Positions 1 to 64,000 of a stretch of DNA of 64,000 bases are shown piece after piece. Positions within the stretch are counted from its first letter, which is position 1. Each line of letters opens with the position of its first letter. The DNA is from a virus. Taxonomy: Duplodnaviria > Caudoviricetes. The stretch lies in IMG/VR virus record IMGVR_UViG_3300025769_000106, positions 190 to 64,189 of that record; one strand, written 5' to 3'. Made by a program: the position numbers and the translations under genes. A model generated the notes under the pieces. It saw nothing but the letters and a program-made list of their open reading frames with translations, was not told the DNA's origin and made no database searches.

Positions 1-267
1 GAATGCAGGGGTGTCGAGAGCATTTGTCCCGTGTAAAACGACCTCTTGAAGTGGTTGAGCCGATGTGTGCTGCGAATCAAAAAATGCGTTAATCGATAGT
101 GTACGATCATCGACTCTTTGAATCACCACGTTTTTGCTCAACTGGGTATTTCCTGCCCCGCTGTCTCTGCTTGATGACTTTGATCCAGATGTTCCCAAGG
201 TGCAATTCTTGATCAGCGTTTGGAGGTGGTCGGTCAAAGCGGCTTTGAGGGGGTCGAGAACTGGCAT
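1..267 (-). CDS. Partial ORF (runs off the window start), probable tail/baseplate structural protein
   Basis: Not in the ORF track. ATG at 267 lies just downstream of the stop of the 2510-aa gene; open for 89 codons to base 1 (MPVLDPLKAALTDHLQTLIKNCTLGTSGSKSSSRDSGAGNTQ...EVVLHG). Tail-module context. Confidence 0.6.
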   Translation of the reverse strand, partial: MPVLDPLKAALTDHLQTLIKNCTLGTSGSKSSSRDSGAGNTQLSKNVVIQRVDDRTLSINAFFDSQHTSAQPLQEVVLHGTNALDTPAF

Positions 268-268
268 A

Positions 269-3200
269 TCATTTCACCACGTATTGTCGGCTCTTACTTG
301 AACCGAGAGGGACTCCCCTTTTTGCATTATCTCGAACACCTATGCTCCCAAGGCCATTTTTGTGCTTTGCTCCAATCACAAAACCTGTATTGTTTGTGTT
401 CCTAACCGTTATGCGGTGAACAGCAATAACTTGAATTGATGTGGAGAGGGAGAGGTTTTCCGCCACCTTTGCATCTCCTGCTGATTCATTCAATCCGCTC
501 ATGCTAACCATGCTCGAACGAACATCGGCAAGAATACCCTCAATGCCTTTCTCGTATTGAGCAACTACAAGATCAGTCTTTCCTGTGGAGTGGGTGTGCT
601 TACATTCAAACACAGCAAACTTTCCTACAACTCCGTGAGTTGGAAGGTTGATCGAAATCAAATCTCCTGCTGAAACAGAGGTGGCGTTCATCATTCCCAT
701 TATGTTCAACATTGGTGCGCCATTTTCAACTCTCGACAACAAAGACTTTGCAATTGCTCTTGCTTCCTTTACGGTCTTTAAACCAGGTATCTGTTGACGC
801 AGAGTCTTGATCATTCCCTCTTCACCATTTGCTGCCGCCTCTCTTACTCTTTCGCTATCACGGATGCGAATAAACACAATCTCATTTCCTGCAATCACAT
901 CGCCTACAATCACGATTTCATTTGGCGAATCGAACAATCGACTAACGATGATGTTTTCTGCACCGTTTTCCACACCAAGTCGAATTCCAGTATCGTCAAA
1001 CACATCTTTTGAATACACAATCTGTCCTGCTCGATCATTGATTATTTGGCGGTTGTCGATTTGAGACAAATTGCGGATCACGTCCATTGTGTTCAATCCT
1101 CTTGTGTCTCTCGAAACAAAGACATTGCTGTGGTTATTCTTTTCTGTCAAAATTGGATGAGCATCGGTGTATTTTGAGATGTCATTTGATGCCGTTTCCC
1201 GATCTGGTTTTTCCAATCGGATACCTGCAAAATCTCCTCCTGCGTCATTTAACAGGTGCATTGCTGCATCGGTACTTCTCATGCCTATGTTTCCAATTTG
1301 GGCAGCACGAAGGCGTGTTATTTCGATCCCAGAGTCGCTCAAATTCTTGCCAGTCAAATCTTTGAAAACCAACAATCTGTTGCCTAATTCCGTTTCCACA
1401 TCCGCTACTCTCCATTTGACATTGTTTCCATCAATGACATAGGATGGGACATGAGCCGAAGAGATTTCAAAACCATCGTTCAAGATCTTTTGAGTACCGT
1501 TGCTTGCAAAGATAAATCCTCTGTCCTTTCCGTTGGTTATGCTGAATGTTGATTGCTGTGCCATGACAAAATCGGATGGCTCATAATGCAACAAACCTTG
1601 GAAGGATAGCGTTGTTTGCTCAACGGCATTCAAATCTCGATTGTAAAACGGCCAAGAATGTCTTTGGGTCTTTGCCAACACAACTGCATTATCGATGAAC
1701 GATGGAGAAACAACTTGTTTTCGAGTTGGGCTTCTTGCCTCGTAAATTGTGCCAAGGGATGTAAGAGATGAAATGTCAGTAAAGTACCACGTCATGCCTA
1801 CATAATCCGATACTGTTGTCCCTGTTGAATCCACTAACGATCCTCCAGAGATGGTGATGTCATCCCCGCTCACGCTCGAATATGTCAAAACACCCGTATG
1901 ATCTAAGGCGAATACTTTGCCTCCTCCTGGGGGGAGAACAGATGCATCATCCAAGGAATACACATTTCCTCCTTTGCTGGTCATCACTTTGACTCTTGGA
2001 TATAACCTGAGAGAGTCTTGGGATTGAACAATTTCGCCATCCTTTGAATGCCTCGCATGATCTCCCATGATTCCCTTGGTGAGGTCATATTTGGTTTCCG
2101 ATTGACTGACCTTGTTGCCCCCTCCCACGTGTGATGCTTGAGAGTATCGAGGCTCAATGGTTGGTTCCATCTTTTGGTCGTCGGAGAACCGATGAGCATC
2201 GGACTTTGCAAATTGAAGCATATTTGCACTTGGAATCAAATGCCAAACAACATCAAATTCATTGAAATCAGGATATGTGATCTCAAAGGAACCCTCCGCT
2301 GAGGTGATCGGTTCAACCTCGCCCAAAGCACGGGCGTCATTCATTTCAAAAATTCCGTATCGCTTATCTCTGGTAAAAATTTGTGAGCCATAGGTGTTGA
2401 ATGATCCTGAGAGAGATGCTCTCGGACCTAAGACAAAACCATCCTGTAAAAGATCGGAGGCAAAGCCGTACAATTTCAATGGCCTCACAGGTCGGACAAT
2501 GTAATCAACATACTTGCGAACTGGGTTTGAGGCTACAACCTTACCTGTGTTTGAATCGACTTGGGACTTCATCGTTTCCTCTTCACCGCGATGCAAATAG
2601 GTTTTGCGGAGAATATAGACTCCGCCCCAGGCTGGTAAATCCGCTGAACCTCTAACCGCCCACACGTCTAAGGCGTGAGTCTTTTGATCTCCTCGAATCG
2701 AATCGCTTGGTGCAACGATTGCCCCCTTAGAAGCATTTGAATCAGGACTCCAAACAGGTTTTGTTTTGAAATCCTTTGCAACCGTTGCGCTCCCCGATCC
2801 ATTTACGGTGAAACCTTCCAACTGCAATTGAGCCTTTGTTTGATGAGATGGCAAAACGGGGAAGTGGTATCCAAGCATCAAATCGGAATGGAGAGAAACA
2901 GATCGGGTTCCTGCAACCGCATACTCAACGTTCTTGTTTTCCAACCGTTCACTTTCCACCTCCATGACCAAACCAAGACGAGGTTCTGTTCTTGATTGAA
3001 TTTGCCTTATGTCGGAGATCTCTGAGGTAAGAAGAGGAGTTGTTTCCGTGATAGTCAATGAACTCCCTGCGATCTGGCTCTGCCCCATTGGAGGATAGCC
3101 ATACTGCGATAATGCTTTTGTGATTGGCCTCATGTTGGTGTGGAAGGCATTCCCACGCAGATGATAAAATTGTGCCGTAGTAAAATCGGAGGCTTGAGCA

Positions 3201-6200
3201 ATCATCGCACCAGGGGATGCGGTTTGATCGTAGGATGTTGATCCTGTCCATTGTTGAAGATCAATCCACGGATCCGAACCCTTGTTCAACGGTTTGTGGT
3301 TAATATCGTAATACAAAGCAGGGTGAGGCGAAGCAGTTGAAGCGAATTTTATGTCATACTTTCGAGACAAATACGATTCAACTTCTTGCTGTTCAGCCGT
3401 TGTCAATTTTCGGTCGAATTGAATAATCTCAGCAATCTTTCCAGTTAATTTGAAACTCCCTACGTGAGCAACTCCAACAGGATCAGCAGTAGCCATCCAG
3501 TATGGACCCGTGGTTGTGTTATCCAATTTTCCATTTTGGTATATCTCAAATGTTGAAGTCCCACCTGCGCCATTTCCACCATAAATTTTTCCAGTTATGA
3601 CGTCTGCAACGCCTCCTTCTGCCCCATTATTAGCCGAATTGACACCAGTATAGGTGCTATCAGCCCCGCCTTGAAATCTCCAAAGATTGGTCATATCCAT
3701 TCTCGCCCACAATGAATATCCTGATCTTGCCACAGGGCTATTTGAGAATGACTCAATGACTCCTTGTGCAGCATTGTTGTCGGAATCAGGGAAAGCAACC
3801 GCAAAAAGAGTCATTTCTTTTGTATTAAGAGATGCTTGAAAAGAACTCATGTCAAGAAAATCTCCGCCATCACAACTGACAACTGGCATATTGTTCACGG
3901 CAGAATTTTGTTTCACAAATGTCGGTTGAGCCGAAGCCCCTCCTTGGATGAACTCCCACTTGTTAATTGATGAATCTGTCCACTTTGCCACCGAATCTCC
4001 GTCTTGAAGATCCAATGAATCAGCCTTCAACCATAACACAGCCCCAGATACTGGCAGTTCAGTTGGGCGTGTATCATCCAACTCGTAGTCCCATCCCCCT
4101 GATGCCATAACGTGTGGAGAAAGCATACCGTTTTCGGTGATGCCAACTCTGTTTCCTATCCCAATCCTCTCTGTTTCGGATAAGATCTCGTTGTTTTGTC
4201 GGATGTTCCTTTCAAACGGTGTAGCCTCGACCGTGAAATCATTTGCTACAAAACCTACTGGGACTGATCTTTCCATGCCCAAAGTAGTGAGGTAATTGCC
4301 CCAATCCGTACCATCAGTTGACGAGGCTGGACTGGGCAGATCTTGAACAGCATCATGAATCCCACCATCAAATCGACCGCTGTTCAAAACTGCTTGGGCA
4401 TTCCCTGCATCGGCCTCAGTAGGATCGCCAGCAAGCATATTCAAAGCATCGGATCCAGTCCTAAAGCCCCAAGACCTTACTGGAAGCCTTCGGCTAATGT
4501 CAATCCCAACACAAGGTTGGAATGCAAAGTATTGCCTGTTGAAGTCTTCATTGTCGGTGTCTTTGTCGATCCCCATCACGACGCCAATTTCCTTTGTAGG
4601 ATCTATACCATCTCCAATCCCTTCTCCTCTTGAAAATCGATTTCCGTTTGCGTTCTCTTTCATCAAACGTAGTGTGCCGCTGGCTTCTCGAATAGTGGTA
4701 TGACCCATACGAACGGCTCCCGCTCCTCGAAGCCCCTCAATGTTGCCATGGCCGCTTGCATTCAAGCCATTGAATCCCCAATTTTGCAACCATTGTGCGA
4801 TGTAAAGCCTTTCAAAAGCAGCACTTTTCAATGGTTGAGCCGTGGTGGTTGGATGTGAAGAATTGCGTAAAAATAAACCATTAACGGCAGGGTAATCTCT
4901 TGATCGAGGCATCCCTGCTTCACGGTATCGGAACATGAGGAAATGCTCCCTGCTGGTTCCAAAGAGAGAAGGATGGCTGTATTCGGCCAGCCAATTGCAA
5001 AGGAAAGCGTCTGGGGTTGCTCCGCTGAAAGTATCTGCTGCTTTGATCAAACCATGATCTGCATCTGTGGGCTTCCTAAACGATGTGCTTGGAATGGAAT
5101 TGCTCAAACTCACTTGGGCAGCATTCATGTTCAGCAATTCTGGATCGTGGGCAAACAAAGGAGGTACAGTCGCCAACTCTGTTGCAACACGTGGTCGAAT
5201 CACACCCTCTGCAAATCCTCGAACAAACCAATTTCCTGTGCCATCTGCACTTAACTTGCGAATCGGCTCCAAACGACCACCCATGCCCAAATACTGGTTC
5301 ACCATGAATCCATTGATCATGAACTCGTTAGCAGTACCAAAGCGGTTATTTTTGGTCAACGTGCCTCCTTGGACTGTCAATCTCGTTGCTGCCTTCGACC
5401 CTGAAAGCGTTGCAGATCCAAGTGCAAACTCAACAGATTGGCTTATGCCTTCTGCCTTAGTGTGTTCCTGACCTGGAGCGAACAAATAATCCAAAAAGTT
5501 GCGATGATTGACAGAAGTGTAGGATCCATCAATATCGGGAAGCCTTGCTCCTTTCAATTCACTCAATGGCAAGCCATCTCCTGCGAATGATCCTGTTGCA
5601 TAATTGGAACTTGCTTTTGCTTCGAGAGTATCCAATTCAAACACAGTTGCAGAATTTGTCGTGTCTCCACTTCCAAAGCCGTGGTGTTTGTATTCGGTTT
5701 CTGCTTCAAACATCAAGGAATATGCAGAGCCATGAGATCGATGCAATTGTCGCCTCATACTCATAGGCGTCCCTCTGTGTAAAGTCGGTGTGATGAAAGA
5801 ATGACCATATCTCGCAAAGCGAATGCGATGGTGAGGGATCAAATTGCCTGTTTCAACACCATTGTTTGTTTGTTTCAATACGCTTCCTCTTTCAGCGTGA
5901 TCGGATATGCGGTGAGATGCAAACAATCGTGTTTGACCGCTACTTGAGTTGCCATTGGGCTTACGGAGATTTAATCCATGGTACTGTTCCATTTTATCGT
6001 GAAGTATTCGTTGGCAATGGAAGATCAACATACGATCATGAGTATCAAATTGAGACGTTTCATTATCCTCTTCTGCGACCCCTGCCTTTCTTGGATTTGG
6101 AGCAGATAACCCTCCCAACCCCCAAGTCTTGTTCGACCATGCTTGCACTCGATCATGGCCTGAACGAACAAAGATCCCGCCAGGTATGTCTTCTTGTTTT

Positions 6201-7801
6201 GGCAATTGGATTTTGAGATTTGGAGTTAATGTCCCTCCAGGCGACGAGGGTCCGACTTCAACGACACCAGTCTCAGGGTTTTCTCTTTCGTTTGAATATG
6301 TGAAATCACGAATCACAGTACCCCACGGAGATTTACCTTTCAACACCAATGAATTTCCTTGATCGTCGAGAACCTCAATATCATCAAAGACTCGTTCTTC
6401 ATTGCTGATCTGCAAACCGCTAACCCGATCTGGATTTATGGTTCCTGTCATCCTAAATGGGCGAGCATAAGCCTCTTGATTTGAATCCTTTATGCCGTGC
6501 GACACATGGATATTTGCCATTGTGAAATTCGACAAATACGGTTCAACCCCATCATTGTAAATTGATGCAGCCACAGAAGTTGATGAAAATGTGCCATTGT
6601 ACCCGTTCTCAAGAGATATTTTGTGATCCGTGGCTGCAACTGGCAATTCCACACCAGATTCCAACTTTTCAATCTGCAACTTGTTTGCGGAGATGTCGGA
6701 GACTACATCGGGGTGCAATGAAGTAATTCCTTCAATGTGAGGTGAAGTGATATGATAATCAGGAGGGGGGATCGAAGGCATATTGCATGAATTTAATCCC
6801 TCGATGCTGAATCGATTGTATCCTCTTCCATATTGTGGCCCAACCGCCGTAAAAGACGTCGTTTCTCGACCGTTTTGGCTAACATGGTTTGGTGAAGGCA
6901 ATCCCATGTTGCCTCCGTCCATTGGTTTTGCAATCAATTTGTGCAAACCAATTGTTCCAACGCCTTGGACTACGGGGCCTAAATTTGCTTCTGCCCAATA
7001 ATAATGTGATTGATGTGGACTGATTTTTTGCCATCCTAAGACAACGGTGTGGACTGGATCATCTGCTGTTTCCAAAGTAATGTCGGAACTTCCAACCAAG
7101 GCATCTCCTGCTGTTGGACTTGCGGTAAAGGCATAACCTGTTGATGCCATGCTGACATAAGCAAAATTCCCGCTACGATACAGAAACACAGGCTCACTTG
7201 CAAGCGAATATGTCCCTGCGTTCAATTTTTTAACCCCGCCTCCCGCTCCAATCCCAACCTTCAATTGGAATTTACCAATCATTTCAGTTGGCACAGCAGT
7301 TCCACTCAATGTCTTGATCTTAGCGACCACAATCGAACCACTCGTATATGTCAAGGATTCAATCTTGTATTTTTTGTCCATTGATTGACGGACATACTTT
7401 GCTCGAAGGTACGAGGTTTTGTCTCTTTCTCCGACCATTTTGATTCTTCGAGAATTGATCTTAGCAGCAATAAAACGTGTTGCTTCCTCAGTTCCCAAAT
7501 CATAGGTATGATCTGCACTTCCATGGTCTGCCGCTTGTTGCTTGAGATCGATTGCAATGACATTCTTTGCTTCGGCTATTGCAGCAGTTGCCAAGGGCGT
7601 TCGTATCAAAACGGTGATTCCCTGTCGCCAATCAGTTGAGTTGACCCCCATTTCCCAATCCTCTATGTCATCATGTGAGTATTCGGTATCGGGATAAGTG
7701 ATGTGCATAGCCATGATTCCAGACTTTGGCATTCCATCGGCGGTTTTACCCATCAGCCTATACTTGGCAGGGTAAAATGCACGGGGGAATACTTCTGCCA
7801 T
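269..7801 (-). CDS. Giant (2510 aa) tail-tip/baseplate-associated virion protein with an internal LamG/concanavalin-like domain
   Basis: Long ORF at the end of the tail module. LamG-like segment LWLKADSL...VAKWTDSS...GKIAEIIQFDRKLTTAEQQEVESYLSRKY; the C-terminal region resembles tail hub proteins. GGTGA upstream of the ATG. Confidence 0.65.
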   Translation of the reverse strand: MAEVFPRAFYPAKYRLMGKTADGMPKSGIMAMHITYPDTEYSHDDIEDWEMGVNSTDWRQGITVLIRTPLATAAIAEAKNVIAIDLKQQAADHGSADHTYDLGTEEATRFIAAKINSRRIKMVGERDKTSYLRAKYVRQSMDKKYKIESLTYTSGSIVVAKIKTLSGTAVPTEMIGKFQLKVGIGAGGGVKKLNAGTYSLASEPVFLYRSGNFAYVSMASTGYAFTASPTAGDALVGSSDITLETADDPVHTVVLGWQKISPHQSHYYWAEANLGPVVQGVGTIGLHKLIAKPMDGGNMGLPSPNHVSQNGRETTSFTAVGPQYGRGYNRFSIEGLNSCNMPSIPPPDYHITSPHIEGITSLHPDVVSDISANKLQIEKLESGVELPVAATDHKISLENGYNGTFSSTSVAASIYNDGVEPYLSNFTMANIHVSHGIKDSNQEAYARPFRMTGTINPDRVSGLQISNEERVFDDIEVLDDQGNSLVLKGKSPWGTVIRDFTYSNERENPETGVVEVGPSSPGGTLTPNLKIQLPKQEDIPGGIFVRSGHDRVQAWSNKTWGLGGLSAPNPRKAGVAEEDNETSQFDTHDRMLIFHCQRILHDKMEQYHGLNLRKPNGNSSSGQTRLFASHRISDHAERGSVLKQTNNGVETGNLIPHHRIRFARYGHSFITPTLHRGTPMSMRRQLHRSHGSAYSLMFEAETEYKHHGFGSGDTTNSATVFELDTLEAKASSNYATGSFAGDGLPLSELKGARLPDIDGSYTSVNHRNFLDYLFAPGQEHTKAEGISQSVEFALGSATLSGSKAATRLTVQGGTLTKNNRFGTANEFMINGFMVNQYLGMGGRLEPIRKLSADGTGNWFVRGFAEGVIRPRVATELATVPPLFAHDPELLNMNAAQVSLSNSIPSTSFRKPTDADHGLIKAADTFSGATPDAFLCNWLAEYSHPSLFGTSREHFLMFRYREAGMPRSRDYPAVNGLFLRNSSHPTTTAQPLKSAAFERLYIAQWLQNWGFNGLNASGHGNIEGLRGAGAVRMGHTTIREASGTLRLMKENANGNRFSRGEGIGDGIDPTKEIGVVMGIDKDTDNEDFNRQYFAFQPCVGIDISRRLPVRSWGFRTGSDALNMLAGDPTEADAGNAQAVLNSGRFDGGIHDAVQDLPSPASSTDGTDWGNYLTTLGMERSVPVGFVANDFTVEATPFERNIRQNNEILSETERIGIGNRVGITENGMLSPHVMASGGWDYELDDTRPTELPVSGAVLWLKADSLDLQDGDSVAKWTDSSINKWEFIQGGASAQPTFVKQNSAVNNMPVVSCDGGDFLDMSSFQASLNTKEMTLFAVAFPDSDNNAAQGVIESFSNSPVARSGYSLWARMDMTNLWRFQGGADSTYTGVNSANNGAEGGVADVITGKIYGGNGAGGTSTFEIYQNGKLDNTTTGPYWMATADPVGVAHVGSFKLTGKIAEIIQFDRKLTTAEQQEVESYLSRKYDIKFASTASPHPALYYDINHKPLNKGSDPWIDLQQWTGSTSYDQTASPGAMIAQASDFTTAQFYHLRGNAFHTNMRPITKALSQYGYPPMGQSQIAGSSLTITETTPLLTSEISDIRQIQSRTEPRLGLVMEVESERLENKNVEYAVAGTRSVSLHSDLMLGYHFPVLPSHQTKAQLQLEGFTVNGSGSATVAKDFKTKPVWSPDSNASKGAIVAPSDSIRGDQKTHALDVWAVRGSADLPAWGGVYILRKTYLHRGEEETMKSQVDSNTGKVVASNPVRKYVDYIVRPVRPLKLYGFASDLLQDGFVLGPRASLSGSFNTYGSQIFTRDKRYGIFEMNDARALGEVEPITSAEGSFEITYPDFNEFDVVWHLIPSANMLQFAKSDAHRFSDDQKMEPTIEPRYSQASHVGGGNKVSQSETKYDLTKGIMGDHARHSKDGEIVQSQDSLRLYPRVKVMTSKGGNVYSLDDASVLPPGGGKVFALDHTGVLTYSSVSGDDITISGGSLVDSTGTTVSDYVGMTWYFTDISSLTSLGTIYEARSPTRKQVVSPSFIDNAVVLAKTQRHSWPFYNRDLNAVEQTTLSFQGLLHYEPSDFVMAQQSTFSITNGKDRGFIFASNGTQKILNDGFEISSAHVPSYVIDGNNVKWRVADVETELGNRLLVFKDLTGKNLSDSGIEITRLRAAQIGNIGMRSTDAAMHLLNDAGGDFAGIRLEKPDRETASNDISKYTDAHPILTEKNNHSNVFVSRDTRGLNTMDVIRNLSQIDNRQIINDRAGQIVYSKDVFDDTGIRLGVENGAENIIVSRLFDSPNEIVIVGDVIAGNEIVFIRIRDSERVREAAANGEEGMIKTLRQQIPGLKTVKEARAIAKSLLSRVENGAPMLNIMGMMNATSVSAGDLISINLPTHGVVGKFAVFECKHTHSTGKTDLVVAQYEKGIEGILADVRSSMVSMSGLNESAGDAKVAENLSLSTSIQVIAVHRITVRNTNNTGFVIGAKHKNGLGSIGVRDNAKRGVPLGSSKSRQYVVK

Positions 7802-7806
7802 TTACA

Positions 7807-10800
7807 TCACCAAATGGATCGGCCAGCCCACAGGGTACTCGCCTCAGTAAATGTGATCCCCCGCTTCCATAAAGCGACTTCGGACAAAAAGCCAGCAAAA
7901 TGGATTGGCCCTGCTGAATTCGTACCAGTCGCACCCGCCGCATCAACGGTTCCATATGTGCTTGCTCCTGAGAGCATACCGCTGAAATATCCCGTAAATG
8001 GAGGGCATGGGTGTCCTCCCTGTGTTGTCTCTGGACCTAAGAAGTTGACATGAGGCGCACCGATCAAAGCGCATCCGATTGTAGCCATATCCAAGTCTCG
8101 AATCGTTTGCAACGCAGCAGGTACATCAGGATGATCGGCAACACCGCCCCCATAGCCATTCGATTGTGTATCGAATGTGTTTCTTTTGTTCGGACCAGTT
8201 GCTGCAACGCCATAATTTTGATCTGCAACATTTGCAATGAACTGAGTCAAATCGTGAATGCCTGGAGCCATCGCACCACCAGGATCTGCGGGGTTTGTAA
8301 TTCCGACCGTATTCCCAATGTAGCAGTAGGTTTCCCCACCTGCGTGGATCCCCATCATCACAAATGTCCATCCATTTGTTTTGACTTTGATTCCTGCGCT
8401 TGGCATGGACTGTGGAACCAATACTTTTGCATCGACTGGAAGTCCAAAGCCAAGTCCTGTTCCTCTTGAAAGTGCAACTGTAATTTCTTGATCTGCACCT
8501 ACTGGGGGTTGACCAGCAACGTGCAGCCCCCATGGATAGCCCTGAGTTGTTCCAGCATTGAAAATCCCATGCAATATCGGTCCCGTGAAATGGGTTAAAT
8601 CCGTTCCTGGTTTCATCACCGCAGAAATACCCCACCCCGTTGTCCCTGAAGATCGAGGATCAAACGATTTGACTTCTCCGTGTTCCGCTTCTATCGTACC
8701 CCCGTTGTTATTGAAAAGAGCCACAACATCTTCATGCCACCATGACTTTGCGGCGAGTGTTAATGATGATCCTGTAATCTCAATGTTATCGGTTATTGAT
8801 GCGGTTGATGCGCTAAATCCAGTTGTTGTGAGGCGAACCTTTCGATTGTAAAGGTCTTCTCGCCATTGTGTGTTGTCTTGAGTAAATGCTCCTGCACCAA
8901 AAGCCTCACCAGGTACTGCGTGGTCAACACATCGCACATACATCCTACATATCCCATTGGGGGAACCATTTGCATCCAATTCATCTCGATGATGGAACCC
9001 ACGGAATGTGTTATCGTTTATTGTGTCTTCATTGCGAAGATCGGTAAAATCAAGGACGGCTGATGCGCCTTGGAAATCACCAACGTTTTGAAAACCGCTG
9101 AAACCAGTTGGACCTATTGCCAAATGATGATCATAATCCAATGAATAATCCCGATCTGTGCCATCGCTAATGTCAAAGACAACGCCAGTATGCCCTCCTC
9201 CGAAGAAAATTATGCCGTCCTTGTCCATCAAAGGATTCAAAAATTCAACTTCAAGACCAATGATCTCGGCTCCTGCATTGTCAAAGAGGGCATCATAGAA
9301 CTTCTTTGCGTCTTCGTATGGCCTAACGTTTTCGAGCGACACAATTGTCATCTCCGATATGATCGGCCCAACAGAGCCAACAGTTGCTAATTTCCCATTC
9401 ATTCGTATGATGATTGGCGTATCTGAATTCGTTTGGCTTGCGAGTATGTTGGATCGAGCCATGTAATCGATAACTCCAATGTCAACATTGATCTTTGAAA
9501 TGACATTGGTTGAATAACTCCCGTATGCATTTCCAGTTGCCCCTAAATTGGTTGTTTGCGCTTTATAGCGTTGGCCGACGCCATCGTATGATCTCACATC
9601 ATCAACATTGCTGTAAAGAATTGACCCCCATTGAATGGTCCGACCATGAGGTGCGCCTGTAAATGTGGTGATTGGGACATATGTTTCTCCATCCGATCCA
9701 ATCGGCATGGGGGCAGCAAACGAATTTGCCCCATATGTTCGACTATTTTGTGCCAAGAGGCCACCAAAACCAAATGCTTGAATTGGCCTGTAAGGGTACG
9801 AACTTCTGTTCTCAAACCATACTGCAAAGTTGCGGCCAGCAGCACCAGGTACGGTGCTATGGATCACGATGGACAATCCTTTCTCTCCGTCCTTAGATTC
9901 CACTTCACTTCCCAAGAAGGCACGAACATATCCATAATGAGATCCTGAATTGAAAATGCTTTGAAGGAACGTTTCATATGCGCTTTTTCCGATACTGTTC
10001 TTTGCTTTAGGATGACCGCTCATGTTTATTGTGCGAATCACCTCATCAACACAATCTTTGAAACCTTGCGATTTGAGGGCAATGTCTCGAAATCGAATCT
10101 GTTGAGGCATCACATAATCTAAGGCCGATCCATCCGAATGTTTTCCTTTCAACCCTGCAAAATAGGGGATGCATTCAATTGGAAGCCTTGCATAAACATC
10201 GTTCTTCCCTCCAAATTCATTGTAAATGTCAAATTCAAGACCAGACATACTGACTCGATCATTGAAGATCAAAACCAACTCCCGAGCGAGCGGAGACTGA
10301 TGTGAATTTGGGTAATGCATGATATTAACTGGATTGCCTCCTAAACACGCACGAACAGCATCTCGAATGCCCTCTGTTGTAGGAACTGCTGCATTGTAAT
10401 TTGGAGCATTGGCGTGGAGATTTGAATTTGCTATAATCCCGCCCATCATCACAACTGCTCCAACAAAAATATGAGCATCGGCTCTTGTTGACGCAGTTGT
10501 ATCAAAGGTACGCACAGGAGAATCCCCTCCAGCGGTCCTCACGTAAGCCAAATTTGGGTAAATTCGATTTGTGCCTGTGTCGATCTTGTGTATTCTCATC
10601 ATGTAGTGCGACACGTGTTCTTGCCCCGCATCCTCAGTAATGATGCCTTCACCAATGGTGATAAAACATGGTTGATCCAAAACGCCAGATCCGCCAATGC
10701 TTAAACCTGCTTCATTTTCAAAAGCCTCAACATCATCGAGTTGAATGTAGGAGTTCGTTGTTCCAAGGGTCAAGTTATGCCCTGTGATCACGCCTTGAAT

Positions 10801-12714
10801 TATCGAATGTTGACAGCGTATGGCATATGAATTGACATGGGACATGAGTAAGGAGACATCCTGATTTAGCCGTATTGCTGAAACAACATCCCTCATGCCC
10901 CAATCAATTGCATTTTTGCCTTCAATGTGCTGCATTTGAGGGCGATTCATTGCGGTCATGGTTGCGTCAACTGTCATTGTAAAATCCATTCCACTTGGAT
11001 GGGGCAATTCTTTCCCCTCGCCATGTATTTTTTCCACATCATAGAACATTGAGGGGAACAAGGGAATCTCTGTCAAAGCCCTGGTGGAGGCATAGTGGGT
11101 TGATGTTTGTTTATCATTGCGAACAGAGGGATTTCCAGTCCCAACGATTCGATCCTTCCATCCTGTCAAGTTGCGGTGTTCGTCCCAAATGGGTCTTGCA
11201 TCAATTCCACCTTGACCTAATCCACCCAATGATAGCGTGGTGGTCGGAGTCCCTAAATCACCAATCTCTTTGATTGGTATGGCTTCACCCAAGTTGAGAT
11301 CTCTGTCAACCTGTTTGTTTGAAAAGTCCATCAACTTTGATCGACCTCGTATCTCCAATTCTGCCTCGTCGCCCTTGACTTGGACATTGAATTGCTCCGC
11401 TCGACCAGACAAAAGAGCGATTTCAATCGTAATCAATGAGGGGTTGACTGAATTCGCAGAAGTTGTAAAATCGTCGAAAACTGCATATCGATTCCGATTT
11501 GCTGGCAATGCCAAAACAAGGTTTTCATTCAATGACAGGGTGTTATCAATCACATTGAACACTTGAAGACTTGCCCTCGAAAGGCCAGCGGGTGTTTGTT
11601 TTGTTGAATTGTGTTGCTTTAAGTCAGTTCCAGTTGAAGGAGTGATCACCATAACATGGTGTGAAGGATTAGATGTTTGATCGGGAATGTTGGGGTTGTC
11701 AATTGCCCGTGGGCGACCATAACCAAGTATTGAATTTTTCATTGAGATCAAGCAATCGCTTACATCAATGTACGGCGAGTCCATGCGTCCACCTTGCCCA
11801 TAGGATTTCAATGCATGAGACTTCATTGGACGTTTGAAATTTGACGCAGGGATGCTAATCAAGCCTCCTGCTGAGGTGATCTCAAGTTGAACATCGGAGG
11901 GAGTCCCTGGAGGGGATGCGTAAGGCTTGAGGAGTATATCGGATAGGGTTCGAGGAGTCCCGCCAATTGAAAATACCGTGGATGCAGCAGGTACGGTTTT
12001 CTGCACAACCAAGTATGCCTTCTTTGTACCAGAGTAATAGTCATCCATGATTGTATTAAAATCGCTCTTTGGCAAGCCTGTACCTGCCACAACTTCACCT
12101 GTGAGATCAATAGCATCATAATACACCAAAATTCGACTCGGACCCCCATTTGTGGTCAGTATGCTTGGCGACTTTATTGAAGCAATCAATGGCTCCTCAC
12201 TTGGAGTCAAATGGCGAATATAACCGTCATTTTTTGGCTTCCCGTTGACGATATTTGCATCGTGGTCAATGTCGAGTCCTTTGATCATAAATGGTCGGAC
12301 ATCCTCCACGGCCAAAGCCACAATTTCATCGTGGACGGAAGACGAAACGTTTGTTGCAAGGGACGCATTGTATTCTCCCGATCCTGCTTGTATCACAATT
12401 CGATTGAAGGGATTCCCTGACGCATCAGTTGCGTATGATGTCAATGATTTATTGATCACATTGGTTGTTTCATGAAAATAGACTGTTTCTGTGATGCTCA
12501 CGGGTTGATTCTCAGCGAATATGGATTGCAGAGCAATTTCATCCGTTTTCAAAATAAACTCGTCAACTACGCCCTGTATTGTCTGCTTCACCACTTGATT
12601 GTCAAATGGAGGCATCTTGCTCAAAAAGAAATCACCTTCGACGTGGTTGTAAGCGGTCATCCCTGCCATGCCAGCATAGCCTTCGTCTGTTGGATCGTTG
12701 AGAGTTGACATCAT
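7807..12714 (-). CDS. Large (1635 aa) tail structural protein, C-terminal LamG-like end
   Basis: Long Gly/Ser/Thr-rich ORF in the tail module; ends FAGFLSEVALWKRGIT (LamG-like C-terminal strand); start overlaps the upstream stop. Confidence 0.55.
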   Translation of the reverse strand: MMSTLNDPTDEGYAGMAGMTAYNHVEGDFFLSKMPPFDNQVVKQTIQGVVDEFILKTDEIALQSIFAENQPVSITETVYFHETTNVINKSLTSYATDASGNPFNRIVIQAGSGEYNASLATNVSSSVHDEIVALAVEDVRPFMIKGLDIDHDANIVNGKPKNDGYIRHLTPSEEPLIASIKSPSILTTNGGPSRILVYYDAIDLTGEVVAGTGLPKSDFNTIMDDYYSGTKKAYLVVQKTVPAASTVFSIGGTPRTLSDILLKPYASPPGTPSDVQLEITSAGGLISIPASNFKRPMKSHALKSYGQGGRMDSPYIDVSDCLISMKNSILGYGRPRAIDNPNIPDQTSNPSHHVMVITPSTGTDLKQHNSTKQTPAGLSRASLQVFNVIDNTLSLNENLVLALPANRNRYAVFDDFTTSANSVNPSLITIEIALLSGRAEQFNVQVKGDEAELEIRGRSKLMDFSNKQVDRDLNLGEAIPIKEIGDLGTPTTTLSLGGLGQGGIDARPIWDEHRNLTGWKDRIVGTGNPSVRNDKQTSTHYASTRALTEIPLFPSMFYDVEKIHGEGKELPHPSGMDFTMTVDATMTAMNRPQMQHIEGKNAIDWGMRDVVSAIRLNQDVSLLMSHVNSYAIRCQHSIIQGVITGHNLTLGTTNSYIQLDDVEAFENEAGLSIGGSGVLDQPCFITIGEGIITEDAGQEHVSHYMMRIHKIDTGTNRIYPNLAYVRTAGGDSPVRTFDTTASTRADAHIFVGAVVMMGGIIANSNLHANAPNYNAAVPTTEGIRDAVRACLGGNPVNIMHYPNSHQSPLARELVLIFNDRVSMSGLEFDIYNEFGGKNDVYARLPIECIPYFAGLKGKHSDGSALDYVMPQQIRFRDIALKSQGFKDCVDEVIRTINMSGHPKAKNSIGKSAYETFLQSIFNSGSHYGYVRAFLGSEVESKDGEKGLSIVIHSTVPGAAGRNFAVWFENRSSYPYRPIQAFGFGGLLAQNSRTYGANSFAAPMPIGSDGETYVPITTFTGAPHGRTIQWGSILYSNVDDVRSYDGVGQRYKAQTTNLGATGNAYGSYSTNVISKINVDIGVIDYMARSNILASQTNSDTPIIIRMNGKLATVGSVGPIISEMTIVSLENVRPYEDAKKFYDALFDNAGAEIIGLEVEFLNPLMDKDGIIFFGGGHTGVVFDISDGTDRDYSLDYDHHLAIGPTGFSGFQNVGDFQGASAVLDFTDLRNEDTINDNTFRGFHHRDELDANGSPNGICRMYVRCVDHAVPGEAFGAGAFTQDNTQWREDLYNRKVRLTTTGFSASTASITDNIEITGSSLTLAAKSWWHEDVVALFNNNGGTIEAEHGEVKSFDPRSSGTTGWGISAVMKPGTDLTHFTGPILHGIFNAGTTQGYPWGLHVAGQPPVGADQEITVALSRGTGLGFGLPVDAKVLVPQSMPSAGIKVKTNGWTFVMMGIHAGGETYCYIGNTVGITNPADPGGAMAPGIHDLTQFIANVADQNYGVAATGPNKRNTFDTQSNGYGGGVADHPDVPAALQTIRDLDMATIGCALIGAPHVNFLGPETTQGGHPCPPFTGYFSGMLSGASTYGTVDAAGATGTNSAGPIHFAGFLSEVALWKRGITFTEASTLWAGRSIW

Positions 12715-15056
12715 ATCACCGTGTATTTGTCGAGGAAGTACCCCTGCACTTGTTGCCTTTCAGCATCAGTCATGGACTTTTCGTATAACAGAAACTCTGC
12801 GATGCGAGTGTTTTGAATTGCTTTGTTCGTTGCAGTACCTGTTTTCGCCGCTGGATCCGATGACGCCCCTCGTCCAAAAATGGTGAAAAGCGAATTTGCA
12901 AAACTCAATGTTCCTGTGATTTTGGCGACAAAAGTGGTTTCAGTTGCTGAATGATAATGGACAGTCGTGTTTGTTGTTGCCGCATTAAAAGTTGCTGAAT
13001 AAAGGCCAGGTACTGTCAAATCCGTGGATGTAGCGTTTGTTGTTGTGGTCCCATTGTTCGTGAAAAACCAATTCCCTGACGCCCCCGAAATCCCAAAGAA
13101 TGTTTTTGGTGAGCCTCCGTTTTGTCCAATGAGATCGGTGTTGTACGATGCATTGTAATTCACCGCTGCAAACCAAAAGGCGGTGAATGAAGTACCCGTA
13201 TGAGTGATTTGTTTTGATTCACCATCGTTTGTGCCTATATTGATCAAAGCACCATCTGCGGAGGTACACCTTAATGCTGGCTTTGAATTAAAGGAGGCAC
13301 TATTTGCCTCATAGACCCATGTGCCAACCGTATAAAGGCCAAATAGGTTCCCACTTTGATCCGCTACATGAGTTAATGTTGCGCCATCGGAAACACCAGT
13401 AATGCTCCCTGCGTTAATCCACATTAGCAACTTGTCTTTTGGAGGATCTGGCTCAGGGTTGATTGATGTAAGAGCCGCAGTACCCGTTGTGATTCGGCTT
13501 TGAACTGATGTGAAATATGCTGTGTTCCGATTGCCACTTCGATCTTCAAAGCGTTGTCCTTGAGTGAACTCTGCACGTGTGAAAGCGTCTTTTTGTCGAG
13601 ACACTTGATTTGCAACTGCCGCCGAAGTGTTTTTGTTTCCAGGGTCAACAATCAAATCAGCATTTCCCAAAGTGAGCCAAATGGGAGTTCCATCGGCATG
13701 GTCAAAAAGTAAGCCTTGGCCTTTTGGATGATTTTCGATGGTGGCCGACACGCCCGTATCATTTGTCAAATGAACCGATTGACAAACAACTCGATTGTTT
13801 GCAAAATCTAAGGAAATAATTCGTACCCTCTCAATGGGGTTTGTCATTGGATCCAAATCGGATTCAACTGCTGTGGCGATGTTGTTTCCGTTGGTGAGAT
13901 TAACCAAACGTGCAGTTGCGGTTTTTGTAAGACCTGTTAAGGGGTGCGTTCCTGACTGATTGATAACCGCATTCAATGAAGATTGCTTGATTCGATCAGA
14001 GGCCAAATAATCCAAAGATCCAGTTGAGCCTCCGTATGTAGCAGAATTCACATTGAGGCTTGTAGCGTACCATGTTTGTTTTTTGACATCGATTAAATCA
14101 AGACCCGTGATGTATGACGCCAACTTCTCAAGTGCCGTGTATTTGTCATCATTTGATGAGGCGTGTTCAGGAGGGTCGTACACTTTGAAGTACCCATAAT
14201 CGTTGATGTTTTGAAAGTCATAGCCGAGCATCACCATTGGAGTCTCGATCAGGGAGGTATAGGTTGACGAATCTCTGCCTTGAGACTCTGCTGTTTCGTT
14301 TCGATTGTTGAAAAAGTGGAATTTTGGCAAGGAGATTTCATCGTTAAAATCCCAAAAACCAATCGTTTGATCGTTGTTCACAAATGGCTGAACCAAAGGC
14401 TCAACTATGCCTCTTGAGATCCTAACACTTTCAATTAAGCCCCTATACTCTCCGCCTCTGCCTCCAATGAAGAGATCCGAAGAAACATTATCCAATATGC
14501 GGTTTTCAATCAAATTTAACGAGGCGACCAAATTTCCGTTCACGAAGACCTTCATCTCATCGCCCGTAAATTGAGCGCAAACCATCATCAACGGTTGCGC
14601 CCCCTCTGTCAAGTCATTTGGCTTGTGCTGGCCTCCAGAGTATGTTCCCGAATGTGATTCGAGGAGAACATTGACGTCGAATGATGTTGCAACTGTAAAG
14701 ACACGACCAATGCAATGAATGCTAAATTTGATGGGAGCATTCTTGAATGGATCGCCAACTTCCAAAGAGAAGCAACCTGGTTTTGAAACAACAGTCCCTC
14801 CATAATTTGGGACAATAAATGCCTCAATTGTGAATGGCCCTAAAATGGCGTTTAGGGGATTGCTTTCAGTTGGAAGATGAATCCTTCCAATCTTCGTGGC
14901 GTGGCTTTTTGTTGTTGCTGTTGTACCGCCATACGCAGGTCTTAGGAGGCTAATTCCACTTTCCTTAAATTGACCAGTAGGGACGACGATTCCATCGGTA
15001 AATCCATTGAATCGAATTGCCTTTGAACGGATTGTGTGCATTGCCATTGATCTCAC
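12711..15056 (-). CDS. Tail protein with two LamG/concanavalin-like domains (candidate receptor-binding protein)
   Basis: FTIEAFI...DLFIGG...YRGLIESVRIS, and LLMWINAG...DQSGN...IAEFLLYEKSMTDAERQQVQGYFLDKY. Confidence 0.65.
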   Translation of the reverse strand: MRSMAMHTIRSKAIRFNGFTDGIVVPTGQFKESGISLLRPAYGGTTATTKSHATKIGRIHLPTESNPLNAILGPFTIEAFIVPNYGGTVVSKPGCFSLEVGDPFKNAPIKFSIHCIGRVFTVATSFDVNVLLESHSGTYSGGQHKPNDLTEGAQPLMMVCAQFTGDEMKVFVNGNLVASLNLIENRILDNVSSDLFIGGRGGEYRGLIESVRISRGIVEPLVQPFVNNDQTIGFWDFNDEISLPKFHFFNNRNETAESQGRDSSTYTSLIETPMVMLGYDFQNINDYGYFKVYDPPEHASSNDDKYTALEKLASYITGLDLIDVKKQTWYATSLNVNSATYGGSTGSLDYLASDRIKQSSLNAVINQSGTHPLTGLTKTATARLVNLTNGNNIATAVESDLDPMTNPIERVRIISLDFANNRVVCQSVHLTNDTGVSATIENHPKGQGLLFDHADGTPIWLTLGNADLIVDPGNKNTSAAVANQVSRQKDAFTRAEFTQGQRFEDRSGNRNTAYFTSVQSRITTGTAALTSINPEPDPPKDKLLMWINAGSITGVSDGATLTHVADQSGNLFGLYTVGTWVYEANSASFNSKPALRCTSADGALINIGTNDGESKQITHTGTSFTAFWFAAVNYNASYNTDLIGQNGGSPKTFFGISGASGNWFFTNNGTTTTNATSTDLTVPGLYSATFNAATTNTTVHYHSATETTFVAKITGTLSFANSLFTIFGRGASSDPAAKTGTATNKAIQNTRIAEFLLYEKSMTDAERQQVQGYFLDKYTVI

Positions 15057-16306
15057 AACCCAATCAATTGTTCAACTGGGAGCATGGTGAGAGAGTAAGT
15101 CCAAACCGAATCACCAGCCTCATATCCAGGGTCAAAGGTACTTATTACCGCAGGTATAGCCACACCTTGGTTTGTGAATGGATTCGGTCGGACTGTCTTG
15201 TTATTCACCACTTCAAATGGATCGTACACCTGATCATTCGTGCTTGCAGCCACATCCGTCCCAGGTCCAGCAGGGATCAGGAATTGTCGCAATTCTCGAT
15301 TGCCACTCACCGATGCAGCAAGCGTTTCGTATGGAATTCGTATGCCAACAATGTATTTCTTCACGGCTTTTATCTCACCGATGTTCAAAAATTGAGCAGA
15401 ATCGACTGAGGCGATAGAATCGGGCAAATCAATCATAGATCCTGTTAAGACCTGTGGACTCACCAATGCTCCTCCGACGCTTGGATTCACAATCATGTTC
15501 AACAGATCTTGCAACTTATCCCCCTTTGTCAATTTGACAGGATCCACGCCACCTCGCATATTGGATACGAAGAATTGATTTTCCCATGATTGAGATGAAG
15601 CAACAGAACTCTTCTCGATCAAAACCGTACCATTTCCTGATTCGCCTACGACATCATTTTGAATCTCAATCAATTCATTTGTGTATGTCCCTGCCGATCC
15701 ATTTTGGGTTTGAAAGGAGATTGCTGCCGCTTGACCTGTCTTCGCTGAAACGGTGCAAACAGTAGTGAAGGCCGTGGTTGCTCCATCGACCTTTATGCTT
15801 GATGCGTTTAAGGCGTTTTGAATTGCTGTCGAAACGGTGTTGGTATTGGTGGTTGAGGAAATGTCTGCATAAATAATACTGGTGGTTGCAACAACATTTG
15901 ACGCACTTCCGTTCTTCAAAACCAATTGATTGTTTTCACCCAAACCTGCATCAATCTGCCCTTTGGTGCGGAATGTAATCACCACGTTATCCATCTCGCC
16001 CTTCATGAGGCTCCAAAGGAGATCCAAAGAACCACACCAAGAAGTTGCACCCGCTGCACCAAATGCAAGAGACAGGTCAATGCTCATGTTTGCTCCAACA
16101 CCAGGCGTTGAGGTTTCGTCATCGCTGATTATTCCCTCAACTGTGATGGCGAGGCTTGGAGTGTTTAGATCGAGAGCAGCACGTGTTGCCAAAAGAGGGA
16201 TTGGGTGTGGCCCCACGATGTTTCTTTGAATGGAAAATTGAATGTTGGTCGCTTCCAATTCAACGACGCCTCCATCTCGACGGATCAGTTGAATCTTCGG
16301 CATCAA
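15053..16306 (-). CDS. Putative distal tail/baseplate protein
   Basis: Immediately downstream of the tape measure gene; beta-rich N- and C-termini (ITVEGII; VWTYSLTM) flank a Ser/Thr-rich insert. Confidence 0.5.
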   Translation of the reverse strand: MMPKIQLIRRDGGVVELEATNIQFSIQRNIVGPHPIPLLATRAALDLNTPSLAITVEGIISDDETSTPGVGANMSIDLSLAFGAAGATSWCGSLDLLWSLMKGEMDNVVITFRTKGQIDAGLGENNQLVLKNGSASNVVATTSIIYADISSTTNTNTVSTAIQNALNASSIKVDGATTAFTTVCTVSAKTGQAAAISFQTQNGSAGTYTNELIEIQNDVVGESGNGTVLIEKSSVASSQSWENQFFVSNMRGGVDPVKLTKGDKLQDLLNMIVNPSVGGALVSPQVLTGSMIDLPDSIASVDSAQFLNIGEIKAVKKYIVGIRIPYETLAASVSGNRELRQFLIPAGPGTDVAASTNDQVYDPFEVVNNKTVRPNPFTNQGVAIPAVISTFDPGYEAGDSVWTYSLTMLPVEQLIGL

Positions 16307-17736
16307 ATCACGCCCCTTGAATATGAATTGCCACGGGATTTCGTCCTCATGACCTTGCTTACTTCTTCGCTCACGGCCTTGGCAATTTCCTTTGCATTGC
16401 CTCCGCCTCCGCTAACGTTGATGGTGATGTTGTTTGTGCTTCCACCGCCACCCATGTCGCCTTTGATCGAAACAGGGATGGTTCTGCCATCAGGAAGAGG
16501 CACAACCGCTTCTGTTCCGTGGAGTGCAACTGGGTATCCACTTGAAGGGCCACTTGCAACACCTCCATCGCTGAATCCCATGAGATCTGCTGCTCCACCA
16601 AAGAACCCACTTACTCCGTCCAAGACTGTTGAAACGCCATCCAACAGCCATGTAATCAAATCAATGACAGGTTGCAAGAGATCCATAATGACGCCCATTC
16701 CTGTTTCAAAATAGGGCAACAACCAGCCGATCAACCCCATGACCAAATCAATGATGACGCCGATAATTCCTGTGATGATGCGAATTATTGGATCCAAAAA
16801 GTCAAACACGGCTCTAACAAAATTAACCAATGGTGGGCCAAGTTGCGCCCACACACGGATGAATAACGACACAACGACTCCAAAAATCACGACTATCAAA
16901 GCCCAAACAGTTGAGGCCAATTCAATCACTTGAACAAAGAATTCGATTATTCCGCTACTGAAAAGAAAACCAACGAAGTAGTCAACAGCACCCTGTATTC
17001 CTTCAATTATGTCCTCGAATGTTAATCCCGTATCGCTAATTGCTTGTGCAATTAGGTCAAAGGCAACCATAAACGATCCCAATAAAACAGCAATTGCATC
17101 CCCAATCCTTTGAAACATACCCGCTTCATCCATTTTTGCGATGACTTTGCCAATCCCCAAAATTATCTCGGTGTAAAGTGTGATGTAAATGATCAAAACC
17201 ATCCCTAAAGCGTCAAAAATGCCCTGCAATCCTTCAAGGACAATCCCGCTCACAACTCCCCAGTCAACAGCACCAAAGGCTCCCATAAGGGCGTCGAAAG
17301 TATCACCGATAGCCTCAAACAATTTTTTGGATGCCTCACCAATTTTATTCAGGATCTCGAAATCACCTGCGCCTTCGCCTACATGAGATGCGAGCAAATA
17401 TATCGCGGCTCCAACCGCAGCAAAAATCCCCAATATCATGATCATAACCGTGTTGATCACGCGAAGTGCTTTCAGGAATGAACCGATTGGCCCCATAGCC
17501 GTTTCAACCGCTTCACCAGTCTCTTGCATCTCTTTGTTGAATTTAGGAACCACTTCGGCAGCGGTTTCAAACATATTTTTGGTATCGACGAACAGATCCA
17601 AAAACGGTCCAAAGATCTTGTTCATGGCTTTGTATTGGATGTTAAGGAGATTGGCTGATTTTGCGTTTTTCTTGTTGAGAACGTTCATCTTTGCAAGGGA
17701 TGAAACATATTCGTCAAGTTGTCCGATTTCAATCAC
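16303..17736 (-). CDS. Tape measure protein (short, 477 aa)
   Basis: Long amphipathic/hydrophobic helical stretches. C-terminal FSDGGVASGPSSGYPVALHGTEAVVPLPDG motif is typical of TMP C-termini. Follows the tail chaperone pair. Confidence 0.75.
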   Translation of the reverse strand: MIEIGQLDEYVSSLAKMNVLNKKNAKSANLLNIQYKAMNKIFGPFLDLFVDTKNMFETAAEVVPKFNKEMQETGEAVETAMGPIGSFLKALRVINTVMIMILGIFAAVGAAIYLLASHVGEGAGDFEILNKIGEASKKLFEAIGDTFDALMGAFGAVDWGVVSGIVLEGLQGIFDALGMVLIIYITLYTEIILGIGKVIAKMDEAGMFQRIGDAIAVLLGSFMVAFDLIAQAISDTGLTFEDIIEGIQGAVDYFVGFLFSSGIIEFFVQVIELASTVWALIVVIFGVVVSLFIRVWAQLGPPLVNFVRAVFDFLDPIIRIITGIIGVIIDLVMGLIGWLLPYFETGMGVIMDLLQPVIDLITWLLDGVSTVLDGVSGFFGGAADLMGFSDGGVASGPSSGYPVALHGTEAVVPLPDGRTIPVSIKGDMGGGGSTNNITINVSGGGGNAKEIAKAVSEEVSKVMRTKSRGNSYSRGVI

Positions 17737-18097
17737 CCCTCATTTTTTGGTTATGCCTTTCAAAGAAGTCGTCTAAAACGACTCCATCGCTTGTTGTGCG
17801 TAGTGGTTGCCCCTTATTGCCTCTTCCGTGTTTCATTTGCCTTTCGGCCTGTTTCTTCATTCTTTCAAGCATCTCGGCCTTCTTATCAGCGGCAGCACGG
17901 ACAATCATATAGTCGAGTAATACCCGATCTGGGGGTTGATCGTCCCAAAAGTGAGGAGGACAATGAAAATGAGTGCCAAGTGCAAAGGTAATCGCTTGAA
18001 ACGAAAGAATTGTTGCTTGGGAGAGATTGAGCGAAGGTCGCTCGTCGTCTTCCAGATCTTCGTCGAGGAACGCAACCAAGTCCTCGTACTCTATTCC
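17729..18097 (-). CDS. Tail assembly chaperone, 'T' portion (reached by -1 frameshift from the upstream chaperone)
   Basis: The frame is open from the slippery heptamer: CCC TTT GGA ATA GAG TAC GAG GAC TTG GTT GCG TTC (PFGIEYEDLVAF...). Lies between the tail tube and TMP genes. Confidence 0.7.
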   Translation of the reverse strand, partial: GIEYEDLVAFLDEDLEDDERPSLNLSQATILSFQAITFALGTHFHCPPHFWDDQPPDRVLLDYMIVRAAADKKAEMLERMKKQAERQMKHGRGNKGQPLRTTSDGVVLDDFFERHNQKMRGD

Positions 18098-18450
18098 AAA
18101 GGGCTTACGCCACCTGCAAATTGACCAATGATCTCATTGAGATCGGGGAGTACGGTTCGGATGACATTTCCGACATCAGGGTGAAGGTTCAACAGATCTT
18201 TTTTGCTGAGGCTTGGTTCGGTGCTGACAACACAATTGGTTAGCACATATCGCCAATAGCCCCCCAAATCGATGTCTGGGGCAACGGATCCATCATCTCC
18301 CGTCTTGAAAGAAACGAATCGAGACATGGCATCTTGTTGTTCAACCCAAGAGAGTTGCTTGACATTCACGATCAACTCGCCCATTGGCGTATCGAGAATG
18401 TGTTGAGTTGGTGTGTTGCTGAGGATAAAGGCATCACGCTTCGCCATCAT
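18091..18450 (-). CDS. Tail assembly chaperone ('G'-like)
   Basis: 119 aa, located between the tail tube and TMP genes; ends in the slippery site. Confidence 0.7.
   Translation of the reverse strand: MMAKRDAFILSNTPTQHILDTPMGELIVNVKQLSWVEQQDAMSRFVSFKTGDDGSVAPDIDLGGYWRYVLTNCVVSTEPSLSKKDLLNLHPDVGNVIRTVLPDLNEIIGQFAGGVSPLE
18097..18103 (-). promoter_or_regulatory. -1 programmed ribosomal frameshift slippery site C CCT TTG
   Basis: X XXY YYZ heptamer, in frame, immediately before the last sense codon (GAA) and stop of 18091..18450; a -1 shift enters the 17729 ORF frame. Confidence 0.75.
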
Positions 18451-18802
18451 CGCTCACCTCTTCTTCTGTTGCTTCTTCGGCAACCTCTGGACTTGCATCG
18501 TCCTTAACCAAACGAGTAATCAAATCAGCCTTGTTCCCGTATGTGGGGAGATCACGTTGGCTCAACAGAACACGCAGATCATTGACAGTCTGCTTCTCGT
18601 ATGTTCCAGATGTGGTCGATACAACTTCTTCAACGGCTTGCTGCAATGCTTGCCCGTCATCTCCAACATAGGTCGGCAATTGAATGAACAACTCAACGTT
18701 TTCTGCGCTGAGGCCAACCCCATGTTCGATCTTCGTTCCTACAATTGACCAATCAACTGGTATTCGCTGTCCGTTAAGCATCACAAATCCTACAATTCGC
18801 AT
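18434..18802 (-). CDS. SAP/HeH-domain protein
   Basis: TVNDLRVLLSQRDLPTYGNKADLITRL matches the SAP motif; acidic tail; own TTTAAG box 23 nt upstream. Confidence 0.65.
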   Translation of the reverse strand: MRIVGFVMLNGQRIPVDWSIVGTKIEHGVGLSAENVELFIQLPTYVGDDGQALQQAVEEVVSTTSGTYEKQTVNDLRVLLSQRDLPTYGNKADLITRLVKDDASPEVAEEATEEEVSDDGEA

Positions 18803-18825
18803 GATAATCCCTATCCTGTATTTGT

Positions 18826-18831
18826 CTTAAA
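18826..18831 (-). promoter_or_regulatory. Putative archaeal TATA box (TTTAAG) 23 nt upstream of the 18802 ATG
   Basis: Same spacing as boxes upstream of 23968 (TATAAA), 44820 (ATTAAG), 58217 (TTGAAG) and 60625 (ATTAAG). Confidence 0.5.
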
Positions 18832-18840
18832 GGCTCACTA

Positions 18841-21000
18841 TCAAAGTGCCAAATATGGTGAGTTCTCCTCAACCTTAAGGTGGCGAACGAGCAAATCAAC
18901 TTCAACAATGACGGCTCCTTTGTCGTCAGGTACTTGGTGATCAGCCTTCACGATAGTGTAGTCTTCGAGGGTGATGGTTGCCGATTCTCTTGTAGCGTGT
19001 GATCCTCGCTTCTTCAAGCGAAGAACGATGTCGTTGGAATTGGTGTGGTGCTTTCGAGTACGAACCTGTTCCCAAAGTCGATCATCCTCAACAATGGCTG
19101 AGAATCGGAACGTGTACGCTCGCTTTGATTCTGTGATCTCAAATGCCGTTTGAGTGCTTCCAAGTTGAACATTGTCCGTATCCAATGTGTTTCCTTCGTA
19201 TCCTCGGATGTAGTGCCGAGCCTGGTTGCCATTTGCAATTGTGAACTCAAATTGAGTGCCACGGAGAACAGGTGCGCCAAAGACTTCAATCGAGATGTCT
19301 TGGAAGAGATATGGTTTTTCACCGTCAACGGCAATGCCACTTGCTTTTCGATTCGCAGCGGTGTTTGCTGTTGTCTCAAACATACGGTGTGGAGTCATTG
19401 CTCCACCAGTATCGGTGTAGTGTCGAGTTGCCTCATAGGATAGATCCATTTTCAATTCACCCTCGCTGTTTGCATTGACAGTTGCTGATTCAATTTTGCA
19501 ACCGTTATACAGTCGAAGCAACTGATTTGTGCCTGGGCTTTCATCCGTTGATCGGAATGATTGCTCGATCATGAAAGTTGGCAAACGAGTGCCACCAAAC
19601 ATGGTGTGAGACACGCCATTCTTCAATTCCTTGGTGGTTGAATCAATGTGAGGGCTTCCTCGCTTATCGTCATCGAGGCATGAAAGCCTCTCAACTCCAC
19701 ATTCGTTGGCAGTATGTGCGAAGGAGAATGGTTCCTCAACATAGACATAATCGCCATCAACTGCGATGACTCTTCGGATCTCATGTTTAAATACCGTAGG
19801 CAAAGTTGCATCAGCACCAGGTATGTAATGGCTATTTTTGTCGATGATCCCAATGTATTCGCCAGCCGTGAATTTTGCACGTGTGGTTGCTCCGACCTTT
19901 ACTCGAATGTCATCGATTGCGATGTTTGCCGTGATTGCTGGAAGCAGGGCGAGCGTACCATTGGTCCGAGCATTTGCGACCGCACCTGTGTCGATGTCCA
20001 AGCAACCCACAACATTTACTCCTGAAAGAGAAGTGTAGGATCCGTAGGTCAAAACACCTGATGTGCTAACGTGCTTGAATATGCCTCCTAATGCAGAGAC
20101 TTGATCGTGAACCGTCGTATAAGCGGCTCCAAGTGTGATGCTTGTTGTAGTGCCATGAGTTGATGAAGTCAAACCGATCAACAAATTCTTGCCAGCCTTA
20201 TCAACATTCAAACCAGTCATGGTTGTACCAGTAATTATTGCCGTAATGGTGTCAACTCCTGCTGCTCCAACCACTTGAGCGGTACAACCTAAGAGGGTTG
20301 CACTTGCATCTTTGAGATGAAGAGGTCGAGCGGTTAGGATTGTATTTGCGGCTGTGGCGTGAGACAACTCTCCATTGTTTGATCGAGAACTGACGCCCCC
20401 AAGTGCGTATTTCAACCAGCGAAGGGTGTGAGCGTTAAGCGACATACTCCCGCCAGCAAGCATTTCCCTTCCGCTTGTCAAGACGTTGACATCTCGACCC
20501 ATGCCGATGATGTGTTGCTGTCGAACATCAATCTCAGGCTCAGGGAGGCTGAAAGAATCGAGGAGTCCAAAGAATTGATCTGTGCGAACTTGAGTTGCAG
20601 AGTCAAATGTTGGGCAGCGGATGGAATGAATTGTCATCACATCACTTGCTGCCGCAGTTGCTCCACCACTTACCAATGCAGGTTGAACCGTGATTGTACC
20701 TTCCGATTGATCACTTGCAATGATGTAGTAGGTTCGACGGGTGGTTGCAAAATCATCGGAAGCAAAATTCCCACTCGCGCTGATTGTCATGACACAGCCG
20801 ACCAAAGCATTCTCTGGAATTAGGAGGTCTGGACCCGCTGCCACCCATGGTGCATTTACTCCAATTGTGATCAAACTGGTGTTTCCAACTGGGGCGGAGG
20901 CCACCCATCCATCAGACGTTGTATCTCCTGTTGCGATCAATCCAGTCTCTTTACCCCATGACACTTCTGCAATGTCGCCCTTGAATATCGTGTTCACCAT
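18841..21000 (-). CDS. Major tail (tube) protein with large inserted domains, 719 aa
   Basis: N-terminal AEVSWGKET; C-terminal tube-like strands (LRLYNGCKIESATVN, FEFTIANG, YTFRFSAIVED); located between the terminator candidate and the chaperones. No sheath gene recognised. Confidence 0.65.
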   Translation of the reverse strand: MVNTIFKGDIAEVSWGKETGLIATGDTTSDGWVASAPVGNTSLITIGVNAPWVAAGPDLLIPENALVGCVMTISASGNFASDDFATTRRTYYIIASDQSEGTITVQPALVSGGATAAASDVMTIHSIRCPTFDSATQVRTDQFFGLLDSFSLPEPEIDVRQQHIIGMGRDVNVLTSGREMLAGGSMSLNAHTLRWLKYALGGVSSRSNNGELSHATAANTILTARPLHLKDASATLLGCTAQVVGAAGVDTITAIITGTTMTGLNVDKAGKNLLIGLTSSTHGTTTSITLGAAYTTVHDQVSALGGIFKHVSTSGVLTYGSYTSLSGVNVVGCLDIDTGAVANARTNGTLALLPAITANIAIDDIRVKVGATTRAKFTAGEYIGIIDKNSHYIPGADATLPTVFKHEIRRVIAVDGDYVYVEEPFSFAHTANECGVERLSCLDDDKRGSPHIDSTTKELKNGVSHTMFGGTRLPTFMIEQSFRSTDESPGTNQLLRLYNGCKIESATVNANSEGELKMDLSYEATRHYTDTGGAMTPHRMFETTANTAANRKASGIAVDGEKPYLFQDISIEVFGAPVLRGTQFEFTIANGNQARHYIRGYEGNTLDTDNVQLGSTQTAFEITESKRAYTFRFSAIVEDDRLWEQVRTRKHHTNSNDIVLRLKKRGSHATRESATITLEDYTIVKADHQVPDDKGAVIVEVDLLVRHLKVEENSPYLAL

Positions 21001-21014
21001 TTTATCGCCTCATT

Positions 21015-21455
21015 TCATGTGATTGTTTCCAGAACTTCGCTGAATGTGATAACCTCTGCTTGAAGTGTGTATCGGAATAACCCCTTGCTACGATCCGACA
21101 AATCGGTTCGGGTCTTGAAGATAACCCTATCAAAGTCGTTTCCATTGCCTTTTCGGAACTTATGAATGATCCGCCGAACCTCATCTCGAAGTGCGCCCAA
21201 TCTCTTTCTTCCCTTTGATGTACGAACATCGATGGTTAAATTGACGTGGATATTGACAAAATCAAACAACAATTCTGGTTGCGCTTCATTGTGAGCGGTT
21301 TCAAAAATACGAATGACGTCTTGATCTTGAAGACGAGTGCGCTTTCCTTCGCCTCGATCAAGGACGGCAATGTCTTCAATTGAGGGCTTTGGAGATAGGT
21401 TCCATTGAGCATTCAGCAGATCACGGATCGACTCAATTGCATCCTTTGCCATCAC
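21015..21455 (-). CDS. Putative tail terminator/completion protein
   Basis: 146 aa, directly upstream of the tail tube gene; ends LFRYTLQAEV as in terminator-type proteins. Confidence 0.5.
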   Translation of the reverse strand: MMAKDAIESIRDLLNAQWNLSPKPSIEDIAVLDRGEGKRTRLQDQDVIRIFETAHNEAQPELLFDFVNIHVNLTIDVRTSKGRKRLGALRDEVRRIIHKFRKGNGNDFDRVIFKTRTDLSDRSKGLFRYTLQAEVITFSEVLETIT

Positions 21456-21715
21456 ATGACCTCCTGCAACTTGTTAATTTTCTCACCGATTTTCGTGTGA
21501 TAATAATTTTGCTTCATGCGCTCATTGACAACAGAATCAACCTCTTCATCATTGTAATCAATGTCGTCTGCATCGGACATTTGTTTTTCCTCTTCAACCA
21601 TCCTTTCTTGAATATCTCGAAGGCCACCATTAACGGCTTTATCAGCCAAACTGGAAATCTCCTTGGAAATCTGGATGATTTCTTCGTGGTTTAATATGAG
21701 GGCAAGGAATATCAC
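21452..21715 (-). CDS. Hypothetical protein (neck region), ~87 aa
   Basis: Likely GTG start at 21715 just past the adaptor stop; the ORF-track start (21853) overlaps the adaptor by 137 nt. Confidence 0.5.
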   Translation of the reverse strand: MIFLALILNHEEIIQISKEISSLADKAVNGGLRDIQERMVEEEKQMSDADDIDYNDEEVDSVVNERMKQNYYHTKIGEKINKLQEVM

Positions 21716-21716
21716 A

Positions 21717-23309
21717 TCAGCCACCCATACCTGCAACGATGATGGTTTCTTGATACGGAACAAGCATTCGCTTGACTTCTTCCTCCATCTTTTGGATCTT
21801 AGCATTGAGGTCAACATTTTGAGATCCTTCTGGGAATAGCACGGTGTAGTCATCAGTCAACAGTATGTCAATTGCAACCATTTTGATGCACACTTCTTTG
21901 ATCGTCTTGTCGAGATACCGTTCGCCATAGATGTAAGACACCTTCAAAGAATGGTTTTCGTAAAACGGATATTGGTTGTTGAACATGATTGCTCCATTGT
22001 CTTCCATCGACCACCAATCGTATTGGCGTTCTTCATCATTCATGTCAATGTTCAAACGTTGTTGCTTGATGACAACATCAGTTGCCAAGGCAGCCGTCGC
22101 TCCAACTGTGAGTTGCTCAACGACTGTAAAGGTGTTTCCTGATCTGGAACATCGAACCACATGAGTGGTTGCTCCAATCGTGAAATACACCAACCCTTGG
22201 GTTTTGGTAAAGGCCGATGCATCAGCGATGGTGAATTCCGATCCAGCAACAGAAGCGATTGTTGCTTGAACCGCAGTACCCAAAGAAAAAACAAACACAT
22301 CAGGATTGGTCGTTGCGATTGTATTCGATTCGCCCTCTTCTGTTGATCTCAACGAGGTGATGACAATTTTTCCATCTCCTTCGTCGCTATTTGCAGTTGC
22401 CAAGAATTCATCATTGACATACAATTGAGATCCAAATTCCTGGAGACTTCCGATAGCAATCGCTGTTCGAGAAGTTGCATCATCCTTGTTGATTAGATTT
22501 GAAATGTTTTGAGCGATTGTCTTTGCTCCAAAATCGGATTGCCATTGAGTTGCACCCGTTCCGTTTGTCAACGTGGCACTATGAGGGGTTCCATTGCAAA
22601 GGAAGATTTTTTCCGTACCTGCTGCCCCCAAGTTAGTTGGATCTTTGACCTTCATGCACGTCCTTGCTCCTGCCAATTCTCGATAATAATCGCTCTGCCA
22701 CACGCCAAGGCGAAGGATCCGCTGAATCGCACGATGCCTCAAATAGACCGCACCAACATAATCCGTGTAGTATCGCCTTCGATATGGTTTGAAAGTGGTG
22801 AAATTTTGATACTCATCGGCTACAATTCGAGGACGCCACGCCATACGGCAAACTTGATCGATGTAGTCTTGCTTTTTGCGGATCAAACTTTCAACATGAG
22901 ATCTGGTTAGTCCTCTTTCCTTGCTGTTGGTCAAAGCATGATTGATTTGAAGTTGAGCATTTTTTGCTGTTGTGAAGGATGTAGTGTCGGTCAATTCTGT
23001 TGCTCGAACATGAACATTTCCGCTCCCTCCGCTCACAGCGTCAAGAACGGTGTAGGTTTTGCCGATTGGATCGTCGTCATCGTACACGGTGATGCTCGTA
23101 GTGGAATCCATTTTCCATCTGCGATATTCAGCACCGCTGATTGGGATGTTGATCATATCCGAACCCCATGATGTGTTTGCAGAGAGAGTGATTGGATCGG
23201 GCAGGGGCAATTGCAAGAACTCTGCAACCTCGTCAGCCGTACAATACACCAGAGCAGTAGGATCAAGCGGTGAACTTGGTCGATGTCCAGGATTGAATAC
23301 TTGAGGCAT
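21717..23309 (-). CDS. Head-tail adaptor with large insertion, 530 aa
   Basis: N-terminal YCTADEVAEFL; IDQVCRMAW; C-terminal KVSYIYG...IKEVCIKMVA, typical of SPP1 gp15/HK97 gp6-like adaptors. Confidence 0.65.
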   Translation of the reverse strand: MPQVFNPGHRPSSPLDPTALVYCTADEVAEFLQLPLPDPITLSANTSWGSDMINIPISGAEYRRWKMDSTTSITVYDDDDPIGKTYTVLDAVSGGSGNVHVRATELTDTTSFTTAKNAQLQINHALTNSKERGLTRSHVESLIRKKQDYIDQVCRMAWRPRIVADEYQNFTTFKPYRRRYYTDYVGAVYLRHRAIQRILRLGVWQSDYYRELAGARTCMKVKDPTNLGAAGTEKIFLCNGTPHSATLTNGTGATQWQSDFGAKTIAQNISNLINKDDATSRTAIAIGSLQEFGSQLYVNDEFLATANSDEGDGKIVITSLRSTEEGESNTIATTNPDVFVFSLGTAVQATIASVAGSEFTIADASAFTKTQGLVYFTIGATTHVVRCSRSGNTFTVVEQLTVGATAALATDVVIKQQRLNIDMNDEERQYDWWSMEDNGAIMFNNQYPFYENHSLKVSYIYGERYLDKTIKEVCIKMVAIDILLTDDYTVLFPEGSQNVDLNAKIQKMEEEVKRMLVPYQETIIVAGMGG

Positions 23310-23327
23310 TATATTCCGCTCCGCACT

Positions 23328-23642
23328 TCAACTGTGGTGGCTCCCCATATTGAAATGCATCGGGTCGCCACATACTGCACATCGAGGCGTCCAACAAAAA
23401 TGCAACAGTCCACAGGAGGTGCAACGAGTGCCAGATCCTATGTTTTGGATGTTCCTTCGCTCTTTGTTATCCACCTTCACAAACTTCTTTTGTGCGGTTG
23501 CCATGTTTTCACGGCTAAAAGGAGATTCGTCTTCGGCAACAGATCCTGCGTTGGTCATGATCTCCAACATTCGGGATTGCCTTCGCTTGTTGATCTCAAT
23601 TGATGTATCGAGGTCAATGTGGCCTGTCTTCATGCGAGCCAA
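23328..23642 (-). CDS. Zinc-ribbon protein
   Basis: RCTSCG...PRCAVCG (two CxxC pairs). Confidence 0.6.
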   Translation of the reverse strand: MARMKTGHIDLDTSIEINKRRQSRMLEIMTNAGSVAEDESPFSRENMATAQKKFVKVDNKERRNIQNIGSGTRCTSCGLLHFCWTPRCAVCGDPMHFNMGSHHS

Positions 23643-23656
23643 GGGGTTTCACCCCC

Positions 23657-23968
23657 TCATGCACGTCGTCCAGATACCGTAATGCGAACTGTGTGAGTGG
23701 AAAGGTTTGCACCGCTTACGGCATCCAACGCTGCGCCATCTGCGCCAGCCTCGAAACAGTCCAACTTTTTGTTCGTGTGATCGTATTGCCAAACGTAGCC
23801 TGTGTTGCCTCCGTCAAGAACAACCGATTCAACGATTGGCACATAGGAAGAAAGGTCAAGGGCTTCTCCGCCAGAAGCGAAAGAAGTATCTGGGGTGATT
23901 TCAAGGTGAACCGTAATGGTGCTACCCGATACAGACTGTCGGCGTGGTTGGTTGATCGTCAATGCCAT
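23657..23968 (-). CDS. Small putative virion structural protein
   Basis: 103 aa, beta-rich; head module; TATAAA 23 nt upstream. Confidence 0.5.
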   Translation of the reverse strand: MALTINQPRRQSVSGSTITVHLEITPDTSFASGGEALDLSSYVPIVESVVLDGGNTGYVWQYDHTNKKLDCFEAGADGAALDAVSGANLSTHTVRITVSGRRA

Positions 23969-24017
23969 GTTAATTCCTCATGTTGCTATGGTTTATATCC
24001 CTTGCCCAATAATTTGG

Positions 24018-24545
24018 TCATTCCATATAGATAATGACTCGAATAACCGAACCAGGATCAAGAATTGTTCCGCTTCCAGGATCGACATCAGTCGTTATGC
24101 GTACTTGACCACAAACCAAGCCATTCCATGCGGCTGGCTCGTTGATCACAGTTCCGCCCGATTCTGCTGCCGAAGTGGTTGATACGGCAAAATGTAGGGA
24201 ATTTTTCGATCCAGCAGTACCTCTGTTTGATCCTGGGGAAACTTCAAGCAAAGCCACTTGACCTGTTGACGATCCCGTGTAATTCAATTTTCCAATTGTA
24301 TCAAAGTAAGGAATCTCAGTCCCTCCACCGTCTTCAATGTCCATCAAAAATTGGAGTTCGCCAGTATTTCCAGATCCAATCGCCAATGATGCTTGAGATG
24401 CATCAACAACGACTTTGGAGACTTTTCCATTAAGAGACACCAATTGCGTAGGATTATCTCCAGTAAGTGTGATCACGTGGCGATTGACACGGCTTCGAGA
24501 AAGGTAATTCTCGCCATCAGTAATGGATTGCCTGTTGTTCGCCAT
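24018..24545 (-). CDS. Putative virion structural protein
   Basis: 175 aa, Gly/Ser/Thr-rich beta protein downstream of the MCP. Confidence 0.45.
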   Translation of the reverse strand: MANNRQSITDGENYLSRSRVNRHVITLTGDNPTQLVSLNGKVSKVVVDASQASLAIGSGNTGELQFLMDIEDGGGTEIPYFDTIGKLNYTGSSTGQVALLEVSPGSNRGTAGSKNSLHFAVSTTSAAESGGTVINEPAAWNGLVCGQVRITTDVDPGSGTILDPGSVIRVIIYME

Positions 24546-24554
24546 TTAGATCCC

Positions 24555-24932
24555 TCATGCCAACTTTTCAAGCAGATCGGCTTTCTTGTCTCGGTTCGAG
24601 GTGTCAATGCCTCGTTCCTTGCACAAAGCCATCAATTTGGCACGGGATAATGTCGAAAGGTCTTCAGGAACAGCAGGTGCTTCCTCAACAGGTTCGACAG
24701 TAGCCTCAACAACTTCCTTCATGGCCTCAGTCTTTTTCTCATCAGCATCGCTAACAACTTCCCAAGAAGTTGATCCGTTTTCGATGCCGCCAAGAATGCG
24801 TTCTTCGATCCATGAGGCTGGAATGTTTGTTTTGGGGTCGCCACGTGCGAAACCGTACTTTCTTCCATTGATCTCGTACTCGATATACGGCTTGCCGCCA
24901 GTATATGTGATGGTGTATCCCAAAGGGAACAC
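24555..24932 (-). CDS. Protein with C-terminal HeH/Rho-N-like helical domain
   Basis: DLSTLSRAKLMALCKERGIDTSNRDKKADLLEKL; such genes are common just after MCP genes. Confidence 0.6.
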   Translation of the reverse strand: MFPLGYTITYTGGKPYIEYEINGRKYGFARGDPKTNIPASWIEERILGGIENGSTSWEVVSDADEKKTEAMKEVVEATVEPVEEAPAVPEDLSTLSRAKLMALCKERGIDTSNRDKKADLLEKLA

Positions 24933-24933
24933 C

Positions 24934-25323
24934 TCAGCGATACAAAATGGTCAATCGAACTGTGTCGCCTGAGACGCCAGATGGTGCGGTGAAGAGAACT
25001 TGCGCTCCTTCTCCACGTACCAAGGTCATGTCTTCGTGTCCACCAGATCGGTTCTCAACGCCAAGGACAGCAAGAACGGCTGCTCCGTGGGCGGTGTCGC
25101 CTTGGAAAGCCAGTCGAGTGCCAGAGGCAGTATCAGCAAGATCAAAGACGGTTGCGGTGTTGCTTGCGACGACCAAATCAATGATCATCATTTGAACTGC
25201 ACCAGCAGCCGTGTTCGTTCCGATTGGGGTTTGTAGCCAGTCGGTGTTGCTTTCTTCGAGTACGCCAGCCCACATTGGGACATCAGCGACAATTGTTCCG
25301 CTTGTTAGGTTCGTGTTTGCCAT
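24934..25323 (-). CDS. Putative capsid decoration/minor head protein
   Basis: 129 aa, beta-rich, immediately downstream of the MCP; GGAGATGA RBS. Confidence 0.5.
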   Translation of the reverse strand: MANTNLTSGTIVADVPMWAGVLEESNTDWLQTPIGTNTAAGAVQMMIIDLVVASNTATVFDLADTASGTRLAFQGDTAHGAAVLAVLGVENRSGGHEDMTLVRGEGAQVLFTAPSGVSGDTVRLTILYR

Positions 25324-25352
25324 GTTTCATCATCTCCATGTTTTTTTTATCC

Positions 25353-26507
25353 TCAGGCACTAAGATCTCGGATCTTGCCGTGTGCGCCATAGAAGAGTTG
25401 CCAGAGTTCACCCATTGTGTGGAATAGGCCGACTTGTCCAAGACGGTTGATACCGAATGGATCGCCAGTCTCGATACCAGATTCGTGGTAAAGAGTTGGT
25501 TTGGCCGTGCAGAAGTAGGTGTAGTCGGTGTCGATGAAGTATAGTCGGGAAAGACCATCATCAACAACGTCCTTGGAAGGAATGATCGGGACTCCGTTGT
25601 AGGTTGCAACAACGAATCCAGCATCCATACCAGGAACACCTTGGACACCGTTGACGGAAGGTGAAACACGCTTCATCTCGGTAAATCGCTGTTGTGGTTG
25701 GAGGAGTTGTTGGATCTTCTCAACGGTATCGTAGCCAGTTAGGATGACCTTTGGCTGACCACCACGTTCCCAAACGCTTCGGAACATTCCATCGAGGATG
25801 TTCAAAGTGAGAGGGCGTTCGTTGGAAGCACCGTTTGCACCAGCATCGACGTTGGCGTCGTACCATTCACGGGCAGTAGCACCAGAGGAGTCTCGGGTGA
25901 GACTGTATTGGTTGTGAACTGCTGCTGAACTGATGTCGTCCATTCCAGACTTCTCAACGAAGGAGGAGGAGATTGCACGGTCAATGGATTCAAAGTTGTT
26001 TCCAGCGACGGTGTTGACATCTCGAAGGAGCATCTTGTTGATCGACTCAGCGTGAGATTTCGACATTTCCATCTTGATCACAGCACGTGCATCGCCAAGT
26101 CCATCGTCCTTGTCTGCAAGGAACATTGCAGTTTCGCTCAGGTCGAACTTGCTTGCAATGGTCTTTGGCTTGGTGCTGACTTCGTGGAAAGTTGGCTTGG
26201 TGGAGTCAGGAAGGGTTCCGTTTTCAGGAAGGCCGCTTGCTTCATCAGGCTTGCCAACCACGACACGCCATCCACTCTTTTCCCAAGGCTTCTTAGGAAG
26301 GATCGAGAAGGCGTTGAATTCTTGGTTGAGTTGCGACCAAACCTTACGCCCAAAGATGGCGTTGTAGGTTCCAGTCGTGGTGGACATCAATGGTGAATCG
26401 GCTTTGAGCAGATCGGTTCCGCTGTATGCCCATGCATTTGATCCTGCGCCAGCACCGTAGTAAAGGCGTTCCATGTCTTCGATTGTTCGGATGTATCCTT
26501 GCGTCAT
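25353..26507 (-). CDS. Major capsid protein (HK97 fold)
   Basis: 384 aa after the prohead protease. GLPENGTLP, KPKTIAS, GNNFESIDR, ATYNGVPIIPS and final HGKIRDL are typical of HK97-fold MCPs of tailed archaeal viruses. AGGAG RBS upstream. Confidence 0.85.
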   Translation of the reverse strand: MTQGYIRTIEDMERLYYGAGAGSNAWAYSGTDLLKADSPLMSTTTGTYNAIFGRKVWSQLNQEFNAFSILPKKPWEKSGWRVVVGKPDEASGLPENGTLPDSTKPTFHEVSTKPKTIASKFDLSETAMFLADKDDGLGDARAVIKMEMSKSHAESINKMLLRDVNTVAGNNFESIDRAISSSFVEKSGMDDISSAAVHNQYSLTRDSSGATAREWYDANVDAGANGASNERPLTLNILDGMFRSVWERGGQPKVILTGYDTVEKIQQLLQPQQRFTEMKRVSPSVNGVQGVPGMDAGFVVATYNGVPIIPSKDVVDDGLSRLYFIDTDYTYFCTAKPTLYHESGIETGDPFGINRLGQVGLFHTMGELWQLFYGAHGKIRDLSA

Positions 26508-26531
26508 TGTTCATCATCTCCTTTTGTGATT

Positions 26532-27929
26532 TCATTCTCCTCGCAATGCTCGCATAGCAAGTGCTTCTGCGGCTCGCCAACCTTCGAGATCAGATCCCAT
26601 CTGGGAAAATTCATCGTGTGTTGGTACTCGGATGGAGGTTGTTGGTTCGGATGGCACAGGGGTTGCGCTCTTTTGGAGATCGACATTCTCGGACTTGAGC
26701 ATTGCGATTTCCTCACGGAGAGCGTTGATTTGTACGCCGACATCGTTGGCTTTGCGAACTTCGAGAGCCTGAGCGGTTTCTGCATCATAGCGTTCTGCCC
26801 ATTCTTTCTCAACGAGTCCCTTTACTGCCTCTTCATCACGGAGGGCAGCGTAGGTTCGGTATCCCTTCTCCAAAGTTTCTGGGGTAAGGGACTTGATCAC
26901 GTTGGTGTTGCCTTGTGGAGCATTCATGTTCATGTGTGGGACACTTGGACCCTTGATGACATATTGGTTGCCGCCAGGACTTGGGAGAGAGGGGTACGAA
27001 GGTTCGGTTGCATCTTCGCCAGATCCAACTTCGTCGCCTTGACCACGGTGAGAGAAGCCACCAGACCCTTGTTCAGGGAGGTATGCCTTTTCCAAACCGA
27101 AGTGATCACGGAGGCCGTCGAGATCAACACCAGATTCGTGAGCGAATTTCTCAAGGGTGTCGATGTAAGCAAGAGCGAGATCTTGCTCGCCCTTCTTCAT
27201 TTTGTCGTCGCCCTTGGATCCGATGGGGTTGCCATCTTCATCGCATTCGACGTTTTTCATGTCGCCCTTCATGTATTTCTCGTCAGTCTTCTTGTCGGAC
27301 TTTCCTTCATTCAATTCTTTCAGGACTTCGGAAAGACCTGCTTTAATTTCGTTTAGCACTTCTGTGTTGCTCATGTTTTCATCTCCATCCATTTTGAGGA
27401 TCGTGTACGCTGCTTCAGGATTGATTCCTTTCTTGCAGAGTGTGATCTCATGGAGTTCAAGGTCGGTAATCTCTCGATGAGTACCGAGTTCGGGTGTGGT
27501 TTTGGAGACACGGAATAGTGCCTGACCGCCAATCGAGAACGCCCGTAGTTCTCCATTGCGGATTTGCTTTTGCACTTCACGTGCTTTTTGGATGTCGTTG
27601 CGGATTTTGCAAACAACGAACAATCCGTGATCATCAACTTCGGATTTCCACAATCGTCCTTCGGTATCCTTGTAGTCGGAGACAACTTCTCCAACTTGAA
27701 TACCAGAGTGTGCCAATTGCACATTGCGGAATGCCTTGTTCCCCATAAATTGGTCAAAGGCTTTCTTAAGAGCAGGTACAGGGATTCGATCTCCCTGCTT
27801 ATCGACCATATCGACTGAGGCATAACCTGCAACGAATAAGTCGCCATTTGATGCAGCGGATTTTAGCAAGAAATCAGAGCCATCCGCAGACCATGTTGCG
27901 GAGGAGACTGAGAGGTTTGCTGCCGTCAT
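26532..27929 (-). CDS. Prohead protease fused to scaffold region
   Basis: VAGYASVDMVDKQGDRI, QLAHS, RAFSIGG and ELHEITLC...NPEA form an HK97-family maturation protease (His/Ser); C-terminal coiled-coil scaffold. Confidence 0.85.
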   Translation of the reverse strand: MTAANLSVSSATWSADGSDFLLKSAASNGDLFVAGYASVDMVDKQGDRIPVPALKKAFDQFMGNKAFRNVQLAHSGIQVGEVVSDYKDTEGRLWKSEVDDHGLFVVCKIRNDIQKAREVQKQIRNGELRAFSIGGQALFRVSKTTPELGTHREITDLELHEITLCKKGINPEAAYTILKMDGDENMSNTEVLNEIKAGLSEVLKELNEGKSDKKTDEKYMKGDMKNVECDEDGNPIGSKGDDKMKKGEQDLALAYIDTLEKFAHESGVDLDGLRDHFGLEKAYLPEQGSGGFSHRGQGDEVGSGEDATEPSYPSLPSPGGNQYVIKGPSVPHMNMNAPQGNTNVIKSLTPETLEKGYRTYAALRDEEAVKGLVEKEWAERYDAETAQALEVRKANDVGVQINALREEIAMLKSENVDLQKSATPVPSEPTTSIRVPTHDEFSQMGSDLEGWRAAEALAMRALRGE

Positions 27930-27952
27930 CAACCTTTCCTAAATCAAGCAAT

Positions 27953-27964
27953 CCTATATGAACG
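27953..27964 (-). promoter_or_regulatory. Promoter motif CGTTCATATAGG upstream of the protease-MCP operon
   Basis: 11/12 identical to CGCTCATATAGG at 48525..48536; both lie 22-24 nt before an ATG. Confidence 0.55.
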
Positions 27965-27972
27965 CTTCTTAC

Positions 27973-27982
27973 AAAAAAAAAA
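27973..27982 (-). terminator. T10 tract after the 1136-aa gene (archaeal-type terminator candidate)
   Basis: Oligo-T on the coding strand directly after the stop codon. Confidence 0.45.
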
Positions 27983-27987
27983 TGAAA

Positions 27988-30900
27988 TCAGTACGAGTCA
28001 TCTGCCTCGGAACGATCACTCGGCTCCACTTCTTGCTCATTTTCCATTTCCTTTTGTGTTTTTCTTGGAACTCGAAGTGTGGCCTCCCCATCAGCCACAT
28101 CCAACGTGGTGGATTGATCTTCTCCATCCTTTACTTTGAGATGATAAATTGGATCTGTTTCGATTGGTTCTTCCTGTTCTTTAGGATCGTAAAAGGTGGT
28201 GGCACTTTCATCAATCAACTTTGTAGGACCAGTTGGCGCAGTTATGTCTGCTTGCATACCCGACCAAGCACCCCCATCTGGTGAAATACGGTTCATGCGA
28301 GGGAACATCCTTTCAATGATGTCATCATCAATTGCCTCATTGACTGTCCATTTGTCGCCATCTTCTGTTCGCTCAATGCCATACTCTCCTGCGAACATCT
28401 CAAGCATTTTTTTGTTTAATCCCTCGACCATGCTCAACAATTTTTTAGTCGTCTTGGCCTTGTTATCGCTTGTGATTGCAGAACGAACCTGTTTCATCGT
28501 ACTCGCAACATTGTCTCCTTCTTCTCCTACGCCTTCAATTGCTGGCGCACGGAGTAAAGCAGTTTTTGCAATCTTCAATTTCTTTGGTTTTCGTTTCCTC
28601 GAAGAATGAAGAGGGTTGTGAGTACCTGCGCTACTTGAAGTAAATGCGCCCCCAGATGATGCAACCGCTGTTTTGAACAGAGAAATTGCAACAGGCCCCC
28701 AAATAGGTGAATCTCTTTCTGCCTTTGCAAACAATGCATCATTGCCTTCAATTGAATCGATGTTGAAAGTACCTTGATCATATGATCCTTTGAATACAAC
28801 TGGTTCAATGATGGATGGATACGCCAACTTTACTCGATCAGGATAAACCATAACTTCGGGCATTGGAGGATAAAACGCCTTGGCGATGTCCTCTTTCGCA
28901 TATCGGATCCATTTGGGATGAACCTCTTTTTCCTTCATGAATGTGGACTTTGAGTCTCGAATAAGCAATTCCTCTTTATCCAAAGCATTGACTGTTTTCA
29001 ACAGTCCCTCTTGATCGGTGGATACACAATTGGTGGGCATTGGAAAATGCACTTGAGGAGTTGAATCGTAAAGAGTCCTCAATGCATTCACGCGATCTTC
29101 CAAAGGTTCCATGTGCATATCTGTACCTTTGTGAACGAGCAGATCAACAACATGAAGCACACCATCATCAAGGTAAGCATCGAAAGTGAAGTCTCCTGTG
29201 ATCTCACGAAGGTTCTTCCTAACATCGGATGGCAACTTTCCTCCTTTGATGTGATTGCCTTTCTTTTCAATAAACATCCGTTCGCCTTTGGGCATTTTTT
29301 GAACAACCCAATCTCCTGTAAAGCCTCGCAACTTTTCCATCTCATCAAGGTTATGAATGGTGTAAGCAGGGATTATCTTGGTTTTGAAAACCCCAGTTGC
29401 CTTGTAATCTTCGGATTTGTGAATATCTCCTGTCGCCAAAGGAGATAGGCCACGGCTATCGAGCGAACTCAATGCTTGAATGTCTTTTTGTTTTGCACCT
29501 ACGGGGAGGTCGATCAACCCTGGAAGCACGGCGTCCACGTGTTTTTCATGAGCAGTTCTTTGCATGATCTGGAATGGTTCATCCGTCATTCCAAATACAA
29601 TTCCTTCTTGCTTTGGATCATACTTCCATGTCAAATTTGTTGGCATCTCATGCCCCCAAAGGTGAGTATTCCCCGTATTATACACGGGAGGAGATGTTGC
29701 GTGAGACATTGGATGGACTGGACCCAAAGGTTTGACAGTCATGTTCATATTGCCCATTTCATCATAACCAGGTGCCAAAGCACGGTATGTTTCGCCCATT
29801 GCCATTTTCTTCAATGCAAAGTCAGCAGCACTTGCAATTTGTTGAAGGTTTCCTCTTGCGATCAAGGACTGTTCAGCATTTTGAGGATCAGTAGGATTGA
29901 TTGCCCCTGAGCCAAATTGTTTCATGACACGCATAGCCATATTGGACATCGCTTGCCCCAAATGCATATCATTCGCTGCATAAAGTGCATTGTGAGCGTC
30001 CCAGTATTCTTTTGAAGAGGAGGGGTGATCTTCCCTAAACATCCCAATTCGAGGAGAACCCATATCGGCTTGACCTGCCAAAGAAAGCCCTAATCGACTC
30101 AACATGAGATTATCGCTTGGAACAATCATTCGACCACCTTGGCCTTTGATCTCACTTGGATGCAAAAAGTGAAGGTTTGAACCATGGCTCCAATTTGCTC
30201 TGCGTTGTTCAAAGAATTCGCTATCGCCCAACGATGACTTGATTGCTGATCGAGAAGGATGATAATCAGTTGCTGGATGATTTACAGCAACAGGGAAATG
30301 GCTTCCCCCATCATGATCGTATTGCATGAAAGCGGATGCGTTTTGATTTATCAGCATATCCGATAGCCATCCAGATCCGAACCACTTTGGATACGATTGC
30401 TCAAACATTTGGCGCAGGGATTCCACGTTTCGACCAACTCCACCCCATGGCATGAACAGTTCCCACCAATGGTGGTTTGTTGATTCTTGAATACTGCCAT
30501 TTTCATGAACCCACGGACTCATGATATGTTCATCGGCGTTGTTTGCCTTTGCCATCATGCCCTGTCCAAGACCAAGAGGGCTTACAGGTCCGTGCCGATC
30601 ACTTGGGCGGAGCCACCAACCAAGGAGAGGCGTAAATCGTTCCCTCCAATTCCTCAATGCTCGACCCCAAGACAAACCTGCCTTTTCTTGCATTTTGTTT
30701 TGGAAATAACGGAAATCGGGAGATCCTGGTTCCGTTCCGTTCATGGCTTCCAACAAATCAAAAAACGCTTTTCGTTGTTCGTGAGTATTGTATTCAAGCC
30801 CAAACAAAAAAGGAGCAAAGCCTAATTCGGTTTTCCATTCATTGATTTTGCCTTGTTCATAATCCTCATCGCTAACATGAGAGTATCGATTCCTATCTCT

Positions 30901-31398
30901 TTTGTGGAGATCGTACATCGTTTCCTTTGGATCTCCATAGAACATTTTGTCGTAGTCGAGAACACGTTCTTTTTCTGCGATAGTCTGCAAGTTTGGCATC
31001 GCATAAGCAATATGGTCTGCATAAGCAGGATCTCCGTGGACGGATCCATGAAGCAGAGGACAACTGTTTGATTTGACTCCAAAGGGGTGATGCTCTCCGT
31101 AGCGGTTGTCAACTGCTGCCGACATCCAATCTCGTACAGGGTCGTTGGTCATTTTTGTATGACCTGCGGTGAAATCAGCATATTCTGGGATTTTCATCAT
31201 TGAAACAGGCATTGCCGATGATAAGTCATTCATTCGGAACTCTGGCTTTTGCATACCCATAGCGAGAAGAGTTGCCATGTCTTCCTTAACCAGATCTGCG
31301 TTTTCAATTGATTTTAAGAACGGATCGAAGTTGAAGTCAACACCTCGATGAATCGCAATAATTGCGTCGGTTCTCAGTCTATCAATTTGAGTTGTCAA
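27988..31398 (-). CDS. 1136-aa head-module protein with a degenerate ATP-dependent ligase-like (nucleotidyltransferase) domain
   Basis: WVVQKMPKGERMFI (motif I-like), FTFDAYL (III), LHVVDLL (IIIa), EELLIRDSKSTF (IV) and PKWIRY (V); several catalytic positions deviate. Confidence 0.55.
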   Translation of the reverse strand: MTTQIDRLRTDAIIAIHRGVDFNFDPFLKSIENADLVKEDMATLLAMGMQKPEFRMNDLSSAMPVSMMKIPEYADFTAGHTKMTNDPVRDWMSAAVDNRYGEHHPFGVKSNSCPLLHGSVHGDPAYADHIAYAMPNLQTIAEKERVLDYDKMFYGDPKETMYDLHKRDRNRYSHVSDEDYEQGKINEWKTELGFAPFLFGLEYNTHEQRKAFFDLLEAMNGTEPGSPDFRYFQNKMQEKAGLSWGRALRNWRERFTPLLGWWLRPSDRHGPVSPLGLGQGMMAKANNADEHIMSPWVHENGSIQESTNHHWWELFMPWGGVGRNVESLRQMFEQSYPKWFGSGWLSDMLINQNASAFMQYDHDGGSHFPVAVNHPATDYHPSRSAIKSSLGDSEFFEQRRANWSHGSNLHFLHPSEIKGQGGRMIVPSDNLMLSRLGLSLAGQADMGSPRIGMFREDHPSSSKEYWDAHNALYAANDMHLGQAMSNMAMRVMKQFGSGAINPTDPQNAEQSLIARGNLQQIASAADFALKKMAMGETYRALAPGYDEMGNMNMTVKPLGPVHPMSHATSPPVYNTGNTHLWGHEMPTNLTWKYDPKQEGIVFGMTDEPFQIMQRTAHEKHVDAVLPGLIDLPVGAKQKDIQALSSLDSRGLSPLATGDIHKSEDYKATGVFKTKIIPAYTIHNLDEMEKLRGFTGDWVVQKMPKGERMFIEKKGNHIKGGKLPSDVRKNLREITGDFTFDAYLDDGVLHVVDLLVHKGTDMHMEPLEDRVNALRTLYDSTPQVHFPMPTNCVSTDQEGLLKTVNALDKEELLIRDSKSTFMKEKEVHPKWIRYAKEDIAKAFYPPMPEVMVYPDRVKLAYPSIIEPVVFKGSYDQGTFNIDSIEGNDALFAKAERDSPIWGPVAISLFKTAVASSGGAFTSSSAGTHNPLHSSRKRKPKKLKIAKTALLRAPAIEGVGEEGDNVASTMKQVRSAITSDNKAKTTKKLLSMVEGLNKKMLEMFAGEYGIERTEDGDKWTVNEAIDDDIIERMFPRMNRISPDGGAWSGMQADITAPTGPTKLIDESATTFYDPKEQEEPIETDPIYHLKVKDGEDQSTTLDVADGEATLRVPRKTQKEMENEQEVEPSDRSEADDSY

Positions 31399-31411
31399 TT
31401 TGAAACCCCCT

Positions 31412-32299
31412 TCAATCGGAGGCCAAATGATCTTTCACTTGCTTGATAAGACCCTCAATCTCGCCAATCACGCCTTGGTTGACCTTAGATGCGCCCTTTG
31501 TCAAAGAAGCAAGCCTCTCTTCAATTGGTGCAAGGTTTGGAATGTTTCCTGCATTGCCCCCATCTGTTAAGTGCATATGTAGGGAACTGCTTTTTGCAGT
31601 ATATCCCTGTTGAGAGTAAGCAGGGATCTTGGCTTTCTCGCTAACGATTTTCTTTTTGATTCCGTCTTGGGTGTGAGGGATCCTTTGATTGGTTGTGAAA
31701 CCACGTGCGATCACAGGGATTCCTCCATCCACGTTTTGGAATCGAGGGACGCTGTTCATTGAACTTGGCTCTTTTTCGTACTTTTGCAAATCGTCAACTG
31801 ATGATCCTTCTTCATTGCCTCGAATGAGAATTCCACGCACTTTCGATGGCAACTTCATGTTGCCATGATTCTCATCAAGGTGTTCCATTATCGATTCTGG
31901 TTCACGCAGATCATCCATTCGAGAATCAAAAGCAACTGGATTCAATGTGCAATTGATTGCTTGATGCTCTCCGCTTCGACCAGGCATTCCACATTCTTCG
32001 TGAGGATTTGCACCACATCGAGGGCAATTATCGGATGCATCGCCTTTGATAACGGTCTTGCCTTTTTTTGGAGTTGGCAACTTCGGTGCTGGCTTTTGGC
32101 CTCGATCCGATTTGTATCCTTCTCTCGCCATTGATCCTTCAATTGCCTTTGCACGTTTCTTTTCATAGCCCGACAACTTGCCATCTTTGTCAAGATCAGC
32201 CTTCTTTTTGTTTTTGACCGCTTTCAAAAGATCTCGGACTTCTGTGAGCAATATACCCTCTTGGGAATTTGTCATTGGATCGTACCATTGTGCGCTCAT
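31412..32299 (-). CDS. Hypothetical protein with EF-hand-like loop and Zn-finger
   Basis: DLDKDGKLSGYE; CPRCGANPHEEC; ATG at 32299 follows GGTGA and overlaps the upstream stop. Confidence 0.55.
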   Translation of the reverse strand: MSAQWYDPMTNSQEGILLTEVRDLLKAVKNKKKADLDKDGKLSGYEKKRAKAIEGSMAREGYKSDRGQKPAPKLPTPKKGKTVIKGDASDNCPRCGANPHEECGMPGRSGEHQAINCTLNPVAFDSRMDDLREPESIMEHLDENHGNMKLPSKVRGILIRGNEEGSSVDDLQKYEKEPSSMNSVPRFQNVDGGIPVIARGFTTNQRIPHTQDGIKKKIVSEKAKIPAYSQQGYTAKSSSLHMHLTDGGNAGNIPNLAPIEERLASLTKGASKVNQGVIGEIEGLIKQVKDHLASD

Positions 32300-32637
32300 C
32301 GTGATTTCACCTGTCTTTCTGCGTCTTCCCATTCTCGAAGTTGTTCGTCCCTTGACTTTAGGAACAAATCTCCACTTCCTTCAAATGGGCTTGAAAATGC
32401 GCTACTGTCAGCAACCGCTCGATTCAATGGATCAAATGTTTCATCTGCATGAGGTGTTTGAAATTTCTTCCACCCATGCTTTCGCATAATGGTTTCAGGA
32501 TCATCAACGGCCTTTCTCAAGTTTGAATTCTCTTGTTCGAGAGCCTCAATTCGTTGACGCATATTGCGTACTTCGCCAACCAACTCTTTCATGAGTTCAA
32601 CCTGATCTGCGGCGGTCGTGTCTTCACTTGACATCAC
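32296..32637 (-). CDS. Coiled-coil hypothetical protein
   Basis: 113 aa heptad pattern; translationally coupled. Confidence 0.55.
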   Translation of the reverse strand: MMSSEDTTAADQVELMKELVGEVRNMRQRIEALEQENSNLRKAVDDPETIMRKHGWKKFQTPHADETFDPLNRAVADSSAFSSPFEGSGDLFLKSRDEQLREWEDAERQVKSR

Positions 32638-33071
32638 ATTCCACCTCCCATCATGCCTGGTGGCATATTCATTGGAGGTTGTTGTGTGTTTGCCGCCGCC
32701 ATTGGGTCATTGCCCATTCCCATTGGAACCATTGGATTGACTTGTAAAACGGAAGCATGAGCCTCACGAATCTTTGCCGCATCTCCTTGACAGGAAAGGA
32801 CTTTTGCTCGCATTTGCTCTCCTGCTGTTTGCAACATGAAAGTCGTTGCTGCATCAACATTTGCAGATCTTGCTTGACCCATAAGGGTGTTAAGTTGAGC
32901 AATTTCGTCTGCTAAAGCAGCCAATCCCAAATCGATACTGTCGATCAAGGCTTTGGCAGGAGCCGTGGAAACATTGGTTGGTTCATTGCCCAACGGCGGT
33001 GGCGTTTGTTTGCGAATCATGTCTTGAACGTGAAAGGTTTCACGCTGTTTGAATCCTTCGTGTCGGTACAA
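32634..33071 (-). CDS. Hypothetical helical protein, Met/Pro-rich C-terminus
   Basis: 145 aa ORF in the portal-protease interval. Confidence 0.5.
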   Translation of the reverse strand: MYRHEGFKQRETFHVQDMIRKQTPPPLGNEPTNVSTAPAKALIDSIDLGLAALADEIAQLNTLMGQARSANVDAATTFMLQTAGEQMRAKVLSCQGDAAKIREAHASVLQVNPMVPMGMGNDPMAAANTQQPPMNMPPGMMGGGM

Positions 33072-33072
33072 T

Positions 33073-33471
33073 TCAAATCACCCGATGCGGTTGGAAGTAT
33101 CCAGAATCTCGTCCATGGCGACTCACTCCCAATGCAACGGCATTTTCAGTTCCATTGTAATCCGATGCGGTATTATCGAATTGTGGGATTGAACCAAGGA
33201 ATTGGTCGGATGCAGGTTTCTTTGCCATTGATTTGGCGAGGAGGTCGTGTGTGCTTAGATCGGATTTGAGCATCGAAAGAGCGTTCTCTGCTGCTTGCAA
33301 GTGCATAGCAATCGAATCTCGATCATTCTCTGCAATTGCCTTTTCAATCGCTTCAACTGCTGCCTTTGCTCGACGAGCCATAGGATCCATTTTTTCGATT
33401 ATTCCAAAACCATTCGTCATGTCGCTCATCCTTCCCCATGTCTCACCTGTTAAAGAGCGTTCCGCTTTCAT
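33073..33471 (-). CDS. Hypothetical helical protein
   Basis: 132 aa ORF directly after the portal; start uncertain (33471 or 33429). Confidence 0.5.
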   Translation of the reverse strand: MKAERSLTGETWGRMSDMTNGFGIIEKMDPMARRAKAAVEAIEKAIAENDRDSIAMHLQAAENALSMLKSDLSTHDLLAKSMAKKPASDQFLGSIPQFDNTASDYNGTENAVALGVSRHGRDSGYFQPHRVI

Positions 33472-35267
33472 TCATCCAATCCTTTACGCTTTTTCATTTG
33501 ATTCAACTTGTGATCTGCCGCTGATTCCGCTGGTGATTTGAGATCTCGTTTGTCTGTTTTTTTGGTCGCACCAGTTGGTGATCCTTCTTGACGCCGAACC
33601 ATGCCTGGTGATGAACCGCCCGATTGACGGGTGTTTTGGCTGAGGGTTCGCAAAGGAGGGATGTCATTTGTCGGATCCATTGCGGTGTGCATGGCCGATG
33701 GAACAACCACCGATCCACGTGAAGGGGTGAACTCTGTTCTCTTGATGAGTATGTTTGGATCATCAATGTAGTCCTCATCAGTCTTTGCAACTTGCTGACC
33801 GCCTTGTTGACCGCCTTGCTGTTGAGCGGCAGCGGCTTGAGCGGCAGCGACTTCTTCAGGATTCGGCTCACGGAAATCAAAGTGTAGGATTTTATCGTCA
33901 ATTCCATCTCGAAGAGTTGCTTCATAACCTGCTTGTTTCATCTGCATCATGTTGCGGATTGCCATTTCATCTCTTCGCAGGTGCATGATTTCATCTTCCT
34001 CTTCATGCGGGTTGAGTTTCAATTCCCATTCGGTTATGTCGAACGCTTCTGCGATTTGTGGGAAAAGAACTCGATTGTAAATGGATTGAGCGTAGGCAAC
34101 AGAACGATTGCTGACTACAATCTGCATTCCCTCGTTGTTCAAGCCTCCACCCGATACATCATTCATGAATACATTGGATACGCCAAAGAATGCTGCGATA
34201 CGCTGGCGAATGTCATCCTTGATCGGGATGTATTGAAGTTCCTCCAGGGTGTCCATCATACGAACATACTCAAGGCCACCACGCCCAGATTCGGTTTCAA
34301 CACCAATTGTTGGAATGTAATTTGGATCTCGTTCGAGATGCTCTTGGATATTGCGAGCCGTTCTTTCAACGGTTTCCATGTTGGATGACTTGATGACCAT
34401 CACGCCACGTGGCATACGCTTCTTTTGATATGCCGAATACACATAATTGTCCATCGCAATCAGGGTGTTCACTTGACGCCACATCGTTGCCACAGGACTT
34501 CGACCGTACAACTTGGATGGCGACCATTTGCTGATATGGATAACTTCGCCCTCAGTATAGACCTGCCCCTTTCCAACACCTGCCAAATTCATGTAATGAA
34601 TCGGTACAACTGGCGTTCCAGTCGTCGGACACTTTTTCTTTGGGTCATTGGTTCGGAAGGTTCGATCAACCAGACTTGTGTATTGGCTCCCTCCTCGAAC
34701 ACCACGCTTATCCGCAAGTATTCGCATGAAAATAGGATCTGCACGGCTGATCTCTTTCACTCGATAGAACATAATTTTCTTGGTATCTGGATCAACGAAG
34801 TATTCTTTGGTGAGGATGATGTATGCGTCATCGACGATGTTGAGATCCATTTCAACCTCTCTTAGGATTTCAATGAAGTCTTGCAACATATTGTTTTGTG
34901 AAGACAACAACGTTTCCGCATATTCCAATTGCGATTTATCGGCTTTTCTCACCTGACCTCCACATTTTGTGCATTCCTCAACTTCTTGATTGTAGGTTTC
35001 ATCGCATTCTCTGCATTTTACAACGAACTTAGGTTTCCACCCAAATCCTTTGCGGAATGTTTCGACTGAAAGGTGGTTGAGGATTGATCTAAGGACGACG
35101 CACTCATACGATGCTGCGTAAAGGGCAGGGATTGTAATACCCTGCAAAAGAGCAGGTTCTTGTATTCCAGATTGGAATAAAGGCATCGATGGCATTGGGG
35201 TTGTATGCCTCTCCATGTCCATGCCAATGGCTGAGAATAGCCTCTCCATTTTCTTACGATCAGCCAT
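33468..35267 (-). CDS. Portal protein with Zn-ribbon insertion
   Basis: DLNIVDDAYI, EVIHISKW, LYGRSPV, PRGVMVI and IAAFFGVS are portal motifs; CRECDE...CTKCGG insert; near TerL. Confidence 0.85.
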   Translation of the reverse strand: MADRKKMERLFSAIGMDMERHTTPMPSMPLFQSGIQEPALLQGITIPALYAASYECVVLRSILNHLSVETFRKGFGWKPKFVVKCRECDETYNQEVEECTKCGGQVRKADKSQLEYAETLLSSQNNMLQDFIEILREVEMDLNIVDDAYIILTKEYFVDPDTKKIMFYRVKEISRADPIFMRILADKRGVRGGSQYTSLVDRTFRTNDPKKKCPTTGTPVVPIHYMNLAGVGKGQVYTEGEVIHISKWSPSKLYGRSPVATMWRQVNTLIAMDNYVYSAYQKKRMPRGVMVIKSSNMETVERTARNIQEHLERDPNYIPTIGVETESGRGGLEYVRMMDTLEELQYIPIKDDIRQRIAAFFGVSNVFMNDVSGGGLNNEGMQIVVSNRSVAYAQSIYNRVLFPQIAEAFDITEWELKLNPHEEEDEIMHLRRDEMAIRNMMQMKQAGYEATLRDGIDDKILHFDFREPNPEEVAAAQAAAAQQQGGQQGGQQVAKTDEDYIDDPNILIKRTEFTPSRGSVVVPSAMHTAMDPTNDIPPLRTLSQNTRQSGGSSPGMVRRQEGSPTGATKKTDKRDLKSPAESAADHKLNQMKKRKGLDE

Positions 35268-36492
35268 TCACTACACTCTCCTTCATTGTGATGAAGTCTT
35301 CATCGGACATATTCCATGCCTTCAAAAGAGCAACTTTGCTTCGAGTTGACGATTGATCATAATTCAAACATCTCAAAGCCTCTTTATCCTGATCAATTGC
35401 CTTTCTCAAAATAATCGCCTCATCTGTTTTGTTGTGAATAAATGGAATGGCAATGTCCAATGATTTGGATACTGATTGCTCTCCCTCAATAACGAGTCCA
35501 TCTCCTTCTGCAATGATCCCCGCCACCCCCAATTCTTGGTTAAGAGCCGTTGCATAATGTTTGCATATTGCTGAATTGAAAGGAAGAATCAAACGGGGAA
35601 GACCTTGAGGATTTAATTCGATGGCTCCTCCGTGATCGAAAAGCCCCCCAATCAATGCCCCTGCATTTTTCACCAAAAGATCTCCTCGCTCCACATCATA
35701 AAATGTGCCACGCATATTGGCTTTACGACTTGACCCTACGGCGGATATTCCGTAAAGGAAACCATGGGATTTAATCAGCATGGAGACTTCTGTTGAACTG
35801 GCATCCAAACCATATGATTGTAGCGATTGTGCATTCATTGCACCACGGTCGTTTAGGTGTTCTGCACATTGCTTGAGGATCAAGTGTTCTCTTCGAGTCA
35901 AATGACTTTCCTTTGAAATCCGATTTGACCATGACTGATATGCCTGTTCCCGATCTGGGTCATCATTTGCATCATTCCATGACTTGACAAGCCTACGGAA
36001 CGGTATCTCCAATGTTTTTGGATTGCGTTGTAGCATTGAATAATCAAAGTCGGTGAATGGCAATTCATCGATCAAGTGTTCCGATACCGAGGGGTATGAT
36101 TTGAGAAGCGAGATTCTCTCTGCTCGGATCAAAGGCTTCAATACTGGAATAAGATCTTCTCGCCCTCCTTTGATGAACACGTCAAGGATTTCCGTCCCTT
36201 CCATACCAAAATTGTCTCGGAACCATGTTTTGCTAAGATACTGAGTCAATTCTGTCCCTGGCTGATCTGTTGGAGCGGTGCTTTCAGCAGAATCCATTCC
36301 CTCAATACCTGATTCTTCTCTTGGGCTGCCAACTTTCAATTCATTGTTGACCTTCTTTTTGTCTTGAAGAACCTTTTTCTCTTGGAGATTCACTTTCAAC
36401 TCTTGATCGATGACTTTGTTTGCATCCAACTTTTTCATCAAAGCATCTGCAATGGATTCAACACCATCAATTCCTTTGATTTCCTTAAGCAC
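35260..36492 (-). CDS. Hypothetical protein with winged-helix-like and degenerate LAGLIDADG-like regions
   Basis: GTG start overlaps the TerL end; ALIGGLFDHGGAIEL resembles a LAGLIDADG helix. Confidence 0.45.
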   Translation of the reverse strand: MLKEIKGIDGVESIADALMKKLDANKVIDQELKVNLQEKKVLQDKKKVNNELKVGSPREESGIEGMDSAESTAPTDQPGTELTQYLSKTWFRDNFGMEGTEILDVFIKGGREDLIPVLKPLIRAERISLLKSYPSVSEHLIDELPFTDFDYSMLQRNPKTLEIPFRRLVKSWNDANDDPDREQAYQSWSNRISKESHLTRREHLILKQCAEHLNDRGAMNAQSLQSYGLDASSTEVSMLIKSHGFLYGISAVGSSRKANMRGTFYDVERGDLLVKNAGALIGGLFDHGGAIELNPQGLPRLILPFNSAICKHYATALNQELGVAGIIAEGDGLVIEGEQSVSKSLDIAIPFIHNKTDEAIILRKAIDQDKEALRCLNYDQSSTRSKVALLKAWNMSDEDFITMKESVVNG

Positions 36493-37921
36493 CTGCCCAC
36501 CCCAGTCGTGATTGCCATTGTTCTGCATCAAGGATAACGATGTTGTCTCGATACTCCTTCGTAGCCTGAACGGAGAGGGCGAGAGCCATAACCATATCGT
36601 CGTGTCCACCAAGACTTTCCATTCGACCATTGTCGAGCATCGTGAAAGTGGAGAGTTCAGTAAGCAATGTGTTCATCAATCTCAACGTCCCTCCTTCGTC
36701 TTTGTAGGGTATAATCAGGTGGCCCCGTTCAAAGTGCAGTTGGAGGGTATGAATTAAAGCCTCTTTCTTCATTCGGCTCATATTGAATGGTTTTATCGGA
36801 AGATCTCCAATCTCGGCAAGGACTTGATTGAACGCCATTGCGAAGTTGTTTGTCTCCAATTCAATGATCACGGGATTGAATCTCGCATTCAATTCGATAA
36901 TTTTGTCGATCTGGGAGGAGAAGTCCATTCCCTTTTCATGATGGGTATGAACAATGTGCTTATGCCTGTTCTCATCCATTGCAATAACCATCATGCAGGT
37001 GTAATCCGCCTTTCGATTTGCAGAGATAGCAGGATCCCATCCGATGTAATAATTCAATTCTTGATCCGTCTTCGGATAATAGGAAAGAGCAAGTTGATCG
37101 TCTTTGACTTGATTCAAAACCTCTTCGGGGAAAAGACTTGCATCGCTTGCAATTGGCTTGCAAAGATACTCTCTTGTGAATGCGATGGAGGTCATGTCAT
37201 TGCGCCGATTATTCAAAGCCTCAAGCGACCAACGCTCTGGAAACAAAGGCTCTCCTGATCTTTCGTTGATCGCGGGGTACTCTCGAACAGCGTAGGACTT
37301 CAACTTCTTCAATTCGGAATACAGATCCGTGTACGAGAACGGCGTTCCAACAATGCACAATTGCGCGGTGTGGTGAAGAACTGGCAATAATGCCGTGTAA
37401 AACCATGACGAAATGTGCTTAAGTTGGGTTTGTGCTTCACTTGACAATATGTCGTCAAGGACTACAATTTGAGGGTGCGCTCCACGAACTGCCTTTCCAA
37501 CTGACATAGCGGAGATCGAGGATTTGTTTGTGAACTTGAACTTCTGCTTCGCCCAACCTCTTTTTGGTTTGAGATGTTGAAGTGCAGGGATTGATTCGAT
37601 CAATTCATTCATTTTTTGCATATGCTCAATTGACTGGTGTTGACTGTGGGAAAAGAACAGAACTTCGGTTCCAGGGTTGTACGCCATTTTCCACAAAAGG
37701 TACACTCGATAAAAAACGGATTTGCCATGATCACGGCTTGCAATGATGCAAGTCTTGCTGTTGTTTTCCGATAAATCATACCATTCTTGGTGGAACTTGG
37801 TTAAAATCCATGGATTGCGTTGATCGTATTTGCCACAGATCTCTTCAAAGAAGTATTTGAAATCCCGACGACCCATCTCAAAATCGACTTTGGCGGTCAG
37901 TTCTTGCATCCCGTCCGACAT
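36485..37921 (-). CDS. terL: Terminase large subunit
   Basis: Walker A IIASRDHGKS, Walker B IVVLDD, coupling motif VGTP, nuclease IGWDPA and GHDDMVMALAL. Confidence 0.92.
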   Translation of the reverse strand: MSDGMQELTAKVDFEMGRRDFKYFFEEICGKYDQRNPWILTKFHQEWYDLSENNSKTCIIASRDHGKSVFYRVYLLWKMAYNPGTEVLFFSHSQHQSIEHMQKMNELIESIPALQHLKPKRGWAKQKFKFTNKSSISAMSVGKAVRGAHPQIVVLDDILSSEAQTQLKHISSWFYTALLPVLHHTAQLCIVGTPFSYTDLYSELKKLKSYAVREYPAINERSGEPLFPERWSLEALNNRRNDMTSIAFTREYLCKPIASDASLFPEEVLNQVKDDQLALSYYPKTDQELNYYIGWDPAISANRKADYTCMMVIAMDENRHKHIVHTHHEKGMDFSSQIDKIIELNARFNPVIIELETNNFAMAFNQVLAEIGDLPIKPFNMSRMKKEALIHTLQLHFERGHLIIPYKDEGGTLRLMNTLLTELSTFTMLDNGRMESLGGHDDMVMALALSVQATKEYRDNIVILDAEQWQSRLGWAGA

Positions 37922-37926
37922 TCATC

Positions 37927-39378
37927 TCAATCCTTCTTTCCACGGTTAAGAAGTCGAGCAGCCAAGTCATCGGAGGTCAATTTTTTCTCATCCTTTGCCT
38001 CTGTCAAAGGTTCGGAAAGATCCTTTCCTTGAGCCTCTTTTCGTTCTTGTGATTGCGTTTTTCGACGTTCCTTTCGCTGTGCTTTTTGATTTGCCTTGTA
38101 TTCATCGATTGCTTCCATTGCTTCCGAATGGAGAGCCGCATCCATGTCTTCCAAATCTGCCTCAGCATTGTAAAGTTGCGTGTATGCTTCTTTGTTTCCT
38201 TCATTGACCAACTCAATGACTCGATAAACGTCTTCAGGATCGGGGCGAGATCCCAATCGAGGAACTTCGGTGGTTGGCTTGATCGCTTCTTCAACCTTTT
38301 TTGATGGAACGATGGTTTTTTCCTTTGGCTTTGCCAAATCAGCCATTGTCATCCCCCCTGTTCCCTTCTTTTTTGGTTTCAGTCTCTTTGATGCCGCTTC
38401 TGCCACAGGATCTGGTTTGCCTTCAACAGGTTTCATCTCGCTGCTCATTGCTTGGCTCAAACGAGCCTCTGTTGCTTTTTTGTCCTCAGCATCGGAAGGC
38501 GGTGTTGGTTGTTTTGAAGCAGTTGGCTTGGCTTTCTTTCGTTGCATATCCTGCACTATGTCTCTCCTTCTAACGTTGAATCCATGGTATGGGTTTCCTT
38601 CTGGACTTGTATCATGCATTCCTTCATCACCGATTGCCTCAGCAATGCTTCCCGCCATCAATGGTTTGATCACATTTGCAAGATTCTTGTTTGGCTTTGG
38701 TGGCAAACCTCTCATATCGGATTGCAAAGGTTTCATTTCATTTACGGCTTCAACAACGTCCTCAGTTGGCTCGATGACTTCGGATGCGGGTCTTTCGATT
38801 GGACCTGTTGGAGGTACGAATTCACTTATGTCCTCATAGAGCGATTTCGACTCTCCGTGTTCATCGTAAAGAAAAGCAGATTCAACATCGTCCGTGATCA
38901 TGCTATGATGATAATCCTCAACTGGGATTTGCACAACTTCGCCACTTTTGTAGGCAATATCGATGTGCGGCGTTTCACCGCTTTCAAATCCAGGTGTGAT
39001 TTCCTCTTCATTCGCCATACCAAGTGCGTCCATAGCGGAAACCTCCGCTGGAATGAGCGTTGGCCTACGAGGGGTCAATGTAGCCGTGCGAGGTTCTTCT
39101 CTTCTTGTCTCGGTTGAAGTTGGCCTTCTTCGAGTCGGCCTTCTTCGAGTTGGAGAGGCAGGAGGAGCAGGAGGAGCGGATGATGCAGATCTTCGAGTTG
39201 GTCTTCGTCGAGGAGTTGGCCTGTTTGGATTTACGCCTCGTTGCATATCTTGCATGGCCTTGAATCGCCTCATCATCTCTGGAGCGCGAGCATAGGCTTC
39301 TTGACGCCTTCGTTCACGGCCTCTTCCAAATGCTGATTTCTCAACAGATCTCCACGCGTGATCGAACGATTCAGTCAT
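37927..39378 (-). CDS. Low-complexity Arg/Pro/Glu/Lys-rich protein carrying the shared N-terminal leader (MTESFDHAWRSVEK|S)
   Basis: 483 aa; RRPT repeats; leader motif as in the 50-64 kb array. Confidence 0.6.
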   Translation of the reverse strand: MTESFDHAWRSVEKSAFGRGRERRRQEAYARAPEMMRRFKAMQDMQRGVNPNRPTPRRRPTRRSASSAPPAPPASPTRRRPTRRRPTSTETRREEPRTATLTPRRPTLIPAEVSAMDALGMANEEEITPGFESGETPHIDIAYKSGEVVQIPVEDYHHSMITDDVESAFLYDEHGESKSLYEDISEFVPPTGPIERPASEVIEPTEDVVEAVNEMKPLQSDMRGLPPKPNKNLANVIKPLMAGSIAEAIGDEGMHDTSPEGNPYHGFNVRRRDIVQDMQRKKAKPTASKQPTPPSDAEDKKATEARLSQAMSSEMKPVEGKPDPVAEAASKRLKPKKKGTGGMTMADLAKPKEKTIVPSKKVEEAIKPTTEVPRLGSRPDPEDVYRVIELVNEGNKEAYTQLYNAEADLEDMDAALHSEAMEAIDEYKANQKAQRKERRKTQSQERKEAQGKDLSEPLTEAKDEKKLTSDDLAARLLNRGKKD

Positions 39379-39382
39379 TCTT

Positions 39383-40303
39383 TCACCTTCGGAGATTGTG
39401 TGTTGTATTTCGCTCTTGAATTGATTTACGGATCAGCAATGTGCTTGAGAGTCGATCATGAGAGGTCATAACAGGAGACATTCCCATTGAACGTTGATTC
39501 ATGCGACCTTGGGCTTGATCGTATCGCTGAGTCTGTTGTTGCGATTGTTGGTTGGCTTTCCGTCGAGCAATTCCACCTGTGGATCCGAATTGTGATGTTA
39601 AGCCCAAGGTTCCAATATCAGCGATCTTACCCATCAATGAGCGGTTCTTCATGTAAGTCTTCTCCTCGGCTCCTTTTCCGCCTTGGAGTGTTTGCATATC
39701 CTGTCCCGCTTGGAATTGTTGAGCCATCCCTTGGACTTGCGGATTCAATGTGTTTGTAGTCGTTGTTTTGACTTCTTGCGGAGATCCATCTGCATTCAAG
39801 GTTGTCGTGGTTTTCTCATCCACCGTATCAGGCACAGCGGGGTTTCCATTGGCTCCACCTGCGCCCGTGGTGTCAACGACATTTGTTGCAGGAGCCTGTT
39901 GAGTCGCTTGATCGGCAGGAGGCGCAGCAGGTGCAGCGGGTGTTTGCCGTGCAGCCATTTCATCGGCCACGTTTTGAACTTCTTCTTTTTTAGGCCCTCT
40001 TTGTGCAGGATCCACACTTGTTCCATCTGGGAAAGGTGCGCCAGCCATCTGTGAAGTTGATTCTTGGCTTGCTGTCGTGGGAGTACCTCGCTCAAGGTTT
40101 TTCATATCCGAAGCGAGTCTTTTCTTTGCAAACCGACCCGCTCTCTTTTGCTCACCAACTCTTCTTGATTGACCGTAGGACATCCCCTGACTGATTGAAC
40201 GGCCCAGATTTGCGAGAGGATTGGTTTCCCTGCCGATGATTCCTGGCAACGCCTTCTCAACACCTTGCTCATTTAATCGTGCTTGTAAAATTAAATCATT
40301 CAT
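39383..40303 (-). CDS. Gln/Ala/Thr-rich low-complexity protein (possible internal virion protein)
   Basis: 306 aa; GVEK|A near the N-terminus and LIRK|S near the C-terminus. Confidence 0.55.
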   Translation of the reverse strand: MNDLILQARLNEQGVEKALPGIIGRETNPLANLGRSISQGMSYGQSRRVGEQKRAGRFAKKRLASDMKNLERGTPTTASQESTSQMAGAPFPDGTSVDPAQRGPKKEEVQNVADEMAARQTPAAPAAPPADQATQQAPATNVVDTTGAGGANGNPAVPDTVDEKTTTTLNADGSPQEVKTTTTNTLNPQVQGMAQQFQAGQDMQTLQGGKGAEEKTYMKNRSLMGKIADIGTLGLTSQFGSTGGIARRKANQQSQQQTQRYDQAQGRMNQRSMGMSPVMTSHDRLSSTLLIRKSIQERNTTHNLRR

Positions 40304-42164
40304 CGAACATCACCTTTACCGTTTGAATTTCATCGTGTCGTAGGCTGAATGATTTAGCAAGGCTATTCCAATCTCCTCGACTGTGAACAATTGTGATGAT
40401 GTCGCTTGGCGGTCGATTCATTTGATTTGCAACCGCATTGACATCAGTCATGGAATGGATCGAGAGTTTTGGAGTTGAGATCTCCTCCTTTGCAATCCTC
40501 ATTTGGACATCCTCAAGCATATTTTTGAGGACAGTCTCATCATCGTCATCGTCGGATTTGCTGAAATTGGGGAACATGGATTCAAAGTGGTATCCCAATG
40601 TATTCAACAATCGACCCATGCGGTTAGTCTCCCCTGACATTCTCGACGCAGACGGTTGTGGGGCATAAGCGTTGGGGATTGGAATTGGATTTGGGCGAGG
40701 ATTTTGGCGAGGAATCCCTGCTGCGTTCATGTGAACATTTGCGGGTGGAGGGGGAGGAGCAGGATTGATCGGTGGAGGGGGAGGAGCAGGTGTTGCATCT
40801 TCTGTTGAGACAACTGGTTGAGTTGAAGCAACTGGTTGACCTCCAACACCTGGCTGAGGTGGCCTCATTCTTCCTTCGGTGTTTAGATCTGGCTGTGGTG
40901 TAGCAGGGGGTGCAACTGGAGAAGGTATTGCCCCGCCTGGAGGAATTTGTGCATTTGGATCAACCCATGTTGGCGGTTTGCCGTCCCTCATTTCCTGTGC
41001 ATGGATTGCTTGCAAAATTCGATTCCTTGAATTGCCCTTGTAGTTGCCACTATGAGCATCTGCAAATACCGAAGCAACTGTTTCATCATCCCATCCGTGA
41101 TGTTGCTTCAAACCTGCAATTGTCTTTCGATCCGTTGGCATTGGATTGCTCTTATTTCCGTGATAGACTCGATTTGAATCATACTTGCCACTAAACGCAG
41201 GACTTTCCCTAAGTTCAGGATGCAAGAATTGATCAAAACCAATACTTGGATCAGAGGCCATGTCGGAGACTTCTGCAACTTGTTGAGCAGCCATGTCTTG
41301 TAGGCCAGTATCGGAGTATTTTCCGTACTCGATCCCACCAGTATGGCGAAGACCTGCAAATTTACGGAAACGAGGCATTTGCTTTAATTTCTCAAGAGCC
41401 ATCATTTGCAGTTGATCCATTGGAACACCAGGGTTTTCATTTTTCAAATCGATGACGGCTTGACCAAGAGGGAATTTGAGGTTTGAGTCTTTGAAATACA
41501 ATGTATCAGTATGCAAAATACCTGGGCGGATTTCCTTGCTTGGCGTAGGAGCCTTGACTTCTGGATGACGTTCATGTCGTTCCTGTTGCAATCCTTGCCA
41601 ATATGGTCGAGCATATGATTCGGGTTTCTGTGTGTTCTTACTCCGATATTGCGTGATCAGTTGTCCAAATTTGTCATGTGTATTCCCGTCTTGAGCATAT
41701 CCAACAACAGAAGCCGTCCAAGCATCTGCAACCTTGAATTTTCTCCTTTGTTGTGGATCGGAAACAAACGCATCGGGAATAGGGATAAATTGATGCCCTG
41801 ATGCATCCGAACGTTGTTGATTGATCACATTGGTTCGTCGAATTGCATCATTGATGATGGGCGCACCAGCCTCCATTGCTTTGATGAAAGCAAATTGCCA
41901 ACGCTGTGGCTTTTGAGGATCTGGACCTTCATTGACAATGTTGGCGATGGAAGAATCAACCAATCCTCGTTCAATCGCAATTTTGACAGCATCAGCCTCA
42001 ACACCCGTAAAGGCGTCATGATCCAAGTCATGATGGCTTTCTTGCAAATTTGCAAACCCATCGGCCACGTTATCCGAACCAAGCATTGCGTTGATGAAAT
42101 CATAAATGTTGAATACGCCATCTCCTTTACGGATCACAAATTGATCAAGATCGACCCAAGGCAT
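40296..42164 (-). CDS. Hypothetical protein with Pro-rich linker (~622 aa)
   Basis: ATG after GGTGATGGT; VIRK|G near the N-terminus; poly-Pro region. Confidence 0.6.
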   Translation of the reverse strand: MPWVDLDQFVIRKGDGVFNIYDFINAMLGSDNVADGFANLQESHHDLDHDAFTGVEADAVKIAIERGLVDSSIANIVNEGPDPQKPQRWQFAFIKAMEAGAPIINDAIRRTNVINQQRSDASGHQFIPIPDAFVSDPQQRRKFKVADAWTASVVGYAQDGNTHDKFGQLITQYRSKNTQKPESYARPYWQGLQQERHERHPEVKAPTPSKEIRPGILHTDTLYFKDSNLKFPLGQAVIDLKNENPGVPMDQLQMMALEKLKQMPRFRKFAGLRHTGGIEYGKYSDTGLQDMAAQQVAEVSDMASDPSIGFDQFLHPELRESPAFSGKYDSNRVYHGNKSNPMPTDRKTIAGLKQHHGWDDETVASVFADAHSGNYKGNSRNRILQAIHAQEMRDGKPPTWVDPNAQIPPGGAIPSPVAPPATPQPDLNTEGRMRPPQPGVGGQPVASTQPVVSTEDATPAPPPPPINPAPPPPPANVHMNAAGIPRQNPRPNPIPIPNAYAPQPSASRMSGETNRMGRLLNTLGYHFESMFPNFSKSDDDDDETVLKNMLEDVQMRIAKEEISTPKLSIHSMTDVNAVANQMNRPPSDIITIVHSRGDWNSLAKSFSLRHDEIQTVKVMFDE

Positions 42165-42174
42165 ACCATCACCA

Positions 42175-43683
42175 TCAATACTTTCCAACAAGTCCTATCT
42201 CAGTTGCGGCTTGCCTGTCAATAAAACGATATGGGGGTTCACCTTTCACATGACTCGTTGTGGCTCCTTCTGGAGATGATGCTTCATCACCATTTACAAC
42301 AGATCCAACTTTTGCTGCGTTATCGAGTTCAGGAGTAGCCTTTGTCAATTTGTTGAGTTTCCTCATCAAAGCCTCAATTTTCCTTTTCATGTTCATGAAT
42401 TCCGATCTGGTGATTGATGCCAAACCGCCTTTTGATTTGGCAAGTAGCGGGTCGCTCGTTCCTAAAGGATCTCCTGCTGCATCTCGACTTATGCGTTTTG
42501 GCTTGGTGCTTGTACCCATGCGGGAAACAGTAGGGAGTTTTGTCGATGTACCTTTTGTTCCACCAATCGTCATACCCAATTTACCAGTTCCTCTGGTGTC
42601 GGCGTGTTGAGTCAATCCACGTGGCAATGATCCCTGCGCCCTTCGCATTCGTTCGTATGCTTTCTTTCGCTCCCATGCCACAGGATCTCGAAGACGAAGA
42701 GGAATGCCCTCCGACCTCGTTGCCCCCAGATTCCTAAGAGCGTGGCTACGAACATTTGGATGGAATGCTTGATGCCTCGACTCTCGATCAAGTTGAAGTT
42801 GAACCGCTGCACTTCTTCGCTTTGTTGCAGATTTTGGTTGCCGTCCACCACGGGCAGACTTTACACCCTTCTTGCCACGCTTTTTCCTACGCTTGTTCTT
42901 TTTCTTAGCCTTGCGCTCCTCTTCATCGGATTCTTCATCATCGGTATAACGTCGCCCCTTGTATTTGCGCCGAGCCTTCAAAATACTGTCATACGCAGTA
43001 TCAAACGGATTATCTTCACTTGTGTTCTTTTCCTGCCATTCATGATCGAAAGGCATCATGTCTTGCATTCTTTGAGCGTATTCCTCTTGCCCTAGTTTCA
43101 TTGCAACAGTCTTCTCGCCTCTTGCTTTAGCAGCACAAATAGCGCATTGGCGTTTTTTCCGATTGTGGACAGTCTCAAATGGATCGATTGAAAGTTTTCT
43201 CCCACAATCATCGCATCGAACATAATTGTCAAAAATGCTTTTTCCAAGCATGAAAGGGACAACAGAGTTTTGAGTTCCAAATTTAACATTCGGCCCCTCA
43301 CTACGAACCGAACCAACATTTGCACCAGCAGAGAGTCCCATCCCTCCTCTGTTCATGTCAACCATTCCTGATTCAAGCATTCGTTGCTCTTGCTCCATCA
43401 TTGGAGATCGCCCCAATACATCGTCAATCTTTTCTGGTTTGATGCTCACATGAGGGATCTTTGCGGCCAATTCATCAATTGCTCTTTGACGACGCTTTTG
43501 TGGATCTTGTTGATCATGACTCTCCCCATCTTCTGGAGTTTGTCGAGAATGGTGAGATAGACCATCTCCGTCCTCATTTGGATTTATGTCATGATCGAGG
43601 ACTTCACGTGGATTAAATCCGCCCGTGAATTCTTGAGTTCGAGGAGTCCACAACAACGGCTCTCTTGGATTACTTACGACCAT
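42175..43683 (-). CDS. Basic low-complexity protein with Zn-finger and internal leader-like motif
   Basis: CDDCG...CAIC; internal NPFDTAYDSILK|A followed by a Lys/Arg-rich region. Confidence 0.6.
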   Translation of the reverse strand: MVVSNPREPLLWTPRTQEFTGGFNPREVLDHDINPNEDGDGLSHHSRQTPEDGESHDQQDPQKRRQRAIDELAAKIPHVSIKPEKIDDVLGRSPMMEQEQRMLESGMVDMNRGGMGLSAGANVGSVRSEGPNVKFGTQNSVVPFMLGKSIFDNYVRCDDCGRKLSIDPFETVHNRKKRQCAICAAKARGEKTVAMKLGQEEYAQRMQDMMPFDHEWQEKNTSEDNPFDTAYDSILKARRKYKGRRYTDDEESDEEERKAKKKNKRRKKRGKKGVKSARGGRQPKSATKRRSAAVQLQLDRESRHQAFHPNVRSHALRNLGATRSEGIPLRLRDPVAWERKKAYERMRRAQGSLPRGLTQHADTRGTGKLGMTIGGTKGTSTKLPTVSRMGTSTKPKRISRDAAGDPLGTSDPLLAKSKGGLASITRSEFMNMKRKIEALMRKLNKLTKATPELDNAAKVGSVVNGDEASSPEGATTSHVKGEPPYRFIDRQAATEIGLVGKY

Positions 43684-44113
43684 TTTTCAGCCTCCTTCGT
43701 ATTGCTCGATAGCACATATCGATTTCATTCCCCAATGTCATGTACCATTGGCACAATGTTGGGGTCTTTGCGTATGATTTGGACATTGGAATCATTGCCT
43801 GTTTCAAACCGCTGATCACTTGAGTTGCATCCAAAAGAGCAACACATTCTGCTTTTGAGTTTGCCCGAAGCACCTTCAAATCCTCAAACAACATTCGGCA
43901 AACGATAAGTGAGCCGTACACTTCTCCAACGATATGATCTGGATCGGAGATGCCGTGGTCAAGAATACTGTCATGCCACATTTTTACAACAGCATCAACA
44001 GAATGGCAATAACTTATCGCCTCTTCAATTGTGATGGTTTCTTTGCTAATATCGGAACGCAATACTTCGTCATGAGGCGTACCTCGAAGCATCAATTTGT
44101 GTAGCGTCTTCAT
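43670..44113 (-). CDS. Hypothetical helical protein (~147 aa)
   Basis: ATG at 44113 overlaps the upstream TGA (ATGA). Confidence 0.55.
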   Translation of the reverse strand: MKTLHKLMLRGTPHDEVLRSDISKETITIEEAISYCHSVDAVVKMWHDSILDHGISDPDHIVGEVYGSLIVCRMLFEDLKVLRANSKAECVALLDATQVISGLKQAMIPMSKSYAKTPTLCQWYMTLGNEIDMCYRAIRRRLKNGRK

Positions 44114-44820
44114 TCGCTCATCACCCCTGCGGCGATTAGCCTTGATTTTATTTGCGACCATTCGGTTGGAGATTTTTCAACGAAATACTCCTGCATGACT
44201 GTAAGAACTGAAACAGATTGCCGATCATCGATTGATTCAGCCTTTTCCATCCATTTTGCAAGTTCGAGAAGAGTATCACGAATTTCCCGATGTCCTTTGA
44301 AGACTGTTTCAACATCCCTCATATTGACAATTTCATCCTCGTCATCGAATTGATTTTCAACATGATCAAGGACACGCCCCATGAGCCGATCCAATCGATT
44401 GAGATTCTTTTCAACTCGTTGCAATGATTCATGGACACTTTTCATGGCCGAAGGCAATGCATCAATGGAAACGTGTTGCTGGATAATTGGTTTGGTGTGT
44501 TTTTCCATATGATTTGAAATAACGCTACTGGCTATATCCAACTCTGTTGCAAAATCGTCAATCCCCGCATGGCCTTCCAGGATAGCAGCCTCAATCTCTG
44601 CTCTGTTCGGATCCGTACACAAGGGGCAATCATGGTTGCTGTTGTTGTAGTATTCGCCCGAATGACGACGCATATGGCGGTGTGATGTTCCATCCGCCCA
44701 TTGATTCAATCGATCAATCTCTTCGACATCATGGATGCCTTTGCGAATCATTTCTTCAAACGAATCTCGATCTGGATGTTGACAGAACGGGCAATTCTTC
44801 CGAGTCTGCCGCCCTGCCAT
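44110..44820 (-). CDS. Putative terminase small subunit / Zn-binding HTH repeat protein
   Basis: Two repeats, CPFCQHPDR...HMRRH and CPLCTDPNR...NHMEKH, plus a C-terminal coiled coil; first gene of the packaging operon, with ATTAAG 22 nt upstream. Confidence 0.55.
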   Translation of the reverse strand: MAGRQTRKNCPFCQHPDRDSFEEMIRKGIHDVEEIDRLNQWADGTSHRHMRRHSGEYYNNSNHDCPLCTDPNRAEIEAAILEGHAGIDDFATELDIASSVISNHMEKHTKPIIQQHVSIDALPSAMKSVHESLQRVEKNLNRLDRLMGRVLDHVENQFDDEDEIVNMRDVETVFKGHREIRDTLLELAKWMEKAESIDDRQSVSVLTVMQEYFVEKSPTEWSQIKSRLIAAGVMSE

Positions 44821-44843
44821 ACTCTGCTCCACACGCCCTGCCC

Positions 44844-45065
44844 TTAATTGGATTTGTCATGGTTTTTGTGTTGATGGCAACGATTGTTGTATTTTTTAGA
44901 TCCTGCGCTTTGACACGGCTTGCCCGATTTTGTTATTGCGCCACACTTTGTTTTCTTACCAAGAATGATCTTGACATCATCCAAATCAAAATCGCCATCG
45001 CCGTCTTGATCGAAACGTCGAAGAATCGGACTGTATGGCAACGGATTGTATGCTCGAAGCCCCAT
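44844..45065 (-). CDS. Small protein with EF-hand-like loop and C3H Zn-knuckle
   Basis: DQDGDGDFDLDD; CGAITKSGKPC...RCHQH. Confidence 0.55.
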   Translation of the reverse strand: MGLRAYNPLPYSPILRRFDQDGDGDFDLDDVKIILGKKTKCGAITKSGKPCQSAGSKKYNNRCHQHKNHDKSN

Positions 45066-45078
45066 ATTCCTTGAGGCA

Positions 45079-45330
45079 TTACCGAAAGGAGGCAAATTGT
45101 CGAACCGCAACCGAGAGGGTGAACATCAGCCCTAAAGCCCCCAAAAGAACTTGACCAGAAGTCAATGAACTCCCCTTCCAAATCAGCATCACAAACAATG
45201 CCAGCATGAATGATAGAATGTAAATCATCGTTGCACTTTCGACCAGCATTTTGTTTGGACTCAATAACTCAACGGTCTGCCCGTACATATTCGTTTGATT
45301 TGGTGATCTGGATTCATCTTCTTGTATCAT
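45079..45330 (-). CDS. Small membrane protein (2 predicted TM helices)
   Basis: ATMIYILSFMLALFVMLIW and VLLGALGLMFTLSVAV. Confidence 0.65.
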   Translation of the reverse strand: MIQEDESRSPNQTNMYGQTVELLSPNKMLVESATMIYILSFMLALFVMLIWKGSSLTSGQVLLGALGLMFTLSVAVRQFASFR

Positions 45331-45950
45331 AGTACCGCCGCTCCCATTGTTGCGCCCTTAGCCATTGTTTGTCCAAAACCGCCTTGCTGCTGAACTTGAT
45401 TCCCAAGCATACCTCCAAGGAGGCTTCCAAAGAACCCAGGTTGTTGCGGATTCATCATTCCTCCCATGGTGTGCGCTTGTAGGAACATCTGTTTCTGTTG
45501 TTCATTCATTTGCAAAGTTTGTTGTGCAGATGCTTGCAATCGAGTGAGGGTGAGTCCAAGATTTTCAGGAGACATTGTGTTGATTGAAGCAGGGAGACTG
45601 GCTGCATCTAAGGTCATCAATCCAGTTGCTTCATCCAATTTGAACGAAACAGAGGAAAAGAATTCTTTCACAGACAGGCGAACGATTTCACCGATCAACT
45701 CCATCATCAAAGGCATATTTTGAGTCGTCATGAATTGAGCCATAGGATCATAAAGAGAAAGCAGACGTGCGGTTGCCGTGATTGGGTCATTTGCCATTTG
45801 CTGCATCATAGGATTTTGAGCCATTTGCATACCCATCATTGATGGATCCATTCCCATTCCCATTCCCATTCCCATGCTGTTCATTTGCGTCGGTGCGCCG
45901 AATTGTTGAGTCGGCTGTGTTTCATTCTTTGAGAACCATCCCATAATCAT
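45327..45950 (-). CDS. Met/Gln/Gly-rich protein
   Basis: 207 aa; (ATGGGA)n repeat encodes MGMGMG; amphipathic ends. Confidence 0.6.
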   Translation of the reverse strand: MIMGWFSKNETQPTQQFGAPTQMNSMGMGMGMGMDPSMMGMQMAQNPMMQQMANDPITATARLLSLYDPMAQFMTTQNMPLMMELIGEIVRLSVKEFFSSVSFKLDEATGLMTLDAASLPASINTMSPENLGLTLTRLQASAQQTLQMNEQQKQMFLQAHTMGGMMNPQQPGFFGSLLGGMLGNQVQQQGGFGQTMAKGATMGAAVL

Positions 45951-46936
45951 CCCTCATTCGTTGGCGTTGTTGAGCCTTGTTGCTGCCCCAATATAGCGTT
46001 GTTCATTTGATTTTGCATATTTCCGCCCATTCCCATTGCGTTTCTTTGAGCCAGTAAGGTTTCCGATTGAATTGCTCGAAGATCAAATGTGATGTGTACC
46101 AGATCAACAACACCAGTCGAAGGGTTAGGCAATTGCGTCAAATGAATGCCTTTGCTATGTTGAGCGTCTTTGTGAATCATTGCAAAGAATTGATCATACT
46201 TCAACAATGAATCGGGTGTGCTTCGATTTGTCTTCGTTGAACCTGCTGCCATCAATGCCCCCATACCTGGGATTTTGGTGAACTTTGTTCCCTTGCTTGC
46301 AAAACGTTTGAATCCTTGAGATTCCAAATCATGTTCTTGCAATATGGATCGTAGCGTATGATAAATGTGCAGATGTGCAGGGCAAAGGGTGCTATTCATC
46401 TCATCGCCGTGATCACCGTGCGTTCGAGCCAGAGGCTTCTTTGCATTCCCCGTATCTTCATCAAACCAATAAATGTCGGCCAATGAAAGTCCTGTCGCCT
46501 CGTCAACGATGTGTGCATAAGCATTATCGCCTTCAAGGAAACGTCGAATGTCAACTCCACAACAAGCACATTCATGTGCAGCATTGTATCGGTAAATTTT
46601 GAAAAGACCCAGATTATAAGAAGGTGGCCTTAACGCTTTACGGAGCATTTTGATGTTCTTTTTTCGAGCCTTTGCAGGATTCTTTGGATTTGACTTCAAT
46701 TGGATCTCAACAGTTGGAATCAATTGTTCTTCGCCAACATCTCCTGTCGATCCAGCACTTGCCATCTCAGCACGTTGCTGAGTCTTCAACAATTCATAGG
46801 ATACTCCTGATTGTTGAGCCACACCTCGAAGTTGTTCGTCGGACAGTCCTCGAAGAGAGATACCTCCCCCAAACGAAAAAGGGTTGAACGCCCTTGCATT
46901 CCACGCCATTAACCCTGCCATAACTGACAACATCAT
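45947..46936 (-). CDS. Hypothetical Zn-binding protein
   Basis: ECACCG ... LCPAHLH; 329 aa. Confidence 0.6.
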   Translation of the reverse strand: MMLSVMAGLMAWNARAFNPFSFGGGISLRGLSDEQLRGVAQQSGVSYELLKTQQRAEMASAGSTGDVGEEQLIPTVEIQLKSNPKNPAKARKKNIKMLRKALRPPSYNLGLFKIYRYNAAHECACCGVDIRRFLEGDNAYAHIVDEATGLSLADIYWFDEDTGNAKKPLARTHGDHGDEMNSTLCPAHLHIYHTLRSILQEHDLESQGFKRFASKGTKFTKIPGMGALMAAGSTKTNRSTPDSLLKYDQFFAMIHKDAQHSKGIHLTQLPNPSTGVVDLVHITFDLRAIQSETLLAQRNAMGMGGNMQNQMNNAILGQQQGSTTPTNEG

Positions 46937-46946
46937 AAAGGCATCG

Positions 46947-47681
46947 CTACATAGATTGGAGTAGTTCAGTCAATGACTTTTCCACGTTTATGCCATGCTG
47001 AGAGGATATTGCTTTGATTTCGGCACGGATCCCCGCCCTTCTCAATCGTTTCAATGATTCACGGTACGGGGCAACCACAGGATGTTCCTTCTGCATACCG
47101 TACTCCCAAAGGGTCTGGGCGTTTTGATCCCACCAAACATCGATCTTATTCACCATCAAACAAAACAATCGAGGAACATATTTTTTTGAGTTCCGTCTTG
47201 ATTTTCTTGAAATGTTCTTGCTAATATCCTTTTTGATGATATTGTCCACCAAGTAGGCTAATCCCGCAGCAGAATCAGCAGCAAATTGAGGGGAGGTCAT
47301 TGATCTGTGATCGACCATGTAAATGATCAATTCCACTTTTCGCCCAAACATATCATCGACCCAAAGGTTGCGAAACATATGATCTCCCGCCAGATCAGTT
47401 GTTTGAACAGGGGTTTTGTCTTTCTTGTACCGTATTTTTTTCCGAGTAGCGGTCGGATCCTGAAAACCAGTTGATGTTTTTGCTTTTGGATGAGAGGTAC
47501 GAAAATGCAAAGGTATCGGTTCAATATCACCTGGAACGGTGAGATATTGATCGAGAGTTGTTTTTCCAACCAAAGAAGGCCCGTATATCCCTACTCGATA
47601 CGGTTTCAAAACACGGTACATTGCATAAAGTGCAGATGTCGATGCCATCAACATATGCCCTGCGATAAGGGCTGACATCAA
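46947..47681 (-). CDS. Small Ras/Arf-superfamily P-loop GTPase with hydrophobic N-terminus
   Basis: G1 GPSLVGKTT, G3 DLAG, IIYMVD strand, G4 VNKID, G5 ISSQHG. Confidence 0.8.
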   Translation of the reverse strand: MMSALIAGHMLMASTSALYAMYRVLKPYRVGIYGPSLVGKTTLDQYLTVPGDIEPIPLHFRTSHPKAKTSTGFQDPTATRKKIRYKKDKTPVQTTDLAGDHMFRNLWVDDMFGRKVELIIYMVDHRSMTSPQFAADSAAGLAYLVDNIIKKDISKNISRKSRRNSKKYVPRLFCLMVNKIDVWWDQNAQTLWEYGMQKEHPVVAPYRESLKRLRRAGIRAEIKAISSQHGINVEKSLTELLQSM

Positions 47682-47688
47682 AGACCAC

Positions 47689-47913
47689 CTATCCGCTTAA
47701 TCCTTTGAAAAAATTGACCACATCGGAAGGGGATACTCCCAAGATTTCCAATCCGAACAGAATAGCAAATGTGAGAGCGATTCCTCCGATCAAAGCAACA
47801 ACTGTTCGTACCCATCCTGCAACTCGCTCCATTTTTCGCTCATACGCATTTTCCGCCAGGATCTGCGACATGGCTTCGGTTTGACGCTCTTGCGTTGTTG
47901 TGAAAGGCCACAT
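47689..47913 (-). CDS. Small membrane protein (1 TM)
   Basis: VVALIGGIALTFAILFGLEILGV. Confidence 0.65.
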   Translation of the reverse strand: MWPFTTTQERQTEAMSQILAENAYERKMERVAGWVRTVVALIGGIALTFAILFGLEILGVSPSDVVNFFKGLSG

Positions 47914-47925
47914 AAGGATACCCCC

Positions 47926-48360
47926 TCAGTCTTGGTCTTCTTCTTTCTTTTGCGGAATTCCGAACTGTTGGATCGGGGGGGTGGATGCTTGTTGTTGCCA
48001 ATAAGTCCTTTTGTTGGCTCGACGCTGATGAAGTCGTTGTTGACCACGCATCCACTTGTCCACTTGGTTTTCCTTTGCGAATTCGGCTCGCATAGCAAGT
48101 GAATCTCGAACACCACCCACATGGAATAAAACCATGGCCGTACAAAGGAATCCAAAACAGATCAATCCGTATTGCAATCCCATTTCAGCAGGTCCAGCAT
48201 CTGGGAGATACCAACCCATGTGTGATACTGCGACAGATGTTCCCGTCAAAAGTGCTTGCCATAGAAGCATAGCGATCAAGTTCACATCAATACGATTTGA
48301 ATCGTCGCTCACATACGGAGCGGGATAATACTGTGGCGGTTCGTTATTTGGTTTATTCAT
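47926..48360 (-). CDS. Membrane protein (2 TM) with basic/Gln-rich C-terminus
   Basis: LIAMLLWQALLTGTSVAV and YGLICFGFLCTAMVLFHV; AGGAG RBS. Confidence 0.65.
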   Translation of the reverse strand: MNKPNNEPPQYYPAPYVSDDSNRIDVNLIAMLLWQALLTGTSVAVSHMGWYLPDAGPAEMGLQYGLICFGFLCTAMVLFHVGGVRDSLAMRAEFAKENQVDKWMRGQQRLHQRRANKRTYWQQQASTPPIQQFGIPQKKEEDQD

Positions 48361-48503
48361 TGTATCTCATCTCCTTTGCTCTTGTTTTGAAAGTAAAAAG
48401 CGAGAACATGATTCATGAAAGAGGACTTCGATTCTCGGCCTCTTTCGCTTTCCATTTTCTTGAAAAGATCTTCTCGCATGACTACGGACACGTGTCGCCC
48501 CAT
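48357..48503 (-). CDS. Ribbon-helix-helix (CopG/MetJ-like) transcription regulator, 48 aa
   Basis: Below the ORF-track cutoff: MGRHVSVVMREDLFKKMESERGRESKSSFMNHVLAFYFQNKSKGDEIQ. Beta-strand followed by two helices with an SKS turn; its stop overlaps the next ATG. Confidence 0.7.
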   Translation of the reverse strand: MGRHVSVVMREDLFKKMESERGRESKSSFMNHVLAFYFQNKSKGDEIQ

Positions 48504-48524
48504 AAGAACCTCTCATGGTTCACA

Positions 48525-48536
48525 CCTATATGAGCG
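48525..48536 (-). promoter_or_regulatory. Promoter motif CGCTCATATAGG upstream of the RHH-GTPase operon
   Basis: TATA-like core 22 nt before ATG 48503; near-identical to the motif at 27953..27964. Confidence 0.55.
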
Positions 48537-48584
48537 TTGAGATGTCCAACAACATGAAATAATTTGGCTGATGTGGCACTACAT

Positions 48585-49097
48585 ATGAGCAATGCGCCAA
48601 CGATCCTTGTTGCAGTTCAAACATTAAGATCATTCAATCAAGCCTTATCGGGTATGTCTTCCGATCAGGAATCTGTTGCAAATTGGATTCGACGCTATGC
48701 TGAGTCCGATTCTCGAAGCAGCACATTCCCCAAGGATGCGGCAATTGGTTTGCTTTCGCACTTGCAAAACCCCGTTTTTGCAAATGCAAACCTTACCTCC
48801 GAGCAACAGGCTTGGTCTGGATTGATGTCATCTGCTGAACAAATGCTCCAAGAAGAGAACAATTGGATCGGACAAAAATCTGCACAGCAAAACGCAACGA
48901 CATTTACTCGGATGTTTGGAAGTGATTTGACATGGATTCAACTCTTCGCTCAGGCAAACAGCGTACCAAGCCATTGGACAAACGAATACATGATCAATTA
49001 TTTGATCACAGAATTAAGATCCTGTCAAGGGTCATCTGGAGCGGGAGCAATACCTCACACGGCTTTGGCTCCGAATGTTTCTCAAAACATCCCTTAA
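48585..49097 (+). CDS. Hypothetical protein; the only convincing plus-strand gene (~170 aa)
   Basis: Fills the gap between minus-strand genes; its stop shares the TTAA at 49094-49097 with the convergent MTase. Confidence 0.6.
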   Translation: MSNAPTILVAVQTLRSFNQALSGMSSDQESVANWIRRYAESDSRSSTFPKDAAIGLLSHLQNPVFANANLTSEQQAWSGLMSSAEQMLQEENNWIGQKSAQQNATTFTRMFGSDLTWIQLFAQANSVPSHWTNEYMINYLITELRSCQGSSGAGAIPHTALAPNVSQNIP

Positions 49098-50263
49098 CCC
49101 ATTTGATCCCAAACGTTTTGGAAAATGTCTTGATCGATGTTAGCCATGCCCATTAACTCCGACTTTTTCCCTCGAACAGCACCTTTACCACCGCTGGTTT
49201 CCTTTCTTTGAAGTTCATGGATGTCAAAGCCCATTTGTTTCATTGGGTCAACGATGGCGGGTTCAAATGAATTGAATACAACAGTTGGAAAGGCATTGTC
49301 TTTCAATGCCTCAATCATAGCAAGAGTCTTTCTTTGATCATCCATTGTGAAGAAATTTAATGCCCCTTCTTCCCCCAAATATGGAGGGTCGAGAAGAAAC
49401 ATATCGTTGGCGGGGTCAATTCCAATATCCGATGACAACTGCACATCCAATGGTCGATTGAGGTATTCCCAGTCTTGCATGACCTCCGCCCAAGGATCCA
49501 ACTTCCATCGACCTTTACCGCCCAAAAGCGTTTGCGGTCTAAACGTGTTCCCCTTTCCAGGCTTCAAACGATTTGGCTGATCCCCCATCATGTCAAAATA
49601 GGCAGACTCAAAACCTTGATCGATTGGCTTGTTTCCTGTAAATCGTATCGAACTATTCCATTTGTTGAAGTACGAAGGGGTTGAGGGAGAGTACCTAAGC
49701 AAACCGTTCATCGCCATATGTTGAAGAACCAAAAACAATTGATCTTTTCTTTGCCTTTCACTTTGGGCAATAACCCCAATTGCTTCTTTTTCACGGAGTT
49801 CATTGAATTCCTGTCGCAATTCATAGAATTTTGGACCCATAAAGAAAGGCTTTCCTCCCATATCATCAACCATACTTTGTGGGATTTTACCAAGATCCAT
49901 CATTTCGCCCGTTTGTTGATTGGGCATCATAACTGAATCACCTGCTTGATACGTGAATTCTTCTGGGTCAAATTCCAAAGATTCAGGATCTCGAATTAAG
50001 CGTTGATGAAATGATGCCAGATCAGGATTGATGTCCATGAGAACAGATCGCTCTGGCCTCATACCCAAAGAAAGACCCGATGCTCCGCCAAACGGTTCAA
50101 TGACTCGACGATTAGGGAACATTTGTTTCAACGCACGACCAATCCGCTGATACTGCGGATTTGCTTTGTTGCCTTGAATTTTAATCGCAGGAGGCAACGA
50201 TCCGCCCGTTTGCAAAGCCCTCAATGCTTTTTTGTATTGAGGATGCTCTTTGCGAATGTCCAT
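49094..50263 (-). CDS. Dam-like (D12 class) N6-adenine DNA methyltransferase
   Basis: KIQGNK, IEPFGGASG (motif I), MDINPDL, LLDPPY (motif IV); ATG at 50263 follows GGAGGTG. Confidence 0.8.
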   Translation of the reverse strand: MDIRKEHPQYKKALRALQTGGSLPPAIKIQGNKANPQYQRIGRALKQMFPNRRVIEPFGGASGLSLGMRPERSVLMDINPDLASFHQRLIRDPESLEFDPEEFTYQAGDSVMMPNQQTGEMMDLGKIPQSMVDDMGGKPFFMGPKFYELRQEFNELREKEAIGVIAQSERQRKDQLFLVLQHMAMNGLLRYSPSTPSYFNKWNSSIRFTGNKPIDQGFESAYFDMMGDQPNRLKPGKGNTFRPQTLLGGKGRWKLDPWAEVMQDWEYLNRPLDVQLSSDIGIDPANDMFLLDPPYLGEEGALNFFTMDDQRKTLAMIEALKDNAFPTVVFNSFEPAIVDPMKQMGFDIHELQRKETSGGKGAVRGKKSELMGMANIDQDIFQNVWDQMG

Positions 50264-50265
50264 GA

Positions 50266-51312
50266 TCACACCTCCTTGCATTCGTCCCATGCTGCTTTGA
50301 AAATATCCATTGATCGTCGGATAATGTCGCCAGTAAGTGCCGTATCCCACAATTCCCGTCCAGCAGTTGTCAAATCATTTGGATCAAAATACAATCCGTG
50401 AGTCCCAGTTGCTATGCCTCGATCCAACGCAAAGACTGAAAAATCGTTCCCTGCGGTCAAAGAAAGAGGGACAGGGATTCCATCAAAGGTGTAGCCACTT
50501 CGAGGATCCGTGTATTCGACATAGCGTTGACCAGGGCGATTAGGCTGGAAGTCGCTCCACCCAATAGGAATCTGCAAAAGCGGATCAACTGATCCTGAAA
50601 CACCGCCTCTCCTTGCTTCTCGCCACGGCATTCCAAAGTCCTGTCTCAAAGGCAGACGTTGTGAAGGTTTCCACTTTTGTTTTGGAGGCAATGTTGGATC
50701 TTTGATGTCATATACGGTGTACCCAAATCGAGGAGCCTCCCATGAACCCATTGCCATCATTGCATCTCCTGCTTGATTCCTTCCAAGCCTCATCTCTTCA
50801 TGCATACCCAATATGTCCATTGGGGTTCTCTCACCAGAATACAGTTGTTGCAACTCATCGGGAGTCAAATCCCCTGCTGTCCACATATGTGCCGTTCGAT
50901 TGGCATTCCCACGTGCATCCGTGTTCTTTTGTTTTCTCCCAAGCCAAGCATCCATCTGCTTATTTTCATTGACACGGAAAAATGGATTCCTCAAAGGAAG
51001 TGCATTTGCGATTCCAATTGTTTCTTGACCGCCTCGAAGGATGCTCAATACGCCTGTGTTTGGCCTAATTTGACCCGTGTGAAGGTTCAAACCTGGTGCG
51101 ATGTGAGGTACATTGATGTCGATATTGCGGAATGCTTCGACATTGTGAGGGCGACCCCATGTAAAACCGCCTTCTTTCAAATCCCTTAATTCACGGTTTT
51201 TCTTGCTCTCCAAGGGATAGGCGATCACGCCATCAGTTGATACTGTTCCCAAATCAACTCGATCACGCTCGTTTTTCAAAACGAGATCAAAGGCTTGATT
51301 GAATGCTGTCAT
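50266..51312 (-). CDS. Hypothetical protein with the leader motif at both N- and C-terminus
   Basis: Starts MTAFNQAFDLVLK|N and ends MDIFKAAWDECKEV. Confidence 0.65.
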   Translation of the reverse strand: MTAFNQAFDLVLKNERDRVDLGTVSTDGVIAYPLESKKNRELRDLKEGGFTWGRPHNVEAFRNIDINVPHIAPGLNLHTGQIRPNTGVLSILRGGQETIGIANALPLRNPFFRVNENKQMDAWLGRKQKNTDARGNANRTAHMWTAGDLTPDELQQLYSGERTPMDILGMHEEMRLGRNQAGDAMMAMGSWEAPRFGYTVYDIKDPTLPPKQKWKPSQRLPLRQDFGMPWREARRGGVSGSVDPLLQIPIGWSDFQPNRPGQRYVEYTDPRSGYTFDGIPVPLSLTAGNDFSVFALDRGIATGTHGLYFDPNDLTTAGRELWDTALTGDIIRRSMDIFKAAWDECKEV

Positions 51313-51324
51313 TTTATCCCTCCC

Positions 51325-52311
51325 TCAATGTTTTACATAGTCAATGTTTTGAACATTGGGGCGATAACACGCATCGCATCTTGCATCCAAGCACGTCTTT
51401 GCAGGGTTTGCTTCATCTGTTGTTAAGCAAACCTCTTCTGGTCTTCGAGAAAGACTCTTATCGGAAACAACACCTGTTGTCAACAATTGAGGGAATTCTT
51501 CCATCATATCGAGGTCTTTTTGATCCATCAATGGAACTCCCCTTTGCTCATTGAGATCATTGTCAAGTGTTTGATCAATATGGGGGATTGATAGCCTCAA
51601 TGCCAAATTCGGTGGCAACGATCCTCTTGCCCCCATGACTCTGCGAACAGATCCCCATTCTCTTGTTGGAATCCAGTTGAATATGTCTGGATTTTTCTCT
51701 GCGATTGCAATCATGTAGGCCAAATGTTCGGGTGAATCAACATCTCCCGAATCATGCCATCGGAAATCTCCGAACGGTTGAGGAGCAACAGAAGGAATTT
51801 TGTGAGCGAGGGCAGATGCCCAAAGAGAAGGATCGCGTTTCAAAGCAGCATAGTTCCGAAGTAAATGTCTTTGAACATTGTTAGCCCCATATGTGAATCC
51901 TATATTCCCTTTTGGATGAGCATAACAATTGTAGCATACTGATCCTGGAACCTCTCGAAGCCGTCCACCTACTTTGCACATATGTGTCGGAAGAGAATAT
52001 GTTTGATTCAACATTTTACCTGGTGTCGAAAAGCCCCCTCCCATCGCTGCTCTTGCTTCTTGTTCTGCCGTCCATTTGCTTTCAGGCATGAATGGAGCAA
52101 TGTCTCGCGCTGTCATGTCAAGATCTGCATCGATTTTGCGGCTACGCAACTTTGCAAATTCCTTTATTCCTCTTGGATCCTTTGTGAGGTAATTGAAAGT
52201 GGTTCGGTTATTTTTGGGAAAGGGTTCATCGCTCAATAAATCATCAAAGGTAAAATCATCAGGATCAAGGGCTTTGATGAGTAAATTCCATGCTTGATTA
52301 AACAGATTCAT
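51325..52311 (-). CDS. Gp88-like Cys-rich protein with leader
   Basis: Leader MNLFNQAWNLLIK|A; YSLP...C...VCYNCYA, FRWHDSGDV, WIPTRE, PPNLALRLS and C-terminal CLDARCDAC match the phage Gp88 family. Confidence 0.65.
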   Translation of the reverse strand: MNLFNQAWNLLIKALDPDDFTFDDLLSDEPFPKNNRTTFNYLTKDPRGIKEFAKLRSRKIDADLDMTARDIAPFMPESKWTAEQEARAAMGGGFSTPGKMLNQTYSLPTHMCKVGGRLREVPGSVCYNCYAHPKGNIGFTYGANNVQRHLLRNYAALKRDPSLWASALAHKIPSVAPQPFGDFRWHDSGDVDSPEHLAYMIAIAEKNPDIFNWIPTREWGSVRRVMGARGSLPPNLALRLSIPHIDQTLDNDLNEQRGVPLMDQKDLDMMEEFPQLLTTGVVSDKSLSRRPEEVCLTTDEANPAKTCLDARCDACYRPNVQNIDYVKH

Positions 52312-52696
52312 CTCGATCCCCCCTCACTTTACGGTGGAGGTTCTGCAATGTTTGCGTTGGTAATTCACTTGTCTCGCTTTTCTTAGGGCGTTTTTGTTCG
52401 CCTTCTTTCTTTCGAGGAACGCCTCTTGCACGATCCAGCAGGTTTTGAATTGAAGGGGGGAGGGGTTCGTCTTTTGCTTTTGGAGGAGATCCCATTTTGA
52501 AACCTGTTATGGCGGGTTTATTGAAATCCTTTGTTGCTACACGCTTTGGTGCGCCTCCCTTGCCGCTCATAACCTCATCAACAGCGGCCTCAATGTCCCG
52601 TTCCATATCAGGATTGGGTTTGTGAGGATAACGGCCTTTCCAAGGATTATCACCTTTCATGATCAGCCACGCTTTTTGAAACGTAGCATCCGCCAT
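52298..52696 (-). CDS. Small basic protein with leader
   Basis: MADATFQKAWLIMK|G; 132 aa, Lys/Pro-rich. Confidence 0.6.
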   Translation of the reverse strand: MADATFQKAWLIMKGDNPWKGRYPHKPNPDMERDIEAAVDEVMSGKGGAPKRVATKDFNKPAITGFKMGSPPKAKDEPLPPSIQNLLDRARGVPRKKEGEQKRPKKSETSELPTQTLQNLHRKVRGDRDESV

Positions 52697-52735
52697 AAGG
52701 ATCGGTAAATGGCCTTTGGATTTGAATATGTTGAT

Positions 52736-54094
52736 TCAATAACGCTCCAAAAGTGTTCTTTGTCTTGCGGATGGGCCAAAGGCAGAAGATGCGATTGCCC
52801 CTCCCACAGCAGGGACGACTACATTTCCGACTCCTGTATCAAACACTTTTTGTTGTTTTCCTGTTGTGTAAGTCCTATGAGTCAAACCATCGATTGGACT
52901 TGTATTGTATTTTGGATCAAACGTTTGAACTGCAAGCCATTCTTCGTCAGTCAAAGGTCGATTAAACATGAGCGTGGGACGATTATGGGTTTGACCTGAT
53001 GTGTGTCGATTCGCAGGGTATGAATGAGAAAATGATCTCCTCTGCTTGTTTCGAGGCCCCCTTGCATCATCCCAAACAGATCCACCGCCCCTCATTCCCA
53101 AAGCGTTGATTTCTGGACCCGTGTTCCCTTTACCAGGTACTGTCGCTCCACTTAAGGAAATTTGAGGTCCATCGCCCAGTTCTCTTGCGCCAGTTGGCGT
53201 CAATCGACCATGTTCCACCAAAGCACGAATCCATTCGTCAGTCAATCCTTTGTTTTCCTCCCATTCTCTTTGCAGATGGGGTGCAAAATCCAAGATTGAT
53301 CTGCTTGGCAATCGTCCAGCAACTGGCTTCTTTCGACGCGTTCGATCATAATGAGTTGGGTTCTTTGTCCATCCTTCGCCAATGATCATACGGTTTCGCG
53401 TTGATGGTGCGCCATAGTCAATTGCGTTCATCCGTGGATTTTGCTTTGGCATACCAAATGTGCCATCTCCTCGAAGCATCGCAAACACCTTATTGCGGAA
53501 ATCCCGATCTAATCCATCAAGCAATTTAGGATACTTGAGCAGGATTGGAATTGCTTCTTTTGCTTGTTCCATGTGCCATGAATTAAGGTCAATATCGGGA
53601 TGCTTCTGCATTTCTTGAGCCGTGTAAAACGAATTAAAAATTGGAGGGATCCCCTCCAATGCCCTTGCTTCTCGTTCTGCTGCACTTAACCCTGCATTTC
53701 CAGCAGAAGTCAATTTTTGACAAGGCGGTGAAAAACCAATGTGTGCCTTTCGTCCAGCGAGAGCATCGGCGTACAATTCGATTTGATCATCAGGATGTGC
53801 CATCCCTTGATCGATACCAAGCAGGGCGGTCATTGTATTTTCTTCATATGGCCTTCGGACTGTATTGATTGCGTCCCATGCATCAACACCCATGGCAGTT
53901 GGAATTCCTGCTCTGCGGAATCCAGATGAGGTTCCGCCAATTCCTGCGTGTTCGTGAATTGCGGCAGCATCATCTCGCATCTCCTGTTGAGGGAACATGA
54001 TGCGATTCAATCGCGCCATCTCTTCAAGATCTTCGGGCGTCATGGCTTTCCACAACATATCCGAGAAAGCGAACTCGAATAAAGCCTCACTCAA
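52736..54094 (-). CDS. Divergent C5-cytosine DNA methyltransferase-like protein with leader
   Basis: HAGIGG (I), FSPPCQ (IV), MEQA (VI-like), DYGAPSTRNR (VIII), RPLT...QTF (IX), VGNVV (X). TTG start after GGAGG gives MSEALFEFAFSDMLWK|A. Confidence 0.7.
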   Translation of the reverse strand: MSEALFEFAFSDMLWKAMTPEDLEEMARLNRIMFPQQEMRDDAAAIHEHAGIGGTSSGFRRAGIPTAMGVDAWDAINTVRRPYEENTMTALLGIDQGMAHPDDQIELYADALAGRKAHIGFSPPCQKLTSAGNAGLSAAEREARALEGIPPIFNSFYTAQEMQKHPDIDLNSWHMEQAKEAIPILLKYPKLLDGLDRDFRNKVFAMLRGDGTFGMPKQNPRMNAIDYGAPSTRNRMIIGEGWTKNPTHYDRTRRKKPVAGRLPSRSILDFAPHLQREWEENKGLTDEWIRALVEHGRLTPTGARELGDGPQISLSGATVPGKGNTGPEINALGMRGGGSVWDDARGPRNKQRRSFSHSYPANRHTSGQTHNRPTLMFNRPLTDEEWLAVQTFDPKYNTSPIDGLTHRTYTTGKQQKVFDTGVGNVVVPAVGGAIASSAFGPSARQRTLLERY

Positions 54095-54554
54095 ATAACC
54101 GCCTCCATCTGTTGGCATACGCTTCTCCAATATCAGGATACCTATTGCCACTTAACCGATCATTTCGTTGTAGCATTTGAACAAAATCCCACCATTCCAT
54201 CTCAGTCATCGATTTGTTGCCCATTGCAAAAAGTTGGATGTTTTTAGGATCAAGGCGATTGCCCATCATGATATGTCCATATTCCTCCGTGCCAAAATCA
54301 TAACCGTGATCCCAGGGATCGAGGACTTGGGTGTTTTCATCTGTGCTAAATCCAAGCAACGCAGGTCCTTCGGATTCAGGATGGTTATCAACCATGCGAT
54401 CCCACGCATAGGAGATGGCATCCTCATCATGAGGTGATCCAAAAGAATGCGGCTCAAATCCTTCTTCGAGGATCTTTTTTGCATTGGCAGCAGTTGTTCC
54501 GTGCCAATACTCAGGGTATCGGAATGCTTTCCAAACGAGGTCGAAGGCGGTCAT
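54087..54554 (-). CDS. ADP-ribosyltransferase-fold protein with leader
   Basis: MTAFDLVWK|A then YWHGTTAANAKKILEEGF...AISYA (HGT motif). Confidence 0.6.
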   Translation of the reverse strand: MTAFDLVWKAFRYPEYWHGTTAANAKKILEEGFEPHSFGSPHDEDAISYAWDRMVDNHPESEGPALLGFSTDENTQVLDPWDHGYDFGTEEYGHIMMGNRLDPKNIQLFAMGNKSMTEMEWWDFVQMLQRNDRLSGNRYPDIGEAYANRWRRLFE

Positions 54555-55315
54555 ATCCAATCATCCTCCGAATACCCCGCTTCAATAGCGGCCTTTCGTT
54601 GCCAATCCTCTAAATCGTTCCATTCGCCAAGCATTTCAACCATGCTATCATCGTAGCCGAGCGTGTCTATGAAATCATCATAATCAGCCGTTCTAAACAC
54701 ATCTCCATCCATCTCATAACTTGGTGGTTTTGGGTTGAACCTCTCAAGTGATTCGTTGTTTCTGTAAGCGATCAATCGGCTCAAGGCATCTTGTGCGTGT
54801 TTCAAACGCTTTGGAGCCGAATACAAATCGCCTGTTGTTCCTCCCAATCCCCCTCTGTACCTTTCTTCTTCGATGTATTGTTGCAACAACTCAATGACTC
54901 GATCATGCGATAAACGATCACCCATGTTATCTTCATCGATAATACCAACATTGGGGCTAAAAGGATCTTCGGTCATAGGAGGAATGTCTGCCGAAGTGTA
55001 GTTGCCTTCTTCATCCCTATCCGAATAGTCGCTTGGGTCAATTATGCTAATGCTCGGTATTGTCCTTCGCATTGGAGGAATGGATTTGTCTTGTGTATCT
55101 CTTCGCCCCCTACTATCGGAATAAGGAACGGCTGAACCATACAAAGCATAATGCAAAGCAATATCAGAATCGGTTGAATAATAACGTGGGTCATCTCTAA
55201 AATCACCACCGCTGTATAACATCTCATCATCAGTTATCACTCTTACTCGGCCACGATCCGAATAAACATCAATAGGGGCTTTAATCAATCCCCAAGCGGT
55301 GTCGAAGGCGGTCAA
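54551..55315 (-). CDS. Possible ADP-ribosyltransferase-fold acidic protein with leader
   Basis: TTG start, MTAFDTAWGLIK|A; LYSGG...YYSTDSDIALHYA. Confidence 0.5.
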   Translation of the reverse strand: MTAFDTAWGLIKAPIDVYSDRGRVRVITDDEMLYSGGDFRDDPRYYSTDSDIALHYALYGSAVPYSDSRGRRDTQDKSIPPMRRTIPSISIIDPSDYSDRDEEGNYTSADIPPMTEDPFSPNVGIIDEDNMGDRLSHDRVIELLQQYIEEERYRGGLGGTTGDLYSAPKRLKHAQDALSRLIAYRNNESLERFNPKPPSYEMDGDVFRTADYDDFIDTLGYDDSMVEMLGEWNDLEDWQRKAAIEAGYSEDDWI

Positions 55316-56181
55316 TTCCACACCGCCTTGAATCGATTCTTGGTTTCGTTGATCTTGTTCTTGGCTGCAACCCTCAACGTAGGATTCTTGATCTTGTGTG
55401 CCAATTTCCGAGCCTTCTTGAGATCGGAATACTTCACGCCACAGTCAATGCCACTCTTTTCGCACCACTTGACGAGATCCTCAGTAGCAAGGTTTGCCCC
55501 TGATCCTTCAACGAAAGGACATCCGCCCAATCCTCCAATGCTTGAATCAAATTCTCGAACACCCTTTGCATAGCCTGTGGCAACGTTGTCCATCAAATAC
55601 TTGCCATGATGGAGGTGCAATGCCAGATCGAGGGTGAAATCGTTAGCGGTATCGATTCCTGATGCAATGTCAAAAGGTTGAGCAGTTCCTTTCGTATCAC
55701 AAAGAACGATGGTCTTTCCAAATCGAAGACCATGCTGAACAGCGATGGCGAGATCCTCATGACTTGCATCAAAGGCTTCGGAGAGGTACACTCGAACAGA
55801 TTCTTTTGGAATTCCCTGGAGACACTTCTCATAATTGTCGAGGATCCGTTTCATTTTTAATCCATAATTGGCGATATTAAACGATTCGACGGGTGAGAAG
55901 AAAATGTTGTACCGATCCATTCCGCTATCCTTGGCTCGGTCGAGTCCACGTTGGTTCGGAACGAGTACGGAGAATCCCTCCTTATCGTCAAAGGCATTGC
56001 AGATCTCTTCTGCATCAGCCATGTTTGGAACCGCTTTAGGATGGACAAAGGATGCGATTTCGATGTGATTGAGGCCAGCGTCCCTCAACAACTGGATGAG
56101 ATGGATTTTATCATCGGTGGACGGGACGAACGGCAGGTTTTGTAGTCCATCACGTGGCCCAACCTCAAAAATACGAATCAT
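55312..56181 (-). CDS. Hydroxymethylglutaryl-CoA lyase (DRE-TIM metallolyase)
   Basis: MIRIFEVGPRDGLQN, SFVHPKAVPNMAD, LVPNQRG, LCDTKG, LHLHH, FDSSIGGLGGCPF...GNL-like ANLATEDL; ATG overlaps the upstream TGA; no leader. Confidence 0.88.
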   Translation of the reverse strand: MIRIFEVGPRDGLQNLPFVPSTDDKIHLIQLLRDAGLNHIEIASFVHPKAVPNMADAEEICNAFDDKEGFSVLVPNQRGLDRAKDSGMDRYNIFFSPVESFNIANYGLKMKRILDNYEKCLQGIPKESVRVYLSEAFDASHEDLAIAVQHGLRFGKTIVLCDTKGTAQPFDIASGIDTANDFTLDLALHLHHGKYLMDNVATGYAKGVREFDSSIGGLGGCPFVEGSGANLATEDLVKWCEKSGIDCGVKYSDLKKARKLAHKIKNPTLRVAAKNKINETKNRFKAVWN

Positions 56182-56345
56182 TCCTTTGGCCTCCTGTAAA
56201 TGCGGTTGCCAACTGCGAAATAATACCAAAGGTTCTGTCCTTTGTTCATGTTAGCAGCATAGAATGTTGCTTGCCCGTTGGTATCTCTTGCATCAACATA
56301 TTCTCTGCCTTTGAGCAAATCCCAAGCGGTTTCAAAGGCGGTCAT
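56178..56345 (-). CDS. 55-aa protein with leader
   Basis: MTAFETAWDLLK|GREYVDARDTNGQATFYAANMNKGQNLWYYFAVGNRIYRRPKE; GAGGTGG RBS. Confidence 0.6.
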   Translation of the reverse strand: MTAFETAWDLLKGREYVDARDTNGQATFYAANMNKGQNLWYYFAVGNRIYRRPKE

Positions 56346-56814
56346 TTTTCCACCTCTCAAGTGCTTCATTTGCTAATGGAGTCATAGCGGCTCGCCATCT
56401 ATTCCTTGTTGGTTGTTTAGGCAAAGGTAAATCGTCGGCATCCATAGCGGCATAATACTTGTCCTTCATTTCCTTTTCCCAATCCGCATAGGGTCGCCCC
56501 CTCCATATTTCTTGCGAATGTTTGGCGGGAACATCAAACGGATAATACCCATAACTCGAATACTCGTCATAATCACCCACGCCTTCTATGGTTCGTGGTA
56601 AATAATGGACTAAGGGGGCTTCATCGGGTTTTGCCGCACCGAGAGCATAAGCGAGAGCCGTAGCCATAGAATCGCTCGCCCAAACCCCTTTGCGATCTTT
56701 TTCAACCTGCCTTGCAGGTATCACGCCTTCTTGCATGGCTTGATCGTAATACTTGTCCTGTGTTCCTCGTAATGGTGCTTTCACCAAAGCCCAAGCGGTG
56801 TCGAAGGCGGTCAT
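56332..56814 (-). CDS. Possible ADP-ribosyltransferase-fold protein with leader
   Basis: MTAFDTAWALVK|A; LRGT...QEG...GVWASDSMATALAYA. Confidence 0.5.
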   Translation of the reverse strand: MTAFDTAWALVKAPLRGTQDKYYDQAMQEGVIPARQVEKDRKGVWASDSMATALAYALGAAKPDEAPLVHYLPRTIEGVGDYDEYSSYGYYPFDVPAKHSQEIWRGRPYADWEKEMKDKYYAAMDADDLPLPKQPTRNRWRAAMTPLANEALERWKNDRL

Positions 56815-58217
56815 TCATCATCACTCCAATTGATTTCGTCCGATGGGCTGTATCTGGATCCTTTCTTGGGAAGAAGGTTCAGCATTGCTTGAGTTGCAGT
56901 TGGATAACTGACTGGTCGAGGGAGCCTTGTCATCGGTTTTCCTTTTGGTTTGAACACATAACGGTCTTCGATCATCTCTGCTTGAGCATGATTTAACCAA
57001 GCCATGGCTTCGTTGTATCTGTCGCCATCAAGATCATATTCTGGATCCATCTCAATATATGGGCTTTTGAACCGATAACTGGGATAGTCTCGGAAGTATT
57101 TGTCAGGATTCTGTTCGTATTCTTGCCGAGTTAATGCGGTATGAGATGCTAAGAAACCTTCTGGATCTGCAAGCAATAAGTCAAGTGGTTCAACAATGCT
57201 CTCTGACAAATACTTCCGCGTGTGAATGTACGGATCTCTTTCTCGAACCGATTCTGCAAGAGATTCTCTCATTTGGATTGACCCAATGAGGTCTTGGATC
57301 TTAGGGGGGAGCATTGAATAACTTGTAGGAAGCGGTTCTTTTCCTGCCAATACCTTCTTTTTGTGCCTTTTTAATTCACTCAACAAAGGTTTTGTCAATC
57401 GTTTTGCATTCCAGATCCGATCAGCCTGTTTATCAGCGTATCCGTGCGTAAAGTAATCGTTATTCAATCCGCTGTCCATCACCCGATCCATTGCAGCATT
57501 TTCCAAATTTTGAAAAATTCTGTCAACCATGGTTCGATCTTTCATTCGACCTTGACGAGGAATGCTCAACAAACGTGGATTGGCTTTCTCTCGTTTTTCG
57601 TATTGAGATCCAACATCAGGATGATTCCTCAAACCTCTCATCACACCGCGATCTCTTTTGTTTGTACGAACAATCTCGTCTGTCGGACTGTCATGCACGA
57701 TGGGGGGGGCATTGTGTTGAAGCATATATGCAACCTTTTCTTGCATTGAATTCATTGCACTTGGACTCTCTGCACGGAATGAACGGTATCCGCTCATTTC
57801 ATTATTGTCCTGCGACCTGTGGCTATACCCGCTCCCTAACGAGCGATTTGAAATGAAACCATAATGCGGATCTGCAAGTGAATGGGCTTCGTGGCCTCCT
57901 TCATGGGATGCCGTGTTAGCAATCTCACGGATCATCGCTTCATCGATGAGATTTTCGTCGGAAAGTCCTATTCGATTAACTCGACGCTTCATCTCTGGTA
58001 AATTGATCCACATATTGTCAACGGTGGTTTGAAAATCCTTTTGAGAATGCTTCTTTCCCTCGTTATCCTGTTTGTCTCTGTACCCTTGGAATCTGTATCC
58101 TACATTGTTCCCCGAACGGATACCAGCCCAATTTCTCCCCAAACCTGGTTGGAGGAATTTCCCATCAAGAATAAAATCCATTTTGGCGAATGCAACATTG
58201 TGTGCATCGCCGCTCAT
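56811..58217 (-). CDS. HExxH zincin-like metallopeptidase-domain protein, 468 aa
   Basis: IREIANTASHEGGHEAH...QEKVAY; leader absent or degenerate (DAHNVAFAK). Confidence 0.55.
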   Translation of the reverse strand: MSGDAHNVAFAKMDFILDGKFLQPGLGRNWAGIRSGNNVGYRFQGYRDKQDNEGKKHSQKDFQTTVDNMWINLPEMKRRVNRIGLSDENLIDEAMIREIANTASHEGGHEAHSLADPHYGFISNRSLGSGYSHRSQDNNEMSGYRSFRAESPSAMNSMQEKVAYMLQHNAPPIVHDSPTDEIVRTNKRDRGVMRGLRNHPDVGSQYEKREKANPRLLSIPRQGRMKDRTMVDRIFQNLENAAMDRVMDSGLNNDYFTHGYADKQADRIWNAKRLTKPLLSELKRHKKKVLAGKEPLPTSYSMLPPKIQDLIGSIQMRESLAESVRERDPYIHTRKYLSESIVEPLDLLLADPEGFLASHTALTRQEYEQNPDKYFRDYPSYRFKSPYIEMDPEYDLDGDRYNEAMAWLNHAQAEMIEDRYVFKPKGKPMTRLPRPVSYPTATQAMLNLLPKKGSRYSPSDEINWSDDE

Positions 58218-58430
58218 GATGCGACATAGGGGTTTTTGCCTTCAACTTAACTCAAGTAGTGGCACTTGTGCGCTCGCTTATCGAGAATCATTGCTGAACA
58301 CAAGTATTGCTCATCTCGACCGATCCATTTAGACTCCACCCACCGCCCCGAAAAAGCAAAATGCGAATTCAGCGTCTTATCCATGAAGGACCACCGATCC
58401 ATGCGGATGGCGCACTCCGATATAAAATGA

Positions 58431-58541
58431 TCATTTGCGAAGCCATTCGTGATGCATCATGATTCCGTAAAAGAATCCGATGACCAAAAACAAAGCAATG
58501 GGGATCAAAATCTTATCAGCGTTATCGATTTTTTTCGCCAT
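58431..58541 (-). CDS. 36-aa single-TM protein
   Basis: MAKKIDNADKILIPIALFLVIGFFYGIMMHHEWLRK; overlaps the upstream small ORF. Confidence 0.45.
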   Translation of the reverse strand: MAKKIDNADKILIPIALFLVIGFFYGIMMHHEWLRK

Positions 58542-58686
58542 CTCTTAGTCCATCCCAACACAGTTGTTGCAATTCCTCTTCGCTGGCGAAGATCACCACA
58601 TTGCTGCCCAGATCATTGGTCCAGAACCACATCGTCAAGAATCCAGCGATAAATGAAAGCACGAACAGTACGATTAGGGTTGTCAT
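58522..58686 (-). CDS. 54-aa N-terminal TM protein
   Basis: MTTLIVLFVLSFIAGFLTMWFWTND...; ATGA-coupled to the zincin stop. Confidence 0.55.
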   Translation of the reverse strand: MTTLIVLFVLSFIAGFLTMWFWTNDLGSNVVIFASEEELQQLCWDGLRDGEKNR

Positions 58687-59414
58687 CCACTTAACCTCCC
58701 ACGTTGGTCATTTTGTAAGTCTCTTAGCCTAAACCTGCGACCATCTTCATGAAAATCACGATGGTTGTCAGCCATGGCTTCTTGATAGGTAAAGCCCTCC
58801 TCCATTCGCTTTCTGGGGAACTCTTGGATCATGTGTTTGTTTCGATCAAACTTTGACGATTCTCTTGAACCCTTTCGGGTTTGTCGAGGCGAAACCTTCC
58901 TGTTTTCATAATCGCTTGATGCGGTGTGCGCTCCAAACTCTTGATAATAGGGATAGGCAAAATAAGGATCTCCCATTTCTTCCTCTTCAACTCGTCGATT
59001 TTGCATCCCACGTCTTGGGAGAGGTTGATTCTCATCAAGTATTTGTTGGATAATTGGATCAAGAGCGATGTGCGTTCCCTCATGAAGGCCAATCGTTCCG
59101 ATTTGATCAATGATTCCTTCGATTTCATCATCACTCAAATCTCGATCAAACTTTTCATCTGGTGCAACTCCCGTAATTCTTGAGATAATTGGCTTCACAT
59201 TGATGGCCGAATACCAATCTAAGCCTTGTTTTGGGTTAGGTCGAACAAAGTATCCTGGTGCAGGGTACGCTTTATCATCAACAAACCCCATCGTTTTCCA
59301 ACCAGGATGATCGGTTCTTCGGGCTTGTTGTGGTTTTAGGTCATCACGCATTCGTCCGTGAACAAATGGAATCTCAAATTTCAGCAGATTCCATGTGGCG
59401 TCAAAAGCGGTCAA
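58683..59414 (-). CDS. HExxH zincin-like protein with leader
   Basis: MTAFDATWNLLK|F; IIDQIGTIGLHEGTHIALDP...QEFGAH. Confidence 0.6.
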   Translation of the reverse strand: MTAFDATWNLLKFEIPFVHGRMRDDLKPQQARRTDHPGWKTMGFVDDKAYPAPGYFVRPNPKQGLDWYSAINVKPIISRITGVAPDEKFDRDLSDDEIEGIIDQIGTIGLHEGTHIALDPIIQQILDENQPLPRRGMQNRRVEEEEMGDPYFAYPYYQEFGAHTASSDYENRKVSPRQTRKGSRESSKFDRNKHMIQEFPRKRMEEGFTYQEAMADNHRDFHEDGRRFRLRDLQNDQRGRLSG

Positions 59415-60625
59415 TCCAAAAGCCTCCTCTTGGTACTCTCTGGCATATTCGTTGTGGCGATAACCTCGATCTGGGGTAATTTATTGGCCTTTGGTTTCCT
59501 CATCCATGGGAATACATCGGCGTCAATGTCAAGTAAATCATCAATCAGTTCTCGATACGGATCCTTTTCGTCCCGTGGGAACAAATAATTGGAATAAATC
59601 GACGGCCCCGTGTGTTCACCCATCAAATCAACAACATCTCGTTGATCGTCATCGTATTGCATTCCCCAATCCTGTTTGACGTCGCCACCATATTCCACTT
59701 TCCGACTCATGTACGGAGGATCCCAATAAGCCAAATGACGTGGCGTCAAGAAATTAAACGCATCACGGAAGTCCTCATTGTAAATTTCAATGTCTTTCAT
59801 AGCATTTGACCATGGAGATATGTCCAAACGGCCAACATCACCAGGCATTATCCGATAATTTGGATGACCTGGTGGTTTTGCTGCTTTTCGATAGGCAATA
59901 CCCCCATATCGACCATCCGTGTACCAATTTTGTGGCGTTTGATCCCACGGCTTGAATGAAAACATTCCATCACGTTGAGTATTGTTTGCTCCAATCATCA
60001 ACTCCGCCAAGAATTTATTTTCGTCAGGAGTCAAAGGAGTCCCTTCAACATCACGGATCCGTCGAAGATAATTGATCGTATCAACCATTTCCGACAATTC
60101 TTCTGCACTTCTTGGCATTGAAACCTCTCCAAGCCCACCTCGAACTTGTTCCATGATGTTTGTGAGATCAGGATTGATGTCATTGTAAATTGCGTCCTTT
60201 CCTGCTCCGAATCCCATCAAAAAGGATCCGCTGCCGCCGAATAACTCCGCAGGTGCATGATCATGACGCACATCTTGAGCCAATGTCCTAAATCGAGGCA
60301 TCAAAGAGGTCTTGCCCCCGATCCAATTCATGAAAGTAGGCATCATTTCATCTTGACCTTGAAAACCTGCAAGGCTTGTCAAAGCATCGGATGTCCCTTC
60401 TCGATGCATTTGAGTCCATGGGACACCACGCGCTCTGCCTCCAGAGGATCCTTTTCCGCCCTCAAACGGCAATTGGGGCAGAGGGTTGGCCTTTTTGTCA
60501 TCAACGAAGCGATCATAGTATCCCAAAATCGATGGAAGGATCTCATCAATGTCATCGTACTCTTTTCCTTCCCAAATGATGCCTTTTTCGATATGATCCC
60601 ACACTTGATCGAAAGCACGGGTCAT
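59411..60625 (-). CDS. Dam-like N6-adenine DNA methyltransferase with leader
   Basis: MTRAFDQVWDHIEK|G; NWIGGKT, ELFGGSGS, YNDINPDL, YWDPPY. Confidence 0.82.
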   Translation of the reverse strand: MTRAFDQVWDHIEKGIIWEGKEYDDIDEILPSILGYYDRFVDDKKANPLPQLPFEGGKGSSGGRARGVPWTQMHREGTSDALTSLAGFQGQDEMMPTFMNWIGGKTSLMPRFRTLAQDVRHDHAPAELFGGSGSFLMGFGAGKDAIYNDINPDLTNIMEQVRGGLGEVSMPRSAEELSEMVDTINYLRRIRDVEGTPLTPDENKFLAELMIGANNTQRDGMFSFKPWDQTPQNWYTDGRYGGIAYRKAAKPPGHPNYRIMPGDVGRLDISPWSNAMKDIEIYNEDFRDAFNFLTPRHLAYWDPPYMSRKVEYGGDVKQDWGMQYDDDQRDVVDLMGEHTGPSIYSNYLFPRDEKDPYRELIDDLLDIDADVFPWMRKPKANKLPQIEVIATTNMPESTKRRLLD

Positions 60626-60675
60626 GATCAGCGCAAAGACAAATAAGGCTTAATTCCTTCGTTAGAAAGAGAGGC

Positions 60676-60681
60676 TTTATA
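60676..60681 (+). promoter_or_regulatory. TATA box (TTTATA) with purine-rich BRE-like upstream sequence, divergent from the 60625 promoter
   Basis: gaaagagaggcTTTATA ends ~24 nt before the 16-bp stem at 60705. Confidence 0.5.
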
Positions 60682-60704
60682 CCCTTTTTCAGCAACCGAG
60701 AATT

Positions 60705-60786
60705 TGGCGGTGGATTGAGACTCGGCTCCAAAGTGGTTCTTGGGCTTCTATCACTTCACCTTTTTTCCTTTCTCGGTTCACCGCCA
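60705..60786 (+). ncRNA. Candidate small structured RNA (~82 nt)
   Basis: 60705-60720 pairs with 60771-60786 over 16 bp. Three pairs are G-U wobbles that work only on the plus strand. No ORF; TATA box upstream. Confidence 0.45.
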
Positions 60787-61097
60787 CCCCCTGCAAAAAA
60801 AAAACGCATGAAATGGCCTTATTTTTGCCTCGTCGAGGTTCCGACGAGATCACAACAAAAAAATTCTTTCCAGTTTTTTTTCAAGACTTGAATCCACACG
60901 ACTCAATACTTCGCAGGTTGGGACGAATCCCTCCTGAAAAGCCGAACAACCCGTATTTTTGCATAAGAAACAACGTATTACGCTGTGCAGGGGTGGTCGT
61001 GCGGTGGCCTTGATGACCAGAAGCAAAGACGCTTGCCACGGTTGATGCTATCAATCCGCTATATATCTAACCTTGCCAGCCTTGTCAAGGTTGTGGA

Positions 61098-62138
61098 TCA
61101 CAATTCAACGTCGTGCCGAGCATCCCTAAACGAAATTGAAGATCCAATCATTCGTCCTTTCTTTGATGATTCTTGCAATTCGGAGATCAGTTGTCGGATG
61201 TTTTGATCCAGATCGGTGGAGTATTGTCGGTATCGCTTTGGAACCCTCTTCTGTTCTCGAATAGTATCCTCAAGAATCCTGTCGATTCGATCCTGCGTCA
61301 ACAATTTGCGTTCATCATTTTGAAACGGTCGCTGAGAAACATAATCGTAAATGAGTCCATCCACATCAACATTCCCTGATCCGAGTCGATGGCCCTCCTC
61401 ACCAATCTGTTCATCGCTTAAATCACCTTGTTGATGAAAATCATCTTCGTATCCTCTAATTTCTTGATCGGCAAGACCTTGCTGAGTCATACTTCTTGTT
61501 GGACTCCAATCATCAAACATTGATATGAAATCTTCATCATCATACGGGGTGTCCTTCAAATCGAGAATATGCCCCATGCGTTGATCCATTGGCTTCACAA
61601 AAGGAGAATAATGTCGCAAATCACGCTGCACCAAATCCAAAGTATCACCTGAACTGAATACGGAGTAAGGAACAATCGGTTCGGAATTCCCCATCACCTT
61701 GCTCCAAAATGCTTCAATTGGCGCACGTGTGATTCCTTCGGGTGCTGAATACTCTTCCTGCCGCCGCACATGATCTGGTTGACCAGATTTAGGGATTGGT
61801 ACTTTAGCAACATATTGCGAAGGACGATATTGATCCAAAGCAGGGATTGAATGAACAATATGTTCGTACCCTCTGCCAATATCAACGGGAACTTTACCCA
61901 ACGGTTCGCCCTCGGAAGGATGATAGTCATAATCAACATAACCCTCATCATCAAGAATGGGAGCGTACATTTCACCATCATTCCGATCAACATAACGCCC
62001 ATCCTCAAGTTCACGGTACAGCCCTTCGTTTGACCCAGGGAAACCACCATGGCGATCCATAAGTTGTTTGAAACGAGCATACGCCGCTTCATCGACTGTT
62101 GCCTTTATCAAATCCCAAGACTGATCAAATACGCTCAC
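61098..62138 (-). CDS. Divergent protein-kinase-like protein with leader
   Basis: MSVFDQSWDLIK|A; IGRGYEHIVH (Gly loop), YVAKVP, GDL...GNV, LIYDY. Confidence 0.45.
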   Translation of the reverse strand: MSVFDQSWDLIKATVDEAAYARFKQLMDRHGGFPGSNEGLYRELEDGRYVDRNDGEMYAPILDDEGYVDYDYHPSEGEPLGKVPVDIGRGYEHIVHSIPALDQYRPSQYVAKVPIPKSGQPDHVRRQEEYSAPEGITRAPIEAFWSKVMGNSEPIVPYSVFSSGDTLDLVQRDLRHYSPFVKPMDQRMGHILDLKDTPYDDEDFISMFDDWSPTRSMTQQGLADQEIRGYEDDFHQQGDLSDEQIGEEGHRLGSGNVDVDGLIYDYVSQRPFQNDERKLLTQDRIDRILEDTIREQKRVPKRYRQYSTDLDQNIRQLISELQESSKKGRMIGSSISFRDARHDVEL

Positions 62139-62662
62139 AGGTATCCTCTCCGTCGAAGAATATCCGCTTGCTGATCAAATGGAATCCCCTCGATCAACAT
62201 TGCTCCTGCCTCATGGGTATTTGTGCTTGGCTGAAAAGCACTCAATTGCGCTTGCTCATATGGATCATTCATCCAATCCTCATGTGCCTCTGATCGAAGA
62301 GGCGGATCAATTGCTGCGTGTCCCTGTTCGTGGACAATGGTATCGACAATCCGTTGAATCATCTCGTCTTCATTCATCGGTATAGATCCTATGTCATGTT
62401 CACGTACTCCAAAAACATCTCTCTTTGAGTTCAAGCCCCAGTCTTTATTGTGAAAATAAGGGTTGGCTAAATTGTAAGCCGTGTAGTATGTATCGCCTTC
62501 CGCATTTTTTTGACCGTAGTCGAGAAGATCAGGGCGAGGTTTCCCTCCTGGCTCAACTGTTGGCAAAACATATTGATACGGGGTGTATGTCGCCACCGTC
62601 GAATCATTTGGATCAAGGTAAAAGGATTTCATGAAATCCCAAGACTGATCGAATACGCTCAT
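62110..62662 (-). repeat. 29-nt direct repeat (27/29 identical) at the starts of two adjacent genes: 62110..62138 and 62634..62662
   Basis: (G/A)TGAGCGTATT(T/C)GATCAGTCTTGGGATTT on the coding strand. Confidence 0.85.
62135..62662 (-). CDS. HExxH zincin-like protein with leader
   Basis: MSVFDQSWDFMK|S; IQRIVDTIVHEQGHAAIDP...HEAGAM. Confidence 0.6.
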   Translation of the reverse strand: MSVFDQSWDFMKSFYLDPNDSTVATYTPYQYVLPTVEPGGKPRPDLLDYGQKNAEGDTYYTAYNLANPYFHNKDWGLNSKRDVFGVREHDIGSIPMNEDEMIQRIVDTIVHEQGHAAIDPPLRSEAHEDWMNDPYEQAQLSAFQPSTNTHEAGAMLIEGIPFDQQADILRRRGYL

Positions 62663-63201
62663 TCAACCCGCTCCCTCATGCCTCTCCATTCGGAATCATC
62701 ATCAATCTCTCGACCTTGGTTCTTTCTCCAAAGACCTTCGCCCCCATCGGAAAGGTTGCTCGATGGTTTGATCCGATAACCCAACTCTCGAACGAGATCG
62801 TAAATGGCTTGAGCCATTCCCTTTCTTCGATAAGGTTCGGCAATGTACGGGCTAACTCCCACGATTGATCTGTTGGGAGGGTATTGCATTGCAAATTCTG
62901 GATCACTTGGCTCATGATCTTCATGATAATGAACGTTTGAATTTCCAATGTGTCGGCCAATGGTTTCATCAAAACCAGCCTCCTGATTTGGAGGGAAGTC
63001 TATGTCCACGTTGAAATCATGTGAATATGAAGGAGTTGAGATCACCATTGGATACCGCTGTTGATTATCGGGGTCAACGAAATCTGCAACGTGCATCCGC
63101 TTCTCTTGCTCCGCATCCTCTGCCGAATACATGAACGGCTTGATCGAATCAAGATCCAAAGGAGCCTTCATGATCTCCCATGCGGAATCAAATGCGCTCA
63201 T
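62659..63201 (-). CDS. GNAT-family acetyltransferase-like protein with leader
   Basis: MSAFDSAWEIMK|A; YIAEPYRRKGMAQAIY (motif A) and SSNLSDGGEGLW. Confidence 0.65.
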   Translation of the reverse strand: MSAFDSAWEIMKAPLDLDSIKPFMYSAEDAEQEKRMHVADFVDPDNQQRYPMVISTPSYSHDFNVDIDFPPNQEAGFDETIGRHIGNSNVHYHEDHEPSDPEFAMQYPPNRSIVGVSPYIAEPYRRKGMAQAIYDLVRELGYRIKPSSNLSDGGEGLWRKNQGREIDDDSEWRGMRERVE

Positions 63202-63995
63202 GATTTCCTCTCCAGATCTGGATTCGGCATCATCCGTACATCATTGTCAAGAATCAACTCATCACCGTGCTGATTCATCATTGTCGAAAGCATTTCGAGA
63301 TATTCCATCAATTTCTCACGGTCTTTACCTTGCAAGTTGCCTTCTTCAATCCTGTATTGATTGCCCTCTTCCATTGCAACATTGCCTTTGCCATCGCCTC
63401 TTCGAGCGTAAAGATCTCCGTGTGGACCTTGAAGCCACCATTCTCTTCGCTGAGATAATGGATCGCCCCAAACACGTTTATCCTCTCTTCCCGCAATGAT
63501 CTCCGAACTATCAGGTGTATCAACACGTTCTGCGATGATACCTTCGGGTCCAACAATCGTAGCAGGTGTGTGGCTAAAACCATCATCGTGATCATAAATC
63601 GCCTCATAACTGAGTTGATCGTCATCACTCTCATCGCCTTCATCGATTGGAACCGCCATTAGGGGAGGGATTTGATCCATGAACTGTTTAGCCTTACGCT
63701 TCGGATTGAAGTACGAATACTCTCGACGCTTTTGGTGCAACGATCCTGGGCGGATAGGCATCTTGATCACCATGTCCCAAGCAATCTCGAACGGATCCTC
63801 GCTTGCCGTGAAATCCAAATGATTGACATCACCAAATTGAGTCCCTTTGCAAGAATCGTATTCCAACTTCGCTTGTTGCAATTCATCAAGACATTCCCTG
63901 ACCGCATCAAACGGTTTAGGATCCATTCGGTGCATCACGGCTGATGCATCTGGATCGAGATAAGTGGAGAGTAAATGTTCGGCATATTGAGTCAA
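63198..63995 (-). CDS. Hypothetical protein with internal leader motif (5' end at window edge, start uncertain)
   Basis: Internal EDPFEIAWDMVIK|M. TTG at 63995 overlaps a TGA, but the frame is also open to the window end. Confidence 0.55.
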   Translation of the reverse strand: MTQYAEHLLSTYLDPDASAVMHRMDPKPFDAVRECLDELQQAKLEYDSCKGTQFGDVNHLDFTASEDPFEIAWDMVIKMPIRPGSLHQKRREYSYFNPKRKAKQFMDQIPPLMAVPIDEGDESDDDQLSYEAIYDHDDGFSHTPATIVGPEGIIAERVDTPDSSEIIAGREDKRVWGDPLSQRREWWLQGPHGDLYARRGDGKGNVAMEEGNQYRIEEGNLQGKDREKLMEYLEMLSTMMNQHGDELILDNDVRMMPNPDLERKS

Positions 63996-64000
63996 ATCAT

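Follow-up and report, generated by a model that had tools for sequence, protein, structure and literature searches.

Proteins that otherwise have nothing in common begin with the same short N-terminal leader in the window, the 64,000-nt stretch of viral DNA analysed here; the sharing is real and far above chance, and the leader may serve as a common address tag by which magrovirus-like archaeal tailed viruses mark their fast-changing accessory proteins. The pattern M-x-x-F-[DENQ]-x-[ASTV]-W-x-Φ-Φ-K forms the N-terminus of 12 of the 14 genes to which an initial annotation had attributed a common motif. Each of the 14 starts, with its leader peptide, is present in the sequence exactly as that annotation gave it, but one copy is shortened (MTAFDLVWK, start 54554) and one divergent (..LFEFAFSDMLWK, TTG start at 54094), the latter not detected by the leader HMM at ≥6 bits. 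A leader match was defined by the regular expression F[DENQ]xx[WF]xx[LIVMF]x{0,1}K located 3–5 codons downstream of a start codon, and the positive starts were 51312, 52311, 52696, 55315, 56345, 56814, 59414, 60625, 62138, 62662, 63201 and 39378. A GGAGG-like stretch lies 5′ of every one of the 14 starts, and the DNA pattern TTYRAYNNNNNNTGGNNNNTNNTNAAR has six matches in the window, on the minus strand only, against 0.01 expected from 100 shuffles. The leader is best explained as a 12–14-residue amphipathic helix that has F4, A7, W8 and L11 on one face and ends in Φ-Φ-K.

Further copies went unmentioned in the initial annotation: an internal one (63762–63791) within the ORF at 63198–63995, a leader-like copy two codons ahead of the stop of 50266–51312, and a decayed leader heading 56811–58217, which is intact in the L096 homologue. 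The array genes without a leader are an HMGL-like gene and a 54-aa ORF (58522–58686). The features of the array are as follows:

49094–50350, minus strand: D12 (Dam-type) DNA methyltransferase without its own leader (Pfam PF02086, E 5.8e-9)
50266–51312, minus strand: leader gene MTAFNQAFDLVLK, 348 aa, no family match; second leader-like copy MDIFKAAWDECK (50269–50310) at the C-terminus
51325–52311, minus strand: leader gene MNLFNQAWNLLIK; GP88 domain at residues 96–315 (Pfam PF17338, E 8.8e-22)
52298–52696, minus strand: leader gene MADATFQKAWLIMK, 132 aa; leader HMM 9.4 bits, no family match
52736–54094, minus strand: C5 DNA methyltransferase with the divergent leader-like N-terminus (Pfam PF00145, E 4.3e-6); conserved in the relative L081
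54087–54554, minus strand: shortened-leader gene with an ADP-ribosyltransferase-type fold (KptA/Tpt1-like; AlphaFold2 and Foldseek)
54551–55315, minus strand: leader gene MTAFDTAWGLIK, TTG start, 254 aa; 12-member cargo family
55312–56229, minus strand: HMGL-like gene without leader (Pfam PF00682, E 2.6e-22), likewise inside the L081 and G002 arrays
56178–56345, minus strand: leader gene MTAFETAWDLLK, 55 aa; top leader HMM score of the window (27.6 bits)
56332–56814, minus strand: leader gene MTAFDTAWALVK, 160 aa; aligns with the ADP-ribosyltransferase-fold family of 54087–54554
56811–58217, minus strand: 468-aa HExxH protein with the decayed leader; the intact leader of the L096 homologue aligns to this N-terminus
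58683–59414, minus strand: leader gene MTAFDATWNLLK, TTG start, 243 aa; HExxH...E zincin-like motif
59411–60625, minus strand: leader gene MTRAFDQVWDHIEK, D12 DNA methyltransferase (Pfam PF02086, E 3.1e-15); regex match, leader HMM just 6.2 bits
61098–62138, minus strand: leader gene MSVFDQSWDLIK, GTG start, 346 aa; no family match, Atlas viral hypothetical clusters only
62135–62662, minus strand: leader gene MSVFDQSWDFMK, 175 aa; invariant HExxH plus E
62659–63201, minus strand: leader gene MSAFDSAWEIMK, 180 aa; 13-member cargo family
63198–63995, minus strand: ORF truncated at the contig end; internal leader FEIAWDMVIK after about 69 readable residues

Conservation stops at the leader K, and what follows is extraordinarily mixed. 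The 329 distinct complete leader proteins, part of leader sets gathered in some measure by a pattern fixing F, W and K (a limit shared by the residue, codon-usage and synonymous counts given below), fall into at least 181 cargo families (blastp 1e-5), 121 of them singletons, and the residue after K varies (A 20%, M 15%, E 13%, S 9%). Pfam families behind the leader include D12 and C5 methyltransferases, GP88, NUDIX, HTH_38 and the DnaJ zinc domain, among others. Cargo labels assigned earlier were verified only in part: Pfam bears out the D12 (59411–60625, 49094–50350), C5 (52736–54094) and GP88 (51325–52311) proteins; the statement that cargo domains begin directly after K did not stand, as the Pfam domains begin at about residue 101 (D12) and 96 (GP88). 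For 54087–54554, the AlphaFold2 model (pLDDT 81.2, the leader forming a lower-confidence helix at residues 3–10) backs the ADP-ribosyltransferase label, its best PDB matches in Foldseek being KptA/Tpt1 and other ADP-ribosyltransferase folds (best E 5e-4, TM 0.43). The zincin label is based on an HExxH and downstream E invariant in seven aligned sequences, the model (pLDDT 44.6) being too poor for a structure search; for 62135–62662 an Atlas lead to M85/M91 peptidases (0.89) falls below the Atlas 0.9 line. The GNAT label corresponds to one weak profile match (E 0.33) and the kinase-like label to an Atlas lead only. When homologues of 62659–63201 were found through their cargo (37–98% identity), all four had kept the leader.

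The assignment to an archaeal virus held up: the major capsid protein (MCP) is 33% identical to those of haloviruses HVTV-1 and HCTV-1/5, the level reported for magroviruses (PMC5434244), pointing to a magrovirus-like archaeal tailed virus. The presence of a prohead protease was likewise confirmed, as a Peptidase_S78. The array heads a long co-directional block leading into the packaging and head genes:

37927–39378, minus strand: conserved leader gene MTESFDHAWRSVEK, 483 aa, directly upstream of TerL; Arg/Pro-rich, then acidic Lys-rich low complexity; in the G002/G003 homologues a short N-terminal extension precedes the leader
36485–37921, minus strand: large terminase subunit, TerL (phrog_38, E 4.2e-74)
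33468–35267, minus strand: portal protein (phrog_18178, E 1.8e-60; Pfam Phage_portal)
26532–27932, minus strand: prohead serine protease, S78 (residues ~29–178) fused to a ~290-aa scaffold-like tail (Peptidase_S78; six Φ-Φ-K sites)
25353–26507, minus strand: HK97-type MCP (phrog_24667, E 7.3e-51)

Scanning the window and four whole relatives picked by their MCP gene, we obtained 11 leader-HMM matches at ≥8 bits in the window and 12, 13, 18 and 14 in the relatives, and 65 of these 68 share the strand of the structural genes. No leader occurs in the opposite-strand block of G002, where three of ten scanned ORFs have a Pfam match (chaperonin, PD-(D/E)XK, ERCC4). A second clade (MCP ~60% identical) has a leader gene downstream of MCP in nine of ten loci, at a distance of 1.5–1.8 kb in seven. 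The reversed-pattern control gave no matches, and 596 Gb of cellular genomes yielded only five isolated ones, which is the chance level. The leader is confined to accessory and head-module genes on the structural strand, as the earlier interpretation would require. The leader pattern was found in none of five known archaeal viruses and the HMM had no match in HVTV-1 or HCTV-1; virion protein data that may exist for these closest cultured relatives therefore cannot be transferred.

By analogy with the T4 internal-protein signal, we tentatively read the leader as a capsid-targeting tag removed by the prohead protease, a plausible assignment that we place a little short of an even chance. The likeliest destination would be the procapsid, where the leader helix would bind to some part of the head under assembly, the first candidate being the protease-scaffold protein. 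The S78 protease would then cleave after the leader K, and the freed enzymes could be packaged with the DNA and injected into the next host, delivering DNA methyltransferases, the ADP-ribosyltransferase-fold protein, zincin-like proteins and many unknowns. Recombination at the leader would swap, delete, insert and sometimes fuse the cargo modules.

Head proteins carry the same Φ-Φ-K ending. In the protease-scaffold protein, four of the six sites (the protease N-terminus, the protease/scaffold junction and two scaffold sites) have a K invariant in 32 sequences. The first 35 residues of MCP terminate in DLLK, followed by ADSP, and this DLLK|A aligns with K|AD just past the ~100-aa N-terminal extension of halovirus MCPs. 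The coincidence is statistically weak, given a short tripeptide, an MCP N-terminus conserved along its whole length, and three to six such sites also in the portal and in a 1136-aa protein. The varied residue after the leader K likewise counts against the capsid-targeting reading. Cleavage sites with K or R at P1 have been reported in the delta domains of the phi12 capsid protein and SaPIbov5 Ccm, with the phi12 protease assumed by those authors to be the agent (PMC8569155).

The closest known parallel is with the T-even internal proteins (Ip1-3 and relatives, Alt), in which an N-terminal capsid-targeting sequence is reported as the sole common part of unrelated proteins and is removed by the gp21 prohead protease, whose short motif recurs in scaffold, shell and gp21 itself (PMC9026906, PMC3012670, PMC12373910). 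Both systems have genes in variable hotspots and a prohead protease, and the leader ends in a short cleavage motif, here a candidate, that recurs in scaffold, shell and protease; cargo for counter-defence or host takeover, as described for T-even phages in the same sources, we count as a further likeness. In contrast, the host here is archaeal, the leader ends in K rather than, by the published description, Glu after L/I-x-E (PMC9026906), the protease is an S78 enzyme fused to scaffold, the scale is far larger (11–18 HMM matches per genome, at least 181 cargo families), and there are internal copies at module junctions. T4 has both packaging and cleavage proven, whereas here they are inferred.

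An unlikely alternative is that the leader is a docking helix for a viral or host hub other than the capsid (for instance a chaperonin, a targeted host complex, or a factor in replication or transcription), gathering effectors in the infected cell. Short helices seated in a hydrophobic cleft typically show a one-face F-x-x-x-W-x-x-L pattern, as the leader does; its internal copies indicate that a free N-terminus is unnecessary, and relatives encode a group II chaperonin. However, no candidate partner was identified, and this explanation sits poorly with the strand shared by leader, packaging and head genes, with the leaderless G002 opposite-strand block and with the leader-gene slot just downstream of MCP in the second clade. 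It also leaves unexplained the Φ-Φ-K end and its recurrence in head proteins.

The leader-cargo junction is a site of cassette exchange and a recombination breakpoint, which raises the question of a nucleic-acid element, serving either to capture cassettes by recombination or to start translation, whose peptide has no role. Comparing the window with L081, six of nine homology breakpoints fell within 5 nt of the last leader codon, that of K (p<1e-5), and contigs of other samples showed joints and loose ends at the same places. At 54551–55315 the cargo is swapped exactly past the leader in L081 and in metagenome contigs; the whole gene at 58683–59414 is missing from one metagenome contig (joint 58681 to 59410) and its position holds a different cargo in L081. 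These comparisons support the earlier suggestion that cargo varies between close relatives. The leader is also found internally, at the module junctions of fused proteins: L081 joins the N-terminal part and leader of 63198–63995 straight to the next cassette's cargo, and the G002/G003 homologue of 50266–51312 is fused in frame, via an internal leader, to a homologue of the Dam methylase that in the window sits in a different frame just past the leader-like copy. Neither junction recombination nor internal leaders at module junctions formed part of the initial account.

Leader codon usage is also far from that of gene bodies (e.g. Thr-6 ACC 91% versus 20%), so part of the conservation reflects shared DNA ancestry or gene conversion. 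Nevertheless, the amino acids are constrained. Synonymous codons are free at F (TTC/TTT 52/48) and K (60/40) with residues unchanged, and at codon 7 (Ala) the differences inside cargo families are synonymous in 186 cases and non-synonymous in 15, in sets for which GCN at this codon was also fixed for at least one leader per locus. Differences at codons 6, 9 and 13 are mostly non-synonymous, the variable positions track helical periodicity, and 43 of 398 distinct motif contexts keep the peptide motif although they are internal and lack a nearby start codon; Rfam found nothing in the window. A purely nucleic-acid role is thus improbable, in line with the peptide-level constraint proposed initially. 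Recombination does take place at the leader, but it is more readily seen as an outcome of having a conserved coding stretch: on this view, cargo modules are swapped, deleted, inserted and sometimes fused because a leader coding sequence of ~36 nt is common to all cassettes.

A secretion or membrane-targeting signal, which could account for N-terminal placement on unrelated proteins, is very improbable given a net acidic leader of just 12 residues without hydrophobic core or twin arginine (the earlier exclusion of Sec/Tat was correct), DNA methyltransferases among the cargo and cellular genomes at chance level. Equally hard to credit is descent from a single ancestor with the N-termini alone retained, since unrelated Pfam families stand behind one leader and 181 families remain separate at blastp 1e-5, although some neighbouring cassettes are related (the family aligned with 54087–54554; the HExxH family).

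No description of this leader system was found in the searched literature, as had been claimed, but the idea behind it is already familiar from the internal proteins of T-even phages. Encapsulin cargo-loading peptides direct proteins into an HK97-fold shell and are usually C-terminal and retained, unlike the N-terminal leader here, for which we propose removal; in phage P1, a short peptide or N-terminal region reportedly does the same for the Dar proteins; both resemble the proposed route. In polymorphic toxins (CdiA-CT, Rhs tips), a short conserved motif borders the constant part and a variable domain that recombination swaps, a likeness to the exchange seen here, where the constant part is the leader alone, N-terminal, and the carrier a virus. 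The 1136-aa protein had no MuF-type or other Pfam/PHROG family match, which sets this system apart from polyvalent proteins, as do effectors that are mostly separate genes with their own leader and only some two- or three-module fusions. About 35% of polyvalent proteins are phage-encoded, and Iyer et al. 2017 judged these phage-encoded members likely capsid-packaged and suggested processing of the multidomain polypeptides by zincin-like peptidases (PMC5512222). Adenine methyltransferase, ADP-ribosyltransferase and zincin-like domain types are common to both, as is the location of the genes next to portal-terminase genes (PMC5512222).

Apart from 189 bases, the window covers the whole of its 64,189-bp viral contig, and its minus strand holds every long ORF. 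The head and packaging genes, together with the two genes upstream of that for the large terminase (TerL), are arranged as follows:

25353-26507, minus strand: HK97-type major capsid protein (MCP), by PHROGs and Pfam
26532-27932, minus strand: prohead protease (Peptidase_S78) carrying a long scaffold-like tail, by PHROGs and Pfam
33468-35267, minus strand: portal, by PHROGs and Pfam
36485-37921, minus strand: TerL, by PHROGs and Pfam
37927-39378, minus strand: leader followed by Arg/Pro-rich, then acidic and Lys-rich low-complexity sequence
39383-40303, minus strand: Gln/Thr/Ala-rich low-complexity protein

The protease matched Peptidase_S78 with an E-value of 6.3e-10 and carries the PHROG annotation head maturation protease; no small terminase subunit was recognised. 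A tblastn search of 50,697 phage records with the MCP returned only 11 relatives, including three records of methanogen-associated viruses. Because all 11 are archaeal-virus records, and because the 33% identity to the Haloarcula viruses HVTV-1 and HCTV-1/5 is at the level (about 33%) that Philosof et al. give for magroviruses (PMC5434244), the archaeal virus proposed in the initial annotation is supported. IMG/VR contained 251 MCP relatives on contigs of up to 107 kb, with those examined spanning 90-107 kb. The HK97-type MCP, portal, protease and TerL, nearest to those of haloarchaeal tailed viruses, and the relatives' genome size of about 100 kb support a probable assignment as a magrovirus-like archaeal tailed virus. 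Between portal and protease, the usual site of a minor head or ejection protein, lies the gene for a 1136-aa protein (27988-31398, minus strand), conserved as 1154 aa in G002 (one of four relatives, G002-G005, chosen by MCP and retrieved whole), for which Pfam and PHROG searches gave no family; on visual inspection, part of its last third may resemble a nucleotidyltransferase (ligase-like) motif. The structural block ends distally in two giant ORFs of 2510 and 1635 aa (269-12714, minus strand). ARAGORN found no tRNA in the window, there were no Rfam matches, and a promoter and terminator scan stayed at shuffle level with models that are bacterial-type and not applicable to archaea.

All 14 gene starts and leader peptides previously listed are present in the sequence as written, and the observation of a shared N-terminal leader is confirmed, extended and found to be widespread. 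The regular expression F[DENQ]xx[WF]xx[LIVMF]x{0,1}K, placed 3-5 codons after the start codon, fits 12 of the 14; the leader at 54554 is a shortened copy and that at 54094 a divergent one. At the DNA level, the pattern F-[DN]-x-x-W-x-Φ-Φ-K occurs six times in the window, on the minus strand only, against a shuffle expectation of 0.01. Further copies are the following:

63762-63791, minus strand: internal leader copy
50266-51312, C-terminal end: leader-like copy
56811-58217, start: decayed leader copy

Scanning IMG/VR with a start-anchored leader pattern, in which codon 7 was fixed as GCN, matched at least 120 stretches, many of them with 3-8 leader matches clustered on one strand. Five relatives picked by MCP rather than by leader gave 2, 7, 10, 14 and 10 matches to an unanchored pattern, on the coding strand only, with none on the other strand and none for a reversed-pattern control. 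A 13-column leader HMM, built from 246 leader peptides and applied at a threshold of 8 bits or more, matched 11 times in the window, 12, 13, 18 and 14 times in G002-G005, and not at all in HVTV-1 and HCTV-1; none of five known archaeal virus records contained the leader pattern. One frequent DNA version of the leader had 5 matches in 596 Gb of cellular genomes, each single and in unrelated bacteria, which by our own estimate is about chance level.

In G002, a complete genome, the array of leader genes heads a long co-directional block that continues through conserved unknowns to TerL, portal, protease, MCP and tail genes, while the opposite-strand block has no leader-HMM matches. Three of ten ORFs on that opposite strand matched Pfam (a chaperonin, a PD-(D/E)XK nuclease and an ERCC4 nuclease), and the block (27284-37870, plus strand) includes a 3528-aa ORF and the chaperonin, of group II. 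The G002 record (C1) has the same GGTTCAGG-type repeat at both ends, within the TerL-adjacent gene, and is thus cut within the repeat. A second clade, with MCPs about 60% identical, has a leader gene with varying cargo downstream of the MCP in 9 of 10 loci, at a distance of 1.5-1.8 kb in seven. The 468-aa protein (56811-58217), used as a query for related loci, returned one locus only. A small protein in which a leader-like motif is followed at once by the zinc-ribbon motif FGDCPVC.G was seen at L011, L025, L036, L042, G005 L237 and G004 57379, four of these loci extending 10 kb to either side of the MCP; the window showed no clear equivalent.

The likeliest destination of the leader proteins is the capsid, and the leader is best read as an archaeal-virus equivalent of the capsid-targeting leader of T-even phages; on that reading its proteins would be packaged and cleaved. 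As in the T4-type system, a short N-terminal peptide is common to otherwise unrelated proteins, and the virus has a prohead maturation protease of its own, here an S78 enzyme fused to scaffold. In published accounts of T4, the leader is all that the internal proteins share, and these proteins differ from one related phage to another; the gp21 cleavage motif also serves to cut up the scaffold and trim shell proteins, and it recurs near gp21's own N-terminus (PMC9026906, PMC3012670, PMC12373910). The genes here likewise lie in variable loci with cargo differing between close relatives (the window and the related locus L081). The motif at the leader end recurs in the protease, scaffold and MCP N-terminus, where it might mark cleavage sites. 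The T4 leader motif is described as ending in Glu after L/I-x-E (PMC9026906), so that, compared by this published description, the final residue is Glu in T4 but Lys here.

The conserved part of the leader ends in Φ-Φ-K, and an alignment of 32 protease-scaffold proteins contains four Φ-Φ-K sites whose K is invariant in more variable surroundings: FLLK23 at the N-terminus, ILK179 at the end of the protease domain, and VIK326 and VIK346 in the scaffold. In the MCP, DLLK35 is followed by ADSP and aligns with a K preceding AD in the MCPs of HVTV-1 and HCTV-1, immediately past the roughly 100-aa N-terminal extension that these carry. The capsid reading is weakened by the shortness of Φ-Φ-K and its presence also in the portal and the 1136-aa protein, and the argument from DLLK35 by conservation of the MCP N-terminus along its whole length. 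K or R at P1 is found at the observed delta-domain cleavage sites of the phi12 capsid protein and SaPIbov5 Ccm, in a report whose authors assumed beforehand that the phi12 protease is the cutter (PMC8569155). Co-folding of a leader protein's N-terminal 35 residues with the MCP and the protease-scaffold, using alignments and run without controls, gave a score of 0.00 and a mark of 0.32 and is neutral on binding. The Arg/Pro-rich low complexity of the TerL-adjacent leader protein would, speculatively, suit a DNA-associated internal protein. Iyer et al. judged phage-encoded polyvalent proteins likely to be capsid-packaged, and the methyltransferase, ART-fold and HExxH...E cargo here resembles domain types that they list (PMC5512222); those proteins carry 2-15 effector domains per polypeptide, whereas most array genes are single modules and a minority are fusions. 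The main alternative, in which the leader docks as a helix on some other hub, agrees with its helix character and the internal leader copies, but no partner was found and the link to head genes is left unexplained.

The leader serves at both the peptide and the nucleic-acid level, and the peptide is under selection. Its logo is M-[TNS]-[AP]-F-[DEN]-x-A-W-x-[LVI]-[LVM]-K, with conservation decaying straight after K and with conserved and variable positions alternating as on one helix face. Among 335 pairs within cargo families, differences at codon 7 (Ala) were 186 synonymous versus 15 non-synonymous, and those at codons 6, 9 and 13 were mostly non-synonymous, in a leader set whose F, W and K are fixed by the regular expression, and in which at least one leader per locus had GCN at codon 7 fixed by the IMG/VR scan. 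A start codon lies 2-7 codons upstream in 355 of 398 distinct motif contexts; the other 43 are internal copies in which the peptide is still kept. Conservation at the DNA or RNA level only, the outcome that the initial annotation had named as fatal to its idea, is contradicted by these start-less copies and by the dominance of synonymous changes at Ala-7, as is any purely nucleic-acid role. Leader codon usage departs from that of gene bodies (Thr-6 ACC, 91% vs 20%; Leu-11 CTC, 44% vs 9%; Ala-7 GCC, 1% vs 18%), so common DNA descent or homogenisation of the leaders is also involved. Internal copies have a recurring context of approximately [A/K/R]-S-x-[D/E]-x before F (TASEDPF, YASDDSF, RSDDAF), which points to a longer motif in the internal copies. 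A secretion signal is contradicted by the chance-level matches in cellular genomes and by the 12-residue leader with its acidic, polar face, which has neither a hydrophobic core of at least about 10 residues nor a twin-arginine motif, in keeping with the earlier statement that it is not a Sec/Tat signal. PCNA-binding and membrane-anchor roles were dropped on the motif alone.

The leader end is also the junction for cargo exchange. Between the window and L081, whose contig has a 98% identical MCP, homology is lost going into genes at nine points, of which six lie within 5 nt and five within 2 nt of the last leader codon, a clustering reached in none of 100,000 random placements. L081 has other cargo behind the same leader at 4-5 slots, as had been expected of relatives, and it carries an additional leader-flanked cassette and has lost one between two leaders. 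Metagenome contigs from four runs on other samples agree: between 54554 and 55274 the cargo of 54551-55315 gives way to 471 different letters, gene 58683-59414 is absent with a joint from 58681 to 59410, and loose ends fall at 55280, 56310, 56346 and 63188/63201. In-frame leader-cargo-leader-cargo fusions also exist, including one G002 ORF with leaders at residues 19 and 267 and one G004 ORF with two internal leaders. A 777-aa protein of G002 and G003 joins a homologue of 50266-51312, an internal leader and a Dam methylase homologue, the window counterparts of which are two ORFs in different frames.

Across all loci, blastp grouping of the protein part after K divided 329 distinct complete leader proteins into 181 cargo families, 121 of them singletons. 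Among 146 cargo-family representatives, at least 135 had no Pfam match, and 11 Pfam families were represented by one member each: NUDIX, NUDIX_4, GP88, DUF6321, D12 methyltransferase, DnaJ zinc domain, GRXCR1-2_C, HTH_38, Anti-TRAP, DUF5872 and LIM. Such different families behind the same leader contradict simple paralogy of the leader genes. PHROGs gave no family for the nine array proteins searched (9/9). Identifiable cargo comprises two methyltransferase types, an ART-fold protein and proteins with an invariant HExxH...E; an AlphaFold2 model of one of the latter (62135-62662), from 7 sequences, had a pLDDT of 44.6, and a profile of its family had no matches among PDB sequences. Searching for homologues of the 62659-63201 cargo returned only four proteins, all with the leader, down to 37% identity.

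We found no prior description of the leader in the literature searched on magroviruses and on capsid targeting in archaeal viruses, and within that literature the earlier remark that none was known stands; term look-ups in the main texts of PMC5434244, PMC11706807 and PMC10160649 turned up nothing on such a leader. The leader provides a simple sequence handle for hundreds of candidate host-takeover or anti-defence proteins in viruses of uncultured, abundant marine archaea, and the breakpoints at its end give a direct view of a conserved coding stretch driving modular gene exchange in viral hotspots. If it is a capsid-loading tag, co-injection with a removable address peptide would be a recurrent solution that includes archaeal viruses rather than a T4 peculiarity, and 12 residues would suffice as a label for putting foreign proteins into an HK97-type shell. 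A more ambitious and rather doubtful proposal is that this 36-nt stretch is both address tag and recombination handle in abundant marine archaeal viruses, serving more than 180 families of injected effectors in a system larger than the T-even internal-protein locus and independently evolved. As an address tag the leader would direct loading into the procapsid, the prohead protease would release the loaded cargo from it, and the same stretch would allow effectors to be shuffled, fused and exchanged, amounting to a plug-and-play effector-delivery platform.

Some window regions depart from the leader-gene pattern. The gap at 48360-49094 has no minus-strand ORF, its DNA is 83% conserved in L081, and a plus-strand ORF (48564-49097, 177 aa) is the only sizeable one there. 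Within the otherwise tightly packed array, about 470 nt (60626-61097) are without a long ORF and may contain a promoter or a decayed cassette. The array also includes a leaderless HMGL-like (HMG-CoA lyase family) gene at 55312-56229 (minus strand), likewise leaderless and within the leader array in L081 (10229-11110) and G002 (23068-23961), which may be an auxiliary metabolic gene.
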